DNA of 63,086 bases, filler included, from Dehalococcoidia bacterium (lineage in GTDB: Bacteria > Chloroflexota > Dehalococcoidia > DSTF01 > JACRBR01): assembly GCA_041494685.1 (NCBI GenBank). It is 3 parts of 3 records of this genome, joined end to end, with 100 filler letters (N's around TTAATTAATTAA, not from the genome) between each part and the next. Parts side by side here need not be neighbours in the genome. Positions count along the whole stretch, not along the records: positions 1 to 21,240 come from JBGQBE010000008.1; 2 more parts are not named here. One strand, given 5' to 3'. Below are positions 1-63,086 of the stretch, one piece after another. Positions within the stretch are counted from its first letter, which is position 1; the number at the start of each line of letters is the position of its first letter. A model generated the notes under the pieces. The model had not been told where the DNA came from, searched no databases, and saw only the letters and a list, made by a program, of their open reading frames with translations. The position numbers and the translations under genes are program-made.

Positions 1-238
1 AGGCGTCGGGCTACGCACCCACCTACTCCAACGGCACGTACGACTACAGAGCGGCGACTGCCGTCACCGTGTCGAGCGGCACGACGACGCCCGGCATCAA
101 CTTCGCGCTCGCCCGGGCCGGCAATATCGCTGGCAACGTGACAAACGCACTTGGCACGCCGATCGCCGGCGCGAACGTCTGGGCGAGTGCCTCGGGATGC
201 TGCGGCGGCGGGAGTACCACGACCGCCGCGGACGGCAC
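1..238 (+). repeat. Near-identical copy of 62849-63086 (probable contig overlap)
   Basis: Manual alignment gives 7 mismatches in 238 bp, in the same reading frame. Confidence 0.9.
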
Positions 239-1712
239 GTATCTGATGACCAATCTCGTGCCAGCCTCGTACGTCGTGCAGGCCCAGGCGTCAGGCTACG
301 CATCCACCTACTACAACGGCACGTACGAGTACGGCGCGGCGACGCTCGTGACGGTGACGAGCGGCACGACGACGCCCGGCATCAACTTCGCGCTCGCCCA
401 GGCCGGCAGTATCGCCGGCAACGTGACAGACGCCCTCGGCACGCCGATCGCCGGCGCGAGCGTCGAGGCGAGCGGCGCCGCTTGCTGTGGTTCCGGCTAT
501 GCCACGACCGCTGCCGACGGCACGTACGTCATCACTGACCTTGTGCCGGGCAGCTACCGCGTGTGGGCGTCGGGCTCGACGTGCGGATTCTCCTCGCCGC
601 CCAGCCTGTCGTGCGTCGTGTACCCGCAGCGGTACTACAACGGCACCTACGACTACGGCGCGGCGACGCTCGTGCCGGTTGCGAGCGGCGCCACGACGCC
701 CGGCATCAACTTCGCGCTCGCGGCCGGCGGCGGCATCACCGGCACCGTAACGAACGCCCTCGGCACACCGATCGCCGGAGCGAACGTCTCGGCCTACGCG
801 ACAACGTGTTGTGCCTACGGTGGTCTCGCGACGACCGCTGCCGACGGGACGTACGTCCTCGCCGGGCTCCCTCCGGTCCCGACCATCGTGCAGGCGTCGG
901 TCATCTGCCCTCCGCCAGCACCACCCTCATCGCCACCGGCAGGGCCGTGTACGCCGTATCCGGTGTGGTACTACGACGGCACGTGCGAGTACGCGGCGGC
1001 GACGCCCGTTTCGGTCGCCAGCGGTGGAACAGCGACGAACATCAATATCACGCTACGGCCAGCGAACCCCGACTGCTTCGACCAGGCGGTTCCTGTCGGC
1101 GGCCTCCCATACACGGATGCTCGCAGCACGGCAGGCGCATCGACCGCACCTGGCGAGAACCTCCCATGCGGCAACATGGGGGCTACGGTCTGGTACCAGT
1201 ACACAGCACCTTCTTCGGCAGTGAAATTCCGCACGACGAGCGTCGACACCGTGGGCAGCAACTTCAACACGGTAGTCGCCGTGTACAGTCAGGGTGTATC
1301 GCCGCCCAGCATCCTGACGCTCGTCGGGTGCAACGCCAGCGGTTCAGGATCGCTCGTGAACTTCAGCGCGAGTCCGGACACGCGGTACTACATCCAGATA
1401 GGCGGACAGTCCGGCGCTACGGGCCAGCTGACCGTCCATGTCTCACCCGACACAGACGGGGACGGATACACCGACATCGAGGAGACGCGCCTTGGTGAAG
1501 ACCCGCTCACCTTCTGCCCGATCATGAGGGCAGACGTGACGGGAGATGGCGTCGTGGCGATTGACGATATTGGCAAGGTCGCCATCTACTTCGCCCAGGC
1601 CATTCCGCCCGCCCCTGCGCGATATGACCAGTACTTCGACGGCAAGATTACGATCCCCGACCTGGGGAAACAGGCGTTGGTCTTCGGGCAACATGTGGGT
1701 GCGTGTCCGTAG
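1..1712 (+). CDS. C-terminal part of a large secreted repeat protein: carboxypeptidase-regulatory-like repeats, a beta-rich domain and a dockerin-like tail (5' truncated)
   Basis: Frame is open from the window start. Repeats of GxIxGxVTxALGTPIAGA...TTAADGTY...YYNGTYxY...TPGINFAL. Tail DTDGDGYTD...RADVTGDGVVAIDD...YDQYFDGKITIPD...ACP stop. Confidence 0.85.
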   Translation, partial: ASGYAPTYSNGTYDYRAATAVTVSSGTTTPGINFALARAGNIAGNVTNALGTPIAGANVWASASGCCGGGSTTTAADGTYLMTNLVPASYVVQAQASGYASTYYNGTYEYGAATLVTVTSGTTTPGINFALAQAGSIAGNVTDALGTPIAGASVEASGAACCGSGYATTAADGTYVITDLVPGSYRVWASGSTCGFSSPPSLSCVVYPQRYYNGTYDYGAATLVPVASGATTPGINFALAAGGGITGTVTNALGTPIAGANVSAYATTCCAYGGLATTAADGTYVLAGLPPVPTIVQASVICPPPAPPSSPPAGPCTPYPVWYYDGTCEYAAATPVSVASGGTATNINITLRPANPDCFDQAVPVGGLPYTDARSTAGASTAPGENLPCGNMGATVWYQYTAPSSAVKFRTTSVDTVGSNFNTVVAVYSQGVSPPSILTLVGCNASGSGSLVNFSASPDTRYYIQIGGQSGATGQLTVHVSPDTDGDGYTDIEETRLGEDPLTFCPIMRADVTGDGVVAIDDIGKVAIYFAQAIPPAPARYDQYFDGKITIPDLGKQALVFGQHVGACP

Positions 1713-1805
1713 CAGGGTCCGGCCAACGGATGCGTCCGAGGACTCCATCCGGCAGGGCCGCCGGCGGTCATATGCGGGCGCGAAGCCCTCGCGGTTCCTG
1801 TCTCC

Positions 1806-1834
1806 TTGACTTCATCGTTGTACAGTCATATAGT
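1806..1834 (+). promoter_or_regulatory. Sigma70-like promoter of the ArsR gene, probably leaderless
   Basis: TTGACT (1806-1811), 17 bp spacer, TATAGT (1829-1834), ATG at 1842. Confidence 0.7.
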
Positions 1835-1841
1835 ATGGGCC

Positions 1842-2177
1842 ATGTCGCACTTGATTCCCGAATCTCTGATCGAGCACGTCGCCGAGCGGTTCCGTGTGCT
1901 GGGAGATGCCACTCGGCTGTCGATCCTGCGCCTCTTACTGGAGCGGGGGGAGCTCAACGTCGGCGAGATCTGCGACGCCCTTGAGGGCAGCAGCCAGGCG
2001 AACGTCAGCAAACACCTGCGCATTCTCCACGTAGCCGGCATCGTTTCCCGGCGCCGGGAGGGTACCGCGGCCTACTACAGGATTGCTGATCCCAGCATTG
2101 CTGAGCTTTGCGACATGGTCTGCGACCGTCTCACCGTTCAGGCCGTCGAAGAAGCCCGGACCTTCGCTATCGCCTGA
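1842..2177 (+). CDS. ArsR/SmtB family transcriptional regulator
   Basis: FRVLGDATRLSIL...SQANVSKHLRIL...YYRI winged HTH; C-terminal CxxxC. Confidence 0.92.
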   Translation: MSHLIPESLIEHVAERFRVLGDATRLSILRLLLERGELNVGEICDALEGSSQANVSKHLRILHVAGIVSRRREGTAAYYRIADPSIAELCDMVCDRLTVQAVEEARTFAIA

Positions 2178-2246
2178 CTCCGGCACGGCCAAGAGTCGTC
2201 TCTTTCTTGCGCTATCTATCACTATATAGTTGAGGAGTAACGATTG

Positions 2247-4331
2247 ATGGACTCCGCACCTCTGTCCCGCATCGGCCGCGCCGCGCATCGCCACAGGTTT
2301 GCCGCCATCGTCAGCTGGGCCATCATCGCCGTCAGCCTAGGGCTCTTCGCACCCCGCCTCGAGAGTGCGCTGTCCGGCGCAATGTGGGAGGTCAACGGCA
2401 GCGACTCTCTCGCGGCCCGCCAGCTCATCGATCGGGAATTCGGCGGCTTTTCTTCCCAGTCCGCGGTCGCCGTGATCCACAGCGACACCGTCAGAGCTGA
2501 CGAGCGACGATTTCAGGCCAAGGTGGACGCGGCTGCCGGCATCTTCGCCGCCGACCCGGCTCTCTCACCCGCCGCGCCTCCTCAGGTCAGCCGGGACGGC
2601 CACACCGTCATGCTGCAGGCCGGCTCAATCGTCGACCCGACCGAGTCGGTGCGTGTGGCCGAGCGCCTCTCCCCCGCTATCAACGAACTCAGCGGTGACA
2701 GCTTCACCGTCGCGCTCACGGGCTCGCCAGCGTTCTGGGCCGACTTCAACGCCGTCAACCGCGACGGCATGATGAAAGCGGAGTTCATCACCTGGCCGGT
2801 CACCGCTATCATCCTCGTGTTGGCCTTTGGGACGCTCGCCGCGGCCGGGCTGCCGCTTGTCCTCACCGCGGCAGGTCTGGTCTCCTCCATGGGGATCCTC
2901 TTCGGCATTACTCAGTTCACCGATCTCTCGATCTGGACACTCAACTTCGCCATGATGTTCGCCCTGGCGTTGGGCATCGACTACGCGCTGTTCATCGTGA
3001 CGCGCTTCCGCGGCGCCCTGCATGCCACACCGGACGACGTACACGGGGCTGTAGGCGTTGCCATGGACACAGCCGGTAAGGCGGTGCTGTTCAGCGGCCT
3101 GACGGTGCTGATCAGTCTCTCGGCCGTGCTACTGGTGCCTGTCCCGGCCTTCCGATCGATGGCTGCCGGCATGATGCTGTCGGTCAGCTTCGTCCTGCTC
3201 GCCGCCCTGACGTTGCTGCCCGCGATCCTGGGGCACGGCGTGAACCGCTTCGCGCTGCCCTGGCACGCGGCCGGGGATCACCGGAGCCCCTGGTGGGCCC
3301 GCTTCGCACAGCGTATCCAGAAGCGCGCCGTGCTCTTTGCCCTGGCAGCCGCGGCGTCCCTGCTGCTCCTTGCGACGCCGCTACTCGGTCTGGAAACCGG
3401 CATGCCGGGCATCAGCGTCCTGCCGAAGGACCGCCCGGCGCGCGTGGGCTATGACCTGTTGGCCTCAGCATTCGGTCCGGGCGGACCGGGGCCGCTACAG
3501 ATCGTCGTGCCGGCCAGCGTTGATGCGGCGGCGATCTCCGAGACTGTCGCGGCCAAGCAGGGCATCGCGGCCGTCTTCCCGGCGCAGCTGGGCGCCGGCG
3601 GATCGACGCTCATTACCGCGATCGCTACGACGGATCCGTCCAGCAAGGCGTCCAGCGACCTCGTTGGCTCGTTGCGAGCGGAGTTGCCGCCAGGCGTCCT
3701 GGTCGGCGGACCCGTGGCCGAGAACCACGACCTGGACCAGACACTGCGGTCGCGCGCGCCAATCGTGATCGGCGCGGTCCTGCTGCTGGGTTTCCTGCTG
3801 CTGCTCCTTGCCCTGCGGGCCGTCTTCATCGCGGTCGCGGGTGTGCTCTTCAACCTGCTCTCAGTGGGGGCTGCCTTCGGCGTCGGCGCGCTCGCGTTTC
3901 AACACGGCTGGGCAGCCGGGCCGATGGGCTTCGAGAGTCAGGGCTATCTCACGTCCTGGGCGCCGCTCTTCTTCTTCGCGCTGGTCTTCGCCATCTCGAT
4001 GGACTACACGGTCTTCCTGCTCGCGTCTGCCCGCGAGCACTTCGAGCGGTCAAACGACGCCAGCGAGGCGGTCGAGGGGGCGCTGGCCCATACGGGCCGG
4101 CCGATCGTCGCCGCGGCAGGCGTCATGGTCGCCGTGTTCTTCACCTTCGCCATCGCCGGCACGCTGCCGATGAAGGAGATGGGGCTCATCCTCGGCACAG
4201 CCGTGCTGCTGGACGCCTTTCTCGTCCGACTGGTCCTGGTGCCGGCCGTGCTGCACATCGTCGGCCGCAGAGCCTGGTGGCTGCCACGATTCGTCGATCG
4301 CGTCCTGCCGGAGGTCCGCTTCTCCCACTGA
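2247..4331 (+). CDS. MMPL family RND transporter
   Basis: Two membrane repeats with LGIDYALF and ISMDYTVFL motifs, C-terminal WWLP; RBS GAGGAG upstream. Confidence 0.93.
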   Translation: MDSAPLSRIGRAAHRHRFAAIVSWAIIAVSLGLFAPRLESALSGAMWEVNGSDSLAARQLIDREFGGFSSQSAVAVIHSDTVRADERRFQAKVDAAAGIFAADPALSPAAPPQVSRDGHTVMLQAGSIVDPTESVRVAERLSPAINELSGDSFTVALTGSPAFWADFNAVNRDGMMKAEFITWPVTAIILVLAFGTLAAAGLPLVLTAAGLVSSMGILFGITQFTDLSIWTLNFAMMFALALGIDYALFIVTRFRGALHATPDDVHGAVGVAMDTAGKAVLFSGLTVLISLSAVLLVPVPAFRSMAAGMMLSVSFVLLAALTLLPAILGHGVNRFALPWHAAGDHRSPWWARFAQRIQKRAVLFALAAAASLLLLATPLLGLETGMPGISVLPKDRPARVGYDLLASAFGPGGPGPLQIVVPASVDAAAISETVAAKQGIAAVFPAQLGAGGSTLITAIATTDPSSKASSDLVGSLRAELPPGVLVGGPVAENHDLDQTLRSRAPIVIGAVLLLGFLLLLLALRAVFIAVAGVLFNLLSVGAAFGVGALAFQHGWAAGPMGFESQGYLTSWAPLFFFALVFAISMDYTVFLLASAREHFERSNDASEAVEGALAHTGRPIVAAAGVMVAVFFTFAIAGTLPMKEMGLILGTAVLLDAFLVRLVLVPAVLHIVGRRAWWLPRFVDRVLPEVRFSH

Positions 4332-4357
4332 CCAGTGCTCATCTCAGGAGGATTGCT

Positions 4358-4630
4358 ATGAGTTCACAACCGACATCTGCCGGAACCCGCGTATTCGAAC
4401 GCTTCATGGCCTCGGGCGCCGGCCGAGCAACCAGGGCCCTCTTCGGAGTCACCGTCGTCGCGGCCGGGCTTGCCGTTGTGCCCAGGCCGGCGGGTCTGGT
4501 GGTGGCAGCGTTTGGGCTCGTGCCCATCGCGGCTGGCCTGTTCAACCTCTGCCCGATAGCGCCGTTCTGGGGAGGCCACTTCTTCGGCCTGCGGTATTGC
4601 CAGCCGAGAAACGGGACCAACTCGGACTGA
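4358..4630 (+). CDS. YgaP-like (DUF2892) small membrane protein
   Basis: GRATR followed by two TM helices and GLFNLCPI; RBS AGGAGG. Confidence 0.75.
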   Translation: MSSQPTSAGTRVFERFMASGAGRATRALFGVTVVAAGLAVVPRPAGLVVAAFGLVPIAAGLFNLCPIAPFWGGHFFGLRYCQPRNGTNSD

Positions 4631-4640
4631 GAAGGACAAT

Positions 4641-4662
4641 TGGCGCCGAAGGTGGGAGTCGA
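4641..4662 (-). repeat. tRNA-Leu 3'-end fragment (att-like direct repeat)
   Basis: Minus strand reads TCGACTCCCACCTTCGGCGCCA. 18 bp (4645-4662) are identical to 12578-12595. Confidence 0.75.
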
Positions 4663-4885
4663 CGTCGCCCGCAGCATTGGACTCGCCCGCCTGAGGGCAG
4701 CAAGACGGCGGAGCGCTCACCGGGCAGGTGAGACTGATCCGCTCCGTGCCGCGCGGGCTGACAATCGACCCGCGAGGCTGCACGGGGATCGTAACACCCG
4801 TGTCAACGGCCTCAGTCAAGAATCACTTCCGCGCCCGGGTCGGACCGTGGCCATGGGCGCGCGGGCGAAGGACCCCCTTTCGCTC

Positions 4886-5341
4886 TCAGCCGCCGCTCAT
4901 CTGCGAGATGAGGTCCACCACTTGGCCGTTGGCGAGCACCGTGTCCGGCGGCTGCGCCTCGTCGGACACGGCTACGAGGATGCTCGGTCCCATCGAAGCC
5001 AGGACCGGGTACGCCTCGCCCAGCCGATTCAACAGCGTGCCGACCGTTCCACCCGGCGGGAGCGTCACGGTGACGATCCGGTTGCCCACCAGGCGTTCTA
5101 GCGCGGCCGACAGCCGGACGCGCACCGCGATGGTCCGCGGCGTCAACAGACGCCCCGCAGCAGCGCCGCCGTTGGCGCCGGCATCCGCGGTGAGCGAAGA
5201 CTCGGCATGCGCCGGCCGATGAGGCCGCAGGTACGAGCCGCCCCATACGAACGCGATCGCGCTGGCGAGAGCGACCGGACCGGTCAGGATTAAGAACCTG
5301 CTTCGATCTGCCCGCTGGTTGCCACGGCGTCTCTCGGTCAT
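4886..5341 (-). CDS. MoaD/ThiS ubiquitin-like protein with N-terminal hydrophobic segment
   Basis: Beta-grasp-like pattern VRVRLSAALERLVG...TVGTLL...ILVAV, ending in ISQMSGG. Confidence 0.75.
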   Translation of the reverse strand: MTERRRGNQRADRSRFLILTGPVALASAIAFVWGGSYLRPHRPAHAESSLTADAGANGGAAAGRLLTPRTIAVRVRLSAALERLVGNRIVTVTLPPGGTVGTLLNRLGEAYPVLASMGPSILVAVSDEAQPPDTVLANGQVVDLISQMSGG

Positions 5342-5349
5342 CGCGCGCC

Positions 5350-6438
5350 CTACTTGACTTCGATCAGTCCGACGGCGCCCAACCCGGTGTAAGCGAAGCT
5401 GTGCGTCACGAACGGATACTGGCCGGCCTCCGGGATGGTCAGTTCGAACGTCGCGCCGCCGCCGGGCGGGATGGTCCAGGTCTGCACGCCTCGCAGGACG
5501 TTGGCCGGGTTGCCGTCGGGGTACACCTTGTCGAAGATGGCGCCGATGACGTGGAACGCGGAGAAGAGCGTCGGGCCCGCGTTGACCACGTGCAGGCGGA
5601 TCAATTCACCGGGCGACGCCTGCAGCGGCTGCTGCTGGTACTGGTTCGCCGCGCCGTTAAAGACGACGAAGTCCGGCAAGATCGCCTGGGCGCGCGTGAG
5701 GTCGCCGCCCCAGTTCCCGCTGGCGCCCTTCGACAGGTAGAACTCGCTCTGCACCAGCACGTACTCTCGCGCCGGCGCGAGGGGCTGCGTGGGGTCGACG
5801 ACCACGGCGCCGTACATCCCGTTGATCAGGTGTTGCAGCACCGGGCCGGTGCCGCAGTGGTACATGAAGACGCCCGGGTAGTTGGCCTTCCAGTTGAAGC
5901 TGATCTCCTGGCCCGGGATGATCGTCTTGTAGCTGACGTTCCAGGGCGTCTGCGCGGCGTGGAAGTCGATCGAGTGGCCCATGGTGCCGCCGTTGTGCAA
6001 CGTGAACGCGATCGCATCGCCCTGGCGGACGTGCACCACGTTGCCCGGCAGGACGCCGTCGAAGGTCCAGGCGTCCATCGTCACGCCCGCCGCCACTTCG
6101 TGCGTCAGCTCCTTCGTGTCGATGCGCAGCGTCTTCGACGGGTTGGGGTCGGCCGGCTTCAGCGCCGCGTCGTACACGGCCGCGAGCTTGCCGCTCGCCT
6201 TCGGGCGGTCTGAGCCGGGTGCGACAGTCGGCATGCTGTTGCCGCCGGACGCGGCCGCTGTCGGTGAGCCGGCCGCGCCGGCCTGACCGGCGGAGAACGG
6301 AGGTGCGCCGGGCTTCTCGTACACGCCGCCCGGGTCGCCGCACGCCGCTGCGACCACGCCGGCGGCAGCCAGCCCGCCGGTCAGGCCCAGGAACCTGCGT
6401 CGGTCGAGCGGCTTGGTCAGGCGGTCGATCTCGTTCAT
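5350..6438 (-). CDS. nirK: Copper-containing nitrite reductase, Tat-exported lipoprotein
   Basis: HSIDFH, YHC, QHLINGM, FHVIG and FVTH supply the type 1 and type 2 Cu ligands and catalytic Asp/His; RRRFL Tat motif and AAAC lipobox. Confidence 0.88.
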   Translation of the reverse strand: MNEIDRLTKPLDRRRFLGLTGGLAAAGVVAAACGDPGGVYEKPGAPPFSAGQAGAAGSPTAAASGGNSMPTVAPGSDRPKASGKLAAVYDAALKPADPNPSKTLRIDTKELTHEVAAGVTMDAWTFDGVLPGNVVHVRQGDAIAFTLHNGGTMGHSIDFHAAQTPWNVSYKTIIPGQEISFNWKANYPGVFMYHCGTGPVLQHLINGMYGAVVVDPTQPLAPAREYVLVQSEFYLSKGASGNWGGDLTRAQAILPDFVVFNGAANQYQQQPLQASPGELIRLHVVNAGPTLFSAFHVIGAIFDKVYPDGNPANVLRGVQTWTIPPGGGATFELTIPEAGQYPFVTHSFAYTGLGAVGLIEVK

Positions 6439-6503
6439 GGACTTTTCTCCTTGCTCCCACTCAGTCTCAGAGGCCGGACGGCGCCCTGAGACATACTACG
6501 CTT

Positions 6504-8705
6504 TCACCAGCCGACAGCTGCGCGCGCCGCTGGCGACATCCGCTCCGGCGTCCACGCTGGCTGCTCGACGACGTCCACGTCTACCGTCTCGATGCCATGT
6601 ACGCCGAGGAGCGCGCCCCGCACTTGCTCCTCCACTTCGTCGGCCATCGGGCAGCCTGGCGCCGTGAGCGTCATCCTCACGTGCGCATACGCGTCGCGCA
6701 CGGCCACGCCGTACACCAGGCCGAGGTCGACGATGTTGACCGGAATCTCCGGGTCGTTGCACGTCTTCAACGCCGTCCGCACCGCCTCTTCCGTCACCGT
6801 CGTTTCGATGAGCTTGATATCGATAGGCGCGACAGCTTCACCACGCTCTGGCTGCGGCGTCCTTCCGATCGCCATGTTGAGCGTATCGACGAGCGCGTCG
6901 GGATCGGCGCTCAGGAATGCCGCCGCGCGTTCGAGCGTGATCGTCGGCGCCATGCGCGCGCGCATCTCCGGATCGGCGATCGGGCCGAAGCCGTAGTCCA
7001 GCAGCACCGTCAGCACGATGGGGCTGAGCGCTAACGCCTCGGCGACGGTCATGTCGCGCCGCACGGGCCCGGCCGGCCGCCGCCCGCCCGCACGCCCGGT
7101 CTCCGTGGGATCAGGGCCGCCTTCCGGCGCGCGGGTTCGCTGGTCGAGCGGCGCGGGAGTGGCAGCCCCCGCGGCGCCCTCCGCGGCAGCCGCGAAGCGT
7201 GCGAACATCGACGTTGTCAGCTCGACGAAGAACGTGCCGAGTCCGAAGAACAGCAGCACGCCACCCGCGGTCAGCAGCTTGAAGTCCAGCTTCGATGGCG
7301 CCGGCGTGAAGGCCACCGGAAACACGCGCAACACGCCGGCGGCGGCGACCATCAGGTACGACGCCGGCACGCCGGCCGGCCAGCGCAGCGCGCGACCGGA
7401 GAACACCGGCACTGTGCGGTACGCCATCGCCATGATCATCAGCGTCGCGAAGCCCAGCAAGAATGCGTGGCGGATTGCGCCCGCGGCATAGAACGGCGTG
7501 AAGCCGCCGTCCAGCTCGCGCAGTCGCCAGTAGACGTCCAGCGCCGCACCGATCAACAGCCAGGCGTATGCCGTCTGCACCATCGATCGGTACGCGGGCG
7601 GCGCCTCGACGGGCGGCGCTTCCGACGTGGGGGACTCGAACACGCGCAGCGCGGCGGCCGCCGCGGCCACGCCGACCGCCAGGGTGAACGTGGCGACATA
7701 GTCGACCTGACTCGTCCAGCCGTACCGGCCGAACTCCGGCGCCCACACGGCCGCGACGCGAAGCGGCAGCGCGACGACGATCGCCGCGAACGCCGCGTCT
7801 CTCAGCCACCCGTACGCCGGCCTCAGCGACAGGAAGAACGGGAGCGCCCGGAACGACACGCCGAGCACGAACAGCACCACGAAGCCGTAGACGGCCCCCT
7901 CGAGCAGCGCCGCGTCGCCGGCTACGTTGAGCACCCGCTGGCCGTCCACTGCGGCTCGCAGCGTGAGGTACGCGTTGATACCGGCCAGCGCGGCGAGCCA
8001 CGCCGTCGCCGCCTGGACGAACCGATCGAACGGCTCGCGCTTGTCGCGCGCGCGCCAGAAGATCCCGGCGACGAGCGCCGCGAAGAGCGCGACGCCCGCG
8101 ATCTCGACCAGCGCCGAAGCGCCAAGCAGCCAGCGCAGGAACCCCTGTCCGTGCGGCTGCGCCAGGGCGCGCATCAGCACGCCGGCCAGCATGGTCCAGT
8201 ACGTCGCCAGCACGAGCCGGCGGTCCGGAGGCGCCTGCCCTTTGAAGCGCGGCAGGACGTGCAGCGCGATGCCCATGATGAACAAGACCAGGTAACCGAA
8301 CACCTGGATGTGTCCGTGCGTCTGGACCAGCGCGAGCCACGCCTCGCCGCGCAGGCCGCCCCAGCCGCCTCCCGTCATCGCCGCCGCGATCCCGGACGTG
8401 ACACCGGCACCGAGCGCGAGCACGAGCGACGTCGTCAGGAAGAGCGGGTACGTATGCCCGCCGGCGTCCACCGCTCGGCGCGGCCGCACGCCCGTTCGGA
8501 CGAGCGACGCGGCGTACTCGTTCAGCTCGGCAACGAGCTGCCGCGGGTCGACGTGGTGGACGGCGGCGAAGAATCCGATCGGCTCCGCCGGCCCGTCAGG
8601 ACCGCCGCAGCCGGTGAGCCCGTGCTTGTCAAAGATCTGTTCGGCGCCCGGGCAGGACGCAACCGCTTCGCGGACGGTCGTGCGAGTGGTGATCGGTCCG
8701 GCCAT
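6504..8705 (-). CDS. Fusion protein: DUF1858/ScdA_N-like, NnrS-like membrane domain, DUF1858-like, DUF59/SufT
   Basis: N-terminal TVREAV...GLTGCGG; HGHIQVFG and AIRHAFLLGF in a multi-TM core; MTVAEAL...TITLERAA; DPEIPVNIVDLGLVY...TAPGCP...WTPERMS. Confidence 0.8.
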   Translation of the reverse strand: MAGPITTRTTVREAVASCPGAEQIFDKHGLTGCGGPDGPAEPIGFFAAVHHVDPRQLVAELNEYAASLVRTGVRPRRAVDAGGHTYPLFLTTSLVLALGAGVTSGIAAAMTGGGWGGLRGEAWLALVQTHGHIQVFGYLVLFIMGIALHVLPRFKGQAPPDRRLVLATYWTMLAGVLMRALAQPHGQGFLRWLLGASALVEIAGVALFAALVAGIFWRARDKREPFDRFVQAATAWLAALAGINAYLTLRAAVDGQRVLNVAGDAALLEGAVYGFVVLFVLGVSFRALPFFLSLRPAYGWLRDAAFAAIVVALPLRVAAVWAPEFGRYGWTSQVDYVATFTLAVGVAAAAAALRVFESPTSEAPPVEAPPAYRSMVQTAYAWLLIGAALDVYWRLRELDGGFTPFYAAGAIRHAFLLGFATLMIMAMAYRTVPVFSGRALRWPAGVPASYLMVAAAGVLRVFPVAFTPAPSKLDFKLLTAGGVLLFFGLGTFFVELTTSMFARFAAAAEGAAGAATPAPLDQRTRAPEGGPDPTETGRAGGRRPAGPVRRDMTVAEALALSPIVLTVLLDYGFGPIADPEMRARMAPTITLERAAAFLSADPDALVDTLNMAIGRTPQPERGEAVAPIDIKLIETTVTEEAVRTALKTCNDPEIPVNIVDLGLVYGVAVRDAYAHVRMTLTAPGCPMADEVEEQVRGALLGVHGIETVDVDVVEQPAWTPERMSPAARAAVGW

Positions 8706-8751
8706 GGCAGCGCCTCCTCGTGCACCCTATTCGACCTGCGACCCGCTCCGC

Positions 8752-8767
8752 TGTAACTTAGGTCTCA
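8752..8767. promoter_or_regulatory. Crp/Fnr-type binding site between divergent genes
   Basis: TGTAACTTAGGTCTCA resembles TGTGA-N6-TCACA and matches the reverse complement of the 9454-9469 site. Confidence 0.65.
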
Positions 8768-9450
8768 TGGAGGCAGACCGCGTGCCTGACCCGCTGCTCG
8801 CCGTCCCCTACTTCTCGGCACTCACCTCCGAGCAGCGGGCCCGCGTGCTGGGCGCGGCGCGGCGGCTGCGGGTGGCCGCCGGCCAGACGCTGTTTGTCGA
8901 GGGCGAACCGTGCGCCGGGCTGTACGTGGTGGTGAGCGGGCTGGTGAAGCTGTTCAAGACGTCCCTCGACGGCAAGGAGCAGGTGCTGCGCCACATGTCG
9001 GCTGGCGACTCGTTCAACGAGGTGCCGGTGTTCGACGGCGGCGTGAACCCGGTGAGCGCGGCGGCCGTCGACGGAAGCGAACTCGTCGTGCTGTCGCGCG
9101 ACGCCATGCTCGGCGTGTTGCGCGAGTATCCGGCCGTCGCGGAGGTGGTGGTGCAGGTGTTCGCGTCCCGGCTGCGGCACCTGGTGGCACTCGTCGAGGA
9201 CCTCTCGTTCCGGCAGGTGACGGCGCGCGTCGCGCGCATCGTCCTGCAGTCGGTGGCGCCGCACGAGGGCGTAGGCGCCGGCGTCGGCGGGCGCGCGCAC
9301 GTCACGCAACGCGAGATCGCCGAGATGGCGGGTACCAGCCGCGAGGTCGTCGCCCGCGCGCTCAAGGCGCTCGAAGAGGCCGGCGCAATCGACGTGCGCC
9401 GCGGCGACATTCACGTCGTCGACGATGCGCGCCTCACCGCGCTTTCCTGA
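8767..9450 (+). CDS. Crp/Fnr family transcriptional regulator
   Basis: LFVEGEP...GLVKLFKTSLDGKEQ effector barrel; TQREIAEMAGTSREVVAR HTH; no FNR-type Cys cluster. ATG at 8767. Confidence 0.93.
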   Translation: MEADRVPDPLLAVPYFSALTSEQRARVLGAARRLRVAAGQTLFVEGEPCAGLYVVVSGLVKLFKTSLDGKEQVLRHMSAGDSFNEVPVFDGGVNPVSAAAVDGSELVVLSRDAMLGVLREYPAVAEVVVQVFASRLRHLVALVEDLSFRQVTARVARIVLQSVAPHEGVGAGVGGRAHVTQREIAEMAGTSREVVARALKALEEAGAIDVRRGDIHVVDDARLTALS

Positions 9451-9453
9451 TCG

Positions 9454-9469
9454 CGTGACTTTAGTTACA
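9454..9469. promoter_or_regulatory. Second Crp/Fnr-type site, upstream of the DUF2249 gene
   Basis: CGTGACTTTAGTTACA (reverse complement TGTAACTAAAGTCACG), an AT-rich patch in GC-rich DNA. Confidence 0.65.
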
Positions 9470-9531
9470 GCGTGGACGGGGGCGTCATGTGATCATGCCA
9501 CGACGAAGCGAGGCTGAACACGGAGGACGGT

Positions 9532-10005
9532 ATGGCCACCGAGACGACGATCGACGTGCGCGGCATGGTGCCCCGCGAACGCCACCCACGCATCTTCGCG
9601 ACATTCGAGAGCATGGCGGCGGGCGACGCGATCCTGCTGATCAACGACCACGACCCGAAGCCGCTCTTCTACCAGTTCCAGGTGGAGCGGCCCGGCCAGA
9701 TCAACTGGGCGCCTCAAGAGCAGGGGCCTGAGCGGTGGGTGATCCGGATCGAGAAGGTCGCGGTTGCGGACGCAGCTCAGCAGGACGCCGTGCTCATCGA
9801 CGTGCGCGATGACATCCGCGCCGGCCGCGAGCCGTTCGGACGTATCATGGAGGCGGTGGGGTCGCTGGGCGACGGCCAGGAACTGCGGCTGATCAACGTG
9901 TTCGAGCCCGTCCCGCTGTACGCGGCGATGGCCGAGCGCGGCTTCGCTCACCAGACAGAGCGGATGCCGGATGGCGACTGGCAGGTGCGTTTCTTCCGCC
10001 AGTAG
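9532..10005 (+). CDS. Tandem DUF2249 domain protein
   Basis: IDVRGMVPRERHPRIF...NDHDPKPL and IDVRDDI...EPF...NVFEPVPLY; RBS GGAGG. Confidence 0.88.
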   Translation: MATETTIDVRGMVPRERHPRIFATFESMAAGDAILLINDHDPKPLFYQFQVERPGQINWAPQEQGPERWVIRIEKVAVADAAQQDAVLIDVRDDIRAGREPFGRIMEAVGSLGDGQELRLINVFEPVPLYAAMAERGFAHQTERMPDGDWQVRFFRQ

Positions 10006-10040
10006 CCCGTTCGACTCGTTTCGCGTCGCGTAGCATCATC

Positions 10041-10526
10041 GTGCTGGTACGCACGAAGCGAAGAGGCAACGTGAGCCGACGCCGACACCGCGAATTAATC
10101 GAGCGGACCTCGGCCGAGCACGAGTCGATCTCCGGCTGCCTCGCAGGGTTCGAATCTGTCCTGGCAACGCCATCTTCGCGCACGGGAGTGACATGGCGCG
10201 GGGGCCTTCAGCGTCATCTGGCGCCGCTCATCGACTGTCTCGCGCAGCATTCCACGTCGTCCGAAGCCACCGGTGGCCTTCTCTCCGAGATCGAAATGAC
10301 GCTGGGACGAAGCCACGAGATCTCCACCGCGCGGAGACTGCACCGGTCGGCTACATCGCAGGCGGCCGGGCTGTTCGAGACCCTTGCCGACGTCGGCACC
10401 GACATGGACCAGGACGACCTGCAAGAGCGCGGGCGCCGGCTGGCATCAGCGATCCGGCGTCACCATGAGCTCGAAGCCGACCTGATACTCATGGTGTTCG
10501 ACCAGGACATCGGCACGGGCGACTGA
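10041..10526 (+). CDS. Divergent hemerythrin-like helical protein
   Basis: AEH...QHSTSSE...LH...HHELEADL spacing; start uncertain (GTG 10041 or 10071). Confidence 0.5.
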   Translation: MLVRTKRRGNVSRRRHRELIERTSAEHESISGCLAGFESVLATPSSRTGVTWRGGLQRHLAPLIDCLAQHSTSSEATGGLLSEIEMTLGRSHEISTARRLHRSATSQAAGLFETLADVGTDMDQDDLQERGRRLASAIRRHHELEADLILMVFDQDIGTGD

Positions 10527-10615
10527 GCGTCCGCTGTAGGAGTGCGGCCGCAACCCTGCGAGAGGCCGATTGGCGTGGGCTTTTCAGTGCCCTTAGGCAG
10601 AAGGAGAGACAAGCA

Positions 10616-11128
10616 GTGACAACGCTGACGCAGCCACTCAGAGACGAACACAAGGAGCTCATCCCGCACATTCAAGCCCTTCGCACGGCCGCGGACTCCG
10701 TCGGCGACGCGACGGCGGACGCGCTCAGAACGGCCGTCGACGCGGCGTACGACTTCCTCGCGCACCACCTGATCCCGCATGCGCAGGCCGAGGAGCGTGC
10801 GCTGTACCCGGTCGTCGGCAGGGTGTTGGGTGCGCCGGAGGCGACAAACACCATGAGCCGTGATCACGTTGAGGTCGGGCGTCTCACCGACGAGCTTGGA
10901 GGACTGCGCGAGAAGATTGGCGCGGCTGCTCCGAGCCCGGCGCAGATCAAGGACCTCCGGCGTGTACTCTACGGGCTCTACGCGCTCGTCACCGTCCACT
11001 TCGCCAAAGAGGAAGAGGTCTATCTGCCGATCCTCGACAAGCGGCTGTCGGCAGGCGAGGCGCAACAGATGTTCGAGGCGATGGAACTGGCGGCGGTCGA
11101 GGCCAAGGCCCATGCCGGCGCGCACTGA
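10616..11128 (+). CDS. Hemerythrin (HHE) domain protein
   Basis: DEH, HAQAEERALYP, MSRDH and HFAKEEEVYLP; RBS AAGGAG. Confidence 0.9.
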   Translation: MTTLTQPLRDEHKELIPHIQALRTAADSVGDATADALRTAVDAAYDFLAHHLIPHAQAEERALYPVVGRVLGAPEATNTMSRDHVEVGRLTDELGGLREKIGAAAPSPAQIKDLRRVLYGLYALVTVHFAKEEEVYLPILDKRLSAGEAQQMFEAMELAAVEAKAHAGAH

Positions 11129-11194
11129 GGCATCCGCCGGACTCTGCAATGCCGGCGACTACACGGGCGAAGGCCCTGAGAGGAGAAAGTTGAT

Positions 11195-11572
11195 ATGGCG
11201 ACGGCGAAGCACACGTACGTGCGCACCCATGCGATCAGCGGAGAGGTGCTGACGTTCGACCTTAAGGCCGATGCGGATGATCTGCTCCAGCGGGCGCGGG
11301 CCGGGAAGGCTGGGCGAGCTGCGAAGACGCTTGTCAAAGAGGGGCCGCTCCGGATAGCCCTGGTCGCCCTGAGGAAGGGCGTCTCGTTGAAAGAGCACGA
11401 AGTTGCAGGCGCCGTCAGCGTGCAGGTCTTGCGCGGGAGGCTGGGCCTACAGGCCGCCGCGCGACAGCTTGATCTGCGATCGGCACAGCTCGTTGTGCTC
11501 GACGCCAGCGTCAGGCACGTAGCGACAGCCGTAAGCGACTGTACGATGCTCATCTCGATGTCTATCGACTGA
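11195..11572 (+). CDS. Cupin domain protein
   Basis: AKTLVKEGPLRI...LKEHEVAGAVSVQVLRG...VRHVATA. Confidence 0.8.
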   Translation: MATAKHTYVRTHAISGEVLTFDLKADADDLLQRARAGKAGRAAKTLVKEGPLRIALVALRKGVSLKEHEVAGAVSVQVLRGRLGLQAAARQLDLRSAQLVVLDASVRHVATAVSDCTMLISMSID

Positions 11573-11806
11573 GTATTGCGTACGCCGCCTGAACGCCCGA
11601 TTTCATCGGCGCCCATCCCGGTTCTAAATCCGCTCGGTGGAGGCGCTCGCTCTGGCTGAACGGATTGTCGTGCTGTCGATCCGTCGGCCGGGGTGGTGAC
11701 TCCCGGGAGGTCAAGGTTTCGCCTGTTTCACCGACCGCGCTCCAACGAGTTCCGCGACCGTCGCGCTTCATCTCGGTTCGCTTCGTTCTGTCCTCGCCGC
11801 GTCGCT

Positions 11807-12298
11807 TCATGCGGGATCGATCCGGTACACGGGATAGCGTTCCGCAATCGCCTCGAACGCGGACAGCGGCGCGCCGACGGGAAGCGGGAAGTGCTGGCGG
11901 CCGCTCGTCGCGATCCGGACGTACTCGCGGAGAATGGGCGCCCGTTCCGCCGGGAGCACCGGTACGAGATGCACGTGGCGTCGGCGTCCCTGGCGGATGA
12001 CGGCGTCGCCTTGCGCGGCCTTGACGTTCTTCACCCACTCAGACTGCGGGCCGAGCATCGATACCAGGTAGCGTTCGCCCTCCACGCTGGCGATCACAAC
12101 GACTTGCGAGCGCCGCCGACCGGATGCGCGGCCACGGACTTCGAGCGCGGCCTGGAGGCGCGGCGGCAGTCCGAGGCCGGACCACCAGCACTGAAACCGG
12201 TTGACCCAGCGGCCCAAGCGCGTCGGGCGCCAGTCGCGGTAGAACAGCCGCATCACTGCGCTGCGCTCCGCCGGATCGGTATGCGCTGAGTTGCTCAT
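11807..12298 (-). CDS. Deazaflavin(F420)-dependent nitroreductase family protein (DUF385-like)
   Basis: LEVRGRASGRRR...SEWVKNVKAA...YPVYRI; start set at the MSNSAH ATG. Confidence 0.8.
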   Translation of the reverse strand: MSNSAHTDPAERSAVMRLFYRDWRPTRLGRWVNRFQCWWSGLGLPPRLQAALEVRGRASGRRRSQVVVIASVEGERYLVSMLGPQSEWVKNVKAAQGDAVIRQGRRRHVHLVPVLPAERAPILREYVRIATSGRQHFPLPVGAPLSAFEAIAERYPVYRIDPA

Positions 12299-12448
12299 CG
12301 GTGCGGTACTCCTCACTCTCCGCAGACGCTGAGGAGCGGCGACCCGGCGGCGATTCAGACAGCCGGGCGGGCATGGCATGTCGCCCTCCGTCATGCTGCC
12401 ACCCCGTAAGGCCGGGTGCAACCGGGTGACACACGCACCGACACCCCC

Positions 12449-12572
12449 CGGGGCGAGTTCGCGATAAAGGGCGTCGACGACGCCGTGCGGCTGTACGAGG
12501 TGCGGTGGCCGGAGCAGGAACCCGCGTCGAGGGCGTCGTGCTGGGGTCAGACACCGCTTGTGCGAAGCTAGA
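12449..12572 (+). pseudogene. C-terminal remnant resembling an adenylate/guanylate cyclase domain
   Basis: Translates to RGEFAIKGVDDAVRLYEVRW, like the class III cyclase terminal KG motif; no upstream gene body. Confidence 0.55.
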
Positions 12573-12574
12573 GC

Positions 12575-12629
12575 GGTGCCGAAGGTGGGAGTCGAACCCA
12601 CATGACCGTTGCCGGCCAAGGTTCTTGAG
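12575..12629 (-). pseudogene. 3' half of tRNA-Leu(CAA), att-site duplicate
   Basis: Minus strand: CTCAAGA loop, ACCTT, variable arm GGCCG-GCAA-CGGTC, T arm GTGGG-TTCGACT-CCCAC, then CTTCGGC-A-CC. The 5' half is absent. Confidence 0.85.
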
Positions 12630-12682
12630 GTCGTGCCGTTTCGTACATCGCCGTCCCGTTTGGCGATCAATCGCGCGAGCCG

Positions 12683-12878
12683 CTACACCCCGATGGCGGC
12701 GGCCACCTTCCCCCAGCTCGCGTCGGCCTCACCCTCCAGCCGCCTGAGGTAGATCGACGTGACCTGTAGCGAGGAGTGATCGAGAAGCGGCTGACGTTCT
12801 CGATGCTCTCACCCGCGTCTCGCTGGAGCTTCGCAGCCGAGTGGCGGAAGATATGGATGCCGGCGAGGGGCAGCCCGG
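12683..12878 (-). pseudogene. C-terminal remnant of a tyrosine integrase, paralogous to 15554-16480
   Basis: Aligns by eye with about 15554-15750 (HIFRHSAAK...SLQVTSIYLRRLEGEAD), with a 1-bp deletion near 12780. Confidence 0.88.
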
Positions 12879-13084
12879 AAGTTGGGCGATACCAGTTGCG
12901 TCGATAGTGACCTTGTCAACGCGCTTAGGGCATGCAACGAGAATTCACTCAAGAGAGCGGCAAGACTCTTGGTCGCGTCGATCGCGAACGCGCGTGAGCT
13001 GCCACGCGGTCTCTCGGACTCGGCACGCACGACGATCCTAACCCGACAGGTCGTGCGTCAGTATGCGAATGCACTAGGCGCCTA

Positions 13085-13113
13085 TTGACGGGTCTCTCTG
13101 ATGAGCGTATTGT
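13085..13113 (+). promoter_or_regulatory. Sigma70-like promoter
   Basis: TTGACG, 17 bp spacer, TATTGT, upstream of the 13182 gene. Confidence 0.55.
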
Positions 13114-13181
13114 AGCGTTGCCCTTCGCAACTGCGTATGGGTCTCTGCTAGATCGTCAGGATGACCAGAAAGGAGCGGTAC

Positions 13182-15317
13182 ATGGCGTCCCCACGTATCT
13201 CAACGCTCGTGCGAAGGCCGGGACTGGCGGTGGCGTTGCCTCTGCTGATCGTCGCGATCGCGCTCGCGGCGGTCGGGCGACTTCAAACGGCCCTCGCGAC
13301 GACCGGCGGCCCCACGCTCCAGATGTCCGGCCCTTCCGTCGTCGATGCCAATGCGTCCTTCGACATCTCGTTCGCGACGGCTGGCTCGACCACCAACGCT
13401 TACGCCGGCTACCAAGTGGCCTTCCAGTATGACACCTCGAAGGTGCAACTTAACGTCAACGGCCCGGCCGATGACTCACGTCCAGGTCTGTGGCTCAACC
13501 GCTCCTGCACGTCGAGCTGGGATAGCCCGGCCGACCCGAACCAGGCGACGAAGACCGCCACGTTGAGCTGCCTCGCGCCCCCGGCGCAGGCGACGCTCAG
13601 CGTAGGCGCGCTCGCCCACGCTCACTTCACCGCCGTCGGCGCGGGCCTGGCGACGTTCCACGTCCTGACCAGTGGCACCTCCACGCTCGACGCGAACGGT
13701 GCGCCGCAGACGAACCCCACGCCGGGCGACGTCACCGTCGACGTCGCGCCGACGGACCTCTCGATGTCGGTCACGCCAAGTACTGTCGCGGCGACCGGCG
13801 ACACGCAGTACTTCTACCTCCAGGTAACCAACCTCTCGCCGACCAGACAAGGCACGGGCGTCGTCGTGAGCGACACGGTCCCTGCCGCCTTCCCGCTGGC
13901 ACAGCACCCGTTCTTCCTCTCCGGGGCCTCGGGCTGCGCGGCGCAGGGCCAGGTGATCACCTGCAACGTCGGCACGATCGCGGGCGGCGGCACGTATACG
14001 GTCGGCGTCATCACCACTGCGCAGTGGAGTGGGATTCCGTCCGCGCAGGACTGCGCGTCCGTCACACTCAACGAACACGACCTGCATCCAGAGAACAACA
14101 CGTCCTGCGCAACCGTACTGAACAAAGACGGTCCATCGATCAACGTGAGCACCAGTCGGCTGGGACTCAACAGCTACCGACTGACGTTCGCGACGGCGGG
14201 TACGAGCCCGAACGCCTACAACATCTACAAGGTGACCGTGGTCTACGACTCCAGCCGTGTCACCATCAACAACATCAGTGCGCCGCCATTCGCCCAGGCT
14301 CTCTGGGGAAACGCCTTATGCGATACGCCCGAGATGACGAGTACCGTCGGAGGAACGCTCGCGCCGCCGATGAAGGCCTTCGCGTTCGACTGCGCGTCGA
14401 ATGGCGCGCCGGCCACGACAAACGTGGGGACGATCGGGACCGTCGACGTCCAGATCGCCGACGGCCTGCCGGCCGCATTCCACATGTTGAGCTATGGCCC
14501 ACCCGACAATGGAGCCGGGGTTGGCAGTTATCCGGTCGGATACGGTACATACACGATGTTCGCGGGCGGACCCCAGGCGAATCCTCTCACGTGCGGCGGG
14601 TCCTGCGGAGTGCTGCAGGGCTACGCGACGCAGCCGTGGGACGCCCTCGTGAACTACCCGTCGCCGAACCTGTCGCTCATCGTCTATGGTAACCACTCGC
14701 CCATCGTTGTCGGAGCCGTGGAGAATTTCTCGCTTACGGTCCGCAATCCCTCGACCACGGTTGACGCAACGGGGGTGAATCTCACGGCGACGCTCTCGTC
14801 CGCCTACGATGGACCGCATAGCCGGATAGCCGGAGCAAACGCACCGCAGTGTTCGCTTTCGGGACAGCTTGTGTCCTGCAACAACTTCACGATCGCTCCG
14901 GGAGCGGCGTTCTCGATCGTCGTTCAAGCCCTTGCGGCGCAGTTGACGCCCGCAGCCGACATGCCGGTCTCGCTCACTTGGAATTACTACCAGCCCCCGA
15001 ACACGACGAATACACTCAGCGCACTCGGCCGGGTATCGGTAGAGGTCGATTCATCGGGAGATGGCTACGCGGACTCCGAGAAGATCGCGATGGGTAAGAA
15101 CCCGGCCACCTACTGTGCGATCAGACGCGCCGACGTGAACTACGATGGCGTCGTCGACATCAATGATCTCAACGCCGTAAGCGCGTACTACCAGCAGAAC
15201 ATTCCGCCGGCTCCGCCTCGCTACGACCAGAACGGAGACGGGCGCATCAACCTAACAGATATCGCCATCATGTCGTCGTCGAACGTCTTAAGTCACAGCG
15301 TGACCGAATGTCCCTAA
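13182..15317 (+). CDS. Secreted protein: two (cohesin-like + DUF11-like) units and a dockerin-like tail
   Basis: Signal peptide; YAGYQVAFQYDTSKV...GALAHAHF; DLSMS...GVVVSDTVP...ENNTS; tail RADVNYDGVVDINDL...DQNGDGRINLTDI...CP. RBS AGGAG precedes ATG 13182. Confidence 0.8.
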   Translation: MASPRISTLVRRPGLAVALPLLIVAIALAAVGRLQTALATTGGPTLQMSGPSVVDANASFDISFATAGSTTNAYAGYQVAFQYDTSKVQLNVNGPADDSRPGLWLNRSCTSSWDSPADPNQATKTATLSCLAPPAQATLSVGALAHAHFTAVGAGLATFHVLTSGTSTLDANGAPQTNPTPGDVTVDVAPTDLSMSVTPSTVAATGDTQYFYLQVTNLSPTRQGTGVVVSDTVPAAFPLAQHPFFLSGASGCAAQGQVITCNVGTIAGGGTYTVGVITTAQWSGIPSAQDCASVTLNEHDLHPENNTSCATVLNKDGPSINVSTSRLGLNSYRLTFATAGTSPNAYNIYKVTVVYDSSRVTINNISAPPFAQALWGNALCDTPEMTSTVGGTLAPPMKAFAFDCASNGAPATTNVGTIGTVDVQIADGLPAAFHMLSYGPPDNGAGVGSYPVGYGTYTMFAGGPQANPLTCGGSCGVLQGYATQPWDALVNYPSPNLSLIVYGNHSPIVVGAVENFSLTVRNPSTTVDATGVNLTATLSSAYDGPHSRIAGANAPQCSLSGQLVSCNNFTIAPGAAFSIVVQALAAQLTPAADMPVSLTWNYYQPPNTTNTLSALGRVSVEVDSSGDGYADSEKIAMGKNPATYCAIRRADVNYDGVVDINDLNAVSAYYQQNIPPAPPRYDQNGDGRINLTDIAIMSSSNVLSHSVTECP

Positions 15318-15553
15318 TTCCATAGACAGTTCGGAACGGGTGGGCGAGAAGCGGCCCGTCCACCCGCTCCGGCCAGACGCGAGCCGCAGGCGGTGGTCCA
15401 TAAACGAGGAGGAATCGCGGTGCTGGCACTTTTGACTGAGGCGTTCCTAGAACCGCTACCGGGCGGGTCGTGCACGTGCGAGCAATGCCTTGGAACAGCG
15501 CCAGTTGTGGCCGGGAAGACAAGATGTGTGCAGAGTGGCTCCCCGCGCCGCGG

Positions 15554-16480
15554 CTACACGCCGATCGCCGCGGCCACCTTCCCCCAGCTCCCGTCGGCCT
15601 CGCCCTCCAGCCTCCGGAGGTAGATCGACGTGACCTGTAGCGACGAATGGCCGGGGAAGCGGCTGACGCTCTCGATGCTCTCCCCGGCGTCTCGCCGGAG
15701 CTTGGCAGCCGAGTGGCGGAAGATGTGCACGCCAGCGAGCGGCAGGTTCCCCGCCTTCAGGTAGCGGCGCAGGTTCCCGTAGAACGTCCCCGACGTGACG
15801 CCCCTGTCGCCCGCGCTGGACGGCCGCAGCGAAGCCTCCGGGGGCATGGCCGCGATGTCCCGCCCGAAGGCCGCCAGGGCCGCCGTGAGCGCCACGTACG
15901 CGGGCTGTGGCAGCTCGCGCTTCCCCTGCTTGTTCCCCTTGCCGCGGTAGCGGTACCAGACGTGGTCATCCTCCGTGGTGAGGTCGCCTGCCGTCATGTT
16001 CAGCACTTCGGTGCGGCGCCGCCCGGTGAGCGTCAGCGTCAGGATGATCGCGCGGTCCCGCAGCCCGACCGGCGTCTCGGGGATCACGGCGAGCAGCTTG
16101 CGGATGTCGTCGGCGGTGAGGCCGCGCGGCGGCGCCACCTGGACACGCGGGCGTTCGAGCGCGTCGCAGGGGTTGGACGAGACGACGTCCATGCGGATCA
16201 GGAAGCGGTAGAAGCTGCTGAGGCAGGCAAGCCGGGCGCCGATCGTGACCGACGACGGCTGCTTACCGGAGAGCCCGACGCCGTACCCCCAGGCGAAGAC
16301 CTCGGGGCTGGTAACCCGGTCGGGCGGCTTGCCGACGGTGGCGAAGAAGTGCTGCAGCATGCGGCTGTAGCCTTCGACGGTGCGACGGCTACCGGAGCGG
16401 CGCTCCTTCTCCGCGAGGAACGCGTAGAGGCTGCGTTCCCAGCCCTCGGCCGTGTTGTCGAACGTGGCGATCGTCTGCAT
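15554..16480 (-). CDS. Tyrosine recombinase/integrase
   Basis: RDRAII...TGRRRTE, HIFRHS and GHSS...TSIY catalytic set; N-terminal SAM-like domain; RBS GGAGG. Confidence 0.95.
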   Translation of the reverse strand: MQTIATFDNTAEGWERSLYAFLAEKERRSGSRRTVEGYSRMLQHFFATVGKPPDRVTSPEVFAWGYGVGLSGKQPSSVTIGARLACLSSFYRFLIRMDVVSSNPCDALERPRVQVAPPRGLTADDIRKLLAVIPETPVGLRDRAIILTLTLTGRRRTEVLNMTAGDLTTEDDHVWYRYRGKGNKQGKRELPQPAYVALTAALAAFGRDIAAMPPEASLRPSSAGDRGVTSGTFYGNLRRYLKAGNLPLAGVHIFRHSAAKLRRDAGESIESVSRFPGHSSLQVTSIYLRRLEGEADGSWGKVAAAIGV

Positions 16481-16590
16481 GGTGACGCCCCCTCCTGGAA
16501 GGGCGTCACCATATTCGCTCTCACGCGGACACTATCAAGTCCGCCAGCGCGTGACGATGGTATCCTGCTTTCGCTGGAGGCGAGGAACAC

Positions 16591-16842
16591 GTGAGCGGAC
16601 GCAGACGATCCAAGCCGGTGGGCATCGCTCCAGGTAGCCGCATCACGCTGCGACAAGGAGCCTTTGACACTTCACGGCAGCCGCACCTCCACGCTCATGC
16701 GCTGCACGGCGACCTGGGCACCGTCGTCGAAGTGCCCCGCGCCGCTTGGCCTGGCTGGCTTCATGTCAGGTTCGACGATTGCCCAACGGTCCATCGACTG
16801 GCGGAAAACGAGGTCTCATTGAATCGGCGCTCAAAGACGTAG
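16591..16842 (+). CDS. Small hypothetical protein, possibly SH3/KOW-like
   Basis: GTG start after GAGG; GDLGTVVEV...WLHVRFD pattern. Confidence 0.45.
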   Translation: MSGRRRSKPVGIAPGSRITLRQGAFDTSRQPHLHAHALHGDLGTVVEVPRAAWPGWLHVRFDDCPTVHRLAENEVSLNRRSKT

Positions 16843-16951
16843 CACTCGTCCTGGCTGCGCCGTCGCCCGACGCGCGCACCATATTCGCGTTGTGTGCGAC
16901 GAAGTCAAGCTAGCGAGCGAGTGCCTTCTCGACTAGACTCCCGGTTGTCGG

Positions 16952-17419
16952 ATGGCGCTGGGCCTAGTTCTTGTGCGCTCGGAAGCTCAAATGGAGACGG
17001 CAACCCTAACCATTCTCGGTGGCGTCAGCATCTACGTGATCGGGCAACTGGTCACGAAGCTTTTCATTGAGCCCGTCCATGAGTTGCGGCTCCACATAGG
17101 GCGAGTCGCGGCTGGGCTCGTGTATTGGGCTCACATCTACTACAGCCCGGCCTCGAGCCATCCCGAGTTTCGTGATCGACAACTTGACGCCAGCGACGCG
17201 CTAAGGACTCTCGCCGGGGAGCTTGCGGCGCGGGGCCAGGCGATCGTTTGGTACCCGCCCTTTGCGTGGACGAGACTCATCCCGACATTGGAGGGGCTCA
17301 GGGAAGCGCGACAAGCCTTGATTGCATTGTCCAGCTCATCGTCGGACGCGCGGGTGACTGAGATCGACGAACTCCGGCGAGAAGTGGAGACGGGACTTCG
17401 ACTGCGGCGGAATTTCTGA
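16952..17419 (+). CDS. Hypothetical protein with N-terminal TM helix
   Basis: TILGGVSIYVIGQLVTKLFIEP followed by a helical region; the start may be ATG 16991. Confidence 0.65.
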   Translation: MALGLVLVRSEAQMETATLTILGGVSIYVIGQLVTKLFIEPVHELRLHIGRVAAGLVYWAHIYYSPASSHPEFRDRQLDASDALRTLAGELAARGQAIVWYPPFAWTRLIPTLEGLREARQALIALSSSSSDARVTEIDELRREVETGLRLRRNF

Positions 17420-17670
17420 ATCCTCGTAGAGTTCATCTTCGCTCCACTCAAGTACCGGCGATCGCCGAACGAAGTCTCGATGGCTTCGACTCCGGTGATG
17501 GATCCCTGCGGGCTGCAACGCACACCATATTCGCGTCGTGTGCGAGATGCAGCGCAAGCCAAAGTTAGAGCGAATCAGTCGCCGCGCCGACCGAGTTGTC
17601 TCCCAGGGAGCCAGGCGCCCAGGCCGAGAACTCGGAGCCGATACTGCGACCACTGCGGCGAAGGTGGCGA

Positions 17671-19152
17671 TTACCCAGGCTGTCCGACAGACGGGATCTC
17701 AACGACGATGCTGGTGCCCTCGCGAAGTACGGAGCGGATCGTCAGCTTACCCCCCACGATCCGCGCACGTTCCTGCATCCCGATGAGTCCGAGCTTCCTC
17801 TCGTTGGCGAGATCGTCTGACGGTAGCGGCGATACGAAGCCCTTGCCATCGTCAGCAATGGCAAGCTGGGTCGTCTGCGGGCCGTATTCGAGGCTGATCT
17901 TTACGTGAGAGGCATCGCTATGCCGCTCAACGTTATGCACGGCCTCCTGAGCGATCCGAAACAGCGCCAGTTCGATGTCCGCCGGCAAACGTTGGTCGGG
18001 GCCATTGACCACCAGGCTGCCTTCAATCGCCGACCGCGAAGTCAGTTCGTCTAGCAGTTTGTCTATCGCGGGCGTCAGTCCAAGGTCGTCGAGGATCGGA
18101 GGTCGAAGGCCGCGAGCGAAGCCGCGCACGGATTCGACGATCGACTCAACTTCGGCATGTGCCTCGCGCAGTATCTCGCCAGCGGATGTGGACGCGACCG
18201 GATTGAGCTTGCGGTGGTCGAGCTTCCGACAGAGAACGATCAGCGACTGCACTGTCTCATCGTGCAGCTCCTGGGCGATGCGCTGTCGTTCCTCTTCCTG
18301 AGCCCTCAGAATGTGCGCCGCGTACGTTTCGAGGCCCGCCTGACGGCGCTTTTGCTCCGTCACGTCGCGCAGCACGACTTGAGCCAGTTCCTCGCCTTCG
18401 ACGAACGGGGTGCAGATTGCCTCTACCCAGACGTCTCCGCCATCTGGCGCCTGTAACCGGATAGCACTCGCTGCAGCATCGGGATGGAAGGCTGCGGCGC
18501 TGAGCGCGGAGGCTACATCCCGTGGCAGGATGTCCCGCAGCGCAGCGTCGCGCAGCATCTCGGGCGACCGCCGGAGCAGCACGCCGGCAGCGACGTTGCA
18601 CTCGACGATGCGCTGGCTCTTGTCGAGAACGATCACGCCCTCACCTGCGGTCTCGAAGAGCCCTCGGTATTTCGTCTCCGAGACCTGGAGTGCCCGCGAG
18701 GCCGCTTCAGCCTCAGCGCGCGCTTTCAGTTGCTGATCGACGCGGCTTCCAACGAAGACGGCTACGGCGTCCACGATCAGCATCTGAGAAATGACGCCAA
18801 ATCGCTCCGACCCGTGATGCCAGAAGAACCAGTTGGGCGTTGACAGCAGCGTGCACCACAACGCGGTGGCCACCGAGCCCGACAATCCGAAGTAGAGCGC
18901 GGCGTAGACAACCGGGATGAAGAACAACGACATCGGAAGAAAGTACGCCATCCCGAGGTGCGGCAAGAAGCCGGAATACTCCAGCCCGTCGTGAGCAAGC
19001 GCGATGCCGGCCACGAGCGCCTGCGTGGCCCAGAATCGGCGGTCGCGAAGCGGTGGGCGGAATCGCGCCAGGAAATCTGCGATGCCTCGTGCAGGGACCC
19101 TGATGTCGTGAAGGAGCGGCCACGGGGCAGCCGGTCTGGTGCGCTCACTCAC
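17671..19152 (-). CDS. PAS-domain sensor histidine kinase (HisKA_3)
   Basis: N-terminal TM helices, PAS domain, EERQRIAQELHD, QEAVHN, DDGKGF, LGLIGM. Confidence 0.95.
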   Translation of the reverse strand: MSERTRPAAPWPLLHDIRVPARGIADFLARFRPPLRDRRFWATQALVAGIALAHDGLEYSGFLPHLGMAYFLPMSLFFIPVVYAALYFGLSGSVATALWCTLLSTPNWFFWHHGSERFGVISQMLIVDAVAVFVGSRVDQQLKARAEAEAASRALQVSETKYRGLFETAGEGVIVLDKSQRIVECNVAAGVLLRRSPEMLRDAALRDILPRDVASALSAAAFHPDAAASAIRLQAPDGGDVWVEAICTPFVEGEELAQVVLRDVTEQKRRQAGLETYAAHILRAQEEERQRIAQELHDETVQSLIVLCRKLDHRKLNPVASTSAGEILREAHAEVESIVESVRGFARGLRPPILDDLGLTPAIDKLLDELTSRSAIEGSLVVNGPDQRLPADIELALFRIAQEAVHNVERHSDASHVKISLEYGPQTTQLAIADDGKGFVSPLPSDDLANERKLGLIGMQERARIVGGKLTIRSVLREGTSIVVEIPSVGQPG

Positions 19153-19814
19153 GGGGGCGGCGGCTCCTCAGAGAACCAGCCCTGCGCAGTAGCGTGCATC
19201 GCGGCCTCGGTACGGGATCTGACGCCGAGCCGGTTGAAGATCGCGTCGAGATGCCCTTCGACGGTGCGCACGCTCATCGCGAGTTCCCGCGCGATCTCCT
19301 TGTTGCGGAGACCGCGACAGACCAGGCCGAGCACCTCCAACTCCTTTGCGGTCAGGTGGACACTGTCGAGCTGCGATGGAGATTTGCGCGCCAGCAACTG
19401 ACCGACTTTGCGCGCGATGGCGGGATGAAGCACGGTCTCGCCGGCGTGGACTCTGCGCACGGCATCCACGAGTTCGTCTTCGTGAACCGTCTTGAGAAGG
19501 TAGCCCGACGCGCCGGCCTCCAACAATGCACGCACGTAGTGGTCGTCGTCATAAGCGCTCAGGATCAAGACAGCTGTGTCCGGTGCCCGCTGCCGGATCT
19601 GCCGGGTCGCGTCGACGCCGTTCGTGCCGTTCATGCGGATGTCGAGGAGCGCTACATCCGGCTTGAGCCGGACAGCCATCGTTACCGCGCGGGCGCCGTC
19701 TTCCGCCTCTCCGATCACCTCGATGTCCGGGTGCTGCTCCAGGATGCGCCGCGTGCCCTCTCTGACCAACGCATGGTCCTCGGCGATCACAACGCGGATG
19801 GGCGCGATAACCAT
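19149..19814 (-). CDS. NarL/LuxR family response regulator
   Basis: AEDH, LLDIRM, GYLLK and LTAKELEVL...NKEIA HTH; overlaps the kinase start by 4 bp. Confidence 0.96.
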   Translation of the reverse strand: MVIAPIRVVIAEDHALVREGTRRILEQHPDIEVIGEAEDGARAVTMAVRLKPDVALLDIRMNGTNGVDATRQIRQRAPDTAVLILSAYDDDHYVRALLEAGASGYLLKTVHEDELVDAVRRVHAGETVLHPAIARKVGQLLARKSPSQLDSVHLTAKELEVLGLVCRGLRNKEIARELAMSVRTVEGHLDAIFNRLGVRSRTEAAMHATAQGWFSEEPPPP

Positions 19815-19874
19815 ACTTCCCTCCGGTACAGAGTGTACGCCGATTGGCGTCGCCCATGGGATGGGAATTCACCC

Positions 19875-19914
19875 CCGTGATTTCACGGATGCCGCCGGAG
19901 TGCTTTCCCGGATG
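19875..19914. promoter_or_regulatory. Candidate response-regulator sites
   Basis: Inverted repeat CCGTGA-TT-TCACGG (19875-19888); TTTCACGGATG and TTTCCCGGATG repeated 23 bp apart. Confidence 0.45.
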
Positions 19915-20018
19915 GCCGTCCCCGTTCGTGAGCTGACAATCAAGCCAGAGGCATACGCCTCAAAGGAGGATGTCTGACGGCTTCTCGGCATGGAGCCGGC
20001 GGTCAAGGAGGGAAGAAG

Positions 20019-21176
20019 ATGGCCCGAGCACCGATGCCACGCGAAGGGAGCGAAGTGGCCGCCCCCAAGGGGGGTATATGGGGAGCGCTGGAGGATCAAT
20101 TCGCGCTCCGCCAACTGATCCACGAATACCTCATTCCCGTTGAGACGAATACGATCTGGTACATCCTCGGCGGTGTCCTCGGCATGGCCATCGGACTTGA
20201 GATCCTGACCGGCATACTGATCTCGCTCAAGTACCTCCCGGATGCCAGTCGCGCCTACTCCGACACGTACGCCATGCTGCATTCCACCGGCTGGCGTATC
20301 ATCCTGAGCTTCCATTACTTCAACGCGTTCCTGGTGTTCGGCCTGGTCATGCTGCACATGATGCGGGTCTTCATCAGCGGTGGATACCGGCGCGGCAAGC
20401 AGGGCCTGTGGCTTGTCGGCGTCGCCCTCGCGGGACTTGCGTTCATGGCAGTGCTCACCGGCGAGAGCCTGCACTGGGACGAGGTCGGATTCGCGGTGCC
20501 GTGGCATGTGTCGGAAGTCTTCCAGGCGATCCACCTGGCGGACCGCCTTCCGTACAGGTTCGCGGACTTGAAGTCGATCCACGGCGCGACGGTGCGACTA
20601 CAGCAGATCTATGTCGTGCACGTCGCCCTCGTGCCTATCTCGCTGATACTGGTCATGCTGGCTCACTATTTTCTGATCAGGACGAAGGGCATCTCGCTGC
20701 CGTTCTGGCACAGTGTGAGCGGCCGCAAGGCTCCGTTCGCCGAACACATCAAGGCGTGGTTCCTGTACGGCGGTGTGATTCTCGGCGGGGTGCTCCTGCT
20801 GGCCATCTTCGTCCACCGCGGAGCGGGTACGGAGCCCCAGTTGCTTCCTACCTCGCCGCTGTACGGCTCGGCGCACGGCCCGGGCGGCCTCGGCTACAAA
20901 CCCAGCTTCCCGATTAGCTGGACACACGGCATGAACGTGTTCTTCGGCACACATCTCGGCATCGAGCCGGATATCTGGGGCTCCATCGTCGGTATGACGC
21001 TCCTGCTCGTCGCGTTGCTGGCAGTGCCGTTCCTGGACCGCAGCGACCACGAGCCGACGGACGCGCACGAGGCCTTCGACTGGCGCAAGCGAGGTCTGGC
21101 GTTCATCGCCATCGCTATCTTCTGGATCATCATGATCGTCGGGATCGTCCAAAACGCGATCGCGGGGCCGAGCTAG
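20019..21176 (+). CDS. Cytochrome b (bc-complex-type b subunit)
   Basis: Heme His pairs FHYFNAFLVFGLVMLHMMRV and VHVALVPISLILVMLAHY; LHWD; PFLDR. Confidence 0.88.
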   Translation: MARAPMPREGSEVAAPKGGIWGALEDQFALRQLIHEYLIPVETNTIWYILGGVLGMAIGLEILTGILISLKYLPDASRAYSDTYAMLHSTGWRIILSFHYFNAFLVFGLVMLHMMRVFISGGYRRGKQGLWLVGVALAGLAFMAVLTGESLHWDEVGFAVPWHVSEVFQAIHLADRLPYRFADLKSIHGATVRLQQIYVVHVALVPISLILVMLAHYFLIRTKGISLPFWHSVSGRKAPFAEHIKAWFLYGGVILGGVLLLAIFVHRGAGTEPQLLPTSPLYGSAHGPGGLGYKPSFPISWTHGMNVFFGTHLGIEPDIWGSIVGMTLLLVALLAVPFLDRSDHEPTDAHEAFDWRKRGLAFIAIAIFWIIMIVGIVQNAIAGPS

Positions 21177-21240
21177 GAGGGAGCGCGACGGCGCGCACGA
21201 CTATTGTTCTGTGATGTGGCGGCCCGTCATCTTGACGGGC

Positions 21241-21340
21241 NNNNNNNNNNNNNNNNNNNNNNNNNNNNNNNNNNNNNNNNNNNNTTAATTAATTAANNNN
21301 NNNNNNNNNNNNNNNNNNNNNNNNNNNNNNNNNNNNNNNN
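21241..21340. other. Artificial contig linker
   Basis: N run, TTAATTAATTAA, N run; the 12-mer gives stops in all frames. Confidence 0.98.
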
Positions 21341-21535
21341 CTCGCGCTCCGCGGCCTGCGCGGCGGCGCGCGCCTGCTCCGCGGTCACCGTCATGTACGC
21401 GTTGAGCCGCGGGTTGAGGCGCTCGACGCGCGCCAGCACGGCGTCCGTCAGCTCGACCGGGCTGATCTCCTTCGCGGCGATGCGGCGCGCGACATCTTCC
21501 AGCGGCTGCAGGCACACGCCCTCTTCGATCGCCAT
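21341..21535 (-). CDS. Amidase signature family protein, N-terminus (truncated by gap)
   Basis: IAAKEISPVELTDAVLARVERLNPRLNAY. Confidence 0.85.
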
Positions 21536-21610
21536 CTCGTCACCTCCGTCGTCCTGGTCGCGCGCAGAGAGCGCGCCGCCGATGCGATCCTACGCGCCGG
21601 GGCGCAACGG

Positions 21611-22402
21611 TCAACCGGCAGCGCTGTCTCGTGCCGCCTCGACCGCCCGCACGAGCGCGGGCAGCGCGACGCCTGCCGGCTGCCGCAGCGCCGCCACGAC
21701 GTGCGGCGAGAACGGCGTCGGCTCCGGGTTCACCTCGATCAGCGTGCCGCCGCGTTCGAGCACCATCTCGGGGAACCACGCAGCCGGCGTGACGGTCGCC
21801 GACGTGCCGGCGATCAGCATGCAGTCGGCGCGCTCGACCTCGTCGTAGCAGGAGCGCAGGGCCGCTTCCGGGATGGTCTCGCCGAACATGACGGTGTCGC
21901 TCTTCAGCACGCCGCTGCACCGGGCGCAGCGCGGCGGCAGCTCGCTGAGGTCCGCTTCGGCGAAGGGCCAGCGTCCGCCGCAGTCGATGCAGCGGACCTT
22001 CGTGCGGTTGCCGTGGATCTCCGTCACGGCGCTGCTGCCAGCGACGAAGTGCAGGTTGTCGATGTTCTGCGTGATCGTGTGGCACAGCACGCCGACCGCC
22101 TCCAGCCGCGCCAGCGCGTGGTGCGCCGGATTTGGCCGCGCGGCGGCCAGCGCGCGCGAGAACTCGTCGTCGGCGGCGCGGCGCGCCAGCATCTCCTGCC
22201 AGGCGGCGCCGGGGTCGGCGAGGAAGCGGCGGTAGCCGTCCATCGGCGGCTCGCCGCGCTTCGTCCACAGCCCGCCCTCGCCGCGGAACGGCGGGATGCC
22301 GCTCTCGACCGAGATGCCCGCGCCGACGAGCGCGATCGCGTAGCGCGCGGAGGCCAGCGCCTGCGCGGCGCGTGTGAGATCTGCGGTGGCGTCGTCGGTC
22401 AT
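21611..22402 (-). CDS. cobB: Sir2-family NAD-dependent deacylase
   Basis: GAGISVESGIP, TQNIDNLH, HG, two CxxC, GTS. Confidence 0.92.
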   Translation of the reverse strand: MTDDATADLTRAAQALASARYAIALVGAGISVESGIPPFRGEGGLWTKRGEPPMDGYRRFLADPGAAWQEMLARRAADDEFSRALAAARPNPAHHALARLEAVGVLCHTITQNIDNLHFVAGSSAVTEIHGNRTKVRCIDCGGRWPFAEADLSELPPRCARCSGVLKSDTVMFGETIPEAALRSCYDEVERADCMLIAGTSATVTPAAWFPEMVLERGGTLIEVNPEPTPFSPHVVAALRQPAGVALPALVRAVEAARDSAAG

Positions 22403-22430
22403 CGTCGTCTCGCTGCCTGCGCGGCCACGG

Positions 22431-23309
22431 TCAGCGGCGGGGGCCGGCGCCCTCGCGCGGGGCGCGGATCAGCCCTTCCTGCGCCACCGAGGCGACGCGC
22501 ACGCCCGCCTGGTCGTACATCTGCGCCAGGATCAGCGCCCGCGCCTCGTGGGCCACCGGGCTCTCGCTGGTGTAGAGCAGCCAGCCGTCGAAGCGGGGCG
22601 TGCGGTGGAACCAGATGGCGTGGTCCAGGCTGGCCGAGTTCATGCCGCCGCGCGGGATGCCGTGCGGCTGACGCGCCGTCGCGATCAGGCCGCTGTCGCT
22701 GGCGTACGCCATCATCGCGGCGTGGATGGCGGGGTCGTCGGGCAGGGTGCCGCGGACGCGCATCCAGACGCGGCGGCGCGGCGTGTCGCCGGGCGGCGGG
22801 CCGTCGCGGTCCACCGCCAGCACCTCGATCGGATTCTGGCGGCGCCAGCGCTCCATCATCGCGCTGTGCTCCGTGTTGTCGATGCGCATGAACTCCCACT
22901 CGGGCAGCCCGTCCGGCCCCGGGAGGTCCGGCGCCGGCTCCTGGTGCGAGATGCCCTCCTGCGGCTTCACGAAGCTGCACGAGAGGTTGAAGATCGCCTC
23001 GCCCGACTGGTACGCGACGACGTCGCGCGTCGTGAAGGATCGGCCGTCGCGGATTCGGTAGACGACGTAGCGGATCGGCACGGCGTACTTGCCGGGCCGC
23101 AGGAAGTAGGCGTGCAGCGAGTGCAGCGCGCCCTCGTCCTCGACCGTGCGGTAGGCCGCCATCACCGACTGCGCTGCGACGAGGCCGCCAAACAGCCGGA
23201 ACTCGCCCGGCCCCGGGTCGCCGAGGAAGAGGTCGCGGTCCATCCGCTCCAGGTCGAGCTGCTTGAGCAGGCGCTCGAGCGGTACCGGGTTCTCGTCGTA
23301 CGTCGTCAT
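22431..23309 (-). CDS. tesB: Acyl-CoA thioesterase II
   Basis: LFGGLVAAQ, HSLHAYFLRPG, RDGRSF, YASD, SLDHAIWFH, QEGLIR. Confidence 0.92.
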   Translation of the reverse strand: MTTYDENPVPLERLLKQLDLERMDRDLFLGDPGPGEFRLFGGLVAAQSVMAAYRTVEDEGALHSLHAYFLRPGKYAVPIRYVVYRIRDGRSFTTRDVVAYQSGEAIFNLSCSFVKPQEGISHQEPAPDLPGPDGLPEWEFMRIDNTEHSAMMERWRRQNPIEVLAVDRDGPPPGDTPRRRVWMRVRGTLPDDPAIHAAMMAYASDSGLIATARQPHGIPRGGMNSASLDHAIWFHRTPRFDGWLLYTSESPVAHEARALILAQMYDQAGVRVASVAQEGLIRAPREGAGPRR

Positions 23310-23366
23310 CAGATCGAGGGTAGCGAACGGCGGGGGGAGGCGCGAATGCGAGGATGGACGCAGACG

Positions 23367-23392
23367 GGCCCGCGACGGATCCGTCGCGGGCC
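23367..23392. terminator. Perfect 26-bp palindrome downstream of ppdK
   Basis: GGCCCGCGACGGA-TCCGTCGCGGGCC; no clear U-tract. Confidence 0.55.
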
Positions 23393-23431
23393 TGCTAACT
23401 AGCTGAGCTGAAGTGCGGACCAGCTGACCCG

Positions 23432-26386
<2,955 letters not shown>

Positions 26387-26430
26387 GACTTCTCCCATCT
26401 CTTCCGCGCCATCCCGCCCGCGGCGGGGGC

Positions 26431-27405
26431 TCAGTGTGCGTGCGCCAGCGTCGTCACCGGGCGCGACTGCACGATGTAGAACGCGCCGTCCGCCTCCGCC
26501 CACTCGATGTCCTGCGGGCTGCCGTAGTGCTCCTCCACCCGCCGGACGATGCCGGCCAGGCGGGCGATCTCCTCGTCGTTCAGCTTGGGCCGCGTGCGCT
26601 GCACGGCGGGCAGGTCCTGCCAGCCGTTTGTCTCCAGTCCGTCGCCGCCCGTATGGACGAGCGCCGTCCGCTGCTCGACCACGGTGCGCTCCAGCACCGT
26701 CAGCGTCGCCTTGTCCACGACGTACATGTCGGGCGTCACGATACCCGAGACCAGCGCTTCGCCGAGGCCCCGCACCGCTTCAATAACGATCTCGCTGTGC
26801 GAGTGCGATACCGGGTCGATCGTAAAGGCGACGCCAGCCCGCGCCGAGGGCACCATCCGCTGCACCGGCACGGCGATGGCGCAGGAGAGGTGGTCGATGC
26901 CGGCCTGCGCGCGGTAGTGGATAGCCTGCGGCTCGAAGAGCGACGCCCAGCACGCCCGGACCGCGTCGATGACGGTGGCGGCGCCGCTGATGTTGAGCAG
27001 CGTGCGCTGCTGTCCGGCGAAGGACGCCGCGTCGGTGTCCTCGGCCGTCGCGCTGGAGCGCACGGCGACCAGCCCCTCGCCCAGGTTCCGGTATGCGCCG
27101 GCGATGGCTGCCGAGCACGCGGGAGAGAGGACGCTTGACGTAACGGCTGCGCGCGCCTGCGCGCCGGCGTACTCAAGGGCGGCGCGGTCGCTGGCGTCGA
27201 GCGGGGCGAGGATGGCGTGGAGTTTATCGTTGAGGTTAGCCTCGTCCAGATACGCGCGGTAGGCGTCCGTGGTGACGATGAAACCCGGAGGCACAGGTAT
27301 GCCAGCGCGCACGAGTTCGCCAAGATTGGCGCCCTTGCCGCCTGCGAGGTCGACGTCCCCGCGGCCTACATCCCGAAACCAGACGACGTGCGGCGTAGCG
27401 CCCAA
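26431..27405 (-). CDS. Stand-alone PEP synthase/PPDK N-terminal ATP-grasp domain protein
   Basis: GGKGANLGEL, AVRSSATAED...SFAGQ, PQDIEWA...VQSRPVT then stop; no His or pyruvate domain. Confidence 0.9.
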   Translation of the reverse strand: MGATPHVVWFRDVGRGDVDLAGGKGANLGELVRAGIPVPPGFIVTTDAYRAYLDEANLNDKLHAILAPLDASDRAALEYAGAQARAAVTSSVLSPACSAAIAGAYRNLGEGLVAVRSSATAEDTDAASFAGQQRTLLNISGAATVIDAVRACWASLFEPQAIHYRAQAGIDHLSCAIAVPVQRMVPSARAGVAFTIDPVSHSHSEIVIEAVRGLGEALVSGIVTPDMYVVDKATLTVLERTVVEQRTALVHTGGDGLETNGWQDLPAVQRTRPKLNDEEIARLAGIVRRVEEHYGSPQDIEWAEADGAFYIVQSRPVTTLAHAH

Positions 27406-27617
27406 CGAGCGGCGGCCTCCGTAGTGACCACGACATGATGAATGCCCAATCTGCGAAGCGCTGGATTATACCACCGCACCGGTTAGGCGAAGCCCCATCG
27501 TGGGTGGCGATTCCCACCCCGGCGGGCTGCGCAAACCGCAACCGCGGCCTGTTGCTACGGCCGCCCGCCCCGGGCGATGATGCGTGGCACGCCAGAGTCG
27601 AGAGAGAGGGTGCCGAC

Positions 27618-28715
27618 ATGTATGACGTGATCGTTGTCGGGGCGCGCTGCGCCGGATCGCCGCTGGCGATGTTGCTGGCGCGCCGGGGCCACCGCGTGCT
27701 GGTGGTCGACCGCTCCACCTTCCCGAGCGACATCATGTCGACCCACTATATCCAGCCCGACGGCGTCCAGCGGCTCCAGCGGTGGGGGCTGTACGACTTG
27801 GTGATGGCGACGAACTGTCCGCCCATCCCGTCGATCACGTTCCACCTCGGGGGCATCCCGATGCCCGCCCCGAAAGACCCGACGCTGCCCGACGCCATCT
27901 GCCCGCGCCGCATCGTGCTCGACAAGATCCTCGTCGATGCGGCGTGGGAGGCCGGCGCCGAGCTCCGTGAGGCGTTCTCGGTGCAGGAGATCTTGATCGA
28001 AGACGGCGCCGTCGTGGGCCTGCGCGGCCGCAACAGCGATGGCGCGATGGTGGAGGAGCGCGCGCGTGTGACCGTCGGCGCCGACGGCATGCACTCGCTC
28101 GTGGCGCGCACCGTCGACGCCGCCGAATACGACACCCGGCCCGCTTACTCGTGCGGCTACTACTCCTACTTCAGTGGCGTCCCGCTGGATGGCGCGGAGG
28201 CATACGTCGGCGACAAGGCCGGCGTCCTCGCGTTTCCCACGAACGATCGCCTGACCTGCATCGGCGCCGGCGCGCCCCGGGAGTTCTTCCACGCATACCG
28301 GGCCGATATTGAGGGCAACTTCTTCCGGCTTATCGCAAAGGCTTCCCCCGCGTTCGCCGAGCGCGTGCGCGCGGGCAAGCGCGAAGAGCGCTGGACCGGC
28401 ACGGCGGACACGGACAACTTCTTCCGTCAGCCGTACGGTCCCGGTTGGGCGCTCTGCGGCGACGCCGGCTACCACAAGGACTTCGTCACCGGCCTCGGCA
28501 TCGCGGACGCGTTCCGCGACGCGGAGTTTCTCTCGGACGCGCTCCACGCCGGGCTGTCGGGCCGCCAGGCGCTGGACGAGGCACTCGCCGCATACCAGCG
28601 CCGGCGCGACGAGGCGGCGAAGCCGATGTACGACGTGACGGTCCAGATCGCGCAGTTCCCGTCGCTTGAAGAGATGATGGCCGGTGTGGCGCAGAACGCC
28701 CAGCAGGCCGGGTAG
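27618..28715 (+). CDS. FAD-dependent oxidoreductase (geranylgeranyl reductase-like)
   Basis: DVIVVGARCAG, GADG, GDAG motifs. Confidence 0.9.
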   Translation: MYDVIVVGARCAGSPLAMLLARRGHRVLVVDRSTFPSDIMSTHYIQPDGVQRLQRWGLYDLVMATNCPPIPSITFHLGGIPMPAPKDPTLPDAICPRRIVLDKILVDAAWEAGAELREAFSVQEILIEDGAVVGLRGRNSDGAMVEERARVTVGADGMHSLVARTVDAAEYDTRPAYSCGYYSYFSGVPLDGAEAYVGDKAGVLAFPTNDRLTCIGAGAPREFFHAYRADIEGNFFRLIAKASPAFAERVRAGKREERWTGTADTDNFFRQPYGPGWALCGDAGYHKDFVTGLGIADAFRDAEFLSDALHAGLSGRQALDEALAAYQRRRDEAAKPMYDVTVQIAQFPSLEEMMAGVAQNAQQAG

Positions 28716-28726
28716 TACGCTCCGTC

Positions 28727-29707
28727 TTACGATCGATCGGCGGACGCCAGCGACTCCATCCGTGCGAACAGCGCGGCGGCATCGACCGCCCTGACGTTCT
28801 GCTCGTCGAGCCAGCCGCGGAAGGCGTCCGCATCCCACGTGCCGCGCTGCGTGAGCGCGTCGAGGTCGTCCCAGCAGGGCGCCGGGCGGTGCAGGTCCAT
28901 CAGCGCGCGGTTCCGTTCGACGATCGCGCGCGCCGCTCCTGACGCGAATGCCCCCTCCACGACGGCGCTCTTGCGGCCGAGCGCCCCACGCACGCGGTCG
29001 GCATCGCCGAAGTACGCGTCGAGCGGCGCCGCGGCCAGCAGCCGCACGGCCGACTGCTCGCCGACGCCCGGCACGCCCGGCAGATCGTCCGAAGCGTCGC
29101 CGACGAGCGCGCGATAGTCGAGGAAGCGCTCGCGGGGAAACGGCGGCGCGTCCGCGCCGGCACGCGGGAACATCGCGGCGAAGAAGCCGGCGTCGTCGAT
29201 CACGATCTTGCGCACGGGCGAGTAGATGCTGGTCGCGGGGCCGACGAGCTGCAGGAAGTCGCGGTCGGTCGAGATGATCCGCGCGTGACCGCCGCGGTTG
29301 CGCCGCACGAGGCCGGCGATCAGGTCGTCGGCCTCGGTGTCGGGCGCGCGCAGCACCGACACCGGCAGCCAGCGCGCGGTGTCGCGGAACTCGTCGATCG
29401 CGGCCAGCACGATGGGCTCGTTCGCGACGAACTTCGGGTCGCGCTCGCGGCCGGTCTGGTACGCGGGATAGATCGCGCGGCGGCGGACCGGCCGTCCCTG
29501 GTCGAAGCAGACCGCCACGTCGCTGAATGCGTCGTCCGGCGGCGCGCCCGGCGCCACGCCGCCGCGCGCGATCGCGCCCAGCGCCATCGATGCCAGACCC
29601 AGCAGCGCGACGCGGAGCTGGCGGTCCGGCGTCTCCGGCTTCATCGCGCGTTCGAGCGCGTAGTAGCCGGCCCAGGCGAGATTGTTGCCGTCGAGGATGA
29701 GAAGCAT
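28727..29707 (-). CDS. Stand-alone 5'-3' exonuclease (FEN-like)
   Basis: LILDGNN, EADD, STDRDFLQL and GDASDDLPGVPGVG (H3TH). Confidence 0.92.
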   Translation of the reverse strand: MLLILDGNNLAWAGYYALERAMKPETPDRQLRVALLGLASMALGAIARGGVAPGAPPDDAFSDVAVCFDQGRPVRRRAIYPAYQTGRERDPKFVANEPIVLAAIDEFRDTARWLPVSVLRAPDTEADDLIAGLVRRNRGGHARIISTDRDFLQLVGPATSIYSPVRKIVIDDAGFFAAMFPRAGADAPPFPRERFLDYRALVGDASDDLPGVPGVGEQSAVRLLAAAPLDAYFGDADRVRGALGRKSAVVEGAFASGAARAIVERNRALMDLHRPAPCWDDLDALTQRGTWDADAFRGWLDEQNVRAVDAAALFARMESLASADRS

Positions 29708-29787
29708 CGCCACATTGTGGGCCACGGCGGCCCGCGGCGGCCAGCGCGGCGTATCGTGCCGCGCCACGTGCGGGGTACAATCGCGCC

Positions 29788-32469
29788 GTGGAAGAAGCGC
29801 TGACACCGATCCGGCGCCAGTACCTCGACGTGAAGCGTCGGTATCCGCACGCCATCGTCTTCTTCCGACTGGGCGACTTCTACGAGACGTTCGACGACGA
29901 CGCGGAGCTCTGTGCGCGCGAGCTGGATATCACGCTCACGTCGAAGCCGATGGGCAAGGGGCTGCGCGTGCCGCTGGCCGGCATCCCCTACCACGCGGTC
30001 GAGGCGTACGTCGCGAAGCTGATCGCGAAGGGCTACAAGGTCGCGCTCTGCGAGCAGATGGGCGACCCGGCGACGGCGAAGGGGCTCGTCGAGCGCCGCG
30101 TCACCCGCGTGGTCACGCCCGGCACGCTGATCGAGGGGGCGCTGCTCGACGAGCGAGCGAACAACTACCTGGCGTGCATCGCGCCGGGCCGCCGCGGCCG
30201 CGGCGACGACCCGTGGCGCGGCGACGCCGGCTTCGCCTACGTCGACATCAGCACCGGCGAGTTCGTTGCGGGCGCGCTCACGGGCGAGCAGGCCGCGGCG
30301 GAGCTGGCGCGCGTGCAGCCGGCCGAGGTGTTGCTGCCGGAGGGCGTCGAGCCTCCTCCGTGGCTGGCGCCCGCGCTGAATGTGACGCGCGTGGAGCCGC
30401 TGTGGTTCGACGCGGAGCTGGCGACGGTGACGGTGCAGGAGCACTTCCGCGTCGCCTCGCCCGAGGCGTTCGGCATCGACCGTGCGTCGCCGGCGGTGGC
30501 GGCGGCCGGCGCGGCGCTGCTCTACCTGCGCGAGAACCAGGCGGCGAGCGCGCCGCTCGTCACGTCGATCCGGGCGCATCACCCGGCGGAGCACGTCGGG
30601 CTGGACGCGCACACCATGCGCAACCTCGAGTTGTTCACGGCCGGCCGCGACCTGCGCCGCGACGGCTCGCTGCTGGAGACGCTGGACCTGACGCGCACGT
30701 CGATGGGCGCGCGGCTGCTGCGCCGCCGCCTCGGCCAGCCGCTGGTGGGGATCGCGGCGATCGACCGCCGGCTCGACGCGGTGGAGTTCTGCTGCGAGAG
30801 CGCGCTGCGCCGCGCGCGTCTGGCGGAGCTGCTGGGGGGCGTGCCGGACCTCGAACGACTGGTGGCGCGCGTCGTCGCCGGAGCGGCGCAGCCCCGCGAA
30901 CTGGTTGCGCTGCGCCGCGGGCTGGAGGCGGTGCCGATGCTGCGGGCTGCGACCGGGGAGACAGCAGACAACAGACAGCAGGCAACAGGCGATGGCCAAG
31001 CTGCTGACGCGTTTGATGCGCGCATCGCCGACGTTGCGGCGCGGCTGCGGCCGTGCGGCGACGTGGTGGCGGCGATCGCGCAGGCGATCGACGACGAGGC
31101 GGGCGCGACGCTCGATTCCGAGAAGGGGCGGGTCGTGCGGCCGGGTTTCAGCGAGGAACTGGATCACTTGCGGCTGATCACGCGCGACGTACGGCGCTTC
31201 CTCGCGGAGCTGGAGGCGGGCGAGCGCGAGCGCACCGGCATCAAGTCGCTGAAGATCGGCTACAACCGCGTCTTCGGCTACTACATCGAGGTCAGCAAGG
31301 CGAACGCGGCGCTGACACCGGAGCACTACGAGCGGCGCCAGTCGCTGGTAAACGCCGAGCGCTACGCGACGCCGCAGCTGCGCGAGTACGAGAGCCAGAT
31401 CCTGGGCGCGAAAGAGCGTGCGGAGGAGCTGGAGACGTCGATCTTCCGCGGCGTCTGCGGCCAGGTCGCTGCCGCTGCGGCGCAGATCCTCGCCACGGCG
31501 GCGGCGGTCGCCGAGCTCGACGTCGCGTGCGCGCTGGCGGAGGCCGCGTCGCGCTACGGCTACGTGCGGCCGTCGCTGCACACCGGCGACGGCATCGAGA
31601 TTCGCGACGGCCGCCACCCGATGGTCGAGCGCTCGATCTCGGCCGGCGCGTTCGTGCCGAACGACACGCACCTCTCGTCCGGCGACGCGCAGATCGTCAT
31701 CCTCACCGGCCCGAACATGGCCGGCAAGTCGACCTACCTGCGGCAGGTGGCGATCATCGTGCTGATGGCGCAGTGCGGCTCGTTCGTGCCGGCGTCATCG
31801 GCGTCGATCGGCGTGGTCGACCGCGTGTTCACGCGCGTCGGCGCCGGCGACGACCTGACCTCGGGCCAGTCCACCTTCATGGTCGAGATGATCGAGACCA
31901 GCGCGATCCTGCACAACGCCACGCAGCGCTCGCTGCTGATCCTCGACGAGATCGGCCGCGGCACGAGCACGTACGACGGCATGGCGATCGCGCGGTCGGT
32001 GGTGGAGTACCTGCACAACCGGCCCGGTCTCCAGGCGAAGACGCTGTTCGCGACGCACTACCACGAGCTGACGGACCTTGCGCAGCACCTGCCACGTGTG
32101 CGCAACTACAACGTCGCGGTGGCGGAGGAGCACGGGCGGATCATCTTCTTGCGGCGGATGGTGCCCGGCGGCGCGGACCGCAGCTACGGCGTGCACGTGG
32201 CAGAGCTGGCCGGCCTGCCGAAAGCCGTCGTGCAGCGCGCCCGGGAGGTGCTGCGCGACCTCGAAGCCGGCGCGGACGCGCGCGAAGGCGCGTCCGCCGG
32301 GCGTGACCCGTCTCCGCAGCTCTCGCTGTTTGCCGCGACGCCGCCGGACGACGGGCTGCGGCGCGACCTTGCGGGCATGGACGTGGAGGCGATGACGCCG
32401 CTCGAGGCGATGACGCGGCTGTTCGAGCTGCGGGACCGGGCCCGCGCCGGGGCGGGCGAGGAGGGTTGA
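29788..32469 (+). CDS. mutS: DNA mismatch repair protein MutS
   Basis: GDFYETF, TGPNMAGKST, STFMVEM, DEIGRGT, C-terminal QLSLF clamp motif; TACAAT at 29776 just before GTG suggests a leaderless transcript. Confidence 0.98.
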   Translation: MEEALTPIRRQYLDVKRRYPHAIVFFRLGDFYETFDDDAELCARELDITLTSKPMGKGLRVPLAGIPYHAVEAYVAKLIAKGYKVALCEQMGDPATAKGLVERRVTRVVTPGTLIEGALLDERANNYLACIAPGRRGRGDDPWRGDAGFAYVDISTGEFVAGALTGEQAAAELARVQPAEVLLPEGVEPPPWLAPALNVTRVEPLWFDAELATVTVQEHFRVASPEAFGIDRASPAVAAAGAALLYLRENQAASAPLVTSIRAHHPAEHVGLDAHTMRNLELFTAGRDLRRDGSLLETLDLTRTSMGARLLRRRLGQPLVGIAAIDRRLDAVEFCCESALRRARLAELLGGVPDLERLVARVVAGAAQPRELVALRRGLEAVPMLRAATGETADNRQQATGDGQAADAFDARIADVAARLRPCGDVVAAIAQAIDDEAGATLDSEKGRVVRPGFSEELDHLRLITRDVRRFLAELEAGERERTGIKSLKIGYNRVFGYYIEVSKANAALTPEHYERRQSLVNAERYATPQLREYESQILGAKERAEELETSIFRGVCGQVAAAAAQILATAAAVAELDVACALAEAASRYGYVRPSLHTGDGIEIRDGRHPMVERSISAGAFVPNDTHLSSGDAQIVILTGPNMAGKSTYLRQVAIIVLMAQCGSFVPASSASIGVVDRVFTRVGAGDDLTSGQSTFMVEMIETSAILHNATQRSLLILDEIGRGTSTYDGMAIARSVVEYLHNRPGLQAKTLFATHYHELTDLAQHLPRVRNYNVAVAEEHGRIIFLRRMVPGGADRSYGVHVAELAGLPKAVVQRAREVLRDLEAGADAREGASAGRDPSPQLSLFAATPPDDGLRRDLAGMDVEAMTPLEAMTRLFELRDRARAGAGEEG
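30959..30993 (+). repeat. Imperfect 7-bp tandem repeat inside mutS
   Basis: AGACAGC AGACAAC AGACAGC AGGCAAC AGGCGAT. Confidence 0.75.
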
Positions 32470-32873
32470 TGTCCGAAGCAGTGCTCAGCGAGCGGCAGCG
32501 GAAGTTCCTGGGGAAGCCGCGCATCGGGCGGCTGGCGACGATCCGCCGCGACGGCGCGCCGCACATCGCACCGGTCTGGTTCATGTTCGAGGACGGTGCG
32601 CTGCTGGTGCTGACGGACCGCGGCTCGCAGAAGCACAGGAACATCGAGCGCGACCCTCGCGTGGAGTTCTGCGTCGACGAGGAGCAACCGCCGTATCACA
32701 CGGTCATCGTGCGCGGCCGCGCTACGGTCGAGGAGCCGCGCGGCGCGGCGTGGCGCCTGGCGCTCGCCGTGCACTATCTCGGCGCGGATGGCGGCCGGCG
32801 CTACGTCGAGACCACGCCGGCCGGCGACGAGGTGCTGCTGCGTATTCAGCCGGAGCGCGTCAGCGGCTGGTGA
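32469..32873 (+). CDS. PPOX-class F420-dependent oxidoreductase
   Basis: GRLATIRRDGAPHIAPVWF...KHRNIERDPRV. Confidence 0.88.
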   Translation: MSEAVLSERQRKFLGKPRIGRLATIRRDGAPHIAPVWFMFEDGALLVLTDRGSQKHRNIERDPRVEFCVDEEQPPYHTVIVRGRATVEEPRGAAWRLALAVHYLGADGGRRYVETTPAGDEVLLRIQPERVSGW

Positions 32874-32882
32874 GGCCGGGCC

Positions 32883-33248
32883 TCAGTCGAGATTGGGGAG
32901 TCCGGGATAGGGGCGGGCGTACGGGTCAATCTTCTCGCCCGTAGCCTTCAACTCGATCTTGTTGCCCTCCGCCTGGATGCGCGGCAGCGACGTCGTCACG
33001 GAGAAGATCGTCGACCCGTGCGCGTCGCGGGCGATGATGGTCATCGGTTGCAGCCGGTCAAGCGCGGGGATGGGTGCGGACGCTGCGCCGTTGGCCGGCA
33101 CTTCAAACGCGGGGCGCTCGTTCAACTGCACGAACAGCGGCTGGTTCGTGGGGTTGACGAACGCGACGTTCGTGGACATCTCGCACGCCGTGGCGAGCGC
33201 CAGCGTCGCAAACGCGCAGATCAGGAATACCGCGACACGGATGGGCAA
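32883..33248 (-). CDS. Hypothetical lipoprotein
   Basis: Hydrophobic N-terminus ending LATAC. Confidence 0.6.
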   Translation of the reverse strand: MPIRVAVFLICAFATLALATACEMSTNVAFVNPTNQPLFVQLNERPAFEVPANGAASAPIPALDRLQPMTIIARDAHGSTIFSVTTSLPRIQAEGNKIELKATGEKIDPYARPYPGLPNLD

Positions 33249-33318
33249 GAGGGTCCTCCCGCGAGATCACTCTCTGAGAAGAGTCGTCCGCGGGTGCGGA
33301 ATCTGAAGCTTCAGGCGC

Positions 33319-34713
33319 TCAGTTCTTGGCCACTCCGGGGGCGCCCAGGCGATAGGCAGGTACGAGCGCCTGGTACATGTTGATGAGGCCGCTGCCGGAC
33401 CAGTTCGGCCGGTCGCCCCCCGGCAACGGCTCGGCCGTCGTCTTGAGGATGCTCATGACCTGGTCGGGCTTCATCGACGGGCGATGCGACAGCATCAGCG
33501 CCACCAGACCCGAGACCTGCGGCGCCGCGAACGACGTGCCGTCGCCCACGGCGTACGGGCCGCCGTTGATGCACGGCAGGAAGCGCAGGCAACTCGACCT
33601 GGGCACCGTCCCGACGATGCCCTGTCCGACCGCCACGACATCGACCTCCGGCCCCGTCGTAGAGAAGATGGCGCGCTTGTTGGGGTCGGCGGAAGAGGCC
33701 GCGCCGACGGCGATCACCTGCGGGTACGCCGCCGGGTAGGCGACGCCGCTGGTGCCGGTGTTGCCAGCGGCGGCGACGATCACCACGCCATACTGGTCGT
33801 GCGCGGCACGGATGGCTTCGCGGATGACCGCGGAGTCCAGCGGCCCGCCCAGGCTGATGTTCTCGACCCGCGCGCCCGCCTGCGCGGCGTACAGGATGCC
33901 CTGCGTCAGGGCGAGCGAGTCGCCCTCGCCGCTGCAGTCGAGCACCTTCACCGGCATAATCGTGACGTTCCGGGCGATGCCGACCATGCCCACGCTGTTC
34001 CCGTCAGCGGCGATGATGCCGGAGACGAACGTGCCGTGCCCGAGGTCGTCGGTGACATTGCCGTTCACACTGGCGCTGCAGCCGGGCGAGGGCTCGCTGA
34101 CGAACCCGCAGCCGTTGACGTCGTCGATGCAGCCGTTGCCGTCGTCGTCGATGCCGTTGTTCGGGATCTCGCGCGTGTTGCGCCAGATACGGCCCTGCAG
34201 GTCCGGGTGGTTGAGGTCGATGCCGGTGTCGAGCACCGCGACGATGATCGAGGGCTTGCCCTTTTCGATGTTCCAGGCTTCCGGCGCGTGCTCGGCCTGC
34301 AGGTACGTGGCCTGACGCGAGTAGAGCGGATCCGCCGGCACGTCGGCCGTCAGCAGGCGGTACGCGGGCTCGGCGTAGAGCACGGCAGGCTTCGAGCGGA
34401 AGGCAGTGATCGCCTCGGCGGCGCTGATGCCGGAGGGCGGTGTGACGCGGAGCACCGGCAGGCCGCTGATCCTGCCGGTCACCTCATATCCCAGCGACCT
34501 GGCGTACTGCGCGACGGTGGCCACGTCGCGCTCGCTCCGCGCCCGCACCGCGATGCTGTAGCCCGCGTGCGACGCCGCCTCCGCGTGCGGCGATCCGCCC
34601 GCTGCGCCGCGGGGTGTGGCGGTGCTCGTGGCGATGAGAATTCCGGCGATGCCGGCGGCCCCGAGCGCGACGAATCGCGCCCGTCGCGTCCACCTGAGAT
34701 CCACACGAGCCAT
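33319..34713 (-). CDS. Secreted S8 subtilisin-like serine peptidase
   Basis: VLDTG, HGT, AAGN, GTSFAAP; signal peptide after MARVDLRW. Confidence 0.93.
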   Translation of the reverse strand: MARVDLRWTRRARFVALGAAGIAGILIATSTATPRGAAGGSPHAEAASHAGYSIAVRARSERDVATVAQYARSLGYEVTGRISGLPVLRVTPPSGISAAEAITAFRSKPAVLYAEPAYRLLTADVPADPLYSRQATYLQAEHAPEAWNIEKGKPSIIVAVLDTGIDLNHPDLQGRIWRNTREIPNNGIDDDGNGCIDDVNGCGFVSEPSPGCSASVNGNVTDDLGHGTFVSGIIAADGNSVGMVGIARNVTIMPVKVLDCSGEGDSLALTQGILYAAQAGARVENISLGGPLDSAVIREAIRAAHDQYGVVIVAAAGNTGTSGVAYPAAYPQVIAVGAASSADPNKRAIFSTTGPEVDVVAVGQGIVGTVPRSSCLRFLPCINGGPYAVGDGTSFAAPQVSGLVALMLSHRPSMKPDQVMSILKTTAEPLPGGDRPNWSGSGLINMYQALVPAYRLGAPGVAKN

Positions 34714-34855
34714 GGGGCCTCCCGCCGCCGCGTATGAGTGCAGTCCGAGCGAGCATACCACAGGTGGCTCGTCGCCATGTTGGAGGCGGGACACGATCTT
34801 CGCGTCGGCGGCAAGCGTCTCGCCGGATGCTACAATCGCGGCTGGAGGTCGGCAG

Positions 34856-36393
34856 GTGGCGATCCGCATCCTGGCACCGCACGAGGCGGCGAAGATCGCG
34901 GCGGGCGAGGTCATCGAACGCCCGGCCTCTATCGTCAAAGAGCTGATCGAGAACTCGCTGGACGCTGGCGCCACGCAGATCTCCGTCGAGATCCGCGAGG
35001 GCGGGCTCGCGCTGATCCGCGTCGCCGACAACGGCTGCGGCATCGACCCCGGCGAGTTGCGCCTTGCGTTCGAGCGCCACGCCACGAGCAAGGTGGCCAC
35101 CGAGGACGACCTCTGGCGCATCGCCACGCTGGGCTTTCGCGGCGAGGCGCTGCCGAGCATCGCCGCCGCCGGCGACGTGGAACTCCTGACGCGCGTTTCA
35201 GGCAACGATGTCGGCGCGCGCATCCGCCTGCGGGAGGGAGAGGTGGTAGAGGAGGGCTCGGGCGCGACCGCGCCGGGCACGACCTTCACGGTGCGGCGGC
35301 TCTTCGGGACGCAGCCGGCGCGGCTCAAGTTCCTGCGCGCGCCCGGAAGCGAGGCGACGCAGGCGGCGAGCGTCATCGCCCACTACGCGATGGCCTATCC
35401 GGAGGTGCGCTTCGAACTGAACGTCGACGGCAAGACGACGCTCCAGACGCCGGGCAGCGGCAGCCTGATCGACGCCGTGGCCGCCGTCTACGGCGCCGCG
35501 GTCGCCGGCGCGGCGATAGAAGTAGACCTCCCTCCCGCGAACGAGGGAGAAACAGGTGTGCGCGGCGTCGTCGTGGAGCCGCGGCTGCACCGGTCGTCCC
35601 GCAACTACATCGGCCTCTACGTGAACCGGCGATGGGTGCGCAACCGCGCGCTCACGTTCGCGGTCGAGGAGGCGTACCAGGGCATGCTGCCCGTTGGCCG
35701 CCGCCCGATCGCCGTCCTCGACCTGATCGTGCCGCCGGACGAGGTCGACGTGAACGTGCATCCGACGAAGGCGGAGGTGCGGCTGCGCCGCGAGCGGGAG
35801 GTGTTCGGCGTGTTGCAGCGCGCCGTGCGCCGCGCGCTGAGCGAGCATGGCACGGTGCCGCGCGCGTCGGGATCGCTGTGGGGAGGCGGTGCGAGCGCCG
35901 CGGCGCAGGCGCGGCCGCCGCTGACGCTGCAGCCGTCGCCGGCGTCGCCGCCGACGCGCGCGCCGCTGGAGCAGCACCTGCGCGGCGATATCGACCCTCC
36001 CGCGGCGCAGGCGCCGATGATCGATCGCCTGCCGCTGCTGCGGGCGGTCGGGCAGGTCGGCAACATGTACGTCGTCGCCGAGGGGCCCGAGGGGATGTAC
36101 CTGATCGACCAGCACGCCGCCCACGAGCGCGTGATGTACGAGCGATTCCTCGCGGCGTCCGGCGCGGCGCAGGCCGACGTGCAGCCGCTGCTCGAACCGC
36201 TGACGGTCGAGCTCAGCGCGGGGCATCGTGCGCTGCTGGCCGAGCATGCGGGGGCGTTCGAGCGCCTGGGCTTCGCGATCGAGCACTTCGGCGACAATGC
36301 GTACGTTGTGCGCGCCGTGCCCGCGGCGCTGGGGCAGGGCGGCGACGTGGCGCGCGAGATCGCCGAGCTGCTGGACCGCATGGCGGGCGACGC
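34856..36393 (+). CDS. mutL: DNA mismatch repair endonuclease MutL (3' truncated by gap)
   Basis: IAAGEVIERPASIVKELIEN, GFRGEAL, VNVHPTK, DQHAAHER. Confidence 0.97.
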
Positions 36394-36493
36394 NNNNNNN
36401 NNNNNNNNNNNNNNNNNNNNNNNNNNNNNNNNNNNNNTTAATTAATTAANNNNNNNNNNNNNNNNNNNNNNNNNNNNNNNNNNNNNNNNNNNN
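36394..36493. other. Artificial contig linker
   Basis: N run, TTAATTAATTAA, N run. Confidence 0.98.
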
Positions 36494-36494
36494 C

Positions 36495-36695
36495 GCCCAC
36501 CTGACGCGGGTCCTCGGGCAGCTCCTCGCGGATCTGCCGGCGGGCGGGCCGGCGCCGGACGATCTCACGGAGCTTCGGCGGGTGCTCTACGGGCTCTACG
36601 CGATCCTGCGGCTGCACTTCGCGCAGGAGGAGGAAGCGTACATGTCGCTGTTCGAGGCAGCGGGCGCGGAGCAGAGCGTAGCCGCGCCGGCGTGA
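36495..36695 (+). CDS. C-terminal hemerythrin-like domain (5' truncated), possibly the tail of a P1B-5 heavy-metal ATPase
   Basis: LRRVLYGLYAILRLHFAQEEEAY, closely similar to the end of 10616-11128. Confidence 0.7.
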   Translation, partial: AHLTRVLGQLLADLPAGGPAPDDLTELRRVLYGLYAILRLHFAQEEEAYMSLFEAAGAEQSVAAPA

Positions 36696-36705
36696 GACTT
36701 GCGGA

Positions 36706-36875
36706 GCCGACCGGCTCGGCAATGGACTGATCTCCGACCGCACCTACGACAACGCCGACCGGCTGCTGACGCTGGTGAACCGGGACGGCGGGACCGCCGT
36801 CTCGTCCTACACGTACACCCTCGATGCGGTGAGGAACGGACTCAACGGGTCGATAGAGCTACACGTACAATGCAA
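36706..36875 (+). pseudogene. RHS/YD-repeat remnant
   Basis: NGLISDRTYDNADRLLTLVN...SSYTYTLDAV; no start codon, frame breaks. Confidence 0.65.
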
Positions 36876-36924
36876 TCTCAGTGCGCGCCCGGCGGCGGGC
36901 CGTGTCGCCCCGCAACACGTGGAC

Positions 36925-37908
36925 TCAGCCTGGCGAAAAGGGGCCCGCTAGCTGCTCGAAATACGTCTGGACGACGGCGGGATCTCCCGTCCCCGGGAGG
37001 GCCGCGACGAGCAGCGTGCGCGCCTTCAAGCCATCCAGGTCTTCGCCCGACACGACGCCGAGCGAGCGGGCTTCTTCGTTGATCCAAACGCGCCCGCCGC
37101 GCGTGCGCGTGGTGAACACGATGACGACGCCCTTGGCGCGGGCGTGCCGGACTGCGTCCATCACTGGCGGCGGAACGTTGCCGCTGCCGAAGACTTCCAG
37201 CACGATGCCTCGTGCGCCCGACTCGACCGCTGCGGTCACGAGGCGTCCATCGCTGCCGGTGACCAGCGTCAGGAGGTCGACGCGCGGCTCCACCGACTCA
37301 AGCTTGAAGGTGAGTCGCCGCGGGCGCTCCCGTGTAAAGCGCACGCTTGAACCTGCAACGTCGCCGATTGGACCCGCCTCGGGCGACTTGAACGCGTCAA
37401 GCGCGATCGCGTGCATCTTACGCACCTCGCCCGCGGCATGGATCTCGCCGTTGAGCGTGACGAGAACGCCCATCTCGCGCGCCGCTGGCGAGCAGGCGAT
37501 GCGCACGGCATCGAGCAGGTTCCGAGGGCCGTCCGAATCACGCACGCGCGGTGGCCGTTGTGATGCCGTGAACACGACCGGACGAGGATCTGCGACAAGC
37601 AGATCGAGGAAGAACGCCGTCTCTTCAAGCGAGTCCGTGCCGTGCGTGATTACGATGCCGGCAGGCGGAACGTCGGTCGCGAACACCTCGTTGACCCGGC
37701 GCGCGAGGCGGAGTTGGATCTCGGGTGTCATCCGCGAGCTGCCGATGTTGGTGAAGTCCTCGACCGTGAGCGTGGCGACCGTCGTAAGCGCGGGCACTGC
37801 GTGAGCGAGGTCTTCGCCTTCGAGGAGTCCAGACGGACCCACGGCGATCGTGCCGCCTGTAGCGATCAACAGCACGTGAGGAAGCTCGGCGGTGGCGATG
37901 CGGTTCAT
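36925..37908 (-). CDS. L-asparaginase family protein
   Basis: ATGGTIA, THGTDSLEE, SQRP, GSGNVP. Confidence 0.93.
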   Translation of the reverse strand: MNRIATAELPHVLLIATGGTIAVGPSGLLEGEDLAHAVPALTTVATLTVEDFTNIGSSRMTPEIQLRLARRVNEVFATDVPPAGIVITHGTDSLEETAFFLDLLVADPRPVVFTASQRPPRVRDSDGPRNLLDAVRIACSPAAREMGVLVTLNGEIHAAGEVRKMHAIALDAFKSPEAGPIGDVAGSSVRFTRERPRRLTFKLESVEPRVDLLTLVTGSDGRLVTAAVESGARGIVLEVFGSGNVPPPVMDAVRHARAKGVVIVFTTRTRGGRVWINEEARSLGVVSGEDLDGLKARTLLVAALPGTGDPAVVQTYFEQLAGPFSPG

Positions 37909-38080
37909 GCGGTGACTATCCCGATGTGACGAGGTATGGAACGGCCTGGTGACGGTCGGCGTTGCCCGTGGACGAAGATGATCAGCGCCCTCTGCCAACC
38001 GCTCACGTACAAATCACTTCTGGCTTGACTTCGTTCGACGATACGGCAACATGGTGCGACCCGCAACCGAGAGGAGCACC

Positions 38081-38185
38081 ATGCAATCCACCATCACCAC
38101 CTTCGACGACTCTGCCGAGCGCTGGGAGAGCAGCCTCCACGCACTCCCTGTCGAGAAGGCGCGCCGCTCCGGTGGCCGACGGTGA
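38081..38185 (+). pseudogene. N-terminal remnant of the same integrase family as 15554-16480
   Basis: MQSTITTFDDSAERWESSLHALPVEKARRSGGRR* versus MQTIATFDNTAEGWERSLYAFLAEKERRSGSRR; RBS GAGGAG. Confidence 0.85.
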
Positions 38186-38638
38186 TCCGACGCACTTGGC
38201 GGTGTACAGCGTCCCCGCGTATGTTCGTAAGACGTATGGTCCAGGCCGGTGCGGAATCGGAGGTTCCTGCGATGACGCGCACCATCTATACAGTACCCAA
38301 CATTGTCTCCCGCTGTGCCCTGCGCCTCCGTGCGTACCCCGTCCGTCGCTCCCGTGGGAGAGGGGACAGGGTGAGCCCCAGGAAAAGTCGAAATTACAAA
38401 ACAGGTACACCGCCAGATTCGAATTGCGCGACATAACTAAAATAGAGGTACCAAAATGTTCCTCGCCGGGGAGGACCGACGCTCCGGCAGCCGCCGCACC
38501 GCGCGGGAAGGCCGTCAAGTGCCGTTCAGCTTCGAAGCTGCGGGTGGACTTAACGTCGCGAGTTTAGGTAATCTAGCGTTTACTCAATCAACGCGATCCC
38601 GCTGCCTGTACGGGTGAACCGGCAAAGGAAGGGTGCAC

Positions 38639-39862
38639 ATGGCTGAGCCAGTGAAAGACTGGACGACCGACTACGACATTTTTTCACGGGAGTACATCAA
38701 GAATCCGTTCCCGATCTGGGACGAGCTGCGGGAGGGGTGCCCGGTAGCCCATACCGAACGCTGGGGCGGATCGTGGATGCCCACCCGCTACGAAGACCTC
38801 TTCAACATCGCGCGCGACATCGAGCACTTCTCTTCGCGCGACGTGCTGGTCGCCGCCACCCAGCCGCCGCCGGAGGACGCCCCGGAAGACCAGGAAGAGT
38901 TCGCCCAGTACAACGTCGGCGCGCCGCCGATCACGTCGGACCCGCCGGTGCACACCTGGGCGCGGAAGCTGCTGCTGCCGCCGTTCTCGGCCACCGCGGT
39001 CGCGAAGTGGGAGCAGGAGACGCGCGAGCTGTGCGCGGAGTTGGTGGATGGCTTCGTCAAGAGCGGGCGCGCGGACGGCGCGGCCGACTACGCGCAGCAG
39101 ATCCCGCCGCGCGTGATCGCGAGCATGCTCGGCATCCCGAAGGAGATGGCCGGCACGTTCACGGAGTGGGTGCGCGGCTTCCTTGAGCTGGGCCTGACGG
39201 ACCCGGAGCTGCGCAACCAGTCGGCGCTGAGCATCTTCACGTACCTGAACGAGGCCATCCAGGAGCACAAGGCGAACCCCGGCAAGGACGACCTGATCAG
39301 CTACCTGCTCTCCGCGTCCGTCGATGGCGAGCCGGTGCCGGAGCCCCACGTGCTGGGCACGTGCTTCCTGATCCTCGTCGCCGGCATCGACACGACGTGG
39401 AGCTCGATCGGCTCGGCGATCTGGCACCTGGCGCAGCACCCGGAGGACCGTGCGCGCCTGATCGCGGAGCCGGACCTGATGCCGAACGCGATCGAGGAGC
39501 TGCTGCGGGCGTACTCGCCCGTGACGATGGCGCGCTACGTCGCGTCGGACGTGGAGTACGCCGGCTGCCCGATGTCTGAGGGCGACCGCGTGCTGATGAA
39601 CTTCCCGGCCGCCAACCGCGACCCGTCGGTGTTCGAGCACCCGGACCAGGTGATCCTGGACCGGGAGAAGAACCCGCACATCGCGTTCGGCGTCGGCATC
39701 CACCGCTGCGCGGGGTCGAACCTGGCGCGGATGGAGATGCGGGTGTCGATCGAAGAGTGGTTGAAGCGGATCCCGGACTTCCGCCTGGCGGATCCGGAGA
39801 ACGTGACGTGGGCGGGCGGCCAGGTGCGCGGTCCGCGGAAGATGCCGGTGGTGTGGCCATGA
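38639..39862 (+). CDS. Cytochrome P450
   Basis: AGIDTT, EELLR and FGVGIHRCAG heme motif. Confidence 0.97.
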   Translation: MAEPVKDWTTDYDIFSREYIKNPFPIWDELREGCPVAHTERWGGSWMPTRYEDLFNIARDIEHFSSRDVLVAATQPPPEDAPEDQEEFAQYNVGAPPITSDPPVHTWARKLLLPPFSATAVAKWEQETRELCAELVDGFVKSGRADGAADYAQQIPPRVIASMLGIPKEMAGTFTEWVRGFLELGLTDPELRNQSALSIFTYLNEAIQEHKANPGKDDLISYLLSASVDGEPVPEPHVLGTCFLILVAGIDTTWSSIGSAIWHLAQHPEDRARLIAEPDLMPNAIEELLRAYSPVTMARYVASDVEYAGCPMSEGDRVLMNFPAANRDPSVFEHPDQVILDREKNPHIAFGVGIHRCAGSNLARMEMRVSIEEWLKRIPDFRLADPENVTWAGGQVRGPRKMPVVWP

Positions 39863-40056
39863 AGGTCAAAGTAGACAGCGAGAAGTGCCAGGGGCACAAC
39901 CGGTGCTACGTGCTGGCGCCCGGCCTGTTCAAGGTCGACGAGTTCGGCTACGCGACGCCGCGCGGCGACGGCACCGTCCCGCCGGAGCTGCAGGAGAAGG
40001 CGCGGCTCGCCGTGACCAACTGCCCCGAGCGCGCGATCGAGATCATCGAAGAGTAG
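39859..40056 (+). CDS. P450-associated ferredoxin (3Fe-4S type)
   Basis: CQGHNRC...CPERAI; ATGA overlap with the P450 stop. Confidence 0.93.
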   Translation: MKVKVDSEKCQGHNRCYVLAPGLFKVDEFGYATPRGDGTVPPELQEKARLAVTNCPERAIEIIEE

Positions 40057-40109
40057 ACTCGCCGCGAACGGCATCACATGACGCGCACGCTATGAGACAT
40101 CGTGTGCGC

Positions 40110-41686
40110 GTTGTTGCCGAAGGGTCCTACGTCGCGGCAGTTCTTGGTGCGCGCAAGGTCGCTGAACGTCACCAAGTTTGAAGCCCAGCTAAACAGCGAG
40201 GCGCTGCCGCGGGATCGGGCTTCAGTGCGCTGCTCCGGGCTGCTCGCTTGATGTTCATCGCCGCCGCCGTGAGCCACAGCTGGATCTGGACGCGGCGTCT
40301 CCCCTTGAAGCGCATCCGTCTCAGGTCGTGCAGTTCTTTTGGCGAGGCCGAAGACCCCTCTATATAGGTATAGGTCTTCCGCTCGACGAGCCGCCGTATT
40401 CCGAACGGGCTCGCGACCCGTTCCTGCGCAGCGTCGACCAGGTCGAGGGCCCACGAGCGGTGCAGTGAGCGCGCGATCCCCGAAAGAGCGCGCTGCGAGC
40501 GAAACGGACAGGCAACGCAGCTGCCCCTGGGCGCTTGATAGCGCACGCGCTGCGTCCCCTTCATGTTGGAGTACCGCCGCAGCCGCTCGCCGGCGGGACA
40601 GAGAAAGGCATCCTCTGCAGGCGGCCAGGTGAAGTGCTCGCGTCCCCAGATGCCCGTGTGCTGGTTGCCGAAGCGGGTGGTGGGAATGAAGGCCGGGATG
40701 CCGGCGTGCTCTAGGTAGAGGTAGTTGAGCGTGGTTCCATACTTTGGCGTCCGCGACGGCAGCGGGAATGGCGTGCTTGCTGAGCCGGCGGTGCTGCCAG
40801 AGCACGTCCGGGAGGAGATGCTTATCCGCTTCGGCGCCGGTGGTGGCCACGGCGGCGGTGATCACCTGGCCGCGTCGCCCGGCGACGGCCATGTGCGCCT
40901 TGTAGGCGAGATGGCGGCCGAAGTCAGGTCGGTTGACCAGCGTCGCCTCGGGATCGGTCCGACTCTGCAGTTCCTGATTGGGCCGGAGCAGCGGGCCTCC
41001 TGCAGACGGAGGACTGCCCGCCGGCGGTTCCGCATCAGGCGGCGGGGCTTCCGCGGCGACGTCGTCCTGGTCGAGGCGACGCAGGTACTCCGTCACGGAC
41101 AAGGGCGGGCGCGCCACGTCAGCTCGCTGGGTCAGGGAATCCACCGAAGCACTGGCCTGCATGAGGGTGCTGTCGACGTAGACCGGTCCCTCTTCCATGA
41201 GGCCTGCCTGCCGGCAGAGCTCGATCGACTGACGGAAGAATTCCTCAAAGACCAAGCTGCCAAAGCGCGCACGCGCCTTCGAGAGCACGCTGCGATCCGG
41301 CGTCGGCAGATCGATGTCGTAGCCCAGGAACCAGCGATAGCCCAGGTGCAGACGCACCTCCTCGGCCAGGCGCCGTTCGGACGTGATGCCGTAGAGGTAA
41401 CCCAGCAGCAGCATCTTGAAGATGACGACTGGATCGACGGACGGCTGGCCCGTGTGGCTGTAGAAGGGGCGGCAGAGTGGCCGGACGAAGGAGAAGTCGA
41501 CGGCTTCGGCGATGCGCCGTAGCAAATGGTCCTGGGGTACGAGCCGGTCGAGTGACAACTGGTAGTAGAGCTTGGTCTCGAAGTCCCGCTGGCCCATCAT
41601 CGGCGGCCTCCTCATCTCTGGGAGGCCACGCGCCCGTGTCGATCATATCACTGACGCGATCCCAACACGATCAGTTCGGCAACAAC
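40110..41686 (-). mobile_element. IS1182-family element with frameshifted transposase
   Basis: LVPQDHLLR...GQPSVDP...YLYGITSER, VDST, CPAG, RFKGRRRV. 12-bp inverted repeats GTTGTTGCCGAA (40110-40121 and 41675-41686). Frameshifts near 40743 and 40365. Confidence 0.88.
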
Positions 41687-42046
41687 CCCCTGCGATGGTG
41701 TGCGGCCCAGGCTGGTGCTTCTTGCGCGGCTCCTCCGCCTGCAGTGCGCGCTGCTGGTCGGCCGCGCCTCGTCGGCAGCGTGCTCCGGCGCGCGGCCCAA
41801 CGTCAAGTACTAGGTGCGTCAACTCGTCGAGCGCCTTTACGCTCACCATGGGCGTACTCCTCTCTCAGCTCGTTGGTTCTTGCTGAGAGGGTACGCCCTC
41901 GTTCTTACCCACTGAACGGTAACTACCTTGTGTGGCAGTGCTCTTGACGTTTGTGCGAGATCAGGTGGACAATACGATCAACGTACAACGCTGCACAGTA
42001 CCTTGCGGATGGTGCGCCAGTCGCGCTAGGGCATCGGAGGCCGCGC

Positions 42047-43699
42047 ATGAACCGCCGTATCGTGGTCCTAGGAGCGCTAACTCTCGCGAGCGGATGCTTG
42101 TTGATTGCGACGGCGACAAGGTCGTCGACCGTGGCGACAGGAGCAACGGTTGGCACGGGCCCCGCGATCTCAATCGGGCCCCCGACACTTATCAGCGGAA
42201 AGCTCGTTGTTCCAGTGAACGCGTCCGGAGCAGGGTTTGACCCGTACGCTTCTTGGAACATCCATTTGCGTTGGACACCTGGCGTCTTCGCGTTTTCGAG
42301 TGCAAGCGCGGCCGGCGGTGTCATCGATCCGGCCGATGGCAATCTGTGTCCTGCACCGAATACCACCAAGTATGACAGTGATGGCGGCGGCGTCCTCTAT
42401 AGCTGCTTGATCGTTGGAGGTTCGACCACGGCAACAGGACTGATGGCGACGTTCAAGTTGACGCCGGCGGCCTCGGGGTGTGCGACCCTGCATCTCTTTA
42501 CCTTCGGTCCACCGGATGGGGGCACCACTGCAAGTGGGACGGCGACTCTGAACCCGAACACAGGCATCGCGCAATTCAACGCATATGGAGCGGATGTCAA
42601 CGTCGGGGTGAGCGGGAACCCTTGTACGCCGCCGGGAACGGTGACGCCTACATTGACGCCTACGGCTACCGCGACATCGACCGCGACGTCAACTCCAACG
42701 GCCATCGCTACGCCGCTTACCGGCTTCCCTGATCTGACGGTGTCAGGCCTGAGCGTACCTCAGGGTACTGACAGTGGTGGAATGGCATCATACAGCGTCG
42801 TGGTGTCAAACATTGGTGACGCCTTGGCGGTGAACGTTCGTCTCGAGGTCAGCTTGCCGCTTGGTGCCGTGCCATCGAAAACCTCCGGGTGTTCCGTCTA
42901 CGCGTCGAGCCACTGGTTCTGTACTGTTCCGGATCTCGGTGCGCTGCACACCCCAGGCGATATGGCCGGCCTCGTCATCGACGTTCACGAGCGTGTCTCA
43001 ACCGCCGGCATCGTGGCGATGGCGCAAGTGCACGTGAGCGCGTCGAACGAGCCCCCGGTGAATGTCGGTAACAACACCGCGGAGATTGTCACAAACGTGC
43101 GCGGCTGTCCGGACCTGAATGGCGACAATATCGTAGATCTATCTGACCTCACGCTTGGAATGGCGTCGTACCTGCTGCATGTGGGCGATCCGGGATACAA
43201 TCCCCTCGCGGACCAGAACGGGGACGGCACGATCACGCTCCAAGACCTGACTGTCATGAGTGGCAGGTATCTGGACACATGCAAGGGCCTGGATAGTGAT
43301 CATGACGGACTGTCCGACTACGATGAGGTACACGCATACGGCACGGATCCCTACCGCTCCGACACCGACGGTGACGGGCTTCCCGACGGTGTGGAAGTCT
43401 GGACCTACAGCTCTAATCCGCTTATCGCTGATACCGATGGCGACGGATACTCCGACAGTGAGGAGGCGGCCCTTGGCAAAGATCCGCGCGTGTTCTGCTG
43501 GATCATGAGGACCGATGTCAGTCACGACGGGATCGTAGATCTGGCTGACCTCACGATCGCCGCCAGTTCGTATCTGAAGTCCACTGGCGAGATCGGATTC
43601 CAGCCGCGGGCGGACAGCGACGCGAACGGCATTGTCGACCTGTCCGACCTCACCATTATCGCGCTGTATTACCTCCAGTCCGTTCAGGGCTGTACATAA
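42047..43699 (+). CDS. Secreted protein: cohesin-like, PT linker, DUF11-like, dockerin-like, DxDGDG Ca-binding repeats, second dockerin-like
   Basis: Signal peptide after RBS GGAGG; YASWNIHLRWTP...GLMATF; CPDLNGDNIVDLSDL...DQNGDGTITLQDL; RTDVSHDGIVDLADL...DANGIVDLSDL...CT. Confidence 0.82.
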   Translation: MNRRIVVLGALTLASGCLLIATATRSSTVATGATVGTGPAISIGPPTLISGKLVVPVNASGAGFDPYASWNIHLRWTPGVFAFSSASAAGGVIDPADGNLCPAPNTTKYDSDGGGVLYSCLIVGGSTTATGLMATFKLTPAASGCATLHLFTFGPPDGGTTASGTATLNPNTGIAQFNAYGADVNVGVSGNPCTPPGTVTPTLTPTATATSTATSTPTAIATPLTGFPDLTVSGLSVPQGTDSGGMASYSVVVSNIGDALAVNVRLEVSLPLGAVPSKTSGCSVYASSHWFCTVPDLGALHTPGDMAGLVIDVHERVSTAGIVAMAQVHVSASNEPPVNVGNNTAEIVTNVRGCPDLNGDNIVDLSDLTLGMASYLLHVGDPGYNPLADQNGDGTITLQDLTVMSGRYLDTCKGLDSDHDGLSDYDEVHAYGTDPYRSDTDGDGLPDGVEVWTYSSNPLIADTDGDGYSDSEEAALGKDPRVFCWIMRTDVSHDGIVDLADLTIAASSYLKSTGEIGFQPRADSDANGIVDLSDLTIIALYYLQSVQGCT

Positions 43700-43950
43700 G
43701 GACGGCGTAGCTGAACCTGCTGTTGGTCCCTGTCCGCTGATCGCCTGAGAACGTGTGTCGGTAACCGGTGATGGTCGCCCGGCTACCTCGTGGCACGCTA
43801 ATATCCACACCCTGCTAGCTCCGGTTGTAGCCGCCGACCGGGCGCACGATTGTGCCATCGTGTGCGCGTTGTTGTGTTAGTGGCGCGAGGAGACGATAGT
43901 GTCGGCGCCCGGCGTCGTCGCGATGCCGCCACGAAGGAAGGATCGAGCCC

Positions 43951-44715
43951 ATGTGTTACGCCTACGACGCCGAGCCGCCGATGCCGCCGGTCGCCGGTGC
44001 GGCGGCGGACGCGCGAGACCTCACGCTGACGTCGGCGGACGGCACGCCGTTCGCCGCGTTCATGGCCGGCGCGCAGCGGCCGGACGGCGCGGGCGTGGTG
44101 GTGCTGCCGGACGTGCGCGGGCTCTTTCGCTTCTACGAGGAGCTGGCGCTGCGGTTCGCGGAGCAGGGCATCAACAGCGTGGCGATCGACTACTTCGGCC
44201 GCACGGCCGGCGTCGGTAAGCGGGACGAAGCGTTCCCGTTCATGGAGCACGTGATGCAGACGCGCGCCGACAACATCCGCGCCGACGTCGCCGCCGCCGT
44301 CGTGTACTTGCGCTCGCCGGAGGGCGGCAGTTGCACGTCGGTGTTCACGGTCGGGTTTTGCTTCGGCGGCTCGAACTCGTGGCTGCAGGCGGCGGGCGGG
44401 CACGATCTCGCCGGCGTCATCGGCTTCTACGGGCGGCCGGGCGCGGGCCGCGACGGCTCGCCGGGGCCCGCGCAGCGCGCGGCGGAGTTCCGCTGTCCGG
44501 TGCTGGCGCTGATGGGCGGCGCGGACCAGGGCATCCCGCAGGATCAGATCGACGCGTTCGCCGCGGCGCTGCAGGCCGCGGGCGTCGCGCACGAGGTCGT
44601 GGTGTATCCGGGCGCGCCGCACAGCTTCTTCGATCGCAGCTACGAGCAGCACGCCGAGGCGTCGGCCGACGCGTGGCGGCGGATGCTGGCGTTCGTCGCG
44701 GCGCACTGCCGGTAG
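43951..44715 (+). CDS. Dienelactone hydrolase family protein
   Basis: PDVRGL, GFCFGG, GGAD, YPGAPHSF. Confidence 0.93.
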   Translation: MCYAYDAEPPMPPVAGAAADARDLTLTSADGTPFAAFMAGAQRPDGAGVVVLPDVRGLFRFYEELALRFAEQGINSVAIDYFGRTAGVGKRDEAFPFMEHVMQTRADNIRADVAAAVVYLRSPEGGSCTSVFTVGFCFGGSNSWLQAAGGHDLAGVIGFYGRPGAGRDGSPGPAQRAAEFRCPVLALMGGADQGIPQDQIDAFAAALQAAGVAHEVVVYPGAPHSFFDRSYEQHAEASADAWRRMLAFVAAHCR

Positions 44716-44844
44716 CGTCCGGCGCGGCCGTTGACCTAAGCGGATGCCCTATCAGGGCGCCCCGAATCGGCGCGAATAGCGGTGCGGGCTTCGGGAAGTG
44801 GCCCAGGTCGTTGTTGCAGGGGTATCGCGCGCCGATAAGCCCTC

Positions 44845-46539
44845 ATGGAGACACCGAACGGGGCACGCGCTCCGCGCTCGCCTGAATCGACCCGCGGCCA
44901 CCGGCTGAAGGTCGCGGCGTCGCTGCGCCGCCAGATGGGCATTGAGTTCTTCAAGCCGGGAGCGGTGCTGGTCCGCCAGGGCGAGTCCATGCGCCGGATG
45001 TACCTGATCGCGTCCGGCACGGTCAGGGTGGTGCTGGGAGCGGGGAGCGAGTCGCAACTCCTGGCGCGGCTGGGGCGCGGCGCCTGGATCGGCGAGACAG
45101 CGCTTCTCACGGGATCGGTCTCCTCGACGACGGTCGTGGCGGAGACCGATGTGCGCGTGTTCACGATCAGCCAGCAGGACTTCCTCACCGCCGCGGAGAC
45201 GGATCCGACGGTGTTCCGGGAGATCGCCCGCGAGCTCGCCCATCGCCTGCGTTCAGCCGACGACCTGATCGAGCGGACGGACGGGCGCAGGCTCGTCGAG
45301 CTTCGCCACGAGCCGGCGCACGCCGCGCATGTCGACGACGTGCTTGCGGCGTGCGGCCGCTGGGCGCGGGGCGGGTACCTGGCGGTGACGCTCCACGACG
45401 CCGGGCAGGGCGGGCGGTCTGTGCAGGAGTACGTGCGCGCCGGCGAGATCGCTTCACTCCGCGCGCGGCTCGACGGTGACGAAGCTGTCGTCGTCCCCGC
45501 GGGCGGCGCCACCGAAGCTGAGCTCGCCGCCTTCATCCGCAGCGTGAGCGATTTCACGGACCTCGTCGTGATCGCGGGCGGCAGTCTGCCCGCGTCGGTG
45601 GCGGACGATCTCGCCGCGATCGTCACCCTCGGCGCGCCCGATGGTCCGCGACTGGTCGCGTCCGGCGACGTCCCGCACCACGTGTGCCCGGTCGACGCGC
45701 GGTTCGACGCGCACCGAGTGGCACGGCGCATCTGCCAGCAGCGCGTCGGGCTCGCCTTCGGCGGCGGCGGCGCGCGCGGCTTCGCGCATATCGGCGTGCT
45801 CAAGGTGCTCGCGTCGGCCGGCATCCCGATCGACGCGGTCACGGGCGCGAGCATCGGCGCGGCGGTGGCGGCGGGGATCGCCGCGGGCCGCTCCGAGGAT
45901 GATGTCGCGGCGTCCATCGAATCCGCGGGGCGCTGGGCGGCGGTGCCGATGCTGCTGCCGCTGCACGGGATCTTCACGAGCACGTTCGTCGAGCGCGAGT
46001 TGCGACGGCAGTTCGGTGACATGCGTTTCGAGGATCTATCGCTCCCGCTGGCGGTCGTTGCGGTCGACCTTCACAGTGGCGAAGAGGTGGTCTTCACGAG
46101 CGGCGCGCTTGTCCCGGCGCTCCTCGCCAGCATGGCCGTGCCCGGGATCTTCGCTCCCGTGCGCCATGACGGGCGTGTGCTTATCGATGGGGCGGTGCGC
46201 AACCCGGTGCCGGCCGGCACCTGCCGCGTCCTGGGCGCGGACGTCGTGATCGCCTCGCGCATGCGGGTGGCGGGCGACGCGGGCGCGGCCGACGAGAAGC
46301 GGAGCCTGCCCTGGCTGCCCGAGACGATCGCGCGGGCGCTGGGGTTGATGCAGGATCAGATCTCGGAGGAGAGCAGGCCGGACGCCGACGTCACCATCGA
46401 CACGGTGATCTCGCGGGAGCAGGGCGGCCTGTTCGACTTCGGCCACAGGCACGCCATCGAAGCGGCGGGCGAGACGGCGGCGATCTCGTCGCTGCCCGGC
46501 ATCGCCGAGCGCGTGCCGGGCGTGCGCCGGGCTGCGTAA
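44845..46539 (+). CDS. cNMP-binding domain patatin-like phospholipase
   Basis: QGE...IGETALL cNMP domain; GGGGARG, GASIG, DGA. Confidence 0.9.
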   Translation: METPNGARAPRSPESTRGHRLKVAASLRRQMGIEFFKPGAVLVRQGESMRRMYLIASGTVRVVLGAGSESQLLARLGRGAWIGETALLTGSVSSTTVVAETDVRVFTISQQDFLTAAETDPTVFREIARELAHRLRSADDLIERTDGRRLVELRHEPAHAAHVDDVLAACGRWARGGYLAVTLHDAGQGGRSVQEYVRAGEIASLRARLDGDEAVVVPAGGATEAELAAFIRSVSDFTDLVVIAGGSLPASVADDLAAIVTLGAPDGPRLVASGDVPHHVCPVDARFDAHRVARRICQQRVGLAFGGGGARGFAHIGVLKVLASAGIPIDAVTGASIGAAVAAGIAAGRSEDDVAASIESAGRWAAVPMLLPLHGIFTSTFVERELRRQFGDMRFEDLSLPLAVVAVDLHSGEEVVFTSGALVPALLASMAVPGIFAPVRHDGRVLIDGAVRNPVPAGTCRVLGADVVIASRMRVAGDAGAADEKRSLPWLPETIARALGLMQDQISEESRPDADVTIDTVISREQGGLFDFGHRHAIEAAGETAAISSLPGIAERVPGVRRAA

Positions 46540-46551
46540 CCTCGGCGCGAC

Positions 46552-47385
46552 CTATCGTCCCTTGAAGGCAGGCTCGCGCTTCTCGACGAAGCTCAGCGCG
46601 CCCTCACGGTGGTCCTCCGTCGTGAAGAGGTAGGCGAGCGCCTGCATGACGTACGCCCCGATCTCGCGCGGGTCGCCGTGGGCCGACATGCGCAGGCCCT
46701 GCTTCATGTAGCGCATCGCGATCGGCGGGTTGGCGGCGATCTTGCGCGCCATCTCCGTCGCCGCGGCCATCAGCTCGTCGTGCGGCACGACGCGCGCCAC
46801 GAGCCCGATGCGCTCCGCCTCACGCGCGTCGATGATGTCGCCGGTGAACAGCAGCTCCGCCGCCTTCGACGGCCCGACGACCTGCGGCAGCCGCCAGAGG
46901 CCCCCGAGGTCCGACACGAGCCCGCGCTTGATGAACAGCTCGCCGAACTTCGCGCGGTCGCTGGCGATGCGGATGTCGCAGAAGAGCGCGAGGTCCATCC
47001 CCCATCCGACGGCCGCGCCGTCGACCGCGGCGATCACCGGCTTGTCGCACTCCAGCACGGCCATGGCCGCCGGTGTCGGACGCGGCTTCGGGTCACGCTG
47101 TCGCTTGATGCCGTCGCTCGCGGCCGGGTCGAGCATGATCTCCTTCACGTCGTCGCCGGAGCAGAACGCGCCGCCCTCGCCGGTGAGGACGACGCAACGC
47201 ACGTCCGGGTCGGCGTGCGCGTCGCGGAACGCTTGCTCCAGCCGCGCGTACATTTCGCGGTTCAGCGCGTTCTTGACCTGCGGCCGGTCCAGCGTGACGG
47301 TCGCGACGTGTTCGGCTACGTCGTATCGCAGCACCACGGGATGATCCTTTCGGTGGCTCTTGCGGCGCGAGACCGGCGGCGCCAC
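46552..47385 (-). CDS. Enoyl-CoA hydratase/isomerase family protein
   Basis: AFCSGDD, KPVIAAVDGAAVGWG, DHREG...EKREP; start uncertain. Confidence 0.93.
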   Translation of the reverse strand: MAPPVSRRKSHRKDHPVVLRYDVAEHVATVTLDRPQVKNALNREMYARLEQAFRDAHADPDVRCVVLTGEGGAFCSGDDVKEIMLDPAASDGIKRQRDPKPRPTPAAMAVLECDKPVIAAVDGAAVGWGMDLALFCDIRIASDRAKFGELFIKRGLVSDLGGLWRLPQVVGPSKAAELLFTGDIIDAREAERIGLVARVVPHDELMAAATEMARKIAANPPIAMRYMKQGLRMSAHGDPREIGAYVMQALAYLFTTEDHREGALSFVEKREPAFKGR

Positions 47386-47481
47386 GCCCGGATTATCGGC
47401 GATCGGCGCGCGCTGCGGCTACCGGCAGCGGCGGTACCATGGGGCGATCGTCACGAACGTGGCGTTCCGGGGAGGCGCGGT

Positions 47482-48864
47482 ATGGACCGAAGCGCGATCG
47501 AGAGAGCGGCACGGCTGGCGGGGCTGACGCTCGACGCCGAGACGGAGGTCTCGGTCGAGGGCGCCGACCCGGTGCTCCCGACTCCGTTCCACCTGGGCGA
47601 AGGCGCGGCGACGGCGCTGGCGCTGGCCGGCCAGGAGGCGAGCCGCATCTGGGAGCTGCGCGCGGGCCGGCGCCAGGCGCTCTCGGTCAGCGTGCAGCAC
47701 GCGGCGGCGTCGCTGCGCAGCTACACCGCGATCCATCTCGCGGATGCGGTGCCGGCGCAGATGCGGCGCATGCCGCCCGTGACGGCGATCTGGGAGTGCG
47801 GCGACGGACGGCACATTCAGCTGCATGGCAGTTTCACACACGCACCCGACATCCTCGCGGAGCTTGGCCTGGGCGGGGCCGCCGAGGCGGACGAGATCGG
47901 CGCCGCGGCGCACCGGCGCGGCGCGTTCGAACTGGAAGACGCGCTGGCGGCGAAGGGGCTCTGCGCGGCGGTCTGCAGGACGGCCGAGGAGTGGGCGGCG
48001 CACGCGCAGGGGGCGCTGCTCGCGGCGATGCCGGTGGTGGAGGTCACGCGCATCGGCAACGGTCCGCCGGTGCCGTTTGGTGAGGCCGCCCGCCCGCTGA
48101 GCGGCGTGCGCGTGCTCGACCTCACGCGCGTGCTTGCGGGCCCGACGTGCGCGCGCACGCTCGCCGAGCACGGCGCGGACGTGCTGCACATCGCGTCGCC
48201 CGCGCTTCCGACGATCGAGATGTTCGAGATGGACACGGGGCACGGCAAACGGCAGGCATATCTCGATCTCGACGTCGCCGGCGACGCCGACACGCTGCGC
48301 GAACTCGTGCGCGGGGCGGACGTCTTCTCGCAGGGATTCCGGCTCGGGTCGCTGGCGCGCCGGGGGTTCGGCCCGGAGCAGTTCGCGGAGCTGCGGCCGG
48401 GCATCGTCTACGTCTCCGAGAACACGTTCGGGCACGTGGGGCCGTGGCGAGAGCGGCCGGGGTGGGAGCAGCTCGCGCAGGCGGCGACGGGCGTGTCCGT
48501 CGTGCAGGGCGGCGCGCAGCCGACGCTGGCGCCGGCGGCGATGAACGACTACACGACGGGGTACTTCGCGGCGATGGGCGCGATGATGGCGCTGCGGCGG
48601 CGGGCGACCGAGGGCGGATCGTGGCTGGTGCGGGTGTCGCTGGCGCAGACGAGCATGTGGTACTACCGGCTGGGCATCGATCTCGACCGGGAGGCGGCGG
48701 CCGGTCTCGGCGACGTGGCCGTGCTCACGGAGCGGCGCGACACCGGCTACGGGGCGATGACGTACTTGCGCCCCGCGCTCCGCATGTCCGAGACGGAGCC
48801 GCACTGGGCGATCCCGACGTCGCCGCTGGGCAGCGGCGAGCCGGTTTGGGCCTCACGCGAGTGA
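47482..48864 (+). CDS. Family III CoA transferase (CaiB/BaiF)
   Basis: PLSGVRVLDLTRVLAGP...LAEHGADV...DTGHGKR; RBS GGAGG. Confidence 0.92.
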   Translation: MDRSAIERAARLAGLTLDAETEVSVEGADPVLPTPFHLGEGAATALALAGQEASRIWELRAGRRQALSVSVQHAAASLRSYTAIHLADAVPAQMRRMPPVTAIWECGDGRHIQLHGSFTHAPDILAELGLGGAAEADEIGAAAHRRGAFELEDALAAKGLCAAVCRTAEEWAAHAQGALLAAMPVVEVTRIGNGPPVPFGEAARPLSGVRVLDLTRVLAGPTCARTLAEHGADVLHIASPALPTIEMFEMDTGHGKRQAYLDLDVAGDADTLRELVRGADVFSQGFRLGSLARRGFGPEQFAELRPGIVYVSENTFGHVGPWRERPGWEQLAQAATGVSVVQGGAQPTLAPAAMNDYTTGYFAAMGAMMALRRRATEGGSWLVRVSLAQTSMWYYRLGIDLDREAAAGLGDVAVLTERRDTGYGAMTYLRPALRMSETEPHWAIPTSPLGSGEPVWASRE

Positions 48865-48876
48865 GCGTGGTTGCGG

Positions 48877-49059
48877 CTACGAGCGCTTGATGATGGCGCG
48901 GTACGGGCAGTAGCCGGCGCAGGAGCCGCAGCCGGTGCAGCCGCTCTGGCGGATGACGAACTGCCGTTTCGCCTCGACGATCGCGGACTGCGGACACATG
49001 TCCGCACAGGCTCCGCAACTCATGCAGTCGGTGCTGATCGTGTAACGGGAAGCAGGCAT
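48877..49059 (-). CDS. 2[4Fe-4S] ferredoxin
   Basis: CMSCGACADMCP and CTGCGSCAGYCP. Confidence 0.93.
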   Translation of the reverse strand: MPASRYTISTDCMSCGACADMCPQSAIVEAKRQFVIRQSGCTGCGSCAGYCPYRAIIKRS

Positions 49060-49288
49060 GGTACGCCTCCGCCGTCTCGTATCCACCCGCCGCGCGCCCC
49101 TCGCGGTTCGTGGCTTACCCCCGGATCGTGCCATACGTCGGAATTGCCGGGAAAGGGCCGATCGGCCTGAGCATGCGGGGGGAGGGCGGCGTGGCTGGGG
49201 GGCGGTGGCGCTGCCATCGAAGGGACAGCCTGGCTTCGACCACCCACAGCCGGGGACGGCTGTGCCACACGATTGGGCTCGGGCGGCG

Positions 49289-50926
49289 TCAGACGATCGC
49301 GGCCTCGGTGTAGGCGCCGAAGACTTCGCGCATGACGTCGCAGCACTCCTGGAGCGTGGCGTAGGCCTTCACGGCGTCGATCAGGTGGGGCATCACGTTC
49401 TCGTCGCCGCGGCACGCCTGCGCGAGGCAGCCGAGGGCGCGCGCCGCCTCGCGGTCGTCGCGCGTGCGGCGGATCTCTTGCAGGCGCGCGACCTGGCGGT
49501 CGTAGCCCTGCGGGTCCATGTCGAGGATCGGGATCTCGATCGGCTCCTGCATGACGTAGTCGTTGACGCCGACGATCGTGCGGTCGTGGCGGTCGATCTC
49601 CCGCTGGTAGCGGAACGAGGCGTCGGCGATCTCGCGCTGGAAGAAGCCGCTCTCGATCGCCGGGAGCACGCCGCCGATCTCGTCGATGCGGCGGAAGTAG
49701 GCGTAGGCCTCCGCCTCGGTCTCGTCCGTGAGCCGTTCGACGAACCAGCTGCCGCCGAGCGGGTCGATGGTGTTCGCGGCGCCCGACTCGTGCGCGATCA
49801 CCTGCTGCGTGCGCAGCGCGAGCCGCGCCGCCTTCTCGCTCGGCAGGGCGAGCGCCTCGTCCATCGAGTTCGTGTGCAGCGACTGCGTGCCGCCGAGCAC
49901 CGCGGCGAGCGCCTGGATGGTGGTGCGGACGAGGTTGACCTCGGGCTGCTGCGCCGTGAGGGAGACGCCGGCGGTCTGCGTGTGGAAGCGCATCCACCAC
50001 GATCGTTCGTTCTTCGCGCCGAAGGTGTCGCGCATCTCGCGCGCCCAGATGCGCCGCGCGGCGCGGAACTTGGCGACCTCTTCGAAGAGGTCGTTGTGCG
50101 AGTTGAAGAAGAAGCTGAGGCGCGGCGCGAAGTCGTCGATGTCCATGCCGCGGGCGAGGCACCAGCGGACGTACTCGAAGCCATCCGCCAGGGTGAAGGC
50201 GAGCTCCTGCGCCGCCGTCGAGCCGGCCTCGCGGATGTGGTAGCCGCTGATGCTGATCGTGTTCCACTTCGGCATCTCGCGCGAGCCGAACTCGATCGTG
50301 TCGACGACGAGGCGCATCGATGGGCGAGGCGGGAAGAGGAACTCCTTCTGGGCGATGAACTCCTTGAGGATGTCGTTCTGCAGCGTCCCGGCGAGATGGC
50401 TCCGCGGGACGCCGCGCTTCTCGGCGGCGGCGATGTACATCGCCCAGATCACGGCGGCGGGTGAGTTGATGGTCATCGAGGTCGTGATCCGGTCGAGGGG
50501 AAGGCCGTCGAGGAGGATCTCCATGTCGCGGAGGTGCGAGACGCCGACGCCGCACTTCCCGAACTCGCCGAGCGCCTCCGGCGCGTCGGTGTCATAGCCG
50601 TAGAGCGTCGCCATGTCGAAGGCGATGGAGAGGCCGGTTTGGCCCTGCGAGAGGAGGTAGCGGAAGCGCGCGTTCGTCTCTTCGACGCTGCCGAAGCCGG
50701 CGAACATCCGCATGGTCCAGGACTTGCCCCGGTAGCCGGTCGCGTGGACGCCGCGCGTGAACGGGTACTGCCCCGGCGCGCCCAGGTCGCGCTCGTAGTC
50801 GAGCGGCGCGTCGGCGGGCTCGTAGACCGGCTCGATGGGGCGGCTGGAGGCCGTCATGAACTTGCGGGCGTCCGGCTCGCGCGGGGGACGCGGCTCGTTG
50901 CCGCCGCCGGTCGTTCGCTCAGGCAC
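49289..50926 (-). CDS. icmA: B12-dependent acyl-CoA mutase large subunit, isobutyryl-CoA mutase-like
   Basis: [43 protein letters not shown]; no B12-binding domain. Confidence 0.85.
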
Positions 50927-51100
50927 TGCCTCACCTCCGCAAGCGCCGTGTGTCTGATTGTACGGGAAAGGGGCGCGGTCGCCGACGAGGAAACTGAAAG
51001 TATCGGGAGTCGTGACCGTGGGCGTCGGTGGAACGCCGATGATGGCCGGTCGCGCCCCCGGCGACATCCCGAGTGAGAGATCTCAGATCGGGAGGCGATC

Positions 51101-51286
51101 ATGGTGCGAAACGCGTCCTCACCCCGGTGCCCGAAATGCGGCTGCGCGAACGGCCATAACTGCGAGTACGAGCGCTGCGGGCGCTGCGGCCAGCGGGGCC
51201 TGTCGCTCGTCGCCCTCTACGCTGACGGCGACGTCCGCGTCGCTCCGCGCGCGTCGCTGAGCGACGCCCTGTTCTTCGCGGCGTAG
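51101..51286 (+). CDS. Small Cys-rich (zinc-ribbon-like) hypothetical protein
   Basis: RBS GGAGG; CPKCGC...C...CGRC. Confidence 0.5.
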   Translation: MVRNASSPRCPKCGCANGHNCEYERCGRCGQRGLSLVALYADGDVRVAPRASLSDALFFAA

Positions 51287-51396
51287 CACCGGGCAACCGG
51301 CAACGGCGTCCGGCGCAGGGGGCGGGGCGGACAAGTCTGAGGACCGGTCCCTACGGGGATCGGGATGAACATGCGGGGCGTTGCGGAGTGCTCGCC

Positions 51397-51771
51397 TCAG
51401 GCGGCGCGGCCGGTGGAGGATTGCTCGCGTTCGTCGGGCTCTTCGGCCGGCAGGAGGTCGAGGCGAGCAGCCGTCCGCTTCGGCAGCCTGGAAACGACGC
51501 GATCGGCGAAGATCGCCCCCTGGCGCAGGTGGTTCTCGAGGATGTCGAGGGCGAACCGCAGCCGCGCCGGCGTACGCCGGTCCGTTGGCGCACACCGGAG
51601 CTCGGTGACGCGGTCGAGCGCGAAGCGGAGGCGCCTGGCGTAGCGTTCGACCGCGCGGGCCTCGCCGTCCTCCGTGAGGACGTGCGCGTCCAGGGCGAGC
51701 AGCAGGCGTGCCGCATCGCGCTCCGTCTCTGTGGCGTCATCGGTGTTGTCGGGGCTGTTGTCGTGATGCAT
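51397..51771 (-). CDS. Hypothetical helical protein
   Basis: Plausible composition, with an internal RLRFALD repeat. Confidence 0.5.
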   Translation of the reverse strand: MHHDNSPDNTDDATETERDAARLLLALDAHVLTEDGEARAVERYARRLRFALDRVTELRCAPTDRRTPARLRFALDILENHLRQGAIFADRVVSRLPKRTAARLDLLPAEEPDEREQSSTGRAA

Positions 51772-51976
51772 ATGTTGCTCCGGCAGGCTTCCCTGATTGC
51801 TGTCAAATGTATGCGGGAGCGCGCCGGTTGGGGATACGGGAACTCCCGCGATGCAGCACGCTCTTTCGCTCACAGTCGTGCCTGCCCAAGCCGTCCGCGG
51901 CGAATGTCCGTTCCGGCGAACCCACCCGCGGATCGATCGCACGGAGGCTCGATGTTCGCCCGGTGGGCCGAAACGA

Positions 51977-52009
51977 AGACAGGCCCGGAGTGTTCCTCCG
52001 GGCCTGTCT
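51977..52009 (-). terminator. Intrinsic terminator after the cold-shock gene
   Basis: 14-bp perfect stem AGACAGGCCCGGAG / CTCCGGGCCTGTCT, followed by TCGTTT on the minus strand. Confidence 0.8.
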
Positions 52010-52029
52010 ATCACGTGCGCGCGGCGTAA

Positions 52030-52245
52030 CTAGCTTGCGACGCGGACGTTGAGCGCACGGCTCTTGCGCGGGTCGCGGTCGTCCGCACCCTTCTCGAACT
52101 CGACGGTCTGCCCCTCCTGGAGCGAGTCGAAGATGCCGCCCTGCACGGCCGACGTGTGGAAGAACAGGTCTTCCGACTCGCCTTCCGGGCGGATGAAGCC
52201 GAAGCCTCGGTCACGGGCGATCCGCTTGATTTGTCCAGTTGCCAT
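52030..52245 (-). CDS. Cold-shock domain protein
   Basis: RGFGFI (RNP1) and DLFFH (RNP2); RBS AGGAGG. Confidence 0.95.
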   Translation of the reverse strand: MATGQIKRIARDRGFGFIRPEGESEDLFFHTSAVQGGIFDSLQEGQTVEFEKGADDRDPRKSRALNVRVAS

Positions 52246-52630
52246 GGATGTACCTCCTATCGCCTGGGACTGATTGGTGTGACCAGTAGCGACTTGCTGC
52301 CGGGCGTCCCACGACGTTCTGCACGTAATCGGTTGGGCCCATCCTAGGGGCCGAGCCTCAGTACCTGGAGTCGTCGTGTGTTGCGGAAGAACCGAAGCAG
52401 CAGGAGGACTTGCGGCGAGGACTTACCCGGTGAGTGTACCACAAGGGGCCTCCCACTGCCGTGGATTCGCCGGCTGGCGGCGCATCGCCGCATGCCCGGC
52501 GCGCGCGGTTCCGGCGAGTAGAGCGCAAACGCGTCAAGTTCCGCGGATTCCCCGTGCGTCGCGAGATCCTCTGCTGTACAATCGCGGCACTCCCGTCGCG
52601 TGTTCATCTTTGTTTCCGAGGGGCCGGAAC

Positions 52631-55600
52631 TTGTTTCCACGCATTCTACGAAGAGCGCTCGTCCCTTCCGCGGTGCTCGTCGGACTGGCCGTCGCGCTTG
52701 CTGGTCCCGCGGGGCTCACGCGCAGCGCGTCGCAGACGTCGCCCAACCTCATCAACGCCCTGGCGCCTCTTGTCCCGCAAGCCACGCCGATGGTCGCCGT
52801 CGGCGGCACTCACACCTGCGCACTCGATGCCGCGGGCGGCGTGCGCTGCTGGGGACGCAACGCGGAGGGCCAGATTGGCGACGGCACGACGACCAGTAGC
52901 CCGCGCCCGACACACGTCACGGGCCTGGACAGCGGCGTCGTGGCGATCGCCGCCGGCTCCGCGCACACGTGCGCGTTGACCACCGCCGGCGGAGTGAAGT
53001 GCTGGGGGAACAACGCCGACGGCGAGCTGGGCGACTTCACCCAGATCAACCGATCCGTGCCCGTCGACGTGATCAACCTGACGAGCGGCGTCGCCGCGAT
53101 CTCCGCGGGCGACCGCCACACGTGCGCGCTGATGGCGACCGGCGGCATGACGTGCTGGGGTTACAACGTCTACGGCGAAGTCGGCAACGGAACGAGCGGC
53201 AACTCATGGCTGGGCGCGGTGCCGGTGTGCGCGAGCGGCAGCGGCTTCGGCTGCGTCGGCGGCGCGCCGCTCACAGGCATCGCATCGATCTCGGCCGGCG
53301 GCATCAACACGTGCGCCGTCACGACGGCCGGGGCGCTGAAGTGCTGGGGCGGCAACTACAACGGTCAGTTGGGCCTCGGCATCTTGTCGGACAGTCCGCT
53401 ACCGCCAGGCGGTATTTGTCCGACGTCCGCGGAACCGAACGCCACGTGCATCTCCCTTCCGACCGACGTCCCGAGCCTGCAGAGCGGGATAGCGGCGGTC
53501 AACGCGGGTGACGCCGCGTGCGCGCTGACCACGACCGGCGGCGTGACGTGCTGGGGGTTGAACAATCAGGGCCAGACCGGCAGCGGCACGGAGTCGCCTT
53601 GCAACCCGAAGGTGCCCCCGCAACCGTTCGTGATTTGCGATCGCCCGCAGCCCGAGCCGGCCGGCGTGAGCGGGTTGAGCAGCGGCGTCGCCGCAATCTC
53701 GGGCGGCTGCGCGCTGATGTTGACCGGGGGGGTGAAGTGCTGGGGCGATAACGTCTTCGGGCAGGTCGGCGACGGTACGACGAGCGTCCGCACAACGCCC
53801 GTGGACGTAAGTGGATTGAGCAGCGGCGTCGCCTCGATGAGCCAGGGGGAGGCGGTGCACCGGTGCACCGTCATGGCCGCCGGCGGCCTCAAGTGCTGGG
53901 GGTCGAACAGCTGGGGGCAGCTCGGCGCGGCCTCCGCCGCCACCTGCTACCTCGGGTGGCCCTGCAGCCTGGTGCCTATCGACGTCTCGCAGTGCTCGAT
54001 CTGCGTCGAAGGCATCGAGTTCCAGCACCAGGTCTATCCGGACGACATCAACTGGGTGACGGTGGGTGGGCAGGGGACGACCGATGGCAACCGGGTGCGG
54101 GTGGTCGCGACGATTGACAACCAGAGCACATCGTCCGCGGACGTCACCATCGAGTTCCGCGACGGGCAGACCGGGACGCTGCTCCCCGGCGGCTCGATCG
54201 CGGGCACGGTGCCTGCGAGCAGCCAGATGCCCGTCACGTTCACCTGGGACACGACCGGGTTCTCCTGGGCTCCGGGCAACGTCCCCCACCCGCAGCGGCT
54301 GATCCGCGTCAACGTGCTGCAGGGCGTGGACGTCTCCGATTTCAACCAGCGCTTCATCACGCTCGTACCGAAGCCCGTCGTGTTGGTGCACGGTTTTGTA
54401 AGCGACTTCACGACCTGGTCGGCCTACCAGGGTTTTCTCGCGAGCGTCCGCCCTGACTGGAAAGCCTTCGCCGTGGGCGATGGGCAGGTCCCCGGCGCGA
54501 TGAATACCGGTTCGCTGTCACACCCGCATCAGCTCACCAACACGATCGACGAGAATGCCATCCAGATGTCGACGTACGTCAACGGCATCCGAACGGCGCA
54601 CAACGCGTGGCACGTGGATGTCGTCGCGCATTCAATGGGCGGGCTGATCTCGCGCGATTACATCCAGTACTGGATGCCGCCGGACGCGTACGGCTCGCCC
54701 GTGATCAGCCATCTGATCATGCTCGGCACACCGAATCGCGGTACTTCGTGTGCGGACATCGCGACGCCGTTCGTGCTCCCGCTGGCCTTCCCCGCGCTGA
54801 CACAGCTCACCCGCACGTACGTGATGGGCTTCTTCGACCAGCAGGTCACGAACCGGCGCAACGTTCCATTCTCAATCTCCGCGGGCATCATTCTTCCGCT
54901 GACGTGCCTCGATGGGCCTGGCGATCTCGTGGTGCCCTGGGACAGCGCTGTCTCCACCGGAACCGCCCCGGCATCCGCGATCGCGGATCGGGAGACGCGC
55001 GCCATCATCCACGTGAAGATGACGGCGTCCAAGCCGACGTTCGACGAGTTCGTGTTGCCGCGCCTGAGCGGCGATGTCACGCCCGCGAGCGCCGCCCTGT
55101 CCGCGGCGGCGCATTTGACGGCGGCGCAGGCTCAGCCCGCCGTCGTGGAGACGCCCCCGCCATCACCGCAGATCCTGTCAGAGCTGACCGCGAGCATCGG
55201 CCCGGGCAGCAGCGTGGACCTCCCATTCGCCGTCACCGACGGCACCGAGTTGGGCGTGACATTGCTGCTACCGCCGCAGGTGACATCCATTCTGCGCGAC
55301 CCGACCAGCGCCGACGTCAGCACGATCACGGCCAACACGGACGACGCGAGCCAGCCCATCCGCACACATTACGCAGCCTCGCCGGCCGCCGGTACCTGGA
55401 CGCTGCACGTGGAGAACACGGGCGCCGACTCGGTCGACCTGGCAGGATCGTCGTGGGTGCAGGGCAGCGCTGTTGATCTCCAGATCGCTCCTCCCGCTCC
55501 CAACCCGGATGGCACCGTGCCCCTCGTCGCCACGTTGACGAACGCGGGCAGCCCCGTCACCGGCGGAACGTTGACGGCCACGCTCGTCGGCACGGCCGGC

Positions 55601-57913
55601 GCCCTCGCGCCTGTCAGCCTGTTCGACGACGGCTTGCACGGAGACGGCGCGGCCCTTGACGGGGTCTACGGCGCGGCCACCGGCATGTTGGACACAGGCA
55701 CGTACAGCATCGGCGTCCAGGCGACCGCAACGGGCATCAGCCGGCTGACCACCAGCGCGGTCGAGATCGGCGCGGCAGGCGCGACGGCCACGCCGACGGC
55801 TACCGGTACTGCGACGGCTACCCCGTCGCCGACGAATACGCCCACGGCAACCGAGACTCCCACCGCCACTGCCACCTCCACGCCGACCGGGACCCCCACC
55901 CCGACCGACACGTCGACGGCGACCAACACCGCGACGGCGACCGGCACGCCAACCCCCACTCCGACGGCGGCCGGCCCGGGTGCGACGTTCGCAGTCGACA
56001 GCACGAACGATGCGGTCGACGCGAATCCCGGCGATGGAGTCTGCGCATCGTCGATCGCGGAGTGCACGCTCCGTGCCGCGATCATGGAAGCGAACGCCCA
56101 TGCCGGCGCGGATACGATCAGCGTTCCGGCCGGCAGCTACATCCTGGCGCTCACCGGGCCGGACGAAGATGCCGGCGCCACCGGCGACCTCGATGTTACG
56201 GACGGCGTGACGATCCAGGGCGCCGGCGCCGCGACCACGATCATCGATGCGAACGCGGGCAATCCGCGCGACCGCGCCTTCCACATCCACGGCGCGAGCG
56301 GCGCGCCACAGGTGAAGATGAGCGGCCTCACTATCACCGGTGGCGCAAGCACAACCGGCAGTGGCGGCGGCATCTACAACGACCACGCTGCGTTAACGCT
56401 GACGGCGGTCTCTGTACAGGCGAACCACGTCGCCGACTCGGGCGGGGGCATCTACAACAACAACGGCAACGTGATCATCGAGCAGAGTACGATCGACGGC
56501 AACAACACGAGCTTCAACGGCGATGGCGGCGGCATCGCGAACGCCGGCGCTGCGGCGACGCTGTCGCTGGCGAACGACACGGTGAGCCGCAACTACGCAT
56601 TCATCGGCGGCGGCGTCTTCAACCTGGGCGGCTACGCGTCGCTCAGGAACGTCACGGTGAGCCAGAACCGCTTCACCGGCGGCGGCGAGGGCGGTGGTGT
56701 CGACAACTTCGTCGGCACCATGGACGTCGCAAACACGCTGTTTGCCAACAATTTCGCCAACTGCGGCCGGGGATTCACGTCACTCGGCCACAACCTTGAC
56801 ACGGATGGGAGCTGCGGGCTTTCGGGTCCGGGTGACGTGTCGGCCGTGCCTCCCCAGAGCATCGACGCGCTGCTTGGGCCGCTGCAGGACAACGGCGGCC
56901 CGACGCACACCTTCGCGCTCCTGGCGGGAAGCCCGGCTATCGACAGCGCGTCGGACGACCCCTGCGAGCGGTTCGACCAGCGCGGCATCTCGCGTCCGCA
57001 GGACGGCGACGGCGACGGAATCGCGATCTGCGACATCGGCGCGTTCGAAGCGCAGCCCGGCGAGGCGGCGGCGCCGACGCCGACGGAGACGCCAGTGCCC
57101 GTCGACACCGATACGCCGACGCCCACCGACACGCCGTCCGCGGTTCAGACTGATACGCCCACGGTGACGGCCACCCAAACGGCGACGGAGACGGCCGTGC
57201 CGACCGCCACCGATACATCGACGCCGACGGTCACCCCGACGGCAACGGAGACGTCCACGCCGGCCGCCACCGATACGCCCACAGCGACGGCCACCCACAC
57301 AGCGACAGAGACGGCCGTGCCGACCGCGACCGATACGCCGACGCCGACGGTTACCCCGACGGTAACGGAGACGCCGACGCCAACCGCCACCGGCACGTCC
57401 ACGCCTACGAATTCACCGACCGCGACAAGTACCGCCGTAGCGGGCGGCGGTGATCCAACGCCGGTGTCGACTCACACTGCCGTGGTCACGCACACGGCTG
57501 TGGTGACCCGCACTGCCGTGGTCACGCACACGGCCGTGGTCACGCGCACGGCTGTGGTGACCCGCACCGTCGTGGCCACGCGGACCGTGACGGGGGAGGA
57601 CACGGGGACGCCGGCGCCCACCGCCACCAGCACGCGCACGCCGCAGGACGACGACACCGCGCCGGCTACGCACACCGCCGTCGTCCCGAGGCAGCCCGCG
57701 GCCACGGGCACGGTCGCGGTCTCTCCCTCGCCCCGGAGCACGGTGCTGGGCGTCACGAGGCAGCCGGTCGGCGGCGCCGCCGCTGCCTCCGCCCTCCCGA
57801 ACACGGGCCAGGGCGGCGAGAGCAGTTCGATGAGCTACCTGCTCGCGATACTGGTGCTGGCCGCGGCCGGCGCCGGCCTTGCCGGTGCGGTGGTCGGCCG
57901 CCGGCGCGGGTAG
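52631..57913 (+). CDS. Large sortase-signal surface protein: RCC1-like repeats, alpha/beta hydrolase, CSLREA/beta-helix region, Pro/Thr stalk, LPNTG
   Basis: HTCA...CWG.N..GQLG repeats; VLVHG, AHSMGG, GTPNRG; DDGLHGD; CTLRAAIMEAN; DQRG...CDIGAFE; LPNTG-TM-RRR. Start inferred at TTG 52631. Confidence 0.9.
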   Translation: MFPRILRRALVPSAVLVGLAVALAGPAGLTRSASQTSPNLINALAPLVPQATPMVAVGGTHTCALDAAGGVRCWGRNAEGQIGDGTTTSSPRPTHVTGLDSGVVAIAAGSAHTCALTTAGGVKCWGNNADGELGDFTQINRSVPVDVINLTSGVAAISAGDRHTCALMATGGMTCWGYNVYGEVGNGTSGNSWLGAVPVCASGSGFGCVGGAPLTGIASISAGGINTCAVTTAGALKCWGGNYNGQLGLGILSDSPLPPGGICPTSAEPNATCISLPTDVPSLQSGIAAVNAGDAACALTTTGGVTCWGLNNQGQTGSGTESPCNPKVPPQPFVICDRPQPEPAGVSGLSSGVAAISGGCALMLTGGVKCWGDNVFGQVGDGTTSVRTTPVDVSGLSSGVASMSQGEAVHRCTVMAAGGLKCWGSNSWGQLGAASAATCYLGWPCSLVPIDVSQCSICVEGIEFQHQVYPDDINWVTVGGQGTTDGNRVRVVATIDNQSTSSADVTIEFRDGQTGTLLPGGSIAGTVPASSQMPVTFTWDTTGFSWAPGNVPHPQRLIRVNVLQGVDVSDFNQRFITLVPKPVVLVHGFVSDFTTWSAYQGFLASVRPDWKAFAVGDGQVPGAMNTGSLSHPHQLTNTIDENAIQMSTYVNGIRTAHNAWHVDVVAHSMGGLISRDYIQYWMPPDAYGSPVISHLIMLGTPNRGTSCADIATPFVLPLAFPALTQLTRTYVMGFFDQQVTNRRNVPFSISAGIILPLTCLDGPGDLVVPWDSAVSTGTAPASAIADRETRAIIHVKMTASKPTFDEFVLPRLSGDVTPASAALSAAAHLTAAQAQPAVVETPPPSPQILSELTASIGPGSSVDLPFAVTDGTELGVTLLLPPQVTSILRDPTSADVSTITANTDDASQPIRTHYAASPAAGTWTLHVENTGADSVDLAGSSWVQGSAVDLQIAPPAPNPDGTVPLVATLTNAGSPVTGGTLTATLVGTAGALAPVSLFDDGLHGDGAALDGVYGAATGMLDTGTYSIGVQATATGISRLTTSAVEIGAAGATATPTATGTATATPSPTNTPTATETPTATATSTPTGTPTPTDTSTATNTATATGTPTPTPTAAGPGATFAVDSTNDAVDANPGDGVCASSIAECTLRAAIMEANAHAGADTISVPAGSYILALTGPDEDAGATGDLDVTDGVTIQGAGAATTIIDANAGNPRDRAFHIHGASGAPQVKMSGLTITGGASTTGSGGGIYNDHAALTLTAVSVQANHVADSGGGIYNNNGNVIIEQSTIDGNNTSFNGDGGGIANAGAAATLSLANDTVSRNYAFIGGGVFNLGGYASLRNVTVSQNRFTGGGEGGGVDNFVGTMDVANTLFANNFANCGRGFTSLGHNLDTDGSCGLSGPGDVSAVPPQSIDALLGPLQDNGGPTHTFALLAGSPAIDSASDDPCERFDQRGISRPQDGDGDGIAICDIGAFEAQPGEAAAPTPTETPVPVDTDTPTPTDTPSAVQTDTPTVTATQTATETAVPTATDTSTPTVTPTATETSTPAATDTPTATATHTATETAVPTATDTPTPTVTPTVTETPTPTATGTSTPTNSPTATSTAVAGGGDPTPVSTHTAVVTHTAVVTRTAVVTHTAVVTRTAVVTRTVVATRTVTGEDTGTPAPTATSTRTPQDDDTAPATHTAVVPRQPAATGTVAVSPSPRSTVLGVTRQPVGGAAAASALPNTGQGGESSSMSYLLAILVLAAAGAGLAGAVVGRRRG
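57473..57580 (+). repeat. Six 18-bp coding tandem repeats, (H/R)TAVVT
   Basis: Units like CACACTGCCGTGGTCACG; the last unit is degenerate. Confidence 0.85.
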
Positions 57914-58071
57914 GGCGCGCCGTCCGCACCTGACCGGACGTGCGAGAGCATCGACCGGGGCGACGTCATAGCGGCCGCATCATGAGGGCGACTCAGAGTT
58001 GGTGTCGAACCCACACGAGCGGCGCCGCAAGGTCCGCACCCGGTGGGCATCCGTCGTCCCGGTCCGCTTCG

Positions 58072-59103
58072 TCACCAGCGCGCCTCGTGCTCCTCGACCC
58101 AGCCGAAGAGGTCTCGCAGCTCGATAGCTTCGCCGGCGTCCGGAGTGATGCGGCCGGAGTAGCGGCCGAACATCTGGTGCGCGTTCGTGTAGTAGGTGTC
58201 CTTGTTGCCGCTCTCGGAGACGCGCTCGTACTCCGGCTCGAAGAACAGATCGACGCGGTCGGTCGCGGCGGTGCGGACGCGCCAGGGCTTCATCATGACG
58301 GCGCGGTCGTACTCGAAGACGACGTCTTCGCTGATCTTCGTGAGGCGGCCATCGACACACACGCCGTTCTCGGTCATGCCCGTGCCGTCGGTCCACTGGC
58401 CTCCGAAGTTCAGTCCGACGGTGCGTCCGCGCTGTACGCCCGATGCGGAGCCCCAGTTCCAGACCGTGTGCTCAGGCCAGACGCCGCGACCGTAGTCGAG
58501 GCAGCCGAACGCGGGTGTCGCAAGCTCAAGCCGTTCGTCATCGAGCTGCACGAAGCCGGACGCCGGCAGCGTGTTCTGCTTCGAGGTGAACTGGAACTGG
58601 AGGTCGCTCCAGGGGATCACGACGTTCAGCGTCTCATGGCCGCGCGGCCGCTCGATGAGGATGTCTGCCTTCAGCCGCATGCCGCCGAAGTCGCCGGCCT
58701 CGACGCGGATACGCGTGCCGGAGCCCTCATCGGTGAGCGCGACGCGCATGGCGGGATGCTCGATGACGATGTCGCCGGAGATCGTCTCGGGCATCGCGAT
58801 GGTGTTCGCCGGCCGAACGACGGTCTTGTCGATGTGGCGATGCGTGCGCCGGTCGAAGATGTACGCGCCCCCGAGTTGCAGTCGATCCACGTCGGCGATG
58901 GTGGCCGAGAAGAGCAGGTCGTTGCTGGTGACGGCCCAGTAGTTCCACTTCTTCTTGCGCGCGAGCGACGGCGGCAGGTTGCACGTGTGCAGAGGCTGGC
59001 GCGACCAGCCAACAGCAAGGCGATTGAGCCGGCCGTCCGGCCCGCAGAGCGGCACGGGAACCGTGAGTTCGGGTTCGTGGTGCGGGCGCGATGTTGTCGG
59101 CAT
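58072..59103 (-). CDS. DUF2804 family protein
   Basis: GWSRQP, KKWNYW, QFTSKQN, LDYGRGVWP, TGMTEN, EEHEARW. Confidence 0.85.
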   Translation of the reverse strand: MPTTSRPHHEPELTVPVPLCGPDGRLNRLAVGWSRQPLHTCNLPPSLARKKKWNYWAVTSNDLLFSATIADVDRLQLGGAYIFDRRTHRHIDKTVVRPANTIAMPETISGDIVIEHPAMRVALTDEGSGTRIRVEAGDFGGMRLKADILIERPRGHETLNVVIPWSDLQFQFTSKQNTLPASGFVQLDDERLELATPAFGCLDYGRGVWPEHTVWNWGSASGVQRGRTVGLNFGGQWTDGTGMTENGVCVDGRLTKISEDVVFEYDRAVMMKPWRVRTAATDRVDLFFEPEYERVSESGNKDTYYTNAHQMFGRYSGRITPDAGEAIELRDLFGWVEEHEARW

Positions 59104-59451
59104 GCGCCGAGCATACGCGGGACAGACGATAGGGGGTAGCGGGCGGCGGCCGGGGGAGACTGTTCGCGGGCCTGCACACCTGGCTGCGTTCGACGTGAGC
59201 GGCCCTGCCTGGCAGGCGGCGTTCATCGTCGGGGTCGCATTCGCCGTCGCGAGTCAGAAGGTCTTGCTTGCGAGATGGACCATGCGCGGCAGTCCACACG
59301 CCTCTTGACACACATGCCTCTTGACATGAGTATTGCGGATGGCCGATGATCGCCCCCTGATCCTCGCGTGCACACGTTTCTGCCAGGTGCGCCGGCCGTC
59401 GCTCTGAGAGGCGGCGTCCGCGGGTGCTGATCGGCCGGGTATGGTGCCCTC

Positions 59452-62400
59452 ATGAGCACGCGACGCATGTTGCGCATTTGTCACTCCCTGTTGCGAGTTC
59501 CGCCGCTGGGGTTGGTGGTCCAGGCCGCGCCTCGGTGGAAGCGGCTGCATCTGCCATCTCTCCCTCTCAACGACCCAATCACGCGTACCCCTCGCCGCCG
59601 GCAATGGTTGGCGCCCGGAGCGTTCGCCTTGCTCGCGGTCCTGGCGCTGGTACTGGTCGCGACCGCGGAAGGGCGGCCGGCCGCGTCCGCCCAACTATCC
59701 CAGGCGCCGGACAATGGCTTGCCTGACAACGTCTCGCCGTCAGTTGTTGCCACGCGTATGGTGTGCTCCTTCGCAAACAGCGACGCGCGAGGTGCGCACA
59801 TCCAGGGCGCGGACGGGGGCGCTTCGGTTCTCGTCGGTGACACGTCGTACTGGTTGTTCGGAGATACGCTCCTGCTGCCTGAATCCGGCCGGCAGATCCA
59901 ACCCAACGCGCTCGCGTGGTCGACCACACGCAGTCCTGATGGCTGTCCGTCCCTGCAGTACTTCACGGACGCAGGGGTGGCGGCGCCCCTTCTCGATAAG
60001 GACGGCTCGCTGACAGCCTGGCCCAGTGGAGCCTGGCCCATCGATGATCACACATTCGATTTCTTTACCGTCTATGTCTACGGATCTGGCCCGTTCGCCT
60101 ACAACATCGGGGAGATCGGTCTGGCTCAGCTGGACACGCGGACCATGCAAGTCCGGGCCGCGTCGCGTGACCTGTGGGACGCGCGCAGCGGCTTCACCAG
60201 TCAGGTGATCGGAGCGCAGCCCGTCGAGCTCGACCACGACGGCTTCCTGCGAATCATCCTGGGCACGAGAGACGGAGACGAGCTGCTCGCTCGCGCCGCG
60301 CCGGACTCGCTTTCGAATCCCGACACGTACGAATTCTGGGACGGGGATGGATGGTCACACGACCCGGCGCGCGCCAGTGCGCTCTGGTCTCAAGTCGCAC
60401 CATCGGATCCGGTACAGCGCCTCGCGTCGTTCAGCGGCGGCGTCAGCATTGCCTACAACCGCTACCTTGGAAAGTACGTCGCCGTGCAGAACGTCGGCTT
60501 CGACAAGATCGGAGCCCGCGTGGCCGACCGCCTCGAGGGACCGTGGAGCGCGCCGACCGCCTGGCTCGATTGCTCGACCCTCGCCGCCCCCGCCGTGCCC
60601 GTCTGTTACAGCCCGTATCAGCATCCCGAGCTGTCTTCGCCAGACGGCCGCACAATCGTGCTCACGTTCACGCGCATGGCCAGCTATGACGTCGTGGTGT
60701 ACGAGGTAACGCTCGGGGTACCGGTACGCGCGATTGGCGAAGCTGGAGCCAGCGGCACGGAGACGCCGACGGTGGCGGCTGGCACGCAACAGACGCCGAC
60801 GTCGCCCGCGCTCGCCGCCCAGCAGACTTCTACACCGACCGCGCCGATTCAAACGCCGGAGGGAGTCGCGACCCGTGCGGGCGCCACCGGCCTCGCGTCA
60901 AGTCCGCCGGCCACCGCAACACCGTCGCCGATGGCGGCCGAAGGGGCGGCGGTCGTGTCGCCCGGCAGCATCGCCGGCACGGTGACGAACGCCCTTGGCA
61001 CGCCGATCGCCGGCGCGAGCGTCTCGGCAAATTCGTCGCCCTGCTGCGGGGGCAGCGGGAGCACCACGACCGCCGGGGACGGCACGTACGTCATCACCGG
61101 GCTGGCACCGGGGAGCTACAAGGTGCAGGCCCAGGCGTCAGGCTACGCGCCCACCTACTACAACGGCACCTACGACTACAACGCCGCGACACTCGTAGCT
61201 GTGGCGAGCGGCACCACGACGCCCGGCATCAACTTCGCGCTGGCGCCCGCCGGCGGCATCACCGGTACGGTAACGAACGCCCTCGGCACACCGATCGCCG
61301 GAGCGAGCGTCGAGGCGAGCCGCGCCGCTTGCTGCGGCTACGGCTATGCCACGACCGCGGGCGATGGCACGTACACCATCACTGATCTCGAGCCGGGCAG
61401 CTACCGGGTGCAGGCCCAGGCACCAGGCTACGCGCCGACCTACTACAACGCCACGTACGACTACAACACCGCGACACTCGTACCAGTGACGAGCGGCAGC
61501 GTGGCGCCCGGCATCAACTTCGGGCTCGCCCAAGCCGGCGGTATCGCCGGCACGGTGACGAATGCCCTTGGCACGCCGATCGCCGGAGCAAGCGTCTACG
61601 CTTCCTCATCGACCTGCTGCCTGCCTGGCGGTGGAACGACGACCGCCGGCGATGGCACGTACGCCATCACTGATCTCGCGCCGGGCAGCTACAAGGTGCA
61701 GGCCCAGGCGTCAGGCTATGCGCCGACCTACTACAACGGCACGTACGACTACAACGCCGCGACGCCTGTCACTGCGATGAGCGGCACCACGACGCCCGGC
61801 ATCAACTTCGCGCTCGCGCAGGCCGGCAGCATCGCCGGCACGGTGACGAATGCGCTCAGCACGCCCATCGCCGGAGCGAGCCTCATGGCGTGTCCGGTCG
61901 TCGGCGGCTTGTGCGGGAGCGCCACGAGCGCCGGGGACGGCACCTACGTCATCACCGGGCTGGCGCCGGGCAGTCACATAGTGTCGGCCCAGGCGTCAGG
62001 CTATGCGCCCACGTACTACAATGGCACCTACAACTACAGCGCGGCGACCCTCGTCACGGTGACGAGCGGCAGCACGACGCCCGGCATCAACTTCGCGCTC
62101 GCGCCCGCCGGCAGCATCGCTGGCACCGTGACGAACGCACTTGGCACACCGATCGCCGGCGTGACCGTCTCGGCGAATCCGTCGTCCTGCTGCGGGTCCG
62201 GCGGGAGCACCACGACCGCCGGGGACGGCACCTACGTCATCACCGGGCTGGCGCCGGGCAACTACACGATGCAGGCCCAGGCGTCGGGCTACGCGCCCAC
62301 TTACTACAACGGCACCTACGACTACGGCGCGGCGACGCCCGTCACCGTGGCGAGCGGCACCACGACGCCCGGTGTCAACTTCGCGCTCGCGCAGGCCGGC

Positions 62401-63086
62401 AGTATCTCCGGCACGGTGACAAACGCCATCGGCACGCCGATCGCCGGCGCGATCGTCTCGGCGAGCCGTACCGCTTGTTGCGGCTACGGCTATACGACGG
62501 CCGCTGGCGACGGCACATACGCGATCACCGGGTTGGCGCCGGGCAGCTACAAGGTGCAAGCCCAGGCGCCAGGCTACGCGCCCACCTACTACAACGGTAC
62601 TTACGACTACAGTGCGGCGACACTCGTGGCCGTGGCGAGCGGCGCCACGACGCCGGGCATCAACTTTGCGCTGGCCCCCGCCGGCAGCATCACCGGTACC
62701 GTAACGAACGCCTTCGGCACGCCGATCGCCGGCGCGGACGTTTCGGCGAATTCCTCGACCTGCTGCGGCGGCGGGAGCGCCACGACCGCCGTGGACGGCA
62801 CGTACACCGTCACCGGTCTGACACCGGGCAGCTACACGGTGCAGGCCCAGGCGTCGGGCTACGCACCCACCTACTACAACGGCACGTACGACTACAGCGC
62901 GGCGACGCCCGTCACCGTGACGAGCGGCACCACGACGCCCGGCATCAACTTCGCGCTCGCCCGGGCCGGCAATATCGCTGGCAACGTGACAAACGCACTG
63001 GGCACGCCGATCGCCGGCGCGAACGTCTGGGCGAGTGCCTCGGGATGCTGCGGCGGCGGGAGTACCACGACCGCCGCGGACGGCAC
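59452..63086 (+). CDS. Large secreted protein (3' truncated): DUF4185-like domain, Pro/Thr linker, eight carboxypeptidase-regulatory-like repeats
   Basis: Frame appears open from ATG 59452 to the window end (absent from the ORF track because no stop follows). Signal-like segment; GADGGAS...YWLFGDT; repeats every 285-288 bp from 60964. Confidence 0.88.
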   Translation, partial: MSTRRMLRICHSLLRVPPLGLVVQAAPRWKRLHLPSLPLNDPITRTPRRRQWLAPGAFALLAVLALVLVATAEGRPAASAQLSQAPDNGLPDNVSPSVVATRMVCSFANSDARGAHIQGADGGASVLVGDTSYWLFGDTLLLPESGRQIQPNALAWSTTRSPDGCPSLQYFTDAGVAAPLLDKDGSLTAWPSGAWPIDDHTFDFFTVYVYGSGPFAYNIGEIGLAQLDTRTMQVRAASRDLWDARSGFTSQVIGAQPVELDHDGFLRIILGTRDGDELLARAAPDSLSNPDTYEFWDGDGWSHDPARASALWSQVAPSDPVQRLASFSGGVSIAYNRYLGKYVAVQNVGFDKIGARVADRLEGPWSAPTAWLDCSTLAAPAVPVCYSPYQHPELSSPDGRTIVLTFTRMASYDVVVYEVTLGVPVRAIGEAGASGTETPTVAAGTQQTPTSPALAAQQTSTPTAPIQTPEGVATRAGATGLASSPPATATPSPMAAEGAAVVSPGSIAGTVTNALGTPIAGASVSANSSPCCGGSGSTTTAGDGTYVITGLAPGSYKVQAQASGYAPTYYNGTYDYNAATLVAVASGTTTPGINFALAPAGGITGTVTNALGTPIAGASVEASRAACCGYGYATTAGDGTYTITDLEPGSYRVQAQAPGYAPTYYNATYDYNTATLVPVTSGSVAPGINFGLAQAGGIAGTVTNALGTPIAGASVYASSSTCCLPGGGTTTAGDGTYAITDLAPGSYKVQAQASGYAPTYYNGTYDYNAATPVTAMSGTTTPGINFALAQAGSIAGTVTNALSTPIAGASLMACPVVGGLCGSATSAGDGTYVITGLAPGSHIVSAQASGYAPTYYNGTYNYSAATLVTVTSGSTTPGINFALAPAGSIAGTVTNALGTPIAGVTVSANPSSCCGSGGSTTTAGDGTYVITGLAPGNYTMQAQASGYAPTYYNGTYDYGAATPVTVASGTTTPGVNFALAQAGSISGTVTNAIGTPIAGAIVSASRTACCGYGYTTAAGDGTYAITGLAPGSYKVQAQAPGYAPTYYNGTYDYSAATLVAVASGATTPGINFALAPAGSITGTVTNAFGTPIAGADVSANSSTCCGGGSATTAVDGTYTVTGLTPGSYTVQAQASGYAPTYYNGTYDYSAATPVTVTSGTTTPGINFALARAGNIAGNVTNALGTPIAGANVWASASGCCGGGSTTTAADG

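Follow-up and report, generated by a model that had tools for sequence, protein, structure and literature searches.

Organization of the three genes

The DNA analyzed here, referred to as the window, is a stretch of 63,086 nucleotides, filler included, from the genome of an uncultured soil-type Chloroflexota bacterium of the Dehalococcoidia class (GCA_041494685.1). The window was put together from three contigs, with runs of N between them; the third gene described below, P_C, is therefore no neighbour of P_A or P_B. No tRNA genes were found within it. Three different secreted proteins had been predicted to end in one module, and the three open reading frames (ORFs) do share a common C-terminal module of about 88 amino acids, in frame and with the ends claimed for it. 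The genes and their domains are as follows:

3..1712, + strand: P_A, with three CarboxypepD_reg repeats, then a domain without assignment, then the tail (1449-1712)
13161..15317, + strand: P_B, an ORF of 718 amino acids, ordered as a signal-like hydrophobic N-terminal segment, cohesin-like domain 1, DUF11, cohesin-like domain 2, DUF11-like domain, TSP3-like repeat, Cys-bracketed dockerin and stop
13302..13745 (approximate), + strand: P_B cohesin-like domain 1, from the family profile and alignment to domain 2
13755..14117, + strand: P_B DUF11 domain 1 (residues 199-319), the best stretch for Pfam PF01345 (profile positions 1-114 of 114)
14121..14624, + strand: P_B cohesin-like domain 2, with YGPPDNG, from the AF2 model, Foldseek and the family profile
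14673..15026 (inferred bounds), + strand: P_B second DUF11-like domain, positioned by self-alignment of P_B
15048..15317, + strand: P_B tail, with a TSP3-like Ca repeat (15048-15113), the first Cys (15114-15116) and the last Cys (15309-15311)
41951..43699, + strand: P_C, an ORF of 582 amino acids with a likelier start at ATG 42047, ordered as a signal-like segment, cohesin, Thr/Pro linker, DUF11-like domain, internal Cys-bracketed dockerin, TSP3 repeats and terminal Cys-bracketed dockerin
42146..42622, + strand: P_C cohesin-fold domain, with FGPPDGG and four conserved Cys, from AF2, Foldseek and VIA-align
43091..43289, + strand: P_C internal Cys-bracketed dockerin, from the best Pfam Dockerin_1 stretch (residues 388-436) and module alignment
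43430..43699, + strand: P_C terminal tail, a TSP3 repeat and a Cys-bracketed dockerin ending in Cys-Thr-stop

P_A is a 5'-open ORF, cut at the contig start (also the start of the window), and its N-terminus is missing, which leaves its secretion a prediction. Position 13182, where the original prediction had placed the start of P_B, is an in-frame ATG seven codons downstream of 13161. In the P_B tail, two dockerin Ca loops lie between the Cys residues, and the last Cys is followed by Pro and the stop. P_C carries, besides its terminal tail, a second and internal Cys-bracketed dockerin that had been missed. A DUF11-type domain was correctly foreseen after each cohesin-like domain, of which there are two in P_B and one in P_C. 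Pfam scored DUF11 at 54.2 bits in P_B, reporting two stretches with coordinates for the best one only, and at 18.6 bits in P_C, which is under the cut-off. Self-alignment of P_B revealed an internal duplication (E 1e-16).

The shared tail belongs to the dockerin class

The P_B tail shares 47% identity with that of P_A over 89 amino acids (E 4e-30) and 40% identity with that of P_C over 78 amino acids (E 2e-22). Their alignment runs from DxxGDGYxDxE...G.xP..(F/Y)C through the loops DVxxDGxV..xD and D.xxxGxI..xD to a C(P/T)-stop at the end. The module is thus composed of a thrombospondin-type-3-like (TSP3) Ca repeat and a two-loop dockerin, with one Cys before loop 1 and another 1-2 residues before the stop. 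The loops are two tandem 12-residue EF-hand-like Ca loops (D.[DN].[DN]G....D), each with a predicted helix; in P_B they read DVNYDGVVDIND and DQNGDGRINLTD, with equivalents in P_A and P_C seen in the alignments only.

The description of the tail as two dockerin-like Ca loops was borne out by Pfam and by the nearest solved sequences, which are dockerins. Dockerin_1 (PF00404; gathering cut-off 22.9 bits) matched P_B with 32.7 bits (residues 657-704). P_C scored 32.1 bits as a whole protein, in two stretches of which the internal module is the best, and its terminal tail alone scored 15.2 bits, below the same cut-off; P_A had no Dockerin_1 match at E<=1. When a profile of 11 modules from the same genome was compared with PDB sequences, six dockerin-bearing chains ranked ahead of calmodulins, namely 2y3n_B (the closest, E 1.5e-11), 4fl4_A, 2ccl_B, 1ohz_B and two CelD chains. 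The bacterial TSP3 repeat (PF18884, TSP3_bac, cut-off 25 bits) was recognized in P_C with 60.6 bits in three stretches and reached 16.7 bits in P_A; it had no match in P_B, although the DSSGDGYADSE segment of P_B aligns with the repeats of P_A and P_C. By sequence class, the tail is a dockerin.

A sortase- or exosortase-type signal, which combines a motif, a hydrophobic helix and a basic tail, was considered and rejected: the tails end in C(P/T/A)-stop and have neither hydrophobic helix nor basic tail. A word-based protein search with whole P_B gave three matches, P_B itself included, the same search with the P_B tail gave one, and a locus search with a single short tail gave three loci. Relatives were drawn instead from an exhaustive search, genome scans and a search with the P_A tail.

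P_B and P_C contain cohesin-like domains

The original prediction had also assigned to two of the proteins cohesin-like domains sharing (F/Y)GPPD(N/G)G. The motif is present in P_C and in domain 2 of P_B and is absent from domain 1 of P_B. Pfam Cohesin (PF00963, cut-off 24.1 bits) had no match at E<=1 on P_B or P_C and gave 14.7-15.8 bits on paralogues, so the cohesin assignment rests on the fold and on a profile link.

The AF2 model of the P_C domain (pLDDT 92.8) matched cohesins on top in both fold searches. With Foldseek, all matches listed were cohesins (best E 6.2e-6, target-normalized TM up to 0.76). With VIA-align, the best 20 rows were cohesins at Z 13.7-9.1, the first of them with an rmsd of 2.7 over 135 residues (Z 13.7), and the first non-cohesin followed at Z 8.9. 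Domain 2 of P_B was modelled with a mean pLDDT of 79.5, and its listed Foldseek matches in the PDB were again all cohesins (best E 2.5e-5, TM <=0.62). In these models, the P_C domain and P_B domain 2 superpose on solved cohesins and have the nine-stranded jelly-roll beta-sandwich of the cohesin fold; a failure of the flagged domains to fold as cohesins, which the original prediction had named as a possible outcome, was thus not what was found.

Domain 1 of P_B was assigned by profile. A family profile built without the P_B rows found domain 1 at E 1.7e-9 and domain 2 at E 8.5e-8 among 34,461 ORFs, and domain 1 aligns with domain 2 in the self-alignment of P_B. The same profile matched a Pfam-positive cohesin encoded on contig C17 of this genome (E 7.9e-8). 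The P_C-type cohesin has four near-invariant Cys, each present in 55-57 of 57 rows (the fourth in 55 of 55 non-gap rows). Against PDB sequences, the P_C cohesin profile was marginal: five of seven matches were cohesins or scaffoldins, and the best (E 7.4e-4) lay partly in the Thr/Pro linker, so the cohesin claim relies on the fold searches. Prediction of a complex between the P_C cohesin (alignment residues 10-172) and the P_B tail gave a score of 0.16 (mark 0.32; no control runs), which carries no weight on either side of the binding question.

A conserved Cys pair brackets the dockerin

All 11 dockerin-like modules of the genome carry the Cys bracket. In a sample of 51 modules taken from 23 related genomes, 46 carry it and the other five have one Cys; the bracket is conserved beyond chance. 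In compact modules the first Cys lies at -1 or -2 relative to the first loop. In long tails it lies about five residues ahead of the first-loop Asp, further out than the described clasp positions.

In known dockerins, residues -1 to -3 before the first loop touch the C-terminal end and stabilize the Ca-bound fold (Slutzki et al. 2013, PMC3821032). The clasps described there are non-covalent, made by aromatic stacking or by hydrophobic or electrostatic contacts, and the words "cysteine" and "disulfide" have 0 occurrences. The two Cys of the present modules sit at the same two dockerin ends as this "intramolecular clasp", whereas the bond proposed here would be covalent. Judging from their positions, the two conserved Cys probably form a disulfide that staples the N- and C-terminal ends of the dockerin. 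In the open-access papers screened for a precedent, neither a natural Cys clasp nor this docking system is described.

The presence in the genome of a gene for heme-copper oxidase subunit I (544 bits) makes an oxidising exterior plausible. No VKOR was found in the genome, and the sole Thioredoxin_4/DsbA-like match was marginal (23.5 bits) and fell in an ORF without a signal-like N-terminus; neither result says much about the disulfide.

Anchored cohesins and varied cargo occur in the same genome

Two further cohesins in the genome bear anchoring features. The first, on C17, is an ORF of 221 amino acids (217 from a TTG start) that passes Pfam Cohesin (28.6 bits against a cut-off of 24.1) and ends in a hydrophobic helix and an RRVRAR stretch. 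The second, on C28, is a protein of 375 amino acids (Cohesin 20.1 bits) in which "LPHAG" is joined by a hydrophobic helix and a basic tail. Upstream of the C17 cohesin lies an ORF that ends in LPNTG, a helix and basic residues, and three sortase genes are present. By their sequence features, anchored cohesins are thus encoded alongside the tails, the C17 protein with a membrane anchor and the C28 protein with a sortase-type signal.

The 11 Cys-bracketed modules are distributed over 10 proteins. Besides P_A, P_B and P_C, the tail is carried by three GSDH/PA14(/PKD) proteins, an M23-like protein and a 699-residue protein without a Pfam match, and a protein of 349 amino acids on C38 has both cohesin and dockerin modules. 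The cargo domains of these 10 proteins are GSDH, PA14, PKD, M23-like, CarboxypepD_reg and DUF11. At the thresholds used, Pfam found no glycoside hydrolase or CBM3 in any of the 10, which does not fit a cellulosome.

The modules are widespread in related genomes

Of the 40 relatives, tails occur together with Pfam Cohesin in 32, cohesin without tails in three, tails without cohesin in none, and neither in five; these five belong to one family and represent a single evolutionary event, and since kin are not independent this co-distribution is weak evidence. A genome may hold up to 42 tails. Tail numbers do not track those of the cohesin subfamily, as in one genome (G013) with 34 tails and one subfamily cohesin.

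Proteins related through the P_A tail (37 in total) include S8, M23 and M36 peptidases, an alpha/beta hydrolase, and NHL, Kelch, PQQ and beta-helix proteins. The relatives also show combined architectures, such as Coh-Coh-Doc (G002:C69, a 714-residue ORF) and Coh-Doc-Doc (G004:C97, 594 amino acids; G010:C29, 571 amino acids), as well as multi-cohesin ORFs of 1284-4574 amino acids. A set of 153 proteins was assembled from 150 relatives of the P_C cohesin and the three matches of the whole-P_B search. The tail was found on 38 of them, P_B and P0002 included, and was C-terminal in 25 of the 38.

Recombination-associated genes flank P_B and P_C

Delivery by mobile DNA had been suggested for these genes, and three features of the window bear on it:

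12679..12912, - strand: frameshifted 3' fragment of a paralogous recombinase gene, from repeat families, blastn and tblastn to residues 235-308 of the recombinase
15554..16480, - strand: tyrosine recombinase gene directly downstream of P_B (Pfam Phage_integrase, 60 bits)
40074..41615, - strand: DUF772 transposase-like ORF upstream of P_C (Pfam PF05598, 75.8 bits), with the N-terminal domain alone recognized

The tyrosine recombinase gene is multi-copy; its copies on C38, C25 and C26 are 90-94% identical in nucleotide sequence. A direct repeat of about 195 nucleotides brackets P_B, formed by the 12679..12912 fragment and positions 15550-15745 (blastn, 88% identity over 196 nucleotides). The GC content around P_B is 0.61-0.69 against a genome mean of 0.68, a difference too weak to call an island. 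The support for delivery by mobile DNA is limited to adjacency, with P_B lying between a recombinase gene and a recombinase fragment and P_C following the DUF772 ORF. The distribution in the lineage, however, points the other way: of the 24 genomes of this family, 23 have the module system, which looks like an inherited lineage trait.

Alternative functions of the tail

A caveat attached to the original prediction held that the tail could be a variant of the flexitail domain acting as a sorting signal. The NCBIfam flexitail profile (NF041520, curated cut-off 40 bits) did not bear this out. P_A scored 15.1 bits (17.4 in the genome scan) over model positions 1-72, P_B and P_C had no match at E<=1, and the best match in the genome (25.8 bits) covered about residues 78-142 of a 346-residue ORF, away from the C-terminus. 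No match at E<=1e-5 occurred in 301 genomes of the phylum, in a search where the controls were silent too and which is thus no proof of absence. No paper on the flexitail domain was found, the literature matches being unrelated antibody engineering.

A broader form of this idea is that the tail is a lineage-specific, flexitail-like surface-retention or sorting domain with a Ca-binding dockerin fold and without cohesin binding, its target being an envelope polymer, an S-layer component or a processing system that reads the terminal Cys-Pro. We regard it as unlikely. The position of the module would suit such a function, as 40 of the 51 sampled modules have both Cys and a stop at most four residues past the last one. 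So would the high copy number, with dozens per genome attached to unrelated cargo in the manner of known sorting tags, the weak sub-threshold flexitail similarity of the P_A tail and the lack of scaling between tail and subfamily cohesin counts. Against it, the tails lack the helix and basic tail of sortase or exosortase signals, the flexitail score stays far under the cut-off with no match at E<=1e-5 in the 301 genomes of the phylum, and the module also occurs internally (P_C 43091-43289 and the first module of L012). Moreover, every one of the 32 tail-bearing relatives encodes a Pfam Cohesin, and the sequence class is that of cohesin-binding dockerins.

A second alternative, the stronger form of the original prediction, keeps cohesin binding and has the two-module proteins polymerize head-to-tail, each tail entering the next cohesin; the DUF11 domains would act as spacers in the resulting surface lattice. 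Proteins with both modules do exist (P_B, P_C, the C38 protein and, with P_B among them, 38 of the 153 proteins examined), and short signal-Coh-Doc proteins of about 290 amino acids are common among the 38 (e.g., P0027, P0133 and P0141). The self-affinity that such a lattice requires is, however, a supposition made from sequence. In characterized scaffoldins, the protein's own dockerin normally aims at a different cohesin type, which prevents self-polymerization, and the separately anchored cohesins would suffice as receptors. Such polymerization appears less probable still.

Very improbable, finally, is that the tail is a partnerless intramolecular stability or folding cap locked by Ca and a disulfide, and the cohesin-fold domains generic Ig-like adhesin domains: the conserved features are indeed the Ca loops and the Cys pair, and other beta-sandwich adhesin domains resemble the cohesin fold at Z 7-9, but cohesins score clearly above them, tail and cohesin are found together both in genomes and in single proteins, and a free-standing module of 65-90 amino acids behind long Thr/Pro linkers is the usual layout of an interaction module rather than of a cap.

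A putative non-cellulosomal docking system

We therefore favour, with moderate confidence, the reading that the three proteins belong to a non-cellulosomal cohesin-dockerin docking and display system with Cys-clasped dockerins, in which binding is predicted from sequence and models. The tail would be a C-terminal type-I-like dockerin with two EF-hand-like Ca loops, a helix after each and usually one TSP3 repeat before them, and its disulfide would amount to a covalent counterpart of the intramolecular clasp by which known dockerins are stabilized. After secretion, the tail would plug in a Ca-dependent manner into cohesins of the same organism. Among these receptors, one would be tethered to the cell through a membrane helix at its C-terminus and another through a sortase signal of the LPxxG type; others would be the two cohesins of P_B and the one of P_C. 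Because P_B and P_C carry cohesins and end in a dockerin, they would act as adaptor scaffoldins extending a surface layer. Varied cargo would be displayed on the cell through such tail-cohesin docking.

A bolder version of the docking system is tentative, and we hold it possible rather than probable. It would give a whole order of oxidase-bearing Dehalococcoidia-class bacteria a non-cellulolytic exoproteome display on the scale of a cellulosome. In each cell, dozens of different enzymes, covering proteases, dehydrogenases, lyase-like proteins and repeat proteins, would be secreted and held by disulfide-stapled dockerins on membrane- or sortase-anchored cohesins, and Coh-DUF11-Doc adaptors, P_B and P_C among them, would lengthen this array and in part form a surface layer by self-assembly. 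In this view the Cys staple might have adapted the dockerin fold to oxidising surroundings, and the recombinase-flanked cassettes might shuffle adaptors between strains.

If the proposed docking system is real, it would span a lineage of soil-type Chloroflexota in high copy number and combine anchored cohesins and adaptors with cargo that is non-cellulolytic, and its tail would be a natural covalent version of the dockerin clasp. Since the cohesin subfamily is unrecognized by Pfam, such systems would be under-counted in metagenomes. A disulfide-stapled dockerin would also serve designer enzyme scaffolds that need stability.

Comparison with known systems

Cohesin-dockerin assembly is best known from anaerobic cellulose degraders. 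Like type I dockerins (PF00404; 2y3n_B, 4fl4_A, 1ohz_B), the modules described here consist of a duplicated Ca loop and helix of about 60-70 amino acids, form the C-terminal end of a wide range of secreted proteins, where they follow Thr/Pro linkers, and in P_B exceed the Pfam cut-off. Unlike them, they are borne by cargo other than glycoside hydrolases, and the host is an oxidase-bearing Chloroflexota lineage and not an anaerobic Firmicute. The Cys pair lies outside the region that aligns to solved dockerins (profile positions 13-68), and in the long forms the first loop is preceded by a TSP3 repeat and a "C.I.RA" turn. The tail resembles the NF041520 flexitail in being a C-terminal module of Chloroflexota surface-type proteins with weak similarity to model positions 1-72, whereas the scores in this genome, 15.1-25.8 bits, fall below the cut-off of 40 in a comparison made by profile.

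Scattered non-cellulosomal modules were reportedly noted earlier, in 2009, by Peer and colleagues. The cohesin-dockerin pairs of the glycosidase and toxin complexes of Clostridium perfringens (2vo8, 2w1n, 2jh2) and the cohesin of Archaeoglobus fulgidus (2xdh) likewise use the modules outside cellulose degradation, and their cohesins are among the best structural matches of the P_C domain (VIA-align Z 13.1, 12.8 and 12.2). What sets the present modules apart from these pairs is their expansion across an order, where a genome may hold as many as 42 dockerins together with anchored cohesins and multi-cohesin ORFs; by analogy, the scale would be closer to that of a cellulosome than to that of the few non-cellulosomal pairs.

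ScaA and ScaB of Acetivibrio cellulolyticus and the sortase-anchored ScaE of Ruminococcus flavefaciens are adaptor or anchoring scaffoldins of cellulosomes. P_B and P_C resemble them in carrying cohesins and ending in a dockerin, and the genome has the sortase-type signal on C28 and the sortase genes. The cohesins described here nevertheless alternate with DUF11 domains, and no CBM or glycoside hydrolase partners were seen. Taken together, the proteins look like a plug-and-socket surface kit of a known sort, with the Cys staple as its new part.

Shared C-terminal tail of three open reading frames

The analyzed stretch is a composite of three contig pieces separated by runs of N (21241-21340 and 36394-36493), and distances between features on different pieces are therefore meaningless. 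The host assembly from which they come totals 3.29 Mb over 87 contigs, has a G+C content of 68% and an estimated completeness of 97.6%.

Contig pieces and tail-bearing ORFs
1-21240, start of contig C8 (C8:1-21240)
21341-36393, start of contig C9 (C9:1-15053)
36494-63086, entire contig C46
3..1712, P_A, open ORF running off the contig start
13161..15317, P_B, open ORF of 718 aa
41951..43699, P_C, open ORF of 582 aa, with the ATG at 42047 as the more likely start

P_A and P_B both lie on C8, 11 kb apart, and P_C is on a different contig. The original prediction that these ORFs end in a common tail was borne out: their terminal 87-89 residues are homologous (P_B vs P_A, 47% identity, E 4e-30; P_B vs P_C, 40% identity, E 2e-22). 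The predicted motif is visible in the alignment, which runs from a DxDGDGYxDxEE...G.DP..(F/Y)C stretch through two Ca-loop-plus-helix segments to a C(P/T)-stop. P_C carries an additional internal two-loop module at 43091-43289, likewise flanked by Cys.

The tail had been proposed to be dockerin-like or, alternatively, a variant of the flexitail sorting signal. Pfam Dockerin_1 scored above its cut-off of 22.9 bits in P_B (32.7 bits) and in P_C (32.1 bits, strongest on the internal copy); P_C also matched TSP3_bac (60.6 bits), and P_A showed no Dockerin_1 match and only a sub-threshold one to TSP3_bac. When a profile of 11 modules from the host genome was compared with every PDB sequence, six dockerin-bearing chains ranked first (2y3n_B at 1.5e-11, 4fl4_A, 2ccl_B, 1ohz_B and two CelD entries), with calmodulins only behind them. 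The NCBIfam flexitail model, with a cut-off of 40 bits, gave 15.1 bits for P_A and no match for P_B or P_C. Its best score in the host genome was 25.8 bits, inside a 346-aa ORF and not at its end. A scan of 301 genomes from across the phylum turned up no flexitail at E<=1e-5; it carries little weight, since the control genomes gave none as well. With Dockerin_1 and PDB matches on one side and flexitail scores below cut-off on the other, we file the tail as a dockerin variant; the flexitail alternative was not sustained.

A cohesin-like family not recognized by Pfam

Cohesin-like domains had been predicted in two of the three proteins; P_B has two of them and P_C one (42146-42622). Pfam Cohesin gave no match at E<=1 on either protein, but the prediction held at the level of fold. 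Exhaustive phmmer comparison of the P_C domain with 1.84 billion representatives retrieved 161 at E<=1e-3. The AlphaFold2 model of the domain, built from a 57-sequence alignment, reached a pLDDT of 92.8 and a pTM of 0.82. Foldseek returned 68 PDB matches to this model at E<=1e-3, and those listed were all cohesin or cohesin-like, with a best E of 6.2e-6 and a target-normalised TM of at most 0.76. In VIA-align, a method independent of Foldseek, the model was compared with 48,161 chains: cohesins filled the top 20 places, with Z falling from 13.7 to 9.1 (for 6kgc_A, 135 residues aligned at an rmsd of 2.7), and the first different fold appeared at Z 8.9. For the model of P_B domain 2 (pLDDT 79.5), the matches listed were only cohesins (E 2.5e-5, TM at most 0.62). 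P_B domain 1 is linked to the family by profile match only. A family profile made without P_B rows and run on 34,461 six-frame ORFs found both P_B domains (1.7e-9 and 8.5e-8), as well as the only Pfam-called cohesin of the host genome, on contig C17 (7.9e-8).

The predicted (F/Y)GPPD(N/G)G motif proved to be a feature of the family, whose consensus reads LHL.T.G.PD.GD and has a near-invariant H, D and G, but P_B domain 1 lacks it. The family alignment also contains four near-invariant cysteines, each present in 55-57 of 57 rows (the fourth in 55/55 non-gap rows), which suggests two internal disulfides. To our knowledge, these would be unusual for cohesins of anaerobes.

A cysteine bracket around the dockerin module

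The host genome holds 11 such modules. In all 11, one Cys stands a little ahead of the first loop and another after the second helix, and 10 of them are C-terminal. Both cysteines fall outside the region common to the tail and solved dockerins (profile positions 13-68). In a non-random survey of 51 modules from 49 loci in 23 related genomes, which combined the top-scoring matches of each family with weaker ones chosen by hand and scored Cys within approximate windows, both Cys were present in 46 modules, the first only in four, the last only in one, and neither in none. In 40 of the 51 modules, both Cys are present and no more than four residues separate the last one from the stop. Compact modules (CPDLNGD, CLGDVNG) place their first Cys one or two positions ahead of the loop (-1 or -2).

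The pair probably forms a covalent, disulfide clasp. No clear candidate for an extracytoplasmic thiol oxidase was found in the host genome. An oxidising cell exterior is supported by a gene for heme-copper oxidase subunit I (544 bits) and by the four near-invariant cysteines of the cohesin-like domain.

Organization of the system in the host genome

Dockerin and cohesin bearers of the host genome
Dockerin: P_A, P_B and P_C
Dockerin: three glucose/sorbosone-dehydrogenase proteins with PA14, two of them also with PKD
Dockerin: M23-peptidase-like protein (M23 score below cut-off)
Dockerin: 699-aa protein with no Pfam match
Dockerin: 328-aa protein
Dockerin: 349-aa protein, also with a weak cohesin match
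Cohesin: P_B, P_C, a 397-aa protein on C38, and ORFs of 315 and 235 aa
Anchored cohesin: locus L003, C17:1-3000, 221 aa stop-to-stop (217 aa from a TTG start), Pfam Cohesin 28.6 bits
Anchored cohesin: locus L004, C28:31000-34000, 375 aa, Cohesin 20.1 bits

The C17 cohesin has a signal-like start and a C-terminal hydrophobic (membrane) helix followed by RRVRAR, and the ORF directly upstream terminates in LPNTG, a helix and RRRR. The C28 protein contains a Thr/Pro linker, then LPHAG, a hydrophobic helix and a basic tail. Three sortase genes are grouped at C41:22634-24643. This gene set has the layout of an anchoring-cohesin and dockerin-cargo system, in which P_B (Coh-DUF11-Coh-DUF11-Doc) and P_C (Coh-DUF11-Doc-TSP3-Doc) would take the place of adaptor scaffoldins.

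Three adjacent genes are clustered on C38 (locus L001, C38:20000-30000). ORF 3073-4113 encodes an EF-hand/dockerin-like fragment and gives the genome's top, sub-threshold, flexitail score; ORF 5175-6368 has a cohesin-like domain at its C-terminus; ORF 6936-7985 combines a cohesin-like domain with the tail.

Distribution in related genomes

The tail profile (E<=1e-3) matched 33 of 41 genomes, comprising the host and 40 relatives (32/40 without G021, a relative flagged as unpublished), with up to 42 matches per genome. Tail-positive relatives amount to 23/24 in the host's family and to 0/5, 4/5, 1/2 and 4/4 in four other families of the order. Pfam Cohesin matched 36/41 genomes (35/40 without G021), 34 of them above cut-off, and 0/5 in the tail-less family. 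Among the 40 relatives, 32 have both tail and cohesin (31 without G021), three cohesin only, none tail only and five neither; this co-occurrence is weak evidence, because all five of the latter are from one family, which is close to a single event. Across the class Dehalococcoidia (Chloroflexota), to which the lineage belongs, 27/201 genomes matched at E<=1e-6. Of the listed matches, those outside the order cover the dockerin core only (at most profile positions 7-72), and many within it span positions 3-73.

Relatives encode Coh-Coh-Doc and Coh-Doc-Doc ORFs resembling P_B and P_C, clustered genes of this kind, and ORFs with multiple cohesins that are 1284 to 4574 aa long. These very long ORFs are read as scaffoldin-like proteins of the order.

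Long ORFs with at least four Pfam Cohesin matches each
G001:C26, 4574 aa
G038:C148, 2025 aa
G030:C1:668416-672834, 1610 aa
G037:C1:930489-934037, 1284 aa

In a set of 153 proteins (150 relatives of the P_C cohesin and three matches of a whole-P_B search, including P_B itself and its homologue P0002), 38 carry a tail match, at the C-terminus in 25. With the P_A tail as query, 37 proteins were retrieved, and their remaining domains are diverse: S8, M23 and M36 peptidases, alpha/beta hydrolase, metallophosphoesterase, NHL, Kelch, PQQ, beta-helix and DUF11. A precomputed PF00404 match exists for 13 of the 37, and no source names any of them flexitail. Taken as a whole, the cohesin-dockerin system appears to be a lineage trait.

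Mobile elements and neighboring genes

Features near P_B and P_C
12679-12912, frameshifted 3' fragment of a paralogous recombinase gene, upstream of P_B
15554-16480, minus strand, tyrosine recombinase gene, downstream of P_B
40074-41615, minus strand, DUF772 transposase-like ORF of 513 aa, upstream of P_C

Since one recombinase copy lies downstream of P_B and a paralogue fragment upstream, a direct repeat of ~195 nt (88% identity; 12679-12873 and 15550-15745) brackets the gene. The recombinase gene has three further copies at 90-94% nucleotide identity (C38:30350-31315, C25:641-1986 and C26:9033-9990; at least four in all, two frameshifted), one of them ~2.4 kb from the C38 cohesin/dockerin cluster. 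The recombinase gene and flanking repeat thus place P_B at a recombination-prone spot, and P_B may be a movable cassette; G+C in its vicinity is just slightly low. In the 513-aa ORF, an N-terminal DUF772 transposase domain is the sole recognized part and the C-terminal half looks low-complexity and out-of-frame, so it may be a decayed insertion sequence. Elsewhere in the window (5350-9450), a multicopper-oxidase-like protein, a 732-aa NnrS/FeS-assembly/DUF1858 fusion and a Crp-type regulator are clustered, which hints at handling of nitrogen-oxide or copper-related stress.

Comparison with known cohesin-dockerin systems

The reading with the best support is a non-cellulosomal cohesin-dockerin system, and we hold it with moderate confidence. 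In it the tails would bind cohesins, and the proteins might form a lattice and be delivered by mobile DNA. Non-cellulosomal modules were reportedly dealt with in a 2009 survey. In known dockerins, residues -1 to -3 touch the C-terminal end non-covalently, and these clasp contacts stabilise the Ca-bound form and increase cohesin affinity (PMC3821032); the terms "cysteine" and "disulfide" are absent from that paper. A 2025 review, in its available part, mentions disulfides for engineered systems only (PMC12484212). In the accessible portion of the open-access literature, no description was found of the elements combined here. New are the conserved Cys bracket of the dockerin module, probably a covalent clasp, the TSP3-dockerin fusion, the Cys-containing cohesin subfamily overlooked by Pfam, and the scale of the system within an uncultured Chloroflexota order.
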